Shown here: one piece after another, positions 1 to 64,000 of the stretch
How the letters are laid out: every line of letters begins with the position of its first letter
Numbering within the stretch: the stretch's first letter is position 1
Origin: Geosiphon pyriformis uo1
Lineage: Eukaryota > Fungi > Glomeromycota
Reading direction: 5' to 3'
Length of the DNA stretch: 64,000 nucleotides
Assembly: GCA_016748015.1 (NCBI GenBank)
Contig: JAAOMT010000760.1
Coordinates: 859,237 to 923,236, forward strand
The notes under the pieces: generated by a model
The model's database searches: none
The model's input: the letters and a program-made list of their open reading frames with translations, nothing else
What the model was told of the DNA's origin: nothing
Program-made: the position numbers and the translations under genes

Positions 1-3000
1 TAATTTTATACTTTATTTTTATAAATTAAATTCATAATAAAAATCTTTAAAAATACTAAAATTAAAAACTAAAAAAAATGTTAAATTTTTGAATATTATC
101 TAATTTTTAAAGATAATTTTTAAAACAAATTTGATAAAATATTAAAATAGAATAATAATAGTTATTTTATAAGTTATAAAACAATAATAAACTTAATACA
201 CTAAAAAATTAAGTTTAGAGTTATTATTTTTATATTAAAAACTTTTTAGTAGTATTAAAAAAACATATTTTTTAAATAGGTTAAGTAACAAAACTAAATT
301 GTTAATAGTATGATTAAATATTTTTTGCCAAAAATCTATAATTAATAGTTATAACAAAGTCGAAATTGTAAATACAACAAAAATAATTCTGGAATTTTTG
401 CAGAAAATCATTAAAGAAAAATAAAAGCTTTTTTCTTTTTTATAATAGACTTTATATCAGTTCCAATCATATTTGTAATAATATAAAATACTATAATATC
501 TAAATTTTTATAAAACAACTTTAATATATTATTAATTTCTTTAAGTTTTCTTAAAATTTTTGTTTTATAATATAAGTAAAACTCACTTTTATAGAACTTA
601 ATAACAACTTTTTTATAATTTATAATACTTATTCTGAAAATAATAGTATTTAATTTAAAACTTAAAATTATATTTACTTTTATGTTAATAAAAAATTTAA
701 TAAAAAATGCTTTATTGACTATTTTAAGATCTAATTATAAAATTCTATACAAAAACTTATTAATTTAGAGAACTAAATAGGGAAATAAACTTCTGAATTA
801 AGTATTATACAGAATACATAAGATTTAAAAATATATTTTTTTAAATCATTGTTTTTAAAGTCTTGTAATAATATATTATCTTAAAAAAAATTATATTTTT
901 GTAAAATGTTTTGAAAATACATTCTAAAATCTGCAGCATGTTTTTATTTCAGTAAATATTTTTAATTTAACTACTATTTATATCTTTTATATTAAGATTA
1001 TAGAATATATAAAAAAGTCTATAATTCTTAGCATTAATAATAATTAATATGTAGTCTTAATTTTAATAATAATTATTATAAAAAAAATATGTAGAATATT
1101 TATAATACTGTTAATATATATTTAAAATAAAAGTATTTTGTCAGTTATGCTTATTTTTAAATACTTAAAATTTTATGAAATCCATAGTTTTGTTTTTAAT
1201 ATTGCAGTTATTTAACTATTTTAGAAATATAAGATAATAATTTACATAAACTTTGTTTTTTATATTATTATATTAATTGTCTTAATTAATAACTAAATCC
1301 CAAATTTTTAACACTTTTTTATAATATTTTTGCACCTATAGTTACATCAATACAACTTCATTACTTTAATTATCACTAAAATTGCTTAATTTTTTTAAAA
1401 TTTGGTTGAATATTCTCTTTTTTTCTTTTAACAGTCCTTTTAAAAATAAGTAGTCTGATTTATACTTTATTAATTTGTTCTTGATTTGTTTGGCAATCTG
1501 GAATCCTAATTAGTAATTATTAAGATTAATAAATTTAACATAAAATATTAAAAAAAATAAGCAGATTATTTGAACAATACTTGTATATATAAAAAAAACA
1601 ATAATTATATAACTGATAGTAGAAAATAAGTTGAAAAATTAAAACAAATATTATTAATAAAAAATAAGTAATAAACAATATTATAAAAAGACATTATTTA
1701 AAGCCATACTAAAAAAAAAATGTGAAGTATAAAAAAGTAATTTTTACAACTTTTTTATTTTATATTATTTTTCAATGCTTGAGTTACAAAGTTATTATCT
1801 GTCATATTTATTTGAATTAACATATTTTGTAATTTTTACACTTGTATTTTCTATTTATTTTTTTTATTTAAATTATTTGCTTCTTTTTTTAGCTCTTTTT
1901 TTTCATCAATATTTGGTCACTTTTTTCCTTTCAATTTTTTCTCTAATTCACTTAACCTATCTTTTTTTAATCTTTTATAAACTTTTCAAGTTTTTTTATA
2001 TATTTTCTATATTTATTTATAATCACTTCTAATTAATATTCGATATTTTCAACAGTAGCTATAGTGTTTTGTATATTTGTTATAATTTGGAAAAATAAAT
2101 ATGTTTGGTTCATATTAATAACATTTTAAATTTTACTAATATAATTGTTATTTATAAATATTGTATTATAGAATATTCCTTAATGTATTTATTAAAGTAT
2201 ATTTGTTAGTTAAATCTAAGTTATTATTGTTTTATATTTTAACATTATTTAAAAATTGTTTAATTATTATAAAATATAAACTTGAATATATTAAAAATAA
2301 AATATTGTCAAATAATTTTAAATCTTAAATATTTAATTGATAATATTATTTTAACATTAGTTTTAAATCAATTATTATATATTTAAAGATTTAATTTAAA
2401 TTATATGTTATATTTCTATTGTATTTAATTATGTAACTTATATATATAATTATGTTCCATAATTTTTAAGTCATAAAATTGAAAACCACATTTTGAAATA
2501 TTACGAATTAGAATTATGAATTGGCTCAGTATTATGTGCATACTTTCCCAACACAAAATATTTTCTTTGTAAATATCTAGAATTTAAGCAAATATCAAAA
2601 TCATGGAACCAAATTAAAATTTCAGCTGAAGTATTTTTTTTAGATGGTAGAAATTCTGAGGAAATTTTGGTTTACAAAAATTTCTCTTTCTAAAAGATTT
2701 TCGAGGCAGATAGTTTATTTCTGAATTAAGTTTAATTTTTTTTAAAGAAATGCTAAAGTTCTAAGCAATTTTACTCATACTAGACTTTACTTTGGAGTGA
2801 AAATAGGGTACTTTGAGTAATAATGATAGCAAAAACTTTCTCAAATACAGTTCTAGTTTGAATTCATCAAATATTTTGGGAATTCTAAAATGTCATTTGT
2901 AAATAATTAACTTTAAAGTAGATTTTTCTCTATTAATTTCATATTTTAGCTTTTGGTCTTGTTCTCACATGTTGAATTCAATTGATCAATTCTATATATA

Positions 3001-6000
3001 CATTTAGAACATTCTCCTTAGAAAACAAAAATGTACTAACAACTTTTTTTTGAAATTGGTAAATTGTAACATGTTGAATTATTAAAAAAATTCACTTAAT
3101 AATATTTATAGGTCCGAATTTAATAAATTCCACTGATTTTTTATACAAATTTCCGGAACTAAAAGTATGCTTCAATAAAAACAATGCAAAGAGCATTTAA
3201 TGAAAAAGTTTTATAATAAATTGTTATTAGTTTTTACCCAAATTTTTTAATCTGACCAAAACTTTATAATTCTTATTAATTTTTACTATTCAGAACCAGA
3301 AATTAACGATCAATTAAATCAATGAAAAATAATATGTGATTATTTGCAACTAATTTTATCAAAATCATATTTTTTTGCTTTTGAAATAAAGCCAGTTAAA
3401 AATTTTAAAACTTCAAAAATGCCATCTTTATTATAAATATTATTGTAAAAAATCTAAATATTTTTATATAAATAAAAAAATTTTTCATTAATAATTCATA
3501 TAAAAAATAATTTGTGTACATAAAATATTAAATTAATTTAATTTTGAAAAAAGTTTGATAAAACTTTTTTGTAATCAAATAAATCGTGCATCTGCACTGA
3601 TATTACATCTATTTTGTTTATCTAAAATAAAGTTTTAGATTTATGAGTTTTTATTTGGTAAGTTTGTTTTGAATAAATAAATGAAATGAAAAATTAAATG
3701 CTGTACAATACAACTCAAATATTCTACATAAAAATTCTTTTTAAATTATTGTGAAAACCATTAGCTATAATTTATTCACAATTACGGAAACACTTACAGG
3801 TATAAAATAATATTTTCTACATAAATAATCATTAAATATTATTATAAATGTTTTTTTTTGCAATTAAATTAGAAAAATTTGAAGAGATATGAAAAATTAA
3901 AAGCATGAACAAACTGGTGTTATAAAACTTAGTTTAAATGGTTTATAGATGGCCAAAATATAAATTAAATTAATTCAATTAAAGTATTTTTTTAATAAAT
4001 CTGTGTGACATTTGTCTTTTCTAACATTAAACTCTTGTTAATATAATTTGTTTCACATCTTTATTGTGTCTATTGTAAATACATCCTTGAATAATATGAA
4101 ATATGAAAGACATTATAAATTTTTTAAAGCTATAAAGCCATTGACTACTGTTGGTATACCAGACAATTTAATATAATTTGGAATTTACAGAAATTATATG
4201 GATTAATTATAAATAAGTAGCTCAAAGTCAAGAACTATTATGTTTAATAAATAATTTTCCATTTTATAACACCAATTGTTTTATGACCAATTAGTCAAAA
4301 TTAATAAGATTTCAAATTAATTTTTTAATTTTTATTGTTAAAACGATTATATTAATTAGAAAATTTTTTATAAAATCTATGATTTAAGTCTGAATATGAA
4401 AAAATTTTTAATATTTTTGCAAAAATTTTATTTACTGTTTGTATTTTTTATGCAAACGATTTTTGTTAATTTATTAAATAAGAAAATCATCAATTAATTA
4501 ATTCTTAGCTATAAAGTATAAAAAATTTAGATATTAAGTTAGGATTCTAATTTTATTGCGATTTGAAAACTACAATGAACTTTTAAAATTAAGAATTTTA
4601 AAAAAACTTATTACACAAGTACTCAGAAAAAACTAAAACCACACATTGACATTCAATAAATATGTTTATATTTGCTTTAAAAACAAAATTAGATTGTAAT
4701 TATCAAAGTTTTTATTTGAATAATAATTTAAGTTGTTAAATTTTATACCAAAATTTATACATTATATGTTATATAGATACAATATTACTTTTATTAAAAT
4801 GTTGCAAATAAGATATTAAACCAAGAAATTTATTATCATATGATCAATAAAATTTAAAAGAAGCCAAATCTATTAACTAATTTTCAAAAATAACTATTGC
4901 TGAATTGTTTTTTTGGATTCAGAAATACTTTTGTAAATGAATTAATAGAATTATTAACAAGACATAATAAAATTCAAATAATTTTCATGTATTCAAGAAA
5001 GCAATTGCAAAATAATAAAATGGCAAATAGATTTTATAATCTATTATATAGTTGGTATTCATGTCTCTTTTTCCTAATTAATGTGTGAAATATTTGTGTT
5101 TTTGATTGTATTTGGCAATTTTTTGGCAGTATATATTATGTAACTTTTATATGAGGTCTTAAGTCTAAAAGTTAAAATATAATAATATAATAATATAATT
5201 CTATGTTATATTGCTTAACTAATCTCTTGAATTTTAATTTTAATTAAATAGCTTTTTTTTTCTTTCGAAATTAAAATAGATTTAAATAATTTTTATCCAT
5301 TTATTGTACATGTATATTTAAATGACTAAAAAAATGATTTTCAATAGTTTATTTATTTTTAACAAAGTTTCTTGCTAGTATTGAGTTTTATTTAAGATAA
5401 GTAGATGATTAAAACCTTTTTTGGCATAGAATGGAAGACGATTTGAGAATACATATAAACCTAAAATTATTAATAATTACATAAAAAAAGACTACTTAGT
5501 CTGGAAAAAGTTGAAAATTTTTTTTTGCAAAGATTTTGTCAAATAAAGCTTTCTTCTTTCAAAATTTGGATGAACTTCAAATAAAAAAAAAATGATTTAA
5601 TTAACCTTTTAAAATTCTCAAAAAAGGCTATTATTATTCTGTTTGAGATCAATTAATCACTTTAATTTCTCATTTTAATGCATGAATGTTGAATAATAAT
5701 AATATTAATTTATATAATTTTCAGATTTAATTTATGATGCAAATTAGCCTGTTTTAATCTTTTTAAACTCAGTGTGTATTTGTTTGATAGATATCAAAAT
5801 AAGAAGCAAATAAATTTTGAAAGAGAATTTTTTGTGCTTTTATCAAGCTTAAAAAAAGTTTAATAATATCTGGCATTAGTTTTAATATCAAATTGCCAAG
5901 ATCCCGAAGTAAATGAAAATAAAAGCTACAATTTAAAAGAAAAGAAATAATAAGAAAATTTATAAATTTTTTTAATTAAAAGTAATAACAACTTATTTTA

Positions 6001-9000
6001 TAGCAATTAAAATTAAAAAATTGGAGAATAAAATAGATTTTATTATAAACTTAGTCAATTATATTAATAATTTGATAAAGTGTATAATTAATAAATTAAA
6101 TAATTTGGTTTTAAAAATATTTCTTAAGACAATGCCTTCTTTTTGATTTAAAAAAGTTTCAAATCTGTTTTTTTTTACTAAAATTGATTAATAATAATTC
6201 AAAAAATAAAAGATTAACAATTATTAAAATTACAATAAAAAAATATAATACAATCCAAATATTAATTTAATTAGGTAAAAAAAAAACTTGGCAACTAAGA
6301 AACACTAATGGAAATTAATATTTAATACATGTAATCTGATAACAAAAGACTTTATTATGTTTTAAAATTCTTACTTAATTTAATGTTTGATAATTTTAAA
6401 GCTTAAGTATTAATAATTAAAACATGATTTTTTATAATACTTTGTAGTATGAAAAATATTTTTTATATTTGAATTATATTAAATTTTTTCAAATAAAGTA
6501 TTTTTCTTTTAAAAAAACACTATTTCGAAATTAAGAATCCAAAGAAAATACCTTATTTTAATTTAACATAAAATAAATAAATTTTTAAAATCCAATAATT
6601 ACATAAAGACTTTATGTAATACTTTTATTATTATATAAAAATTTGATATGGCAATGCTTAAAATAAAATTTTTTACATTTTATAATCAAAGCTTTTTATT
6701 GTTACTATAAATTATTTTTCAAATCTTATTTAACATGTGTTTCATATAATAATTAAATTGTTTATTTCTAATTATGAAATCCTAAAGAGCTATTAATGTG
6801 TTCAAATACTTTTTCAAGTATTCAAATAAAGCAAAAGTGATAAAAAGTAAAAACTTTTGAAAATTATATACATTATATTTATATTAATAATTTTTTTCAA
6901 ATAAAAAAAAGAAATTTAATTTATTTGCTCTTATACTAAAGTCTATAAATATGGATTTATCTGAAATTTTACTTGACTTTTTGGTTTATTAAATGATGAA
7001 AATATTTTCAAAATTGTGCTGTAAATTTTTTAAATGATAAATAAAATAGTTTAAAAACAAACTTTTATTTTAGATATGAGTAAGATACAATATTACAAAA
7101 TATTTTTTAAATTAACTATTATTTAATTAAAAATTATAGTCAAATCACAAAAACAATTATAGTATTTAAAATTATTACTGCTTAAACATTTAGATTTTTT
7201 ATCTTTTTAAAAACTCAATTAAAAAACAATATTTATTAATTCTAGACTTTAGGGTTCCCAAAACCACATAATATTTGTCAAAATTTTGTTTCAAATTCAA
7301 GTTTATAACTAATTAATAGAGCTTTTGAAATCTGAATCTTTAACAAATTATTAATATTTACATAATATACATATCATTATAATTATATCTTATCAAATTT
7401 CAATTTTATTTATTTATTACCATTATAATAAACTTTTAAAACCAATAACCATATTAATAAATTTGAACTAAATATCAAAGTTTAGAATTTTTTTATGTTT
7501 AAATTTTTTAATTATTAATCTTATTTGATAGATTAATAATTAAATATAAGGTTTTTGTTTAACATAGTTCGATAAAAAACAATAAATTCAATTTAAGTTA
7601 CTATCAAATCTATTGAATATATTTATCTCTTCTTGACAATACAATGCTATATTTATATTGATTTTCAAATTGTTAGTCTGAAAAAAGTTAAAATTGTTTA
7701 AAATAGATATAAAAATTAATAGAAATATTTATTTTTTTCATTAATATAAACAATTTACACAGCAATAGTTTACCAAAAAAGATGCCAAACAAGTTTGTTA
7801 TTATATAAATTATGAAGATATTGAAATATTTTATTATAAGACTTTCATAAATTATATATATATATATATAAACTTTATTAATCAATTGTGTTTTATTTTT
7901 TCAGTATTTTAACAGATCTGTGAATAAAATAATAAATATATAGAATATTAAATTCCAAAAAATTCAGCAATCTTAAATCTTGATGTATTAAACTCAGTAT
8001 TAAAATTTTGATATTTTCTATTCAGCTTAATTCTATTGATTTTAAGCAGTTTTTTCTTGTTTATTGTTCAAACTACTAAATTATATATATTTCAATTTAT
8101 TTTGAAACATACTAAAATTAAAACTTTTTTAAGGTTAAATAAAATTATGCCAATAAAAAGTTTTTTAAGAGTGTTAAATTAAAATAAAAGCTTTTTTCTT
8201 AGGTATTTATTAATATTTCATTTGGCACTAGCCTTTTTAAAATTAAAAAAAAAATTAAAATTTTAATTAAACTAATAAATGTCTTAATTATTTTAATAAA
8301 AATTTCCAAGAACAGTTAATTATTTAAATTATTAAGACATAAATTATAAAAACTCTTTACTTAAAAACTATATATTTTTGACTTTTTTTAAAAAAACAAA
8401 AAAAATCACATTAAAATATATTATCAAAATTAAATATACTGAAATAATAAACTCAATTTATGTAAAATAATTTTTTAGTCTTAATTATAAAAAAAAAAAC
8501 ATTAATTTAGAAATCTATATAAATTTTTTGTAAGTATATGTTGATAATGCTCTAACAAAAATAAACCTTTTTAAAATACATGTACTTTGAAATTTTTCAC
8601 ATAAATAAATTTAGAAATAATATTGAAAAATAATATTTGCTTAATAAAATAGTAAAATTATATCAGCTTATGCTAAAATTAACTAATTTCAATTAATTTA
8701 TTAGTTTAAAATAAATTTTTAATCTGTATAATTAATATAAATTTTAAAAAAAATTTACTATTTAAAATTGGCATGTTATTAAAATATAGCCAAAATTTTT
8801 TATTAAACAGTTTTTATAATCTAATCAAAAAAAAATTTCGTAATTAATAAAATAAGAAATTTAAACATCTATTATAAAAGAGTATTAACATTTAAAAGAT
8901 TAAATAAAAAAACTCTTTTTTGTCAATCCCCTAACCATGACAAGAGCGAATTTTACCAAAGTCTTAATTAGCTCTTTTCTCTTTTACCCTCTGTTTTCTT

Positions 9001-9037
9001 TCTAATTATTCCTTCCGATTTTCTTTCTTTTGTTGCG

Positions 9038-10988
9038 ATGGAACCAGTAAACTCCTCTGCTGGTGGTTCTAGTTTTGTTTCAACTGGGTTGGAGACCCAG
9101 TCTAATAATAAAAAGAAAGCACATGTTAAGAGCATATATTCTTGTGGTTCTTTGTATAATAAATCTAAAATTCCTAAAAATACTGATGGTGTGGTCAATT
9201 CATTGCCTGGTCCTATTCCTGGCAACATTTTACAAGCTGGTGATTTAAATTGAAAGGTGTCTTGGGACAGAAAGTGAGGATGCTAATATTAGTGAGGTAT
9301 CTAACTTGGAAAACATGGGTAATATGGTGGCAGAAGAAATGAGTTACGTAGATTCCAACAATTCCAAAGCTAACAATATGGTGGATAATATGACTCCAAG
9401 AAAGACATGAACAAGAACATATGTTCTGGGACAACTGCCAAAGAAGCTTTCTTTCAATGTTATGAGTAACGTCAATAACGTTTTAGAACTCCCATCTCCC
9501 AAGTTTCAAGGTTCCAATCAACTGCCAAGTGCCAAGTCATGTGTTCTGGAAAAAAAAAGCTTCGAGCCAGTAAAATCATTTGTATTAGATATTGAGCTTT
9601 TGGCTGTTCCAGAGAAAAATGTTAGTGAGAAATTAATTTCAATTAAAAAAATTTTTTATCAAATAAATGGTTTTGAAGGAGCTTCTACTCCCTCAAAATT
9701 CCCAGAGATTATTAGATCCTCCTTTACTTCTGAGTTGAGTCTTAATAAGGCTAAGAAATTGGCAATTTGTGGAAAGATTTTAGTAAATAATGATGTTAAA
9801 AAGTTGGGTGTTTGTTCAAATTGGGAAATAATTGTCAAGGAAATTCCAGTAGATCTTTCCAAATTAGCAGTTGAGTCAGTTTTTGCTAAGTTTGGTAAGA
9901 TTGTGTCAATCAAGATGTAATTAATTGGTTTGTGGCAGAAAGCTTTGGTTGAGTTTGAATCACCAGAGGTGGCTAGTTTGGTTGCTTCTAAATAGTCTGT
10001 TTTCATGGAAAAAGATTCTGTGCAGATGGCATTGGCTGTTGAAGATAAACAATCTTGGGTGTTCAGAAATCAGCATAGGGCCTTGCTCTATACTTTGCCA
10101 GTTGGCACTACTGCTCATGATTTGTTTAGTTTACTTGATTCATATGGTAAAAAAACCTGTTTTATTGGTTGCAATCCTAGTTCTTATGTCCATAACAGAT
10201 GTGCTATGGTTTGTTTTACTGATGAGAAATCAAAGTTGGCTGTGATTGATTCTAATCCAGTTTTTAAGGGTGTGAATTTGCAATGGGCTGGTCTTTTTCT
10301 GGCTTGTTGCACCAAATGTAAACAAATTGGTCACATCTTTAATGCATGTTCATCTGGTGAGATTTCTGGAGTTTGTGGAAAGCGAGTGGTAACTGACCAG
10401 AATCAGGTTTGTCTGGCTGGTATTTATAAGAAGAAACAAGCTTCTATTGTCTGTCCAGTTTCTTTTGGTGGTAGAACTTGGGCTCAGGTAGCTGGTGGTT
10501 TCTTTTCTTGTGTAACTCCTTCAGTTCCTTTTGGTGTTGGTCTGTTTTTTGTTGCTAAGACCTCTCTATTTACTTCTGATTTGTCTGGCAATCATAACGT
10601 GTATGGTTGTTTGGCTTCTTTGGAACACTTTTTAGAACTTTTGGCTGACCAGGTTTCTGGTATTTTGGAGAGATTGGGTTCCATAAAATTGGTGTTTTTG
10701 GCGATTACATTTGATGCTTCTCCCCCAGCAGTTCCAGTGTGTGTGGTTTTAGGTATAGATTTGAATATGGTATTGGATTGTACTTCATTGATTTCCAATC
10801 CCTTTCCTTCTGTCATCAGTGATACAGCTCCCATCATAAGTCCAAGTAGTTCTAAAGTTTTGACTACCAAGATCGGTGATTTAGAATCTAAGATGGTGGC
10901 TTTGGAAGTTTTGGTTGAATCTGTTTTAGAAAAATTAGATTGTTTATGCTCAGATTTGGGTTCATTGGCTGCCTCTATTTCTAAATGA
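9038..10988 (+). pseudogene. LINE ORF1 (RRM-like nucleic-acid-binding region + CCHC knuckle), interrupted by stops
   Basis: ORF pieces 9038-9253, 9462-9920 and 10005-10988; IIVKEIPVDL..FAKFGKIVSIKM and RALLYTLPVGTTAHDL (RRM-like); CTKCKQIGHIFNAC = CX2CX4HX4C; homologous to 54813-56100 and 61876-63716. Confidence 0.85.
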
Positions 10989-11538
10989 GTGTTTTGGTTT
11001 GGAAAATTGCCATGTGCAATATAAGAGGCATGAACAATTCTGTGAAACAAGATGATATTATTCATTGGCATAAGGAGACAAACAATTTAATTTTTATTGT
11101 TACTAAGACCAAGTTAAAGGGTAAAATTTGCCCATAGATCATGAATAAGTTTGATGATGTTCAGGTGTTCACTTTTGATTTGGATTCTGGTCATGTGAGC
11201 TCTGGCATTGTAATTGTCATGAACATTTCTTTGGTAAGACATGTGTGCAAAGTTTCTGAGGTGCTTGGTCAGCTCCTGTCTATTAAGCTGCTTTTCAAGA
11301 ATAAACTTTCTGTGACTATTTTGGGGCTATATGCTGGTGCTTCTTCAATGATTTGGTTTTCTCAGGCTGGTAAAGTCAACTTTCTTATTGCTAAGGCTGT
11401 TAATGAATCTTCTTTATTGTTTTGGATGGTAATTTCAATGAGGACAGTTTGCGTAAGGGTGCAAGTTTTAAAAAATGTCTAAACTTGGGGCTGATCAACT
11501 CTTTGTCAGGTAGCCCAGTAGTAAAAAGTCTTACATGG
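10985..11538 (+). pseudogene. LINE ORF2 fragment, apurinic endonuclease (APE/EEP) domain
   Basis: WKIAMCNIRGMN..KQDDII..TKTKL, SGIVIVM, ILGLYA, (D)GNFNE motifs; ATG overlaps the ORF1 stop (ATGA). Confidence 0.85.
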
Positions 11539-12518
11539 TATTACCAGAAAGTTTTGGTCTCTTTTTTTGAATGTTTGTTAATGTTGCTTTGCTGTTAATT
11601 CATGTTTTCAGGAAGTAGTTGGATCTCCAGTAACTGAATTTATCTTCAAATTATCTTCTATAATTTGAACTTGCTGGGCTTATGAGTAGAATGGCCAATT
11701 CTGTGCCAATTACTTTGTATAGTTACATTGTAGTAAACATCAACTCTTTCCCAGGAATTGCTTGTCTAAAAGTTCACTAAAATATGTAGTTACTTTGCTG
11801 TGAAAGTCAACTTTTCTACAGGAATCTTGTCTGTAGGCTACTCTAATGATTGTAATAAGAAAAGAAAAGAAAAATAAAAGAAATGTAAAAGAAATAGAAT
11901 TTTGTCAAGGGAAACGTTTTCAATCCAGGCCTGGAATCACTAACAGTTTATTGAAATTGGTAGCTAATCAATTTCAAAACGTTAGTTGAGTTTTGAGAAT
12001 TTTCCAAATGCAATAATTAAAGAGTTTTTGGTTTTTCAAATTATTTTATTTTTATTCTTTTTGTGTATGTAAGAGTGGTTCTAAGTAATAAATCTAAAGT
12101 AAGATATATTTTCTCAAAGAGAGAAGCTCTTCTTTTATACAACTTGTCATAATACTATTTTATGAACTTGAATTTTGCTATTTTCTACAATTTCACTGAA
12201 CTAAAGATATATTTCAGCGAATTACAAGTTATTTCTGTGAACTATTAAATATTTTGGTAAGCTATTAATTATTTCGGCAAATTTTTACAAATTTTGGCGA
12301 ACTTTTGAATGTTACATAGTTCGGGGTATTGCATGATTGATCATTGCAATTAGGTTACATTTGTGTTGTGTACAAATTGGGTTATTAATTAAATGACAAT
12401 TTCAAACATTTTGCTAATGTAATAAGTGATAATTTGAAATGATAATATATGCTAATTAATAATAGGAATTATAAGATAATTTTATGCTAAATAATATTTC
12501 TAATTTTGTCTAGTAACA
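11539..12518 (-). repeat. 3' LTR of element A (980 bp)
   Basis: Direct repeat of 20434-21412; tattaccag...ctagtaaca. Confidence 0.95.
12190..12305. repeat. Six ~20-bp units with core TTTCGGCGAA(C/T)T in U3 of LTR A (also ~21083-21198 and ~53845-53942)
   Basis: tttcactgaact, tttcagcgaatt, tttctgtgaact, ttttggtaagct, tttcggcaaatt, ttttggcgaact. Confidence 0.75.
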
Positions 12519-12521
12519 TAA

Positions 12522-12531
12522 CCTCCTCCTC
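12522..12531 (-). promoter_or_regulatory. Polypurine tract of element A (GAGGAGGAGG)
   Basis: Purine run 3 nt before the 3' LTR on the minus strand. Confidence 0.85.
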
Positions 12532-13206
12532 AAGACTGAGCTCCATCGAAGTCCAAGTACTGTCTGTCATTTACAAATAATAATCCAAAATTATTGAAGA
12601 AATTTGGTTTGAAAATTGTTGAAATTTCAGTTCTGTGAGCTTTCCAATGTGTTGAATCTTTAAAGATTGAAAAATTGGGTTTTGTAGTACGTTTTTACAG
12701 GTGTGGAATAGGTCATAAAGTCTAAGAGCAGCTCTGAGCCTGTAGCGACTGTTTGTTGATCCAGCTGTTGTCTTGAATTTGTTGTGGAGTTGTTTCTGAA
12801 TAGCTTTTTTTGTAAGATTTGTTGTTGTAAGTTCCAATTTCCATTTGTAGAGTGTTTTTTCAATGTGAAAATATCTATAAATTGGAGGATATTCAGTGTT
12901 TTCTTCATTGAGATACAGTTAAAGTCTTTGTTGAATTGTAGCATTTAGTGAAATACTAATCAGAGTGAGCATTAGGTTTTCTTTTAAAGCAAGCTTTAAA
13001 AGTTCTGGCAGGTAAATTCCAGTATAACTTTTTGTGTTCTTCTTATATGAGTGATATTTTTGTGAATTTGGGGCTAAATTTATAACTACTTCTGTTTAGA
13101 TATAATTAATGTGGTTTCCAGTAACAGTAATAGATAATTCAGGTATTGTTTTTAAAGCTAATATTAGTTTTTGGAATAATTGTTGAATGTTTTGAGGAAT
13201 AGTCAT
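12530..13206 (-). pseudogene. Accessory ORF3 of element A (~210-225 codons, unknown function)
   Basis: ATG 13206 MTIPQNIQQLFQKL... is in frame with track ORF 12571-12837, with two internal TAA; a shifted tail LDFDGAQS* overlaps the PPT; homologous ORFs in B and C. Confidence 0.8.
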
Positions 13207-13325
13207 TATAAGCAATTTGAAATAAAAGAAAATTATTTTTGGTGTATGGGTTTTTATGTTATTTTTGTTTTGTTTTTGTGAAATTGTTTCTAAATTATAA
13301 GAGAATAACTTGTAAAATTAAATTA

Positions 13326-16300
13326 AGTGTTTAGGTTGGAAGGTTGTTCAATGACAACTATTGGTTCTAAGTTTTGGAGAATATCTTCGGAATTGACTAA
13401 AGAAGAATGTGTACCAATTTGTAAAATTAATGGTTCAGGATTGTTTCTGGAATAATAGTGTTTCAAACTATCTCCATGTGCAACTTTTGCTAGGATTTTG
13501 TCATCAAGTTTTAGCTTGTATAATCTGTTGCCTAGGACTTCATGGATAAAGAATGGTCCATCCCATTTATTTTCAAATTTTTCACTCCATTGTTTTTCAG
13601 CTTTAGTTCTGTGTAAGAAAACTTTGTTTCCGATTTTAAATTCATTGGTGACTGGAAGGAATTTGTCATCATGCCATTCTTTTTGTTGAGCTTGGGAGTG
13701 TTCAATATGGGTGACTGTTATTCGTCATTTTCCTTCCAATGTGCTAAGCAGAGTATAGACTCTTTGCTGAAGCATTTCTTGGAAATTGTTTTCATTGATT
13801 GGTTGTGCTGGATATGTTTCCACTGTGAAACTAATTGGTAATATTGCTGTTCTTCTGTAAGTTAAATCAAATGGTGTGTGTTTTGTAGTATCTTGTTTTA
13901 GTGTTCTGTATGTTAGCAACACTGATGGAATAAAGATATTCCACTTTTGCTCAAAATTGGTTGAGACTTTGGCTAATGACTCACACAATGTTCTGTTAAA
14001 ACGTTCCACAAATCCATTTGTTTGTAGATGGTAGAGCAAAGACAGAGGTCTTTTGACATTAAATTGTTCACAAATTTTTTGTATCAGGTTGTTCACAAAG
14101 TCTGTCACCTGATCGGATAAAAGTTCAATTGGACATTCATGTCTACAAATAATGTCTTCGTAGATAAAATTTGTTACTGATTTAGCATCTGCTCGTTGAA
14201 TGGCTCTGGCTTTGGGCCATTTAGTAAGATAGTCTACAGCTATTGCGATATAATGGTTTTCTTGAGTGGTGATAGATAGTAATCCAACTAAATCAATACC
14301 AACTCAGTCAAAGAGTTGTCCAACTTTAATTGGATTTAATGGTTCAGTAGGGCGTGTTCCTTTTCTTCTTTGACAACTATCATAAGATTCAACATATTCG
14401 TGAATGTCTTTTCTCATTTGAGGCCAAAAGTAGTATTCTAGTGTTCTTTGGGTGGTGCTATTTTTTCCGAAGTGTGCTGATAAAAAATCTGAGTGCATGT
14501 TGTATAATATGGTCTCTTTTTTCTGTTCTTGTATTAATCTGAATGGTTTGTCTGGGTTTTTGAAATTTCGATGATAAATAATGTTGTTGTGTAGAAAATA
14601 TTGTTTGGCTTGTTGTTGTAGTCAATGTTTTTCATCTGGAGACCAATCTGTTGGATTGTTAATGTTTCCAAATATTGTTTGAGATTGTTGTAGTTTTCTG
14701 AATTCATTGTTTGTTGGCTCTTTTGGTTGGTTAAGTTGAGTGTTGTTTTTTGTGTTTTCTAATCTTGTCTCATTCTGGAGAGACAGTCAACATTGGTGTA
14801 AAGTTTTCCTGGTTTGTGATGTACTATGTATCGATAGTTTGCTAGAAATCCTGTCTATTGGGTTTGTTTTGCATTCAGCTGAGTATTTTTGTTTTAAAGC
14901 CATTTAAGTCCAATATTATCAGTGATAATATCGAATTCTTTGGGTCTGAGATAAAAGTTAAAGTGATGTAGGGCCCAGATTACTGCTGCGGTTTCTAATT
15001 CTGTTGCAGGATAGTTCTTTTTGGCTGGCTTTAATGTTCTACTAACATAAGCAATTACTCGCTCATTTCCATTGTTATCTAACTGTGATAGGATGGCACC
15101 AAAGACAGTATAAGAAGCGTCAGTTGCTAACCGGAATCGGTTGCTGAAATCTGAGTAGGCGAGAATTGGAGCTATTGGGAGTTTTTCTTTAAGTATTTCG
15201 AAGGCATTTTGATTTTATTCTGTCCATTTGTATTCGACTTTTTTAGTAGTAAGCTGTTTGAGAGATTTTGCAATTTCTGAAAATCCTTTGATGAATTTTC
15301 AGTAATAGGATGCTAATCCAATAAATTCTCTTAATTCTGTGGCATTTCGTGGAGTCTTGAAGTTCTTGACAGTACTGATTTTTCTGGGGTTTGATTTAAT
15401 TTCATCTTTGCTAACAATGTGACCGAGAAAAGCTAAACTTGTTTTTCCAAAGTAGTATTTTTCAATGTTCAGTTTCAATCTTGCTTTCCATAATTGTTGA
15501 AAAACTTCTCACAGGTAAATTAAATGTAACTCGAAAGATGGTGAATAAACATCAGTGTTATTAAGATAAACTACTACTGATTTCCAAAGGAGGCCTTTGT
15601 AAACAACATCTATGAGTCTTTGAAATATTGCTGGTGCATTGCATAATCTAAAAGGCATTACATTGAACTCGTAATTTTCTCCTTGAGTGGTGAATGCTGT
15701 TTTGGGGTGGTCTTTGGGATGCATAGCAACTTACCAGTATCCACTCTCTAAATCTAATGTTAAAAAGTATTTGGACTTTCCAAGGGCATCCAACATGTTA
15801 TCAATTCAGGAAAGAGAGTAGGCATCTCTAATGGTGACACTGTTGAGTTGTCGATAATCAACACAAAATCGTATCTTTCCATTTTTTTTTTAACTAGGAC
15901 CACAGGTGAGGCCCATGGGCTTATTGATGGTTGAATAAGCCCATTGTTAAGCATCCATTGTACTTCTTCTCAGATAAATTGGTGACTTTTTAGAGCAACT
16001 TGGTAGGCTTGTTGTCGCCTTGGTTTGGCATCTCCTGTATAGATTTGGTGTTAAACCAAATCAGTTCTTCCTAAGTTATTGTTGTTTTCAGCAAAGATGT
16101 TGGCAAACTTTGCAATTAGCTCTGTGAGCTAGTTTTGTTGTTGTGGTTCAAGTTGTTCTATGTTGATTTGAAATACTTTTTCCATGACAACATGGTAGTT
16201 TTTAGAGCTAGGGTTTGGATTGATTTTTGGTAGTGAATGTTCAATGATTTCTGGAAAATTGAGAACTGTCTGGAGTAGTTTTTGTTGAAAGATGTTACTG

Positions 16301-19300
16301 TAAATGACTCCAATTTCTAAGTTATTTAATAGAACTATGAGGTAATTGTTGGGATTGTAAAAAGTAACTTGGACTTTCTTTGTTCTTTCTGGAATATAAA
16401 TGTTTGGAACCAAAATGTTATGTTTCAAGCAGACTTGTTCATTGGACTCAAAAATTTGTTGTGTGGTTGTTGGCTTTGGACAGATGTAGATTTCCAGATG
16501 TTTTTCAAAGGGTGAGATGGTAATTGGTTGTGGAAGTCTGAGAATCTGGTGGAATTCGTTTTGTGTGTTAAGAGCTATATTAACTGAAACTGTGAATCAT
16601 CCAGTTGAACTAAAACTTTGGGTTCCTCTATCACTTTTTCCTAATTGTTTTCTTTGACTAACTAGTTGCAAACCCAAAATGTTGATTAGGGATAGGTAAA
16701 TAGCTTGGGCAATTTTTTTAGCATGGTTGATCTTGAATGGTTTGTCAGTTTCATTTTGGAGCATTACTGTAATGTCTTCCGTATATCCAACATCGATTAT
16801 TCCTCCTCTAACATTGATTTTTTTGCTTGCCAGAGAGGACCGGGAGACAATTTGAACCATTGCTCCTGGTGGGATTTCGAGTGCAATTTTTAGGTTGATT
16901 TTTGTGAGAGATTTGGGTTTGAGAACAAGAGGATTCTTGTTTAGATATCTTAGGTCATATCCAGCATCAATTTTATGTGCTTTTTCAGGTTTTATTCCTT
17001 GTCCATTGTTGTTAAAGTATTTGAGTTGTAAGGCAGGCTGACTTTTGATAAAATAGATGGGTGTTGTTTTAATTTCTTCTGTTGCTTCAGGTTCTCCAAA
17101 TTCAATTTTGTTTTCATCATTTTCACTGGGCAGGGGAATGCTAAGAGCATAGCATTCAGGGCACCATTGTTCATTACAAGACATTATGCATTCTTCACAC
17201 AATTTAACGTTCATTTGCTCTAGCCATTAAACTTGAGCTTTTTTGGTCAGGTAAGTGTGACTGGCAATTTGGTAATATATTTCTACTTCATCTTCATAGT
17301 TGTATCCAGCAATTTCAAAGGTGTATGCAATGTATTCTGATTCTTTCATTTGACAAACATTTTTTTGAGTGGCTCCATTGATTAGAGCCATTGCTAGATC
17401 AAAAATCATTTCAGCATCATGAGGGTAATGATACAGTTTGTTGAGGGCGCTGTTGTAGACAGTGTCAAAAAAAGTTCCTCTTTTGACTTTTTCTGAAATT
17501 GATAAAGCATATTGGCAGGTTTAATTGCAGACTCTTCCTCTCATTGCTACATCAATCCAATTGCATTCTTCTGGTAGCATATCTTCACAAGTCAAACAAG
17601 AGGTGTTGTCCCATTTTTTACTTCTTTTTATTAGATGACCCTATCGTTTTCTGTGGCACGTCTTGCAATAATAACAAGTATGATTTTCATATTCTTCTTC
17701 AGGTGAAATGCAGGCTCTCATTGATGAGAGTTTCTTGTGGCAATCTTTGCATTTGAGTGGAATGTAAGAGTGTTGTTTCCGTGGCTCTGGTTTTGAATAG
17801 GGGACATTCCATCCAAGAGTTATTGGTTCTTTTGTTTCACAAGGATTGTTTGTTGAAAAATACTGTTGTTTAGTTTCATCAGCCCAATTGAAGATTGATC
17901 CAAGTGCCATGAAAGTTTTGATTGTTGGTTTTTTTTCTTCTGGTTCGAATTCAAAAGCCGGGGCCTTTTCGGAGCATTTATTGAATGTACCACAAGTGAC
18001 AGATACTCGGGCATGTTGTTCTTGGTAGAAAATTTGTAGTTCTTGGGTTTCCCAGTCTAATTTTGCATTGGCTTTTTGGAGCCAATCATTTCCGACAAGG
18101 GTTTGATATTGGAGAACATCCATTACAAGAACTTTGATTGGAATGGTGATTCCATTAAGAGTGAATAAAAAATTGTCGATTTCTTCTACTGGAGTCTTTT
18201 TCATGTCATTAGCAGTGACAATAATTGTCTGAGCTGGTCAGTTAACGTTTCTCTTTAGCTGCTGCATCAATTGATATGTGATGATACTTCTAGTGAATCC
18301 ACTGTCTAAGATCAAACGAATTGGCTTTTTTTCTACTTCAGCTTCTGTGTACATTATAGTGATGGCTTTTTGCTCATTAGCCGCTGCATTGCTAAGCAAG
18401 AACGGTGATTCATTTGCTTCAAAATTGAAGGGAAATATATCTGAAAGATTGGCGTTTTCAGCAATTCTGGCTGGTAGGATTGTGGTAGGAATATACAAAG
18501 GGTTTTGTTGTTGTGCTGTAGCTCTACCTTCTGAGGGTGCAGTATGGTGAAAATCCTGTTTTTCTGGCATTGTTAAATAACTGGGTTGAGTGTGGTAGTG
18601 GTTGAGTTTTGGTTGAGTGGAATTTCGGGGAACTAATTAGTTGTTCAAACTGATTTTATTGTTGTTTACATGGTATCAGTTTTGTGGTGTAAATTGATTT
18701 TGTGTAATCAGTCTTTGAGCAGGTACTTGATAATGTTGTGTAGGTGGTTGTTGGTATTGCTGTTGGATTGGCTGTGGGGTGGACTGATAATAGTTACTTT
18801 GGTATTGGGGTTTTGGTGGATAGTAAGCTGGTGGTGATAGTTGATAATAAGATTGCTGTGGTGGAGAGTAATGTTGATTACTCCTATTTTGTTGGTCTCA
18901 TTGTAGCTTTCTGCAATCTCTTTTCCAGTGGCCAGAGATTCTACAGTAATGGCAATTCTGAGGCTGGTTATTGGAAAGTGGTGCAAAGTTATTTTGATTT
19001 CGTCTTTGGGGTGGTTAATATCTTTGGGGTTGTTGTTGTTGTTGGTTGGTAAAATAGTTTTCGACCTTTTTTGTAAGTTGGTCAATTTTTTCCTCAGCTG
19101 CTGAGCTGGTTTCTCCAATTGCCAAATTTACAAGTTTTGTACAATTGGCTTCTTCCATAGCCATTTCATATCTTTTTGCATGTTGGATGGCAGAGTTCAA
19201 ATCTTTTGGGGCATGTGGGCGAATCTTTTTAATTAGTTTATCTTTTAGACCAGCAATAAATTGATCCAAGATTTGAGCATCAGAATAATAATTGTTTGTT

Positions 19301-20388
19301 TCGAGTTGGCGAATTTGTCTGAGAAGTTTGTTGAATTTCCTAATATAAGTCATAACAGATTTGGAGGGTTCTTATTTGATATTGCGAAAACGATTTCGAA
19401 GGGTGATAGAGGTATTATTGTTGGTGAACTGTTCAAAGAAGGCTGCTTTGAAAGTGTCTCAATCATTGAATTGAGCAGCCAAGTTTTTAAACCATTCTCC
19501 TGCTGTTCTTTTGAGAAAGTAGGAAATTGTTCTTAACATTCTGGTAGCATTCCATCTATTTACATCTCCAGCTTTAGTAACTTAATTGAGCCATTCTTGG
19601 GGACTGGTCTCAATATTTTCTCCATTGAATTTGGGAATTTTTGCAATATAAGCTGTCATTTCATCTTCTTCACTTTCACTGTGGATTGATTCTTCTTTTT
19701 CTTCGGATAATTCAGAATTGTTTTCGTCATGAATGGCTGTCTTAGAATGTTCACTTCGATTTTCTATTAAAAAGTCAAGAAGATTAGTGCTAGTTTGAAG
19801 GTGTTTTGTTGTTGAATAAGGCTTTTGGGTGACCAAAAATTTTCTATTCTTGAAAACCGAATAAGTAGTGAGCTTGGTATTTGTGGTTGAGCAAATGAAA
19901 TTAGAAATGGTGTAATAGAAAGTGGTAATTTGACACTGGTTCCTTGTTCAGGTGTTTGCAAGTGTTTGGCAATTGTTTTTGGTAGTATTGGAGTATTTAA
20001 AGTAGTTCTTGAGTATTGCTTTGATTTTTGTTTGTCTTTGTTGCTTGTTTCTGTTTCTGATTCAAAGTCAATAGAGTATTGAGACTGTACTGGGTATTTT
20101 TCTTTACAATATTCAATAATGTTAAAATTAAGTTCTTAAAAATAGGTAGCAAGAATGTCACTGTTAAGGTCTTCAGTTCCCAACTGTGAATAATATACTA
20201 AATTGTTGTAAAGATTGCTTCTAACTTCTGAGATGTTGTAATTTCCAAAAAGATAATTGTTAATGCGGTTTTCAATGTATTGATTTCCCGATAACTTCAA
20301 TTCCATCTAGAATGTTGAATCTTTGCTTGCAGTGGGTGTAAATCGATTAGTAATACTCTAGAGTTGTTGCATCTGGTATGGTTGCCAC
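13326..20388 (-). pseudogene. Gag-Pol of element A: Gag + CCHC, aspartic protease, Cys-rich insert, dUTPase, RT, RNase H, integrase
   Basis: CHYCRISGHWKRDC (~18915-18955); LILDSG and LVGNDWL; SPWASPVVLV, KTAFTT, MPFRLCNAP, YLNN (from YLDD); ATDAS; HSDFLSAH..YFWP, YHLQTNGFVERFN, WDGPF. Confidence 0.92.
16600..17020 (-). pseudogene. dUTPase domain inside Pol of element A
   Basis: All five trimeric dUTPase motifs: AGYDL, SRSSLA, GIIDVGYTEDI, IAQAI, RGTQSFSSTG. Confidence 0.92.
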
Positions 20389-20419
20389 TTTGAATTTGTT
20401 GTTGCTGTGTTATTTTTAT

Positions 20420-20431
20420 GGAAGAGCACCA
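20420..20431 (-). promoter_or_regulatory. Primer-binding site of element A (TGGTGCTCTTCC)
   Basis: TGG (complement of tRNA CCA) 2 nt inside the 5' LTR; priming tRNA not determined. Confidence 0.8.
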
Positions 20432-20433
20432 AA

Positions 20434-21412
20434 TGTTATCAGAGGTTTTTGGTCTCTTTTTTTAAATGTTGTTGATGCCTGTTTGTTGTGAATTCACGTT
20501 TTCTGGATGTGGTTGAACTTTCAATAACTGAATTTATCTTCAAATTATCTTCTATAATTTGAACTTGCTGGGCTTATAAGTAGAATGGCCAATTCCATGC
20601 CAGTTATTTTGTATAGTTACATTGTAGTAAACATCAACTCTTTCCCAGGAATTGCTCGTCTAAAAGCTTACTAAAATGTGTAGTTACTTTGCTGTGAAAG
20701 TCAACTCTTCTACAGGAATCTCGTCTGTAGGCTACCTTACTGATTGTAATAAGAAAAAAAAAGAAAAATAAAAGAAATGTAAAAGAAATAGAATTTTGTC
20801 AAGGGAGATGTTTTCAATCCAGGCCTGGAGTCACTAATAGTTTATTGAAATTCGTAGCTAATCAATTTCAAAACGTTAGTTGAGTTTTGAGAATTTTCCA
20901 AGTGCAATAATTAAAGAGTTTTTGGTTTTTCGAATTATTTTATTTTTATTCTTTTTGTGTATATAGGAGTGGTTCTAAGTAATAAATCTAAAGTAAGATA
21001 CATTTTCTCAAAGAGAGAAGCTCTTCTTTTATACAACTTGTCATAACACTATTCTATAAACTTGAACTTTGCTATTTTCTACAATTTCGCTGAACTAAAG
21101 ATACATTTTGGCAAACTACAAGTTATTTCTGCGAACTTTTAGATATTTTGGTGAGCTATCAATTATTTTGGCAAATTTCTACAAATTTTGGCAAACTTTT
21201 GAATGTTATATAGTTCGGAGTATTACATAATTGATTATTGCAATTAGGTTATATTTGTGTTGTATACAAATTGGGTTATTAATTAAATGATAATTTTGAA
21301 CATTTTGCTAATCTAATAAGTGATAATTTGAAATGATAATATATGCTAATTAATGATAGGAATTATAAGATAATTTCATGCTAAATAATATCTCTAATTT
21401 TGTCTAGTAACA
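20434..21412 (-). repeat. 5' LTR of element A (979 bp)
   Basis: tgttatcag...ctagtaaca; TATAAAAG on the minus strand near 21025-21032. Confidence 0.95.
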
Positions 21413-23400
21413 CCAGTCTATAAAGTAGTGTCAATGTACAGAAATTTAACCCAAATTATGCTATGTTGAAAATTGCATTCAGAAGTACATTGATGAAACC
21501 TTGAGAGGACTATGTCAATGTCTTTTTTCACCATCTGAAACAGTGCATAATGAACTGAATGTCGCAGCAGTTTTATGCTTCTTACACATCACTAGTACAG
21601 GCCAGCAGGACAGAAAAGTTCAGACTATTGTGAGAATTGGCAGTCGAAAAAAATGTTTTAGTCATTTATATTTGTTTATGTGATCCTGAATTGAAGAACT
21701 ATCCAAATTGTTCGGACATTGCCACTGAATTCACTGGAAAGGCATATTTAGAAGCTTATTATTTTGTCTTTCTAGTGGCTTTGTTTTGCAAGTGTTCAGA
21801 GTTCATGAACATGCAACTTCAACTTCATGAAAAAATACTGAAGAAGACATGTGGCTGCATATTTGATATTTTTATCAATAACATTTGTAATGATATATTC
21901 AACTTGTAAAAAAGTCTTTAAGACAATATGAAAAGTGAGATGAAATTGAGGCTCAGCGATACCAGAGGATCTCAGATTAAGAACATTTGAAAAGAGGTAG
22001 CAGTTCAATATAAAAAACTTATAGTTACATTGAAGAAGCTAAACAAACATTTATTAAAAATGTTGTTGGCTTTTGATAAAGCCAGAGTGCTCACCAAAAA
22101 TGATAATTTCTGTAATTTGTGGAGGGCACTACAGGCTGTTCTGGGCTCGGGTGGTGGTTTTATGGCACTTTTTACAAACACTCTATCAAAAGTTTCAAAT
22201 TTCTTTTCTGCAAATTGTCATGATTTGTTCACCAAAATCAGCTCTGAAGGACAAAGGCTGTATAAACCATTTTATTTACTTAATGTGTTGAACTGCCACA
22301 TGTAAAAACCAGCAGTTGTTACAGTTTCAATGGCAATGAATCAAATTCGCTACATGGGCTGTCTTTATTGAGCAGATATTGCTGACCAAGTCATTGTAGA
22401 ATTTGCCACAGAGAAAATTCTTTGCAACAGTAAGAAAGCCAGAAACATATATGAAATAAAGCAAATTGTGGTTATCGAAAAAGTAACAGAAGCATTAGCA
22501 ATTTTTGGACTATGGCTTTATTTGGAAATCTCAAGCCTTTCACAACAAGCATCTGAGTTAGTCAGTAACTATATAAGAATCTTGTGCCATGTTGATGAGA
22601 CACGGGAATCTCTTGTCACTGCATGTCCAAGTGAACTAATGTTAACTGAGGCTACAAGCCATATAATGAACTGATCTGGAATTCTCATGCAAGTTTTGGG
22701 CCAATTAGTTAGCTCAATTAGGAATTACATTGTTGTTAATACAGGTAATCAGAGTGAATTTGTCAGTAGAATCCTGTGTCTTTTGGCAATTGACAAAGCA
22801 ATTCAGTCAAAACCCAAAGTCTGGAACATATATTTACAAACCATCACCATACAAAAATTTTTTGACGCACTTGTTGGTCAGGACTCTTGGAAAAAGCTTA
22901 GTTCAATTTTTACTATTCAAGCCAACAGTATAACACTTCGTGATAGCAAGATCAGGTTTAATTATTTCGCATACGTTGAGTTCACGCCTACAAGGCTAGA
23001 TCTTATCAAATTTTTCTTTCATGGTACAGCAGTTTTTTGTAAGCAAAATCAAAAAGAGGATATTATCATTCCAGTTGCCATGGTTTGAGATGATAAAACT
23101 CCAATCACAGAGGAGAACATGACATTTATTGGTATCCAAGTCAGGAATCGTAAAGCTGATGGTTCAACTGGTAACAAAGAGCAGCAAGAAGGAAGCAAAC
23201 AATCATTTAAATGACAAAAGATGGATAATATATTCAAACAAACAGCTCATTATATTGGCATTGATGACTGCAAACTTTTCTTTCTACCTTACCTTGGGAT
23301 TTAAATAAGTCTTGGAGTGATATCTGAAGATATTGAATACAATAACACTTTAGACATTGGAGTAAAAACATGAACAAAAGCCAAGAACAGAATAGAACAT
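21413..23400 (+). pseudogene. Crinkler-type P-loop NTPase + PD-(D/E)xK restriction-endonuclease-fold gene, decayed and 5'-truncated by the LTR
   Basis: FYASYTSLVQASRTEKFRLL (degenerate Walker A, QxSGTGKSRL), VIYICL, LLAFDKAR (Walker B, FDEAR), YMG.L*, PSELML.EA, NTGNQSEFVSRILCLLA, C..NQ..DIIIPV, FIGIQVRN. Confidence 0.72.
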
Positions 23401-24294
23401 TTGAGCATTTATAGACTCTCAAAAAATGTGTATGCATGTTTCAATGGTGCAGATAGTAACATAATAAAATTACTGTTGCACAAGTTGTTAATATCTTATG
23501 TTGACCCTGTTGAAAAAAAAAATGGCATTCTTTGGGATAGACATAATGCAAGTAATGAGTGAGTCCAACAGTACAAAGAAATTGTGAAGAATATGGAGTC
23601 TTTATGGTATAATGAAGGTATGTCAATGTATTGTTTGTTTTTTTGTCAGATTTACTAATCTTCTCTTATGCTAAAAAGGTGAGAAAAAAAAATACAAAAG
23701 GGCATAAACAGTACAATAAGAATGGAACAATAGTTGTTATTGGTCTGATCTAATTTCTTACTGCCAAAAAACTATTATTGGATTGTGCAATAATAAAATC
23801 AATAAAGCTCATTTAATTTGTCCAAATATGATGTGAAAAAATTACAAGATAATAAAAATTAATATATAAGATTACCTATATATGAATAATAATAATTACA
23901 ACCATTTTACCAAATATGAAAAAGCAATTTATTTTTTGCAATTGTGGTTATTCAAAAAAAATCCCAAGAAAAAAAATTTGTTGAATTGCATAAGATATTT
24001 CAAGTTCACTTTAAATTTAAACAAAATATATTTTTAATCACTCAGCTAAAAACAATGAATAATAAAAAAATAACTACTAGTTAATATTTTAAAAATTAAT
24101 CATATTTATTTAAAAAATGTAAAAATTATTTAGTAACAAATATAATACTATGTATTTATAATAACATAAAACAAATGTTATAATAAAAAACAAATAATTA
24201 TTGCTATTGCTGTAAAAAATTTTCTTAAAAATTATACTAAAATTTATGGATTATCAAGTTTAATAAAAATATAAACTGATTATTTAATTGTTTA

Positions 24295-26563
24295 TTTTTT
24301 TTTATTAAGATTTAATAAGTATGGCCCAATTATTATTTAGTAAGTCAGAATAAACTAAGTGTTTCAGTGTTAAACATGATTTATGTACTTTCTACATATA
24401 ACCAGCTACTTAAGCCAGTTCAGACTATATAATGCTAACAACTTACAAAAAAACTTGTTCAAGATAAACATCTTTTAAATTACATTAAACAAAGTGAGAC
24501 TACTAGGAACCAATCTAACAAGCCACTTAGCTGTTTTTATGGCACTAGACTTAATCTTAAGAGATTCAAATTTCCAGAATTCCATTAACTTACCAAACAC
24601 TTTATTATTTATTTCAACTAGAACTTTAAGATTACCAAACAAATTCATATTTTCCATGTTATATTCAGTTTTTAAGGCAATAATCTCTTTTTTTAACTTA
24701 TTAACAGACTTGCTAAAAGCACCTAAATGTACTATAAGCTTATTAAATTTGTTCTCAAACTTGTTGTTTGACATAAAATCACTCTTAATAAATTGTTCAA
24801 AAACCATTACCAATTTACCAACAGGTTTAACAATAAACTCAACTAATACAGAAAGCTTAGTCAAATCAGATTTCAGAGAAGACAACTAAGATAACACCAA
24901 AAAATTACCAGTAACAACTAAAAAAGATACAAAAGGTAACAGAGATAGAAACTCAGAAAAGCTCAAAAGAGCAAAAGTCTTAACATAAGACCTAAAGCCA
25001 ACAAAATATAGTGTAAACATCTTAGAAGTTTTAAGAAAAGAAGATAGAGACATCATACAACTCACCAATTTCTTGACACCTAAAACAGCATCAATAACCA
25101 GAAGTTTTTCACCAGATATGGCATTTTCTTAGTGTATCAATCTTGACTACAATAGCATTTAAATCCTCTTAAAAGCCAAATGTAATCAGAGCAAACTGGG
25201 AATAATGACCAGAATCAGGAAGATGAAAGATAAAACATGTCTAACCATCAATTTAAGAAATCATATCACTGATTTTAAAAGTAGTATAGCCAAAAAAAAA
25301 ATTAACTAACTTGGTCTTAAAAAACAAAATAGTCTTATTTTAATTTATCAAAAGAAGGATCCTAATACTATTTTTATTTACTAAAACTGACTAATGATTT
25401 AAAGCTAACACAATAGAATTCAGCTTTATAAAATAAATGATTACATATTGCCAAATGCCAGCAAACTTTAACACAACACAAGCAACTTTACTAAACACAT
25501 TAAGAGCTGTCTTAATATTAGCAACAAATACATCCAAAGGCACATCACACAGTACAACAACAGCAGAAGGGAAACCAAACTCAAAAACTACCAAAAACTT
25601 GGCAATTTTGAGAGTAGTTAAATGAACAGAGCTTGTGAGCTCAACCAAAAATGCAGCTTCCAAAGATACATAAAAAGCAAACTTCATATAAAAAAGATTT
25701 ATATTGTCTTTTAATACTGATTTTACACCCAAAAAACCATACACAAACTAAAAAACAGCCTTAATATAAGCCAATTTAATCTTGAAAGTAACATCAAGTA
25801 CCAAAATGAAGGCCACTTATTTAAAAAATCTTTAATGACTAGTAATAATTTCCTAAGCACCACCAAAAACAACACCAAAAACCAAAAAAGGGGATAAATC
25901 AGTTTTCATTTGATTAATCCAGTTCTTAAGAACAGATAACACTATAAAAAATAATTGCTTTGTTTCTAAAACTGGCAATGATCTGCTAAAGAATACCATA
26001 TTTAGCAATACAGCCAGTAGTTGATCTTGGCCCATCTTGAATGATGTGCCAGATAATACTACTGAAATTTTATCTAAAATCTCATTGAAAATCACAAAAA
26101 AATTCAGTATAACAATAATAAAAACAAGTGACTGCTTTTATTTTTTTTGAACTTTTGGTTTTTTTAATCATTTTTTTCAAAGAAAAGATGCTAGCAGCAC
26201 CAAGTGTTAAAGCTATAAAAGGAAAAACCAGCTTGTTAACTAGTTTGTTATTAAAAACTTTTGGGCTCTTAGTTGAAGTGAAGACAACACTAAGACTAAT
26301 TCAAGTGTGTTTCTTTAAAAAAACTTTGATTGGTAAAAAACCAGTCAAAGATAAAGAAAATACTTTAGCAGCTACTAAAAACAGCTTTTCATGATTACTA
26401 AATAAGAGAAAGATCTCTTAAACATTCTGTCTGATTGCTTCTACAACAGAAAAAACTCTTCTGGTTGAAATTTTATTAGATATCTTAGAAAAAATATCAA
26501 ATGCAGCTTTTTTACTCTTTGCTCTGGTCATAATTATAAAATTAAGGAGACAAAAAGTTTTTT
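24295..26563 (-). mobile_element. ORF1-only non-autonomous non-LTR element (HAL1-like), copy 1
   Basis: One decayed ORF from ATG 26531 (MTRAKSKK) to ~24430 with RRM-like segments (VVLCDVPLDV..IKTALNVF) and a degenerate CCHC; followed directly by the LINE-type 3' tail, AATAAA and poly(A); no APE or RT. Confidence 0.82.
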
Positions 26564-26674
26564 AGAATAATTTTGTTTATATTTTTACAAATAAAAAATA
26601 GAATTTTTTTTTTAAAAATTATAAATAAAAAAGTCATTATATTTTTTTATTAATTGTATAATTAATAATTATTA

Positions 26675-28521
26675 TTTTTTTTATTAAGATTTAATAAGAA
26701 TAGTTTAACCACTATTCAGAAATTAGAAACAAACTAAATATTCTAGTGCTAAATATAGTTCACACATTTTTTATATATAATCAGTTATTTAAACCAGTTT
26801 AGGCTATATTATATTGCTACAATAAAAGTAACTTACTTAAAGCTGATATTTTTTGAATTATATTAAATAATTAAATACTACAAGAGACTAATCCAATTCA
26901 CTACTCAGTTGTTTTTAAAAGATTAGTCTTATCACTATTAGACTTATGTGTTTAGAAAAACATCAAACTAGAAAATGTATTATTATTAATATCAATTGGA
27001 TAATTCAAGTCACCAGACATGTTAACATCCTCTATATAACACTTTTTTTTAGTAAAATTATTTCTCTTCCCAACTTATCAACAACTTTGCTAAAATAACT
27101 CAAATAAATCATAAGTTTATTAATCTTAAGGCTAAAAATACTGCTTAAAACCAAATTATCTTTAATAAACTGTTCAAAATAATAATCAAAGATTTAATAA
27201 GCTTAACAATTAATTTAACTAAAGTTGACAACTTGGTCATATTAAATTTTAAAGACACCAGCCAAGACAAAATCAAAAAATTATTTTTAATCTTAAAAAA
27301 AAAAAAAGTTACTAATAAAAAAAATTCAAAAAAGTCCAGAAGAGCAGACATCTTAACATAAAACTTCATATTTACAAAATATAGAGCAAATACTTTGGAA
27401 GTTTTGAGAGAAAAAAGTGAAAAAATTTTAGAGTTTATAGTTAAATGGCCCATTTCTTGACATCTAAAACTGTCTTAATATTAACAGCAAACACACCTAA
27501 TAACACATCACACAATATAACAGCAGCAAAAAAAACCAGACTCAGAAATTACCAAAGAGTTGGTAATTTTAAGAATAACAAGATAAATAGAACTTGTAAG
27601 TTCAACCAGAAATGCAGTATTCAGGGAGTTTTGAGAAGCAAACTCTATACAAAAAAGTTTTACATTGTTTTTAGAAACAGATTTTACACCCAAAAAACCA
27701 TGTACAAACTGAAAAACATCTTTAACATAAGCTAACTTAATCTTAAAAGTTGTACCAGACACTAAAATAGAGGCTATTCATCCAGTGAATTTTTAATAAC
27801 TAAAAATAGTTTCCCAAACATTACTAGTGGCAGCACCAAAAACTAACAAAGAGGATGATTTAGTTTCTATTTGGTCAGCCCAATTTTCAAGAACAAATAA
27901 CACTATAAAAGATAATTGCTTTGTTTCTAAAACCAGTAATAATCTGCTAAAAGACATCATATTTGGCAATACAGCCAATAATTGATTTTGGTCTATCTTG
28001 AATGACATGTCAAATAATACAACAAAGATCTTATTTAAGATTTCATTAGAAACCACAAAAGTGTTTGGTATAATAATAACAAAAACAAGTGACTGCTCTC
28101 ACTTTTTTGAATCTTTGGTCTTTTTAATCATATTTTTTGAAAAGGTGGTATTAGTAACATTAAATGTAAAAGCTATAAAGAAAAAAACCAGCTTGTTGAC
28201 TGGTTTATTATTAAAAACCTTTGGGCTCTTAATTGAAATAAAGGCAACACTAGAACTAACTTAAGTGTGTCTTTTTAAAAGAACTTTGACTAATAAAAAA
28301 CCAGCCAAAGATAAAAAAAATGCTTCAACAGCTACTAAAAGCAGCTTTTTACAATTACTGGGTAAAAAAAAGACTTCTAAAACGTTTTGTCTAGCTGTTT
28401 TTACAACAGAGAAAGCTTTTTTAGTTAAAATTTTATTAAATATCTCAAAAAAAATATTAAGTACAGCTTTTTTATTCTTTACTCTGATTATGATTATAAA
28501 ATTAAAAAGACAAAAAAAGAG
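26675..28521 (-). mobile_element. ORF1-only non-autonomous non-LTR element (HAL1-like), copy 2, with internal deletion
   Basis: Colinear with copy 1; poly(A) at 26675; flanked by ATAATTATTA at 26665-26674 and 28522-28531. Confidence 0.82.
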
Positions 28522-28585
28522 ATAATTATTAAACTTAATAAAAATTTAATTATATATTATTAAGAAGGTAATAAATATAAAATAA

Positions 28586-31500
28586 TTTTTTATTAATTTT
28601 TATTAATTGTATTTAGTAAGTGAAGTTCAATTACTATCTAATACATAAAACCAAACTAAGTAGTTTAAACTAAATGCGATTTATAAACTTATTACATATA
28701 ACTGGCTATTAAGACCAAACAAAGTAATATTACACACCTATATAAATACACATATTATTATATAATCTTAAAAAAAACAGACACAGTTTGTGATAATCAA
28801 AACTGACAGCAAAAAACTCAACAATACTAAGCAATCTAATCACATTATCTGACAATATAGATATCACACTACAAAACAACTTCAATACCAAACCACTATT
28901 CTTAAATAAACCAGTTTTTTTTATATCTATTCTATACTTGAATTTTATCAGCCATATTTTAGCATAATGTAACTCTACTAAATGCTTTATGTAATTAATA
29001 ACAGCAGAGACAGTTTTTTTTTTAGCAAAAATTCCAATAGCTTTTATATACTAATCCCTTAACACAAATCTCTTATAAACTACTGTATACAGACTTATAT
29101 CTGAAAAATATTTAGAAAATGTCCACAAAATAATAAAAGAAGACAAATCACAAACTCCTGTTAAAGCAATCCAATACACAAACACTTCAACCAAAATTTT
29201 TTTTTAAATATTAACATCTCAAACACATATAAAAGCATGATCAGAGAACTCCACTTCATTATAAAGCAAATATAATACACCAAAATATCACTTATCATAC
29301 AATTTTTTCTTAACTACTATTAGTAGCCATTTATATATAGCTTTTATTAGATACATATACAGATTAGAAGACTTTCAACTAGTAAACTCAGAAAGCATAT
29401 GTAAATCAAAATGTTATATTCTTACAGTAGTAGTTCAATCTATATTTTTGATTAATACATTTAGAATCATATTATAACCAGGACCAGTTTCTTAATAAGT
29501 GTGACAAATAGATCTAAACAAATTTCTAATAAAATAATAAGCATTGCCTAATACAACAGTGTTTTTAGCAACCCAAAAACAGATTCGTATTTCCACTAAC
29601 AAAGAAAAAAAAAATAAACAGTCTTATCCACTATAGCATCAGTCTTTACATTATCAGACACTTCTGAATAACTTTTGGTTTTTACTCAACTTACTATAAG
29701 ATTCTTATTCCTAATCAAATTAACAATATGTTTTTTTTCTAACCAACAACAATTACAAAAGTCTGATACAGCAAACAACACATCAAACACATATGTATCA
29801 ATTACAGCTTGGCTGTTAAAGTGCAAAATTACCATGCAAGAAAATGGAATACACTTTAAGAACAGAGCAACAGTCTGTAATTCAGCCATAGTAGATAACA
29901 AAAGCCCATGTGCTCCAATTTCAATACCCATATCTATAGCAAAAAAATACACAGCTGTTTACTAGTTATATTAGCAAAGCCAGTATTTTTTAATAAATAA
30001 TCTGTATAAACATCAAATAAGTCAAACCAAATTTTATGCAAACCACTCCAAATTTTAGAAAACCTCTTGGATTCTAAAATGTTCAAGTTTAATAACTGAT
30101 TGGTTTTAACAAAATTACTTAACAAAAAAATTTTATAATGCAAAAATTTAGATATAAACTCAAACCAATAAAACACAGGGCCTCTAAGATTCAATCTTTT
30201 CTATCGACAAAAAGTCATCCAGTTCATTACAACATCTTTTTTATCAAAAAACCTATCATTAAAAGTGATTCTAAAACACTTCAAGAAATAAACAAAACCA
30301 AAATACAAAGTTTTTTCCACAATTATTGACATAGAAAAATTACCAGAACTACAAAAAGTATTGAGAAAATTGTTTATTAAAGACAGTTCATTGTCTAAAA
30401 AAATTTTTACTACTTTAGCCAAAAAATTGTTTATTAGACTAATATACAACTTGATAAAAAATTGCAAAAAATTTAGAAAAGCCCAGTTTATAATCTGCAA
30501 ATCCAAAAATCTATAATTAAACAGACACCTAAAAATGTCTAAAGTATTAGCAAAGGAGATCAAAGCAGTTACTTTTTCTTTGGACTGCACTTGCTTAAAT
30601 AATTTTTGATTATATAAAAAAAGATAATACAAAGTCTTATTAGAGAAATCACAGGACAAACAGACTTTAGATTTGAGGTTTTTTTTAATCATAACATCTT
30701 ACTTGTAGTACATATTTAATAAGACAAAATTGAACTAGATTTTATAACTGATTATGGACTACAAAACAGCTAACACCAAATAAGAAAACTGCTTATTTAT
30801 AATAGTCTTTCTAAGCACCACATTAACAAAAAACTGAATATCAAAATAAGTCTTGATTACACTAGACTTGAATAAACCTTCAGTCAACAAAAAAATCTCT
30901 AGATATCTATGTACTTTACTTTTCTTGACAATTAAAATTGGCTAATCACTAATACTTAAAAAAACAACTCTAACATTCTAATTAATAGAAATAGCTACTG
31001 TTTTTTTATTGTTAATTGAAATATTATTGATTCTAAAAAACTTACTAACAATGTTTAAAGTGTATTGTATAAACATCTGACTGCTTCTAACCCAAATAAT
31101 ATCATCAAAAAATACATCAACAGTAAAAAAAAAAGACATTCCATTACTGTTCTCAATTCTGCCAGTCTTTGTTACAAACTTAATATCAATTCAGTACTTG
31201 CACAAATGTTTTTGTTTTTTAACCTTATATAAAAATAGATCATAAAAAATTCTTTAAAAAAAGAGTAAAAAGACTTTACTTTGATCCAATCTATTATGCA
31301 CTCTATAATTATCTGAAAGACCAAAATTAGTTATGACTCTGTTAACCCTATTTTTATGTATGCTGTCAAAAAATCTGATAAATTTACTACATATTTTGAT
31401 CTACTACAAGCTAGCTCTCAAATAGTGCCAACTAACTAAATTATATGCTTTGTGCATATCCTACAGGACCAACTAGAGTTTTCTATTTTTCTTCAAAGCA

Positions 31501-33860
31501 TTTTCAACCACTGATCCAACAGCAAAAACAAGAAACTGAATAGATGTACTTTTTAAAACCAAAAAATTATCATCATGAAAAAACCAAACTTGCTATATAC
31601 AGACGAAATCCAATCAAACAGAATCTTAGAAAAAATTTTTCTGGCAGTTTTGATTAGAGTAATAAATTAAAGTATTTGTAAGAATCTTATTCCAATTATA
31701 AGGTTTAAGAATAATTAAAACCCAGACTTTTTTCCACAAAACAGACATATCACTAACAGACAAATACATATTTAATAATTCTAAAAGACATCCTGCTATC
31801 TTATTGCTACTATGCTTTCAAAGTTCATTAGAAATGCCAGACAAACCAGCAGTTTTGCTATCAGATAAACCACTAATTACTAAAAGCAATTCCTCCATAC
31901 TAATTTTTTTCATCATGTCAGAAAAAGCATTATCTTTTACATAATTTAACAATACATATTAGTAAATCCAAAAATCAAACAATGTCACAGACACAATCTG
32001 CTTTCTTATTTAACTTTTCATAATTACATTAACACTGAACTTTATCTTCTTTGGTTCCAAAACCAATTTACTATCTACTACCAAATAATTTAGAACCACT
32101 TTTTAAAAAAACTGATCTAAAATGCTTCTAATCATATCATTTTTATCAGAACTAAAATTTTTTATGTGTTTCTTAATTGCTTTCTTAATAAACATTTTTT
32201 CAGCCAATTTTGGCTTATATATCTTGAACCTTCTGTATATTTTATAAATTAATGAAAAATGTTTGATGATATCTATAAGTTTTTTACCATTTTGTATTAT
32301 GTTTGCAACTATAATAGCTTTATTCTTATTTAAAATTGACCATTTTTTAATAAGACAATCAAATCTAAGTATATTATTTAAGCCTAACTTTTTAACAATT
32401 TTGGCAATTAACAATTCCAACCCAAAAAACTTAGAAGACAGTCTGTTTTTTGAACACTGAAATTAACTGAACCAATGTCTTAAAAATATTTTATCAGCTG
32501 ACTTCACCATCATCTTTTTCAGTAGCATTTACATAACATTCAAATCATTACAAGTCTTAGTATTTAAAAACCTATTTCTTACTACCAAAAGCTTGATAAA
32601 AGAATATTTCTTAAATTGTATCTACTTGGCACCATTTGCATTCTTGATTTTAAACTTCTATTAATTTTTATAAGTTTGTTTACATAAGCCATTTAAATAA
32701 ACATTCAAGAGTCTACTCAAATCAATTAACACTAAAACAGTCTTGTAATTAGTGTCAAAAAATGTAGTTACTAAATCAACTACATAATAAACAACTGCTA
32801 ATAATAAGCTTTCACTGACAAAAATATAGTCTAAAACTTTATTAACACCTATCAAATTGCTTTAAGTTAAAGCTTTGACCAATAAATGTCTACCAAATAA
32901 GTTAACTAAACCCAAATCCAAAAAAAACTTGAAACTTGCACTTTTTTTAGACCTATTTTCATTGAAATTCTCATTTAAAACCACAAAATTACTAGAGTTA
33001 ACAGCTTTAGCAATAAAAAAATTGATTTCTAAAGCCTAATTAAACCTAGTTTTAGCAGAAACACCAGTATACAAATCCAAAATTGTGACTAAGAGCTTGT
33101 TTTTAAAAAAAAGCTGTATTAAAACAATATAACCAAAAATCTCTTTTATCTTAGAAATATAACAAACCATAAAATTGTTCATAATAATAACAACTCCAAT
33201 ACTAAAAAAACTTTTCTCAAACCAAATATAAAGATCCATACTCTCTTTAACTTATTTGCAATTTATGGCTTGACACTAGATCTCAACTTTGTTTCTGTTA
33301 CAAAAAAATTATAGTTCTTGAATTCACATACCAATGAACAATGTCTTCTTGCTTAACAGGAACATTAATATTTCTAACATTACAAGTAGCAAATTTTCAC
33401 ACCAAATTTGTTATTGAGAATAGAAATTTTTTGTACTCAAATTAAAATTATCTACTTTAGCCATTAGGCCCATAATTGTAGTTGACAAATTATCAATGTT
33501 TTTTTTTAGCTTTAACACAATAAACATATCAAAAACTACTACTTTCACAACAGTTTTACTATTAGTGGCTGTATTTAAACTCTCATTTATTATTATATCT
33601 GCCCCTTAATTCTGTGATAAAGAGGTTACTAATAGCTAAAATCTAGGGCTAAGCTAAGAAACTGTTGGCCTAAGTGCATCTAATCTCTTAGCTAACTCAC
33701 CAACTTGCTTTACAAGGCTGGTGAGACTATGTTCAAGAGTTGCAAATCTATCATTTATTTCAACAAACACTAAAAAGAGAGACTTTATTTCTAAAGAGGA
33801 GTTAAAATTAACTGAATTATTTTATATAGAAAAAAAAAAGAAAAATCAATTAGCAATCAT
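28586..33860 (-). mobile_element. LINE-b, 3' part: end of ORF1, ORF2 (APE-RT-RNase H-C-terminal Cys/His), 3' UTR, A-rich tail
   Basis: ORF2 from 33414 (I/M)TNLV*KFATCNVR; LVLQDMHKAYN-like; VFFDDIIWV (~31090-31120); RNase H VYTD..STMAELQTVAL; ends ~28730. Confidence 0.9.
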
Positions 33861-34808
33861 AAAAAAAAATACAAGAAAAATAATAAAAAAAACAGATAAG
33901 AAATATAGACCAATAAGAAAATAATATTGAGCACATTAATATATTGCTAATAAATAATGATATATTGCTCAGCAATGTGAGCAATATTAGTAGATTAAGA
34001 CATATTGCTTAGCAATATGAACAATGTTAGTAGATTAGAACATATTACTCAGCAATGTGAGCATTGTTCAAAAAATTATAGCACATTGCTCATGAATGTA
34101 TAAGATCTTATAGAACATTAATTATATATATATAGCGAAAGTATTAAAAACAAAAAAAACAGAATTCATAACTAGAACTTACAATTAAAATATCCAGTTA
34201 AGAAACACAGTTAAAAACAATTCAAAATTCACATTACATATCAATAAATTATTAATTACTATTTGAATCTATATTATTATTGCTTGATTAAAGAATATTA
34301 ATTATTTCTACTTTATCTATATTCTATGTTAATAGAATCTAACTCTTAATTACACTAGAACAATAACTCTTGAACATGACTATTGACAGAATACTAATTT
34401 CTTTTTTTTCTTTTATTTTTTTTAATTTTTTTAATTTTTTTATCTCTTTTGTTGTTTGTTGTTTACTAACTAATTTAAAGAACTAAGTACTAAGTAATTG
34501 ACATCAAAAATAACCTGGTAAAAAACCCAAAAATAAGGATATAAAATTTATAACTTAATGAAAAGCTTACCAAAAGAACACAACTATCAGAATAAACTAG
34601 CTACTATACTGAAAAAAAAATTTGACAAAGTCAATATTTCAGGAGACTACTAAAAACAATCATTAAATCTTTGTCTATTATACAAAGAACTTCAATCCAA
34701 AATCTTTAGATATGAAAATCTTTAGAGATTACTAACATAATTTAGCTATTAAGCACCAAATTACTGGTGTTTTATTTGTATTAACACTTCAAATAATCAT
34801 TTGTAATA
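33861..34808 (+). repeat. 5' LTR of element B (first ~8 nt lost)
   Basis: Matches 52878-53638 + 54609-54812; ends tgtaata (from tgtaaca). Confidence 0.9.
33960..34072 (+). repeat. 40-bp tandem repeat (~2.7 copies) with palindrome ATTGCTCAGCAAT in U3 of LTR B (also ~52987-53098)
   Basis: Units begin at 33961, 34001 and 34041. Confidence 0.88.
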
Positions 34809-34810
34809 TT

Positions 34811-34822
34811 TGGTGTTTCTTG
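34811..34822 (+). promoter_or_regulatory. Primer-binding site of element B
   Basis: TGGTGTTTCTTG 2 nt after the LTR. Confidence 0.75.
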
Positions 34823-34872
34823 TAAAGTATAATTTAGCAGAGAATCAGTATTAACAACAACTATCTCAAACA

Positions 34873-37800
34873 ATGGCAGAATTAGAAAAACTAAAAACAA
34901 ACCACTTGGGATTTATAAAAGCTTTATTTTGACATTATTAAACTCACTTAGAATTAACAAGTAACCATTGGCCAGCAGAATCAATTTTCAACTTTTATGT
35001 CAATAGAAGGATTAAATTTTATCTAAGAAACCAAAGAGATCTAAAAGCAGTACTTACCAATTTTTATAGTAAATTACTTCAGAACACTACACTTTCACAA
35101 AATTATTTGTTTACTTTAATAATTACAGAAATCAATAGAGAAATTGAAAAACATACCAGACAGAAATTTCCTATTACTTTTGCAGACAACAACAAAGAAA
35201 AATTACAAACATCAATAGGAATACTAAGAAACATATAACTATCTACTTGAAAGAAATCAAAAATAGTTTTACTTATTTACTCATTATACTATCATATACC
35301 AAGAAGTATTATCAACATAACATCAACAGGCATGTTTACATTAACTGTAAAAACACTATCAGCAAAAATCACATTTCAAAGCCAACAAAAAAAAGCTGAC
35401 TTATTGAGAACTTATAGTGATTACTTTAAAGAATTTAAATCATGATTATCAACATCATCAAAATTTCAATCACCACTATCTCAACCCAATTTTGGAACTG
35501 CTAGTCTTTAGAAAATAATTGACTCTGAAAAAGAAGAAAATAAAAATCAGAAATTTAATTATCAAACTCTAATTGTTCCAATTTAGCAAAACCTAAATAA
35601 TCTAAACTCATCTTTTATTGTTTCCCAAAACTTACTTTCAGTAATTATAATCAATTTACCACTAGTTGCACCAATTGTTAAATCCCAATAACAGTTACAA
35701 CAACCACTTTAACCACAATCATTACAACAATTGTTACCAATAGCATATGTACCAATTATTAAATTAAAAAAATTCAATAACAAGAAAGACAATATTCAAG
35801 TTTGGTTAAATAATATCACAAAAGCCATTACTGCCAATAATTGGAATAATGCTAGAGCTTTCCAAGCCATCCTATATTTTTTTTAGAATATTGCTAACTT
35901 ATAGCATTATAGCTTAATCCAGAAGCCCCAAAATTTCAATAATTTTAAAACTGAATTTATGAGATATTTTAGTAATAATAACAGTATTAATTACTTTACA
36001 ATTGTTTTTACTATCATCAAACAAAGAGAAACTGAAATTATCACCACATACCTAGAATGTTTTCATAGAAATCTGCACCAAATACAAGCAATTAACACAA
36101 ATTATTTTATAGTACTACAGATTTTGAACCAGTTTATTTATGGTCTGCACAATAGCATCTTATAACATATATGTTTATTATATTCACAAACATTTCAAGA
36201 CACAATTACACATGCCTAAGATTTTAAATCAGCCAAGCTAAAAGCCAATCACATCCAAGCTATTAATCTAGTAATAAATTAGACTTTAAGTTAAAACAAT
36301 TTAATAATTCCATTAATCAAAAATTAAAAGAATACTTAGCTAACAATCAAGTCATTTATTAACTTTTACAATATTGCAATAATTCAAAAAATTCAAATTA
36401 TCTTTAAAATTAACTGCATCTATTATCATCAAACAATCAACAGTGGTGACAAAAAACACGTAGTTATCACATTTGTGATAAACAAAAACATTTGCAATTT
36501 GAATATTACATCTGGTTAAATAATCAATAATCAGAAAATTAGTATCAAAACTCTAATCAGCAATTTCAAACTCCAAATTATCAACCAAATCAAAACTTAT
36601 ATTAACTTTATTACACCCCAATAATGCAACAAGCAATATACTTACTACTAATTTATCAGTCTTTAATATTAGTAATATATCAACTACAGTCACAAATTAT
36701 CTATTAACTACAACAACTTCAAACACTATTACTAAACTCAACTTAAATGACATCTGAAAATCAAAAACCAAGAATTATGCATATCTGACAAAACTGAAAA
36801 TCAGCAATAGTAATTTATCAATCAATCCCCAGTTCCTCAAATTAATCATTAAGATTATGTCAATAGAGTTCAAATATGGGATACACCCAAAACCTGAATT
36901 TCCAGAATTACTTAAGTCTTCTGATCAACTCAGAAGACACCTAATTCAGCAAACAGAAATCCAAGCCCAACTATTTATCTACAATATTCTATTTGCAATT
37001 ATTACTGAAAACAAATCACTTGTAGTAATATTTTCTTTTAAAATAGAAAAAACAACAACAACCATACCTCTATTCAGTGATACTGTTCTTGACACCAAAC
37101 TCATTATAGCAATGTACACAGATGCCAAAGTTAATGGTCACTATATTAAACTAATTCTTGATAGTGATTCAGCAAGCAGCATTATTACATGACAACTTAT
37201 GAACTAATTAAGTTGCTAAGTTAATTATGCTGCCAGCACCAAGATTATTACAGCCAATAAAGTGACCAAAACTCTAATTGGCAAAATTAATGACTTTTTA
37301 TTCAAAGTTAATAGCATTATCATGCCAATCAAGGTTTTTGTTATGGAAGCCACCCAGTACTAAGCTCTAATTGGTAATAACTGGTTGTCCAAAACCAATG
37401 CAGTACTTGACTGGAACACTTAGGAATTACAACTGAGCCAAAATAGCTAAAACATTCAAGTACTAACTACTTGTAATTATTTCAAAACTATTACCAATAA
37501 GCAACTACTAATTGAGTTTAAAAAAAAAGAGGAAAAACCTACCTGAAAAATGTATTAAGTATTATAGGCTGAAAAAAATTACAATAAACTACCACCAATC
37601 TCAGACTGAAAAAAACAAGAAAAAGCAAAAGCAAAAAAAGAACTTGAGACAACTATTTCTACTTATATTCTATATACTACTCTTTATGTCAACTTACAGT
37701 ATTGTCAGCCAAAGCTAGTTTGTATTAATTATAACAGAAAATTGTCATTAATGAGCATATGTTGTGGTAATAATAAGAAATAACTTACAGCAACAAAATA

Positions 37801-40800
37801 TTACTGTTGTTTATGTGTTTTTAAATATTTTAGACAACCAAAAAGACAAAGAAAATAGGACAATAAATCTTGTTTTACATGTAAAATAATTCTTTCTGAT
37901 GAAGGAATATAAAACAACATTTCTGGATCTTAATTAATAATTAGATGCAAAAAGAGACTCCAATTAACAATATTTAAAAATAAGCACTAAGACATCTGAA
38001 AGACTATTTATATGACAAACATGAGATCTAAGAAATAGTAAGTATCAAAGTTGAAGATACTACATCCAGTGAATTACTGAAAATTAAAAACAACTTACTA
38101 TCTTTTTTTGAATCCAAATATGTCCTAACTTTCAATGTTTTTAATGATATTGAAGACAATTTAGAACAATTCTACAAACATTATCAAAATTTAGCATTAA
38201 CTAGAGAAAAACAAAAGCAGTATTTGGAGCAACTTAACACAAGACTGTATAAACATTGCTTAATTTTTAGTGACTTCAAATATTGTGATAATTGTAATCT
38301 TATCTACAATCTACTACCACATATAATCTATTTGATTCCCAAAAAGAAAAAACCAACCAGTAAATACACAGTGGAATCAGAATTAAAATTCAATCCCAAT
38401 TCAGACTTTGATAATAATAACAACAATGATTCCAACTCTATTTATTATGGCAACAACAATAACAATTCAAATTCTGATTATAATCCCAAAAAATATATTG
38501 CATTTTCAGATTTGTTGATGAAGCAAAAACTAAAATGGTTTAGTGATAATAAGAAAAATATTATGTCAGAATGCATACATAATACTAATACAGAGTTTGA
38601 TTTCAAATATCCAAGAAAAATGGCTATCAAATTGGAACCATATTTACATATTAGCATTAATCTAAAAATAGTACTGGAAATTTTAGCAACAATAATAGTT
38701 CAATTAACATCTAGATCTAGTTTAACAAAGAAAAAAATTAACATTAGAGGAAGAATAATTAACACAGAATACATAAAAAATATCATTGCAATACTACAAA
38801 ATAAATCAAAAAAACCATAAATAATTGAACCAAATAAAAAAATAGCATAGAAAATATTTCTACCTCTGATAAAAATAGCTTCTTTAGTGCCAGTAAAAAC
38901 AAGAAAAAAATTAGGAATCACAGCCAAAAAGAAAAATAAATTCAGATCAATGAATAGAATAGATATATCAGTCAATATGGCAAAGAAAAAACCATTGATA
39001 AGAGAAAAATTATCTCCACTTATTAATCAGTTTCTATTCTGCCATATGACCAGTACATATTAATAATAGAAAAAAAAGTAAGAAATCAGTCTCAGATTTT
39101 TGAAGCAGAACTTACAATTTATGAATCAGGAAAGATTGGAATTACCAATCTTTACATATCAGCCAAGAATTATAAACACATTAAAATTTCTATCTACAAC
39201 ATGACTGGAGACATTATTAAAATACCAAATAAAAGTATTTTCAAATACTTAAGCATTAAAGTTAAAAACCAACCACCAAACATCATTCTAAATTTTCTAC
39301 AACTGTGTAAATATGTAGATATCATATCACAAACTATATATAAATAAGAGAAATATTATTTGTTTCAATCAGAACAATTAAACCAAATGAATTTGGGAAA
39401 CTTAAACTCACTTCAATACATATAGCTCAAAATGTTACTCAATAATTTTACCAATATCTTTGTGAATAAAAATGAATTTGGCAGAACAGATATTATCTAA
39501 TACTAGATTAAAACTGAAGATGTTATGCCAATTAAACAATGAGCATACTAAGTACTATTAGCAAGCCATAAGATCATCCAACAAGAAATTAACAGAATAT
39601 TGGACAACAGATTAATTCAATTATCAATGAATCTATAATTATTACCAGTAGTACTAGTCCAGAAAAAGAATGAAAAGATTTATTTTTGTGTGAATTACAG
39701 AAAACTCAATAGTATTACTCATAAAAATAGCTATCTAACTTTACAAATCTAAGAATTATTTGATGCTTTTGGAGGAAAAAAATGGTTTTTCACATTAGAT
39801 TTGGATAGTAATTACTGACAAGTAGCCATGAATTCAGCCAACAAAGAGAAAACAGCATTTACTACACAAAAAAAAAATTTTGAATTTAATATTATACCAT
39901 TTAGCTTAATAAATGTATCAGCCATTTTTTAATGGCTTATAAAAATTATTTACATTGGATTACTATAGAAATTAATAGTAGTCTACTTGGATAACACCAA
40001 TGTATTTTCCAAAATATTTGACAACCATTTTTATTATCTTCAATAAGTGTTCAAAAAATTAAGAAAAGCCAGATTAAAATTGAATACAACCAAATGCTTT
40101 TTTAGTAAAACAAAACTAAAGTTTTTGAAACATGTTATAAGCAAAAATAATATCAAGACAAATTTAGACAAGATTGAAATTGTCAAAAACTTTTTAGTAC
40201 CAACAAATCTTATAGAATTAAGAGCATTCTTGGAATTTATTAGATACTATTGCCATTTTATCCAAAATTTCTCCAAATTGGCTTAATCATTTCATCAGCT
40301 TTAAGCCAAAAATATGAAATATGAATGGATGGAAATCCAACAAAAAGCTTTTGATATTTTAAGAAGAAAGCTTATTTAAGCTTTAGTACTGATCTATTTA
40401 GATCATAGCAAACTATTTATTATTACTATCAATGCATCAGATCAAGCATTGGAAGCTGTACTATCTCAAAAAAAACCAGATAAAAGAAAACACTCAGTAG
40501 CATACACCAGTTAAAACTTAAGTCCAGCTGAAAAAAACTATGAAATTTTAGCATTAGAATATTTGGCTATCTATTGGGCTGTTATTATATAGAAAAAATA
40601 CTTGAGTTAAAAGTTTGATATATACACTAATTACAAAAAATTGACATTAATCCAGAAACAAAAATTTGAAGATAACTGCCATACAAAATAAAAAATAGAA
40701 CTTTTACCATTTAATTATACAGTACATTATAAAAAAAAAGAAAATAGAAATGCTAATAATTTGTTATAAATAAAACAATTCTAAGAATATTTCAACCCAA

Positions 40801-41494
40801 AAATATAACAAAAGATGAACACACAAAAATATTTACAATTCTAATATTATATTAATACCCAATAGTTTAAGGAAAAATTATCTCAAAAAAAACAAACCAA
40901 CATAAAACAACAATTAAAATATTTTATTACTTACCTAAATATACTATATTAGAAAAACAAAAAAGATTCAAACCAACTATTCAGAGTAATTACAGAACCA
41001 AAAAAAAAACAATACTATACAACATGTACTCAGATCTAACAGCAGAACATTTTTATAAAGAAGCAACTATGGAAAGAACCAAAAAAAAATATTATTGGCC
41101 ATTAATAAATTCAGATATTATCTAATATGTGCAAAATTGTGATGCTTGTTAGAAAAGAAAAGAAACAAAATCCAATGAACTACTAAAACTAATTAGAGTG
41201 GGATAATTATTTGATCAAATTGAAATTGACTTAATTAGACCATTAATAATAATCAGTAAAGACAATTATTATATAATAGTAGTCATAGATTATCTCATTA
41301 AATAGCCAAAAGTGAAAGCAATTTAAAGAACAGATGCAAAATTTGTAGCAGAATTTGTTTATTAAGATTTGATTTGTCAATACAGATGTTCAAAAAAATT
41401 ATTATCAGATTAAAAAACTTACTTTGTAAACAAAACACCAACAGAATTAAGTTAAAGATTTAGAATTAAAAAATTATTATTATCACCATACCAT
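34873..41494 (+). pseudogene. Gag-Pol of element B up to mid-integrase
   Basis: MAELEKLKTNHLGF; LILDSD protease; Cys-rich insert; dUTPase remnants (LTSRSSL, GRIINTEY); VYLDNTNVF; INASDQAL; breaks at LLSPYH. Confidence 0.88.
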
Positions 41495-42437
41495 TGTTAC
41501 AGTTAATTATTTGAAGTTTTAAAACAAATAACAAACTTATAACTTGGTGCTTAATAGCCTATACAGTTGGTAATATCTAAAGGTTTTGATAAATTTGAAG
41601 GTTTTGATTGAGTTCTTTGTATAATAAACAGAGATTCAAGTAGTGTTTATTCATAGCTTTTCAGAATCACAATTCTGTCAATTTTCTTTCTCAGCTTGGT
41701 AACCAGTACTTTTTTGATAAGCAATCCATATTTCTTATGTGTTTTATCTACTTGCAAGGGTCTTTTACCAGACAATCTTTAATGTCAATAATCCAGCACT
41801 TAATCCTTAATTAATTAGTAGAACAACAAAGAAAACAAAATAAAAAAAATAAAAAAAATTAAGAAAAAATAAGAAAATAAGCCAAAACAAAAAAAAATTA
41901 GTATTCCGTCAATAACTGTAATTAAGAGCTATTGTTCCAGTGTAATTAAGTATTGGATTTTATCAACATGGAGTGTTAATAAAAGGAATAGTAATTAAAT
42001 TTTCAAACAAATAACAATAATATGATTGGATAATAATAAGTATATTTTATTTGATATTTAATAATTTCATTTCTGTTAATAGTGATTATTCTTGAAATGA
42101 TTAATAAATAAGTAGAAATAAAAATTTTTAATCTGGAATGGATGCTTTTTTTGCTTCTAATGCTACTGCTATATATACATAATTCTTTTTACACAAGAAA
42201 TTCTTTTTCTTTGCTAGATTTTTTCAAAATTCTTGATTTCTTAAAACATCCAGGATTTTCTGAAAAATTCTCAACTTTTCTAAAATATCTTGAATTTTCT
42301 GAATAATTTTGGATTTTCTGAAACATCCAAGATTTTCTGAAAAAATTTTTTTTTTCTCTTATTTTAATTGGCTAATTTATAGTCATGTGTTTTTCTTATT
42401 TTCTGATTATGTATTATTTTTTTTTCTAAATATAACA
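41495..42437 (-). repeat. 3' LTR of element C (943 bp)
   Basis: tgttacag...tataaca; direct repeat of 50647-51463. Confidence 0.93.
42215..42345. repeat. ~20-bp degenerate tandem units (TTTTCTGAA...) in U3 of LTR C
   Basis: Repeated gattttctgaaa / catccagga. Confidence 0.7.
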
Positions 42438-42450
42438 TTATTTCTTCTTT

Positions 42451-43099
42451 TTAATATTGAGCTCTGTTAAAATCTTCTAATATTTTTTATTGTAATAATT
42501 CTATAACTTCTTTTTCTAAGATTATTTTATCTATTTTTTTATGAAGTTCCTTAAACTGGCTGTTGGTTATTCTTTTTTATTGATTAATAGATAAGTTACT
42601 GATTTTTGGTTGTAATAGTATTTTTGGATAGTCTTGAAAGATAGTATATATTTGGTATATCGTTTTGATGTATATATCCGAATTAGATTTTTTTTCAATA
42701 AAGTTTTCTATTTCTTGTATAATTTTTTGATCAAAAACTCTTTTGGTTTGATCTGGATACAAGTTTTGAATCATTAATTTTTGTTTCAGATGCCAATAGC
42801 AATATAAAACTGGAAATTGTTTTTATTCAGTAATTCCAATTTTCTGTTGTTATCTCTTTTAATTAAACAATAACAGTTGGTTTTTCAAGAGTGCTTTTTA
42901 TCTTCTCAACAATTTTGTTAATATTATTGCTAATTTCTTTATGTGTTCATTGATATGGTGTAGTTTTTTTCCTTTCTCTTTTAGTGTTTTTATAACAGAT
43001 AGTTTAATGATTGATTGTTATTTCTATGTTTATTTGTTGTTGATTTATGGCCTAAAATAATTGTTGTGCTAGTTGGTAAATGTGGTCTGAAATTTCTAT
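42451..43099 (-). pseudogene. Accessory ORF3 of element C
   Basis: (M)EISDHIYQLAQQLF...QFPVLYCYWHLKQKL...IYQIYTIFQDYPKILLQP...EDFNRAQY*; includes track ORF 42577-42774. Confidence 0.78.
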
Positions 43100-43149
43100 T
43101 TTTCTGTTTTTTGTTATTGTTCTATGCTTTGGTCTCTTATATATTGTTT

Positions 43150-46100
43150 TGGTAAATCAGATCAACATGTTTTGTTTCAATTTGTATGATTACTTCCAGA
43201 TCTTGTGAAATTTTATCTGGTCTCATTAGTATTTTTTGTACTTTTAGTTGTGAAATATTATTGGTGAATAATAATATGTGATAATAAGATTTTAGTCGAT
43301 CATCATGTGGTGTTTTAGTTAAAATTTTGTTGTTCTATCTTAGCTTATATGCTCCATTTCCCAAAAATTTTTCAATGTGAAATGATCTGTTCTATTTGAA
43401 ATCGAACTTTTTACTCTATTGTTTTTCTGTTTTGGTACAATGTAGAAGTACTTTGTTTCCAATCTTAAATCCAATTGATTTGTTTGGTAATTGGTTATCA
43501 TGCCATTTTTTTTGTTTTTCTTGTGACTTTTGAATATTATTAGCTGTTTTTTGTTGTTTGTTTTCTAAAGTTTCTATTAAGTCATATATTTTTTTCAACA
43601 ATGTTTTTTGGAAATTGTCTTTTGTTATTGGTTCTGTTAAATATGTGTTGATTTTTATTTTAACTAGTAATGTTGCAGTTCTACTATATACTAATTCAAA
43701 TGATGTCACTTGAGTGGTATCTTACTTTATTGTTTGATAAGCAAATAATACTGATGATATATACAAATTTCATTCATTCTGGTTTTTTTGGCTGATCTTG
43801 GCAATTGCTTCACACAATGTTCTATTGAACTTTTCAACTAAACTATTTTTTTGTAGATAGTATGGTAATAATAGTAGTCTTTTGATTCCAAATCTTTGAC
43901 TTAATTCTACTAGTGTTCTGTTTACAAAGTGAGTTTCTTGATCTGATAAAATTTTTTTTGAATATTCAGGTTGACAAATTAGATCTTGATGAATGAATTT
44001 GGCTATAGATTCTGCATCTGCTCTTTGAATTGCTTTTGTTTTTGGCCATTTTGTGAAATAATCTATGGCTATTGTAATATATTTGTTGCCTTTGCTGGTA
44101 ATTATTAATAGTTTAACTAAGTTAATTCCAATTTAATTGAATGATTGTCCCACTTTGATTGGTCTTAGTGATTCACTAGGTCTTGTTTCTTCTTTTTTTT
44201 GACAAACATTACAATTTTGAACATATTGTATAATGTCTGAATACATTAATGGCCAGTAGTATTTCTTTCTGGTTCTTTCTATTATTGCTTCTTTATGAAA
44301 ATGTCCTGCTGTTGAATCTGAATGCATGTTGTATAATATTGTTTCTTTTTCTGGTTCTGCAATTACTCTGAGTAGTTGTTCTAGATTTTTTTTGTTTTAC
44401 AATATAATATATTTTGATAAGTAATAAAATGTTTTGATTATTGTTTTATATGGTTTTGTTTTTTTGGAGATAATTTCTTCTTGAACTGTTAGATATTAAT
44501 ATAGTGTTGGAGTTGTTAATATTTTTGTGTATTCATCTTTTTATTATATTTTTGGGTTGAAATGTTTTTAAATTTGTTTCATTTGTAACAAACTGTCAGC
44601 ATTTCCATTTTTTTTTCTTTTTTTGTAATGTACAGTATAAAAAAATGGTAAAAGTTTTATTTTCTATCTTGTATGGCAATCATCTCCAAATTTTTGCTTC
44701 TGAATTAAAGTTAATCTTTTATAATCAGTGTATATATTGAATTTCTGGCTTAAATATTCTTTCTATTTTATAACTGTCTAATAGATTGCTAAGTATTCTA
44801 ATGCTGGAGTTCTATAGTTTTTTTCAGCTGAACTTAAGCTGCAATTAGTATATGCTATTGGGTGTTCTCTTCTATTCAGTTCTCTCTGAGATAGTATTGC
44901 TCCCAACACTTAATCTGATGCATCTGTAATAATGATAAATAGTTTGTTGTGATCTGGATAGATCAGCACTGGTATTTGGATGAACTTTCTTCTTAATATA
45001 TCAAAAGCTTTTTGTTGAGCTTTAGTCTATTTATATTTAATATTCTTGATTTGGAGATAATGCAGTGGTTGCACTAATTTGGAAAAGTTTTTAATAAAGC
45101 AGCAATAGTAGTCTGCAAATCCCAAGAATGCTTGTAATTTGGTCAAGTTAGTGGGTGCTAAAAAGTTTTTGACTATCTCAATCTTATCTGAATCTGTCTT
45201 AATGCCATCTTTGTTTATAATATGCTCCAAAAATTTCAGTTTTGTTTTGCCAAAAAAACACTTAGTGGCATTCAACTTTAATTCTGCTCTTTTTAATCTT
45301 TCAAATACTTGCTGGAGATGATGTAGATAAATATTAAATGTCTTTAAAAATACATTAGTGTTGTTCAAGTAGACTACTACTGATTTTCATAACAATTCAG
45401 TATAAACAATTTCTATGAGTTACTGAAATATGGCTGGGGCATTTATTAAGCCAAATGGCATTACTTCAAATTCAAAATTTTTTTTCTTTGGTAGTGAATG
45501 CAGTCTTTTTTTTATCAGCTGGATTCATGGCTACTTGTCAGTAACCACTATTTAAATTTAATGTTAAGAACTATTTCTTTTCTCTAAAAGCATCAAATAG
45601 TTCTTGAATTTGTGGAGTTGGATAACTGTCTTTATAAGTAACTCTATTAAGCCTTTGGTAATCTACACAAAAGCAGATCTTTCCATTTTTTTTATGGACT
45701 AGTACTACTAATGACAACCATGAACTCATTGATAGTTGAATTAATTTATTGTCTAAAATTCAGTTGATCTCCTGTTAGATGATTTTATAACTGGTTAGTA
45801 GTACTTAATATATTCTTTGTTTAATTGGCATTGTATTTCCAGTCTTGATCTGATATTAAATGATATTAGTTCTGCCAAATTCATTTTTACTGGCAAAGAT
45901 GTCATTGAAGTTGTTTAGTAACATCTTGAGTTGCATTTCTTGAAGTGGATTTAAATTCCCCAAGTTAATTTGTTCTAATTGTTCTGGCTGGAGCAAATAA
46001 CATTCTTCTCATCCATAAATTGTTTGTAATGTAATGTCCACATATCTACACAATTGTAAAAAATCTGAAATAGTGTTTAGTGGTTGGTCTTCAACTCCAG

Positions 46101-49100
46101 TACATAAATATCTAATAGTGGTTCCACTTAATATTTTTATAACATCTTCTGTTGTATTGTAGATGAGAATTTTGATGTATTTGGGACTTTTGGCTAGTAT
46201 ATACAGATTGGTAAATCCAATCTCTCCTGATTTACAAATGGTAGCTTTTGCTTTAAAAATTTGAGTCTAATTCTTCACTTTTCTTTTTATGACTAATATA
46301 TACTGGTCATATAAAAAAATGGAAATTAATTGATGGGTGGAAATAATTTCTCTCTTGTCAATAACTTTTTTTTCTGTCATATTAACTAGTATGTCTATTC
46401 TACCTGTGAATCTGAATTTACTAATCCTTTTAACTGTAATCTCTAATTCTTTCTTGTTTTCCACTAATATTAACTGAGCTACTTTAACCAGAAGCAAGAA
46501 TATTGTCTGTGCTATCCTTTTATTTGGCTCTATAATATAGGTCTTTTCTGAATTATTTTGTAGCATTGTAATAATATTTCCCATATATCTTGTGTTAATT
46601 ATTTCTTCTCTAATATCAATTTCTTTCTTTTCTAAATTAGATCTAAATGCTAGTTGAATCATTGTTGTTGTTGTGATTTCCAGTGCTACTTTCAGATTAA
46701 TACAGATGCATGAATGTGGTTCTAATTTGATGGCTTTTTTTCTTGAATATCTTAAAACAAAACCTGTATTGGTATCATGTGCATGTTTTAACATAATACT
46801 TATATTATTATCACTAAACCATTTGAGTTTTTGCTTCTTGAAAAGATTAAGGAGCATAATATATTATTTGAAGTTTGAATTGGTGTTGGAATTATTATTG
46901 TTGTCATTGCTATTTTGAACAGAACTGGAACTATTGTTATTGTTATTATTGTTAAAATCATTATTGTCAGAGTTTGAATCAGGATTGAATAGTAATTCCA
47001 ATTTTAATGTGCAGTTGCTAATTGGTTTTTTTTTTCTGGGATTATATAGATCATATGTGATGATAAATTGTAAATAAGGTCATACTCATTATAATATTGG
47101 AAGTCACATGAAATTAAACAGTGGTCACATAGTTAAATGTTTATTTCTTCCAAACATTACTCTTGTTTTTCTTGAATAGGTACTAAATTCTGGTAGTGTT
47201 CATAGAATTTCTTTGAGCCTGTCTCAATATCTAAAAATGCATCAAGATTGAGAATGAAAATGACTTTAACTAGTTCTGATAAATTGTTTTTTATTTCTAA
47301 GATCTCTTTGGGCAAAGCATTTTCTATCTTGGCATTGGCCATTTTCTAAATTTCGTCTTTGTTATGTGGATAACCATCCAAATAAAAGATTGTTTAATGC
47401 CAGGCTGCATTTATTGGGGTTTCATGACTTACTCAGTTGCTTATAAGGATTGTGTACTGGCACAAAGCATCACACATTTCTCCTTAACCAAAAATGTTAT
47501 TCCATATTCCTTTGCCAAGTAATTGTTCACCACAAATGAGACAGAGTTTATTGTTCTATTTGTCTTGACATTTAGGATAATCATAGTTTTTGCAGTGGCA
47601 AGATTTGTAATAATAATGAGTTCATATCCAGTAATCTTTGTTGGACATAACCCAAGCTTCCATAAAAGACAGCTTCTTTTACAGTCTTTATATCAAAGAA
47701 ATATATAAGATGGTTCTGGTCTAATATTAGTAAAGTAGGATTTTTCTTAACTACTATCTAGTTTTTTGGTGGTTGTTGTTTTTTTAAGTACATTTTTTTC
47801 TTTTCTCTTTTTTTTGTTGTCTCATAAGAGTATTGGTGGCAATTTGTTGTGATTTTTATTGGCCCACAAAATTTGATAGGCTTCTCAAATAGGTTTTTTT
47901 TCTTTTTTTTTTAGCTCGATCAATGATTGCTTTCCTTAAGAGGCTTTAAAGTGATTGCAGATGGCAGGTGCACGAATATGCTGGTCATCAAATTTTAATT
48001 AGAACTTTTGTATGTTCTAGTCAAGAATAGTATTGGTCTTAAACAGCCAATTATTACCAATAAAAACTTGGTATTAGGTGGTTTCTATGACTAATATCTT
48101 GATGGGTATAATAATGCTATTGACTTCAAATGAAAAGTTATTGATTTTGCCAATTGGAGTTTTTATTACTCTATCAGTGGTAATAATTCTAGTGCTAATA
48201 GTATGATCAACTCGGCAACCTAATTGGTTCATAAGTTGTTAGGTAATAATACTGTCTGCTAACTTATTGTCTAAGATTAACTTAATGAGATGGCCATTAG
48301 TTTTGGCATTGGTGTACATTGCAATTATGGGTTTTTCTTCAAGAGCAGCACCACTAAAAAAAGACATTTCAAACTGTTTCTCAAGTCTGAAGGAAAAAAT
48401 AGCTGCTAATAAGTTGTTATTGGTAATAGTTGTTGGTAGAATATTGTTGGTGAGTGGTTTCTGGTTGGTTTCTAAGTAGTTGGATAAGGTGTCTTCTAGG
48501 GTAACTAGAAGACTTAAATAGTTCTGAGAACTTGGGTTTTAGGCATATCCAGTTTCCGAATTTCTTGGACACAATTCTGAGAGTTGTTGGAATATGCTAA
48601 GAATTAGTTGATAAACAACTATTACTGATTTTCAGTTTTGTTGAATGGTTCTTACTTCTGATTTTCATTGGGCACAGTCATTTATGGCAGTGTCTAAATA
48701 GGTTGGGGTTAATAAATTAGTTGTGACTGTGGTGATTAATATATTATGGGTGTTGTCAGTTGATAAATTAAAGATATGTATATTGGTTGCTACATCATTT
48801 AGATGTAATTAGATTGGTACTAATTTTAATTTGGATAATAACTTAGAGTTTGAAACCTGTGATTGGAGTTTTAATATTGATTTCTTGATTATGCATTATT
48901 GGTATAAACTCAGCAGCTAACTCTAATATTACTTTGTTTACCACAATTGTAGCAAACATGTATCTCTGGTTGCCATAATTGATTGGTTGATAAAGATAAA
49001 CATGTCTAATTTTGGAAACAATTTGAGTTTCTTGAATTATTATATTATTGTGAAGGTTGATAAATTGCTTAATTGTTAGTTAAGTATTTCTCTAATTTCT

Positions 49101-50583
49101 GATTGATTGAATCACTGAACTGCTTTAATTTGAAATCCAAGTCAAATGATTCATTTATTACTAAATTCATGGCTTGGGCATAGTTGGTTTTGAGTTCAGC
49201 TAATTCAAAGTTTCTGATATGGGTGATGGCAGCTTAAAAGTCAGCTGGATGTAATAGATATATGTGTTAAAAAATGCTGCTGCATAATCTGTAAATGAAT
49301 TGATTTAAGATTTGAGCCATTGTAAAATAATTGGCATCAATGGCTTAAATTTGTTACAGATTTCTGTGGAAATGTTTTAGATAGATAGTGACTGCTTTAG
49401 TATTTCTTTGTTTAATGGTAGTAAAGATATTGATTAAGTGATTGATGCTGTTCTTATTACTGAAGTATCTTAAAAATTCTAGTTTAAACACATTAAATAT
49501 TTGGGATTTCTGGGCCAAGCTTTGATATTACAAGTTAGCAGTATTTTGCAAAAAATATGGGATTGTCTAAAGGGCTCTGTTGTTGTCTTAATTATTAGTT
49601 ATAATTGCTTTGGTGACATCATTTATATAAGCTTAGATGTCATCTTCTTTGTTGATAAATTTTTCAAGTTTCACTATTGGGGTAAATGCTATTGGTGCAA
49701 TTGGTAATTGTTGTTAAAGTGGTTGTTATTAAAGTTGTAGTTATAGTGGTGATGCAGTAGCTAGTGGTAGATCAATTATGATTACTGAATATAAGTTCTA
49801 CTGATTAATAATTATGGAGTTTGGATTGTTTTGATTTGGCTGAGTTTGAACAATTAGAGTTTCAGTTTCCTGGTTTTCTGTAATTGGGTTTTGATAATTA
49901 AATTTTTAATTCTTATCTTCCTCTTCTTTTGATTTCATTATTTTCTAAGGACTAATGGTTCTGAAATCAGGTTGATATGGCAATGATTGAAATTTTGATA
50001 GTGTTAGTAATCACAAATTGAATCTTTTAAAGTATTAAACATAGGTTTCTAATAGATTAGTTTTTGCTTGTTTACTCTAAAATGTGATTCAGGCTAATAG
50101 TATTTTTGTATTTGCTATGGATGCATCTGTTAATATGATATTAATAGCACTTTCTAGTATATAGTGGTATGATAGATTAGTTGGTGATTCAATTCTTGTT
50201 TTCTTCCAAGTAAATAGTTGTATTTTCTGTAGTGTTATTGCTGGTGTTTGTAGTTTTTTCTTGCCCTTGTTTGCATAGATAATTGAATATCTTTGTTGAA
50301 TGTAATTTTCAATTTTTTGATTGATTTCAGTAATAATTGATGCAAAATTATGATTTATTGGTAGGCTGGTATTTTGAATTAGTTTATTGTAGAAATTTTT
50401 TTTTGCTGACTTAGTATCTATTTGTGCTCCTAGAAAATATGAAATCCTTTTGTTAACATAAAAATTAAAGGCTAATTTGGCTAATAGATAATTGTTGATT
50501 AATTCTAAGTATTGGCAGTAGTTTTGGAATAAAAATTTGGCAAATCCTAAATGGTTTGTTCCTATTCTTTCTGATTCTGCCAC
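43150..50583 (-). pseudogene. Gag-Pol of element C (Gag, PR, Cys-rich insert, dUTPase ~46400-46800, RT, RH, IN)
   Basis: VAESERIGTNHLGFAK; CYNCGKQ; GFVLRY..FRSNL..IINTRYMGNI..IAQTIF; YLNNTNVF; ITDASD; HSDSTAGH..YYWP..CNVC. Confidence 0.88.
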
Positions 50584-50632
50584 TTTTGAATGGTTGTTTG
50601 TTGGTACAGGTTCTCTGTAGAATTATACCTTA

Positions 50633-50644
50633 TAGAAAGCACCA
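50633..50644 (-). promoter_or_regulatory. Primer-binding site of element C
   Basis: TGGTGCTTTCTA 2 nt inside the 5' LTR. Confidence 0.75.
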
Positions 50645-50646
50645 AA

Positions 50647-51463
50647 TATTATAGTTGATTATTTGGGATTTTAAAACAAATAACAATCCCATAATTTGAT
50701 GCTCAATAGTCTATACAGTTGGTAATATCTGAAGATTTTGATGAATCTGAAGGTTTTGGTTGAGTTCTTTGTATAATAGACAAAGATTCAAGTGGTGTTT
50801 ATCTGTAGCTTCTCAGAATTGCAATTCTGTCAATTTTTTTCTTAGCTTAGTGGCCTGTATTTTTTTGGTAAGCAATCTGTATTTTTTATATGTTTTACCC
50901 ACTTACAGAGGTCTTTTACTAGACAATTCTTAATGTCAATAATTCAGTGCTTAATTTTTAATTGATTAGTAGAACAACAAAAAAAATAAAATAAAAAAAA
51001 TAAAAAAAATTAAGAAAAAATAAAAAAATAAGCCAAGACAATTAAAAATTAGTATCTTGTCAATAGCTATAATTAAAAGCTATTGTTCCAGTATAGTTAA
51101 GTGTTAAATTTTATCAACATGGAGTGTTGATAAAAAGAATAGTAATTAGATTCTCAAACAAATAACAATAATATAGATTGGATAATAACAAGTATATTTT
51201 ATTTGATATTTGATAATTTTACTTCTGTTAATAATAACTATCCTTAAAGTGATTAATAAATAAGTAGGGATAAAGGTTTTTATCTTGAGATGAATGCTTT
51301 TTTTGTTTTTAATGTTACTGCTATATATACATAATTTTTTTTACATGAGAAATCTTTTTTCTTTGCTAAATTTCTTGCAAAATCTTTGATTTCTTAAAAC
51401 TTCCAGAATTTTCTGAAAAATTCTCAACTTTTTTGAAATATCTTAGATTTTTTAAATATAACA
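50647..51463 (-). repeat. 5' LTR of element C (817 bp; ~126-bp U3 deletion)
   Basis: Colinear with 41495-42437 except that ~42300-42425 is missing. Confidence 0.9.
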
Positions 51464-52170
51464 TTATCTATAAACAAATAGCTTAGTTAAAAAGTTTAAC
51501 AAAACATTGTATAAAGCAATAGCCAAAATCAGCCAAAAAAACCAGGATAAATGAGATTTGTTTATATCATCAGTACTATTTGCTTATTAAACAATGAAAC
51601 AAGATATTATATAAGCAACACCATTTAAACTTGTTTATAGTAGAACAACAACATTACCAGTTAAGATAAACATTAACACATATCCAAAAAAACCAATAAC
51701 AGAAGCCAATTTACAAAGAACATTGCTAAAAAAATATATAAACTAATAGAAATTTTAGAAAACAAAAAACAAAGAGCAGCTAATAATATTCAAAGGTCAC
51801 AAAAAAAACAAAAAAAACAACATAATAACCAATTTCCAAATAAACCAGTTAAATTTAGGATTGGAAACAAAGTATTATTATATTATACCAAAGCAGAAAA
51901 ACAATAGAATAGAAAATTTGATCCCAAATAGAATAAACTATTTTACATTGAAAAAATTCTAGAAAATAGAGCTTATAAACTAAAATGAGACAACAAAATC
52001 TTAGCTAAAGCAGCATATAGAGATTAACTAAAACCATATTACAATATAGTATCATTATCTATTAGTAATATTTTACAACTGGAATCACAACAAATACTAG
52101 TCTAACTAGATAAAATTTCATAAAATCTGAAACCAATTATAATCATTAATACAAACACATCAAAGTGATT
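51464..52170 (+). pseudogene. C-terminal half of element B integrase
   Basis: Resumes L*TNSLVKKFN (PQTNGLVERFN); FRIGNKVLL, AEKQ, LAKAAYRD. Confidence 0.85.
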
Positions 52171-52221
52171 AACCAAAATAATATAAAAAGACACAATATA
52201 TGTAACAAAAACAACAAAAAA

Positions 52222-52863
52222 ATAGAAAATCCCAGATCACATCTATTCAAAAATTCAACAATTATTTCAAGCTATAAATTAACAACAATTGGATATAGAA
52301 CTTGTTATCAACCATCAAACAATTTGCTATCAGAACACCAAAAAAAAAAGAAAAGCAGGAAATATACTATATCAGTAACTACTGAATTCAACAAAACATT
52401 AATCAAATAAAATAATAGAAAAAGTAAAGAATACTTTTGGAAAAATATTCATAATTGTTCTAATAAAGAAGCTAATAAAAAAAAGTTGAAAACACTGAAC
52501 AAAACAACTTCCAATACTATACTATTACTATAAATAGAAACAAAAGTTAAATATTTAAAAACTATATATTGACAAATCTAAAAAAATATTCAATCAAGAA
52601 ATAATACAACAAATTAAAGACTTTATTAAAAAAAAACAAATTCATTACTTAATATTAGAATAATCTATTGGCTATATACTATATTTCAAAATTATTTAGA
52701 AATACTACTACACCCAGAAATGAAAACAATAATTATTAACCAGTAAAAAAGAATAAACAACTTACAAGTAAAAGACATAAAAACCAGAATTAAACAAATA
52801 GTATTAAAAAAAAAAGTAATAAAATTAATACAAAATAAAAATTTTAATAGAGCTTAATATTAA
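52222..52863 (+). pseudogene. Accessory ORF3 of element B
   Basis: IPDHIYSKIQQLFQAIN...KQLPILYYY...IYWLYTIFQNYLEILLHP...NFNRA; homologous to ORF3 of A and C. Confidence 0.75.
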
Positions 52864-52877
52864 AAAGAAGGAAATAA

Positions 52878-54812
52878 TATTATTTATAAAAAAGAGTACA
52901 AGAGAAATAATAAAAAAAACAGATAAAAAAAATAGACCAAAAAGAGAATAATATTGAACACCTATGCATATTACTAATAAATAATAACACATTACTCAGC
53001 AATATGAGCAATGTTAGTAGATTAAGACACATTGCTTAACAATATAAGCAATATTAGTAGATTAGAGCATATTACTTAGCAATGTAAACATTGTTCAAGA
53101 AATTATAGCACATTGTTCATGAATGTGTAAGATCTTATAAAACATTAATTATGTATATATAGCAAGAGTATTAGAAGCAGAAAAGACAAAATCTATAGCT
53201 AGAACTCACAGCTAAAATATCCAATTAAGAAACACAGTTAAAAGCAATTCAAAATCTATATTATATATTAATAAATTATTAATTACTACTTGAATTCATG
53301 TTATTATTACTTAATTAAAAGAATATTAATCATTTTTATTCTATCTACACTCCATGTTAATAGAATTCAATCCTTAATTACATTGGAACAATAACTCTTG
53401 ATCATAGCTATTAATAAGATACTAATTTCTTCTTTTTCTTTTATTTTCTTTTATTTCTTTATTTTCTTTTATCTCTTTTGTTGTTTGTTGTTTACTAACT
53501 AATTTAAAAGATTAAACACTAAGTAATTGATGTCAAGAATAGCCTGGTAAAAGACCCAAAAATAAGAGTATAAAATTTATAACTTAATAGAGAGCTTATC
53601 AGAAGAGTACAACTGCCAGAATAAACTGGCCACTACACTGTTACCAGTAGAATTTTAGTTATTAATTAGCATAAAATCACTCTCATAATTTCTATTATTA
53701 ATTAGCATATATGATTACTATTTCAATTATTACTTATTATTTAATTAAATTAGCAATTATTATTATTTAATCAATAACCCAATTTGTATCATAAAAATTA
53801 AAATAATTAGATTATACAATACCTTGAACCATTTAACATAGTCAAAATTTGCCGAAATTAATGAAAAATTGGCCGAAATAATCAATAGTTCAGTGAAATA
53901 ACTTGTAGTTTGCCAAAATATAGCTTTAGTTTGTTGAAATTAGAGCAAAGAGAAAAGTGCAAGTTCAAAGACTAGTATTACGACAAGTTGTATAAAAAAA
54001 GAGCTTCTCTCTTCAAGAAAATGTATTTTCTCATATCTTACCATAGTATTTTACTTTAAATATCTTAATTAAAACAAATCATTTTTTACCAAATCAAATA
54101 AAAATTAAATATTCAAAAACCAAAATCCTTAAATTATTATACTTAAAATTTTCTTAACACAACTAATATTTTGAAATTGATTAGCTACCAATTTCAATAA
54201 ACTGTTAGTAATTCCAGACCTGAATAGAAAACGTTTCCCTTGACAAAATTTCATTTCTTTTATATTTCTTTTATATTTCTTTTATTTTCTTATCATAATC
54301 ATTAGAGTAGTCTATAGACAAGATTCCTGTAGAAAAGTTGACTTTCACAGCAAAATAACTACACATTTTAGTGAGCTTCCAGATAAGCAATTCCTAAGAA
54401 AAAGTTGACATTTACTACAATGTAACTACACAAAGTAACTGGCATAAAATTGGCCATTCCACTTATAAGCCCAGCAGTTTAAATTATAGGAGATAATTTA
54501 AAGATAAATTCAGTTATTGAAGGTTTAACTACTTCTAGAAAAACATGAATTTACAACAAACAGATATTAACAACATTCAAGAAAAGAGACCAAAAATCTC
54601 CAGTAACAATGCTAAAGAAAAAAATTTGATAGAATTAATATTTTAAAAGACTACTAAAAACAACTATTAAATCTCTGTTTATTATACAAAAGACTCCAAC
54701 TCAAAACTTTTAAATACAAAAACCTTCAGAGATTACTAATATAATTCAACTATTAAGCACCAAGTTATGAGTTTGTTATTTGTATCAACACTCCAAATAA
54801 TTATTTGTAATA
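52878..54812 (+). repeat. 3' LTR of element B, split by a solo LTR
   Basis: 52878-53638 and 54609-54812 together reconstitute 33861-34808. Confidence 0.9.
53639..54608 (+). mobile_element. Solo LTR of family A (970 bp)
   Basis: TGTTACC...AGTAACA; reverse complement of the element-A LTRs; flanks ACAC / ATGC. Confidence 0.93.
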
Positions 54813-56220
54813 ATAAGCAACAAATATTGAGTGTTTAATATAGATAACAACCAATCAGCTTTTATCTGAATTTAATAATGTCTTATAAAAAGAACAGCCA
54901 AAAGAATAATTCTCATCTATAGAACAGTTTAAAGATATATGACCCAAATTCCTACACTTTGCAAATCTAACAGATTCTAGATAAAACCAGTATAAATTAG
55001 TGCTTCTTAGCACTGATATAATTATTATAGCAGTATTCAATAATTAACAGAGTTAAAGCAAACAATTATATATCTGGTCCAAATATATATAACCAAATAA
55101 TATTTAATAATACATGTTTTCTCACCTACTAAAATAATGTAATTTCAAATATTATATATATTGGTATTTATTAACAGAGTATACAGCAGTATTTTATTAC
55201 AATCTCTTGTATTTCAAGATTTCTTATTTTTATTAGTTTTAACAATACACACAACATTTTTTTTAATTAAAACAGACTATTTAATCACAACCAAATCAGT
55301 ATGCTCTAATTGCTTAAATTTTATTACAGTCTTTTGCTATAGTCTTACCAATTGCATATTAATTAACTTAATTATTTTAAACTTGGACAGCACAGTATGT
55401 ACAGCCTTAGTTGACATTCTAATTGGAAGTTTTTTCACAATTACAGCCTAATTTGAATGCCTAACAGATTTTTTGAAATTAGTGTTTACCAAAATTTTTA
55501 CATTCTTAGTCTTTTCAGTAATCTGCATTAAATTTGATTTGGAAATAAAAGTTGTTCTAATGATCTTAGCAAATTTTGAAAGAATAAATGTCTCTCCAAA
55601 ACCATTGACTTTTGAAAATAACTTTTTAACCACATTATTTAGACTAATATCCAAGACATATAACTTTCTAACAAATATATTGATTAGATTCTTAAGTGGC
55701 AAAGAAAAAACCATAGAAGCATCTAAAAAAATATTATCATTATTATTATTTAAGATGTCAATTTTTTTCAAAAGTGTACTCAAAGCTTTTTTGGTTATCA
55801 ATTTTAGTTTTTTCAGTATCTAGCTGAAGTTTTTTCTATTAAACACACTTCTTTCAGCATAATTCAAACTGGTTTTCTCTATCAGAAACTTATTTTCTAT
55901 ATTAATACTATCAGATTTTATTGTATTATTAACTTTAAAGCTCCAAAAACTTCTAATCATTTTCTTAGTAAAAACTAGTTCTTGAACAGTATTATCTTTC
56001 AAAGCACTTTTTTTTTTCTAAAAACAACATCTTTGCTATTAGTGCTAAAACCAAAATTTTTAATAGATTTCTTTATAATAGCAATACTACAGCCAACAAT
56101 AATCTTGTAATCAAGCAAAAACAGTTTGAATTTATCATATTAAATAGTAAAAAACTTTTTTCAGAAAACTTTTTGACTCTTTTTTGAAAATTTGAAATAA
56201 AAAAAATAAAGAAGTTTTTT
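54813..56220 (-). mobile_element. LINE-b, 5' part (5' UTR + most of ORF1)
   Basis: ORF1 ends ...IYIKHSIFVAY at the LTR and continues at ~33860 (IA...SVNFNSSLEIK..NDRFATLEHSL); FAKCRNLGHISLNC knuckle. Confidence 0.85.
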
Positions 56221-57093
56221 AATAGTAATAATGTTTATTAAAAAAAAAATAATTAAAAAAGTTTATTTTTATTAAAAATTAAATTAAAAAATATTATTAA
56301 GATAAGATTAAAATTTATATTTATTTTAAAGATAAAAATAATAATATAAAAATAAATTAAATTAAAATTAAAATTAAAATTAAAAATAGAATATTTAAAT
56401 ATTATTAAATATAAAAGCTAATTAATTTTATTATTTTATTTTTAAAAAAAGTTTTTAAATAAATTTGATTAAAAAAAATATAAATTTATTTAAAAACAAG
56501 TTTCAAAAGTTTTAAAATTATTTATTAATTTTTAATAAAAAAACAAATTAAATAAAAAGACAAAAATTAAGTTTAATAAAGTTTATATTATTTTTGTTTT
56601 TTAAATTATATTTTTTTGATTATTGTAGTAAATATAAATAATTATTTATACAATTAAAAAAAATTAATTTTACAACTTTATAAAAAAAATTATTTTTATA
56701 TTATAAATTTAAGTAAATAAATAACAAAAAAATTATTAAAAATAATAAAATTTATATTTGTAAAAATATTATTTTTAAAATTTTACTTATAAAAATTGAT
56801 TTTAATAAATTTATTAAATTTATTAGTGTTTAATAATTTAAATTATTTTTTATTAAAAATAGTTAAAATTATTATTTTGTTGTTTAAAAATTTACAAAAC
56901 TATAATATGTCTTTTAAATAATAAAAATAATAAAATAATAATAAAAAATAAAAATAAATAATAAATAATTTTGTAAAATATATTTAATATTAATGTAAAA
57001 GTTATTGAACTTAAATATATAAATATGTTTAAAATAAAAAATTAAATAAGTATTTAAATAAAAAATTATTAAATACTTAAATAAAATAAAAAC
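56221..57093. other. Extreme A/T low-complexity spacer
   Basis: Almost no G or C; (AAAATT)n and (AATA)n runs. Confidence 0.8.
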
Positions 57094-57231
57094 AAATAGT
57101 TTTTTTTTTTATTAGTTTAACAAGTAAATTCAAATACTATCTAGCATTATATATCATATAAGTAATCTAAACAAAGTATAAATTATGTATTTTCTACATA
57201 TAACCAGTCACTAAGACCAATTAGAATAATA

Positions 57232-60200
57232 CTAAACATCTATATGAACTGAGATAGTGTTTTCAATTCCTAAAAAAAATAAACAAGACTTGTATAAACC
57301 AAAATAAATACCAAAAGTCTTAGTAATACTAAGCAGTCTAACTATACTAATAAAAAACACCAAAAACAACCCAAAAATAAGAGTGAAAATTAAATTATTA
57401 TGTGGAATTAGCCCATTATTTTTTAAAAAGGCATAATGCTTGGCACAAACCAACCAAATCTCATTCCTAAAACAAAAATCATGCACAAAGTTTACAATTT
57501 TACAATCTGTGATCTTGAAATTACTAAAGACAACAGCAGCTTTCTGGTATTAATTATTAAAAACAAAGTCTTTGAAAAGAGTCATATAAACTGTAATATC
57601 AGAAAAACAGAAAAACAACAGTTGAAATATGCATTAAAAGGAGTAAAAAACACCAGAAAGTATTCTTTAAAAATCTGTATGGATATTCAACAAATAACAG
57701 TAAATAGAAACATGGTCCAAAACCTTAACATTCTTACAATATAAACACAACACACTAGAATAATATCTGTTATATAGGTGCTTCTAAACTGCAATAGAGA
57801 GCTGATAATAAAAGGCTTTCATGAAATAAATATAAGCTTTAGCAGTAGACTTACTAGTAAAACCAGTAGCCATATACAAGTCGGAATGTCATACCAAAGA
57901 TAAAGTATGCTAATCAATGTCTGAATGCAAACTACAATTCAAGAATCTAGAGCCAGAGCCAGAGCCAATCTTTTAGTATATATAATAAACAGATCAAAAG
58001 ATATTATAAACAAAATGTCTAAAATTACTTAAAACAGCACAATTTTCAGCCACTAAAGAACATTCTTCCAAATAGAGAAGAAGATTCCAATTAGAAAAAG
58101 ATGTGGTATTAACAAGTGCATCAGCATGTTCATTATTCAGAACATCTGAGTAATCTTTGATTTTAAGCCAGTTAATTCTCAAATTCTTACTACAAATAAC
58201 TTTCCTAATGTGTTAGTATTTAATTCAATACTAATTCCAAAAATCTAAACACACTAAACTTAATTCTGATTTGCATATATTCAGAGCTATCTAACTCTTC
58301 ATGTACAAATAAACCAAGTTGAGTGAGAAAACACATTTGAGAGCCAATATCATAGCCTGCAATTTCACCAAAGTTAAAGACATCAAACCAAAAATTCTGA
58401 TACTTAAATTTAAGCCAATATCCTCAAAAAAAGCTGCAGTCTCAACATTTATGTTGACTGTTCTCAAGTTTTTTAAAGAACTATCTATATAGATAAACAA
58501 GCTATCAATATTAACATCTAACAAATAATCATAAATTAATCTGAAATCATGAGACTTTAAAATATTTGTAAGTTCCACATCACTCACAAAGAAGAAACAG
58601 ATAGAATGAGAAGCCACACCATTAAAAAAGTTAACAAATATCTTAAACCAATTAGAGATAAGACCATGAAAGTCCAATTTTTTTTACTATTTAAAGGTTT
58701 TCTAATTAAGAACTGTATTATTTCAACAATAAAATTGGTTCACAAAAACAATACCATATTACCAAAGTAAAGGGAAAAACTTAAAAAATTTAGACTCATT
58801 CAGAATAGTAGACATGGGAGTTTCATTCTGAAAATAAAAAAAGTTGCCTATAGGATTATCTGATAAATTGTACACAACAAAAATACAAACCACACTAGCC
58901 AAAAAATTATTAGAAAGACTGATCTTAAAATGAGCTGAAAAGCTTAAAAGATGGCATGCACTTCAGCATTAAATCTGCAAGTCATGAGATTTATATGCAA
59001 ACAAATAATCCAATATTCCATTCAAGTTTACAAAGTTTACAAAAAATGCCAATTTGCTTTCAGTTTAAATCTGTTCAAAAGTTTTTAAGCCATAGAAAGA
59101 AGGGTAGTAGAGTATATTATTAGGGAAATTGAGAGGCAAACTGGATTTTAACTTTAAGTCTTTACAAATTATTGTATTCCATTTATTACAAACATTAACA
59201 AAAATAGAGCTGAATTGCATCCTGTAATAAACAATAAGTTGAAAAACTGCCAATACCAAATAAGAAAACTGTTTAGCTAAGATGGCTTTTCTCAGAACAA
59301 GATTGGCAAAAAATTGTATATTTAAATATATCTTAGCCATACTAAGCTTTAATAAGCTCTCAGTGGATAAAAAAATACCCAGATAACAATAAGATTTTCC
59401 TCTCTTAGCAATAAAAATAAGTGTGTCACTAATTGATAAAAAAAGAACCACCAATTTGCAATTGATAGGAATAGTCATTATTTTGTCATTATTAATAGAA
59501 ATATCATTGATCCGAAAAAATTTATTAGCAATATTGAGGATGTGTTGTGTAATATTTTAACTAAAACCAATCCAGATCATGTTATCAATAAAAGCATTAG
59601 CAGTAAGAAAAGAGAACAGCTCAGCATTTGATTCTGCACGACTAGATCTGACTACAAATAAGAATTCAGTTTATACTCACATGTATTTTTTTGTTTCTTG
59701 ACTTCACATAGAAAAGGATTGTAAAATATGTACCAAAGAAGAGATAAAAACACTTTTTCTTAATCCAAACTATCATGCACACAATATTCTTTTGTCAACC
59801 CAAAATTTATTATAATTCTATTAACACAATTATTGTAGATACTGCTGAAAAACCAAATGAATCTGCCACATATTTTTATCTTGACCAGATTTCTTCTAAA
59901 ATGCTTTCAATTAACAGAATCATAAGTCTTTTGCATGTTTTGTAGAACAAGCCATAATTCACAATTTTTTTCTAAAGCATCTTTGATTGCCAAACCAATG
60001 GCAAAAATAAAAAATTGCATTATTATATCTTTTAAAACTGAAAAATTGATTCCACAAAGAATATTAAAAGAGTTGTAAGCAGAAAAGATCCTGTCAAAAA
60101 AAATTTTGGAGAGAATTTTATAAGCAGTCTTAATTAAAGTAATAAAACAGGTATTTGTGAGAACTTTTTCCCACTTGTAAGATTTGGAAATTATTGAGAC

Positions 60201-61879
60201 CCAATTCTTCTTCCAAAAATTGAATACTAATTCACAAAACAAACAAGAGTTCAAAAGCACCAAAAGCCTATTCAAAATCGAATTGTCACAATGCTTTAAA
60301 AGTTTGTTGAATATACCAAAAAAACCAGTAGCTTTATCATTAAACAGATTAGAAACAATACTAAAAAGTTTATTGAAAGTAATCAAACACATCACATCTG
60401 AAAAAACATCATCAAAAACATAATCCAACAGCTAATATTAATAGAACCAATTCATTAAAATATTAGCAATCACTCTATGCTTCCTAATTTAGCCCTCCAT
60501 AATTTTATCCACTTTGGTCTTAATCAGATCAGATTTCAAAATCAGTTTGTCATTAACAACCAGATAGTCCAATACAACTTTACAAAATGGCCACTTCAAA
60601 ATGCTTCTAATGGTGTGACTCTTGTCTACTTTAAAACTCTCTATTCTCTTATTAATCACCAATTTAATCTAGGTTTTCTTAACATGTTTTAATTCTAACA
60701 TTTTAGAAGAGTAGTACAATTTCTTAATCTTAGCCAGAATCAATCTAATGATGTTAAAATAAGACTTTATAAAGAACAAAGATTTCACCACAGAGGTATT
60801 AATAGTATTAAGACTGCTTTATGTATCTAGTAGCAATAAAAACACATTACAAAAGGCCAAATAAAAAGCTTTAACCAGTTTAGATATCAAAAGTTCCAAT
60901 TGGTAAAAGTGAGAAAATTTTTTTGTAAAAACATTATCATAATTCTTAAATCAAAACTTCGAAAAAACTTTAATGACTGAAAAACAAACAATCTTATGAA
61001 TGACATTCCACATGCTATCCAAGTCAGAAAAATAGAGATAATTAAAAAACTTGTCAGTAAACATGGCCATATTATTGCAGATTGAATTTTTGAATCATTT
61101 CTACTTAATATTATCTGCATTTTTAAAATTATAATTCCACCTATTCCTATTGGCTTAAATGCAAACAGCTCTTAAATTTGGATCCAAAATGCCTTCAAGA
61201 CCAATTGAAACTTAAACAAAACTGTAATTGGTATTGAAAAATTCATTTACACTTACAACTAATTTGTTTAATTTTGCAAAATAAAAATGTAATTAATAGT
61301 CTTTTCTATATTCCTAGAATTTTTCCACATAGGAGTCTTGATATATAAGCTTCTAATTATAGAGTTAATTAAACCTAAATTTACATACTTCTTGAAGCTG
61401 ATACTCCTTTTTGAACTATTTTTGTTGAAATTACCCTTTAATATAACAAAAGTACTCTTGTTACAAGCTTGAACAATAAAAAAGTTGACACAATTAGCCA
61501 AAAATAGATGCTTGTTAAGAGAAGCTTTAGCATATAAACCCAATACAGAAACAGATTGTTTATTTTTAAACAATAATTGGATTAATAACAGTCTACTCAG
61601 AATTTCAAACATCTTTAAGACATGTTTTACCAAATAAACACTCATAATTACAGCAATGTTAGCTTTCAAAAATCCAGAATTTAAACCAGAAGTAAATATC
61701 TTGACACCAGAAAATCTATCTGCAATTTAGAGTCTAATATTAGAGCAAAGCTTAGTTTTAGTAACAATTAAAATATTATTCTTAGAATCTAAATGTCAAC
61801 AGATAATATCTTTTTGCTTTGCAAAATTGTTTATCTCTCTAATATTACATGTGCCAATTTTTTACACTAAACTACTTAT
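57232..61879 (-). pseudogene. LINE-c ORF2: endonuclease, reverse transcriptase, RNase H
   Basis: V*KIGTCNIR; ILKGNFN; TINYIF; LWLVLQNMQKTYDSV; AFIDNMIWIG; YLGIFLS; IYIDSSL..LVKLQAMILAL; WLKIKDYSDVLNNEHADAL. Confidence 0.88.
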
Positions 61880-63716
61880 TGAGAAGGAGGTTGAGGAAGT
61901 GTACCACTAGCCAAAACCAAACCATCAAAATGAGCTAATAGACATAACACTAAGGCAGAGAGAGTCTCCAATATATTTTTTAATTTAAATATATCAGGAA
62001 AGGCAGACAAGCCCAAAACCATAGCAGTCTTATTATCAGTGGCTTCACTTGAGTCTTTTCTTATTACTATATTGCCCATCTAATTTTGTAATAAGAAAAT
62101 AACCAGCAGTTGACATTCAGGACTAGACTGAAAAACTGTTGGCATGAGTAACTTCAATCTCTTAGCCAACTCACTAATTTATTCTACAAGACTGATAAGA
62201 CTGCTTTCAATATTAATCAAACATAGTTTCAATTCATTAACAACCAGCAGGGTAGATTTTATCTCTGAAAAAAAACCAGAGTCAGCCAAACCAACATGTG
62301 TAGAAAGTGAAAAAAAAGAAGGTCTATTAACAATTTTTGTCTAAAAAACACCACCAAAAAAAACAAAATGAGCAATTAGTGCTAAATGTTTGGCATAGAT
62401 AGATGCCAGTCTGTTTTTATTTTTATTTGACAGCACCTTTTAATAAAAAATGCCAAAAGAATTTTTTCTACTTGAAACACAATCTAATAATATATGGCCC
62501 AATTTTCTATACTTGGCACATTTAACAGAGCTTAAATAAGACCAACATAGATTGGTATTTCTAAATACTGGTATAGTTCCTATAATAGCATCTAAAAAAG
62601 CTGCAAAGTTAAAATAAACAACTGTACACTTAATCCAAGCATAGATAACTGGATAATGGTCGATGACATAAGTTTTCTCATCTACTAAGCTAATATTATC
62701 TTAAATATTATGTGCATTGGTCTCTATTGGCAAAGTATAGAGCAATGCTCTATAATTATCTCTTTTATTCCATGATTTTTTGTCTTTATTAGACCTAACA
62801 ACATATATAGCATTTTTTTGATTAAGATAAACCACTTTGCTGTGATCAAATTAGTCTAATCTAACTGGTTAAACTCTACTACAGTCTTTTGTCACATTTT
62901 CACTAGCTGTATTTTGATCAACTTAACAATACCAAATTCAGAAATAACAGCATGCACAGTTTCAATAGATGTTTTAACTAGAATTTCTTTCAACACCATA
63001 GCCTGATCTAAGCACTTACTAAATTTCTTGAAATTGGTGTTTAATCATAATTTTCATATTCTTTGCGTTATCAATAGTCTGCATCAAGCTCAATTTAGAA
63101 GTAAATATTATTCTGATAATGTCAACAAATTTTGAGGAGATAAAAACTCTCCCAAAACTATTGATCTTTGAAAACAATTTTTTAATCACAACAAGCTTCT
63201 TTTGAAATGATTTTTCAGTTATCTTATCTAAATTTATATTCAAAGCAAATAATTTTTTGATAGAAATATTAACCAAATTTTTCAAAGAAAAGGAAAAAAA
63301 AAACAGAACATTTAACAAACATTATTATTACTGTCATTATTCAAAAAATTAATTTTATTCAATGGCTTCTTCAAATCTTTTTTGGTCTTAACATATTAAC
63401 TTTTTGGCATTTGGTCAGTGTCTTTCTTATTAAAAACAGTTCTATTACTATAGTTAAAACTGATTTCCTTAATTAAACACTCTTTTTTTATGTCTATACT
63501 ATTTAATTCTGTAGTATTTTTAGCTTTTGAAACCCAGAAATAACCAATTGGCCCTTTAGAAAAAACCTTTTTATTTTTAATATCATCTTTCAAAATCTTA
63601 TTTCTTCTTTTCTTTCTTAATAATACAGGCTTGATATTCATAATATAACCAAAATCCTTAGCAAACTTCTTTAAGATGGCAATATTAAAGCCAACAGTAG
63701 TCTTGTAGTCAAGCAA
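61876..63716 (-). pseudogene. LINE-c ORF1
   Basis: Homologous to the other ORF1s (RALLYTLPIETNAH; KCAKYRKLGHILLDC). Confidence 0.85.
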
Positions 63717-64000
63717 AAATGATTTGGATTTATTATATTGAATGGTAAAAAACTTCTTTCAAAAAAATTTTTTGTTTTTTTTTTGGAAATTTGGGATAAA
63801 GAAAAGAAAAATGTTTTTTTAAATAGTTTTATTAATTTATATAGCTTAATATAAGTTTAAATTATTAGTTATATATAAAATGTGTAAGTAATATTTTTGT
63901 TACATATTTTAAGTTTTAATTAAATTATATTTAATTAATACATAAAAAATAACATTATTAAATTTGTTTTATTTATAAATTAAATATATAAAATTTTATT

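Follow-up and report, generated by a model that had tools for sequence, protein, structure and literature searches.

What is encoded between the integrase gene and the 3′ LTR of three decayed Ty3/Gypsy elements, and what might its product do for them? The elements, named A, B and C, lie in the window, i.e. the whole 64-kb stretch of Geosiphon pyriformis DNA analysed here. An initial annotation had described a conserved, non-envelope accessory open reading frame, ORF3, in each of them. We find that a non-chromovirus Gypsy lineage has, in ORF3, a conserved third gene, located between a separate integrase gene and the 3′ LTR. As for its function, we weakly favour the role of an LTR-binding regulator.

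Gypsy elements with a separate integrase frame

Element A runs on the minus strand from a 5′ LTR at 20436..21412, which adjoins a TGGTGC-type primer-binding site, to a 3′ LTR at 11541..12518. Its two LTRs are 91.9% identical, and genomic contigs span 30 of 30 bins of the element. Element B, on the plus strand (33815..54812, both ends approximate), is split by element C (41497..51462, minus strand), which is nested inside the integrase of B, and by a solo A-type LTR (about 53640-54606) that sits in the 3′ LTR of B. This triple nesting at 33815-54812 shows 4-bp flanks that resemble target-site duplications blurred by transitions. B and C represent a single pol family, with 73-76% nucleotide identity, and the RT region is common to all three elements. 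As in Gypsy elements generally, the order between the LTRs is gag, protease, RT, RNase H and integrase, with a primer-binding site and a polypurine tract (PPT). Pfam matches in A comprise the Ty3 capsid, aspartyl protease, dUTPase, RNase H, H2C2, rve and SH3_Tf2-1. The dUTPase-domain frame of A lies at 16597..17226 (minus strand), and B and C also have a dUTPase, a domain already known from fungal Gypsy elements as described in PMC2864245. Between the protease and the dUTPase of A there is a long Cys/His-rich stretch (about 17350-18100, minus strand), for which the frame tested gave no Pfam match. Elsewhere in the window we noticed further decayed repeats, at 30763-33736 and 59243-62210, at 54832-56381 and 62387-63995, and at 24296-28713 (pairs 65-76% identical); none of them matched Gypsy pol or ORF3.

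The integrase of A occupies a frame of its own (13323..14707, minus strand), with its own Met at 14707, and comprises an H2C2 zinc finger, the rve core and an SH3 domain. The preceding gag-PR-dUTPase-RT-RNase H frame is closed by a TAG at 14759..14761 (minus strand). Among 379 genomic contigs that cover this junction, no other letter reaches at least 2% at the TAG, and two window-specific changes nearby appear at almost 100% in the same contigs. A stop after the RNase H end motif, a variable spacer of 8-17 codons and a conserved Met are found in A, in C (about 44570), in B (about 40780) and in L001 (772-799), the contig that encodes the metagenome homologue P0206. The integrase of these elements is thus predicted to be a separate ORF rather than part of one Pol polyprotein. 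At its C-terminus in A, Pfam found no chromodomain, the terminal frame matching SH3_Tf2-1 only; by the integrase chromodomain, the elements are not chromoviruses.

The spacers are AT-rich. In A, the one that separates the integrase stop from the ORF3 ATG (13207..13322, minus strand) is also poor in G, has no upstream ATG and holds one TAG behind a pyrimidine tract, a candidate splice acceptor. To be expressed, ORF3 would depend on splicing, on an internal start of transcription or on re-initiation.

ORF3 copies, their ends and their relatives

The sense ORF reported 3′ of the integrase is present in all three elements of the window. ORF3 of A (13206..12487, minus strand) has 239 codons with an ATG at 13206, and shows 85% identity to the intact protein P0004 across all 239 aa. 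The window copy is interrupted by in-frame stops at 13098, 12921 and 12573, all three of which are sense codons in 23 of 23 models of 239 aa with an A-like start. In C, ORF3 (43099..42451, minus strand) has a mutated start codon, stops and a 1-nt frameshift near 42830, and it ends just before the PPT. That of B (about 52222..52863, plus strand) is broken by stops and, in an A-run near 52636, by a frameshift; it is 63-68% identical to the G. pyriformis model P0143. Intact G. pyriformis models are 239 aa long in family A and 244 aa in a further family, D. ORF3 is a real gene; in the window, each of the three elements carries a dead copy. The initial annotation had called for a mutation-corrected consensus to verify that the frame is open; as intact natural copies exist, it was not needed. 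In a search with ORF3 of A, the best 120 of 157 matches are all G. pyriformis hypothetical proteins, with 59-89% identity, and well over a hundred 'hypothetical' Geosiphon gene models are hereby reassigned to a retrotransposon gene.

Homologues follow integrase wherever their context is visible. In addition to the 3/3 elements of the window, L001 displays the order RT-RNase H, stop, integrase with SH3, stop, 316 nt, an intact ORF3 of 230 aa, PPT and the start of an LTR; its pol is 53-54% identical to that of A. Among 235 stored proteins, 36 match integrase, and in 36/36 the integrase part precedes ORF3. These models, in which the integrase SH3 is fused to ORF3, are gene-predictor chimeras and thus count for position only, not for a fusion protein. 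For the metagenome homologue P0200, which has a read-through tail (see below), the same genomic position is likely. ORF3 is therefore a sense additional ORF in the accepted meaning, lying between pol and the 3′ LTR, in sense orientation, in most copies.

The end of the protein differs from what had been described. ORF3 of A had been thought to stop at 12530 with a DFDGAQ motif, but the true frame runs to 12487: it continues across the PPT and closes 30 nt into the 3′ LTR, which places DFDGAQ out of frame. Nor is a DF.GAQ motif a conserved C-terminus of the whole family, since F.GAQ(F/Y)-stop occurs only in B/C/D/F-type families. Among the 235 proteins, 84 have a read-through tail, 35 have a GAQ-type end and none has both. 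The feature shared by the elements at this point is a motif at the DNA level, GAGCT(C/T)A, a few bases 5′ of the PPT. The GAGCTC-containing motif and the PPT of A lie at 12522..12544 (minus strand), within 12522-12560, and the motif is likewise found 5′ of the PPT in B, C and L001. In L001 the counterpart was seen at about 3085-3115. This motif is possibly a cis signal for reverse transcription or packaging. Overlap of a coding sequence with the PPT and U3 has a precedent in the lentiviral Nef gene.

ORF3 had been proposed to align across diverged LTR families. The A and C peptides quoted in support are present, except that one reads ITNSQFKEL instead of ITTSQFKEL. A direct match between A and C is marginal: no C row is found among the tblastn matches with A, and a family-A HMM hits ORF3 of C with an E-value of about 0.3-0.6. 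The homology itself holds, because D-family proteins match all three window copies. P0127 (244 aa, full length) matches C at 7e-16, B at 1e-11 and A at 3e-8, its N-terminus also matching C, and P0131 matches A at 6e-10 (all window-scale E-values). Family D was reached through a chimeric model (42 of 540 candidates, all Geosiphon). A word-based search with the ORF3 core of C found nothing, as that core is too decayed.

We also searched 1.84 billion representatives with an HMM and obtained 85 matches at E<=0.001, of which 68 were new. The 20 new ones that were looked up comprise 3 metagenome clusters and 17 Geosiphon models that extend ORF3 to further families; they include no named host gene and no non-transposon Glomeromycotina protein. 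The link to an expanded, uncharacterised Glomeromycotina host family that the initial annotation had suggested was thus not found, although it could have escaped a profile built without metagenome rows and run for a single iteration. P0200, P0206 and P0232 are intact metagenome homologues. A tree of 17 selected rows puts P0200 and P0206 next to family A, with values of 88/87 (not starred), and separates them from the rows of D, E, B/C and F. ORF3 is thus conserved in metagenome relatives as well as in six or more Geosiphon subfamilies, the families being about 20-30% identical to one another. The most distant homologue observed (P0232 and P0234 clusters) has 196 aa, an E-value of 9e-4 and both modules of the predicted fold, with neither tail type. 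Pattern scans yielded no relative, whether in metagenome contigs with the A alignment or in viral contigs with P0200 and with YhcG. Searches of PDB sequences with ORF3 returned importin-5 only (E 0.14-1), and PHROGs gave scattered families of unknown function, the best E-value being 0.0012 for one protein.

Constraint, predicted fold and possible functions

Between B and C, differences in ORF3 amount to 56/169, 27/170 and 68/170 at codon positions 1, 2 and 3, respectively, a deficit at position 2 with p=1.7e-5; transversions number 23, 10 and 33. The NG86 dN/dS is about 0.26 (bootstrap 0.14-0.41; 0.55 and 0.90 in the shifted frames), similar to the 0.25 of RT and not close to 1, although NG86 is skewed by post-insertion transitions (integrase gives 0.55-0.60 in its true frame and less in a shifted one), so that the codon-position counts weigh more. 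These patterns indicate that ORF3 is under purifying selection, with the conservation required of a sense additional ORF between pol and the 3′ LTR (aORF-3S). Such constraint, along with a fixed slot that is kept in a second organism and in families with about 20-30% identity, argues against ORF3 being a gene captured from the host, or a neutral passenger, devoid of a role in transposition. A distant host family is still conceivable, given that a single sensitive profile search is the basis for judging it; however, named host genes were found for 0 of the 20 matches looked up. We consider a captured gene or a passenger largely refuted and very improbable.

ORF3 also diverges faster than pol. 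Between B and C, transversions at codon positions 1 and 2 affect 33/339 sites in ORF3 vs 4/506 in RT, and those at third positions affect 33/170 in ORF3 vs 23/380 in integrase (p=5e-6). This might reflect co-evolution with its own site, conflict with the host or recombination, all of which fit equally well; it is compatible with a protein that co-evolves with its own target. It would be unexpected for the tight partner of a conserved enzyme, which bears on the idea that ORF3 is an integrase cofactor or a chromatin tether that steers integration in place of the absent chromodomain. In favour of that idea are the integrase that ends in SH3 with no chromodomain match, the invariable location of ORF3 3′ of a separately encoded integrase and the nested insertions of the window, where B has received both C and, within its LTR, the solo A-type LTR. 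Nesting is nevertheless expected in a genome for which LTR elements are reported to make up 41.2% (PMC11952901), and the structural search revealed no reader-domain fold. We find a cofactor or tether unlikely.

The product had been described as a soluble, basic, helical, element-encoded protein. Our model and the sequences bear this out for a predicted soluble, mostly helical protein, but not for its basic character as a family trait: the pI is 7.0-9.7 in 7 full-length Geosiphon A/D proteins and 5.4-6.3 in three metagenome homologues. No transmembrane segment was detected, the best 19-residue Kyte-Doolittle mean being at most 1.29 in 12 proteins, and the N-terminus is predicted to form a non-hydrophobic helix and a hairpin. 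With no env match in Pfam either, the view that ORF3 is not an envelope gene stands, and no confident match to a characterised env or host protein was found. These features make it very unlikely that ORF3 is a structural or particle protein, or a degenerate env-like protein for nucleus-to-nucleus or hyphal spread; it does occupy the env slot in the sense orientation, but the soluble helical model matches no viral fold.

A first model, from a shallow alignment, had a pLDDT of 43, and its fold search was meaningless. The model of P0206 from a 75-row alignment has a mean pLDDT of 79, and about 90 in the core. It predicts an alpha-beta-beta head (residues 7-38) with a helix at 7-20 and strands at 25-29 and 34-38, then a disordered or flexible linker and a helix at 54-66, and finally a helical core (82-220) with helices at 82-93, 100-119, 126-141 and 146-160, two short ones, and a last one at 185-220. 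Among 10 subfamily groups, the conserved motifs are Y.Y(F/Y).(I/L)G..L, G(K)TN followed by (K/R)AA.RLY..F, and L(L)...I..N.IG.(I/L)T...F. The best-kept positions cluster in a turn and the next helix, namely N145 (9/10 groups), K/R151 (8/10), L156 (9/10) and F160 (10/10), and position 155 is Q instead of R in 4/10. The same groups have no invariant catalytic-type residues.

Comparisons of this model with known structures gave weak hints. Foldseek returned nothing at E<=0.001, with no clear match in the PDB or BFVD, nor did a second look with VIA yield one. A wider search of 48,161 chains gave a best Z of 4.7, to unrelated proteins, and matches to helix-turn-helix (HTH) proteins, i.e. Spo0J (Z 3.9; 92 aligned, rmsd 5.1), SigmaF (Z 3.8; 57, 2.4) and the DNA-binding domains of KorB (Z 3.4; 97, 5.3) and ParB (Z 3.3; 59, 3.1), and the head resembles the MinE specificity domain (Z 3.8), all these scores being within the stated noise of the tool. 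We thus supply a confident structural model that has no clear match among solved folds, which is not proof of a new fold. The Pfam family matched by most members is DUF1016_N, with 10 of 75 rows, all of family A, and a best E-value of 0.015. In Atlas, a DUF1016 cluster ranked 20 with a score of 0.85, and the D-family core had no usable match. HHalign against our own 11-sequence DUF1016_N alignment placed two conserved motifs in register, with a score of 22.6 that exceeded 40/40 block shuffles, yet at a probability of 1.5-7% and P of 0.005-0.035, with the family selected post hoc among about 25,000. The likeness to DUF1016_N is therefore a lead, not membership.

The U3 regions provide candidate targets. 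Four 19-nt tandem copies of a CAGAAAATCC-like repeat lie in U3 of C (42219..42343, minus strand; shuffled maximum 2). U3 of B has 5-6 copies of a TGAGCAATGT-like repeat (52989..53120, plus strand; shuffled maximum 2-3), unlike those of C, and the A-type LTR has 3 copies of a weak TTGCCGAAA-like repeat (53845..53920, plus strand; shuffled maximum 2-3). Three copies, near the shuffled level, are present in L001. The repeats thus differ by family, even between B and C, whose alignment reaches 73% over integrase and ORF3 and 71% over the distal LTR but leaves about 320 nt of U3 unaligned save 38 nt.

Our preferred reading, with a probability of about 0.45, is that ORF3 is a soluble HTH-type DNA-binding protein that regulates in trans the U3/LTR of its own element. 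It draws on the weak Spo0J, KorB, ParB, SigmaF and DUF1016_N hints, on the conserved turn-helix and on the family-specific U3 repeats. Helix 126-141, the conserved G-K-T-N turn and helix 146-160 would form an HTH-like unit, which would read the repeats and turn transcription up or down in the manner of the foamy-virus protein Tas, and the head may serve for dimerisation. Several observations count against this: no fold match rises above background, the metagenome homologues are acidic overall, position 155 is not consistently R, and the U3 repeats of A and L001, at 3 copies, are near shuffled levels.

Differences between element copies are mostly transitions (712 of 799 differing places, run X1), an excess that points to methylation-driven decay. 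It is tempting to speculate that ORF3 is instead an anti-silencing factor, which would have RNA or a silencing protein of the host as its ligand, or would bring demethylation to the element. Its fast evolution together with its conservation would suit this role, and some LTR elements carry enzyme cargo, such as the AlkB-type ORF of orchids described in PMC12786077. However, Pfam and PHROGs searches gave no enzyme or RNA-binding family match, the invariant catalytic-type residues that an enzyme might show across families are missing, and a sequence-specific version would itself bind DNA and so overlap with the LTR regulator. We regard a role in anti-silencing as improbable. A third gene kept across diverged Gypsy families is a candidate for what has allowed these elements to stay active under heavy C-to-T decay. 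The intact natural copies P0006, P0127 and P0206, together with the candidate U3 sites, make the function of a non-env extra ORF directly testable.

Comparison with known systems

In a literature search with thin coverage of subscription journals, we found neither the ORF3 family nor a separate integrase described for these fungi. The proposed DNA-binding unit is reminiscent of ParB, Spo0J, KorB and DUF1016_N (PF17761), with which ORF3 would share a helical core and a Gly-Lys turn before an amphipathic helix, at background-level scores. In contrast with them, it has neither the nucleotide-binding domain of ParB nor a PD-(D/E)XK nuclease, and its context is a eukaryotic retrotransposon.

As for regulators encoded by retroelements, Tas/Bel1 of foamy viruses is described as binding the LTR promoter and transactivating it (PMC4929722). 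Tas/Bel1 comes from vertebrate retroviruses, with no detected homology to ORF3. Both are small non-structural ORFs adjoining the 3′ LTR, and the suggested regulation of the LTR by ORF3 would extend the likeness. Taken further, the lineage might resemble a complex retrovirus in having three cistrons, one from gag to RNase H, one for a stand-alone integrase and one for ORF3, where ORF3 would be a captured prokaryote-type ParB/DUF1016-like HTH regulator of the LTR, co-evolving and exchanged as a cassette with the U3 repeats; this composite scenario is, in our opinion, rather unlikely.

Among plant elements, the TRP28 ORFs of Retand have been proposed to bind DNA and regulate transposition (PMC11963269). 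Retand is likewise a non-chromovirus Gypsy element with a conserved ORF between pol and the LTR; unlike ORF3, which is in sense orientation and has no Pfam match to TRP28, the TRP28 ORFs are presented in that report as antisense and plant-specific.

The closest parallels are in position and conservation. Sense additional ORFs between pol and the 3′ LTR were described as aORF-3S by Vicient and Casacuberta in 2020 (PMC7264820), a fungal Gypsy 'add. ORF' of unknown function has been reported (PMC2864245), and extra ORFs in the same slot are also covered in PMC12786077. Searches in Pfam found no sequence link between ORF3 and the ORFs described. The plant sense aORFs presented in PMC7264820 are mostly env-like with transmembrane segments, unlike ORF3, which has none; ORF3 also differs from described aORFs by its association with a separately encoded integrase and by the clade whose frame reads through the PPT into the LTR. 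With the same slot, orientation, family-wide presence and conservation as the aORF-3S and the fungal add. ORF (PMC7264820, PMC2864245), ORF3 belongs to a known kind, the extra ORFs of LTR retrotransposons.
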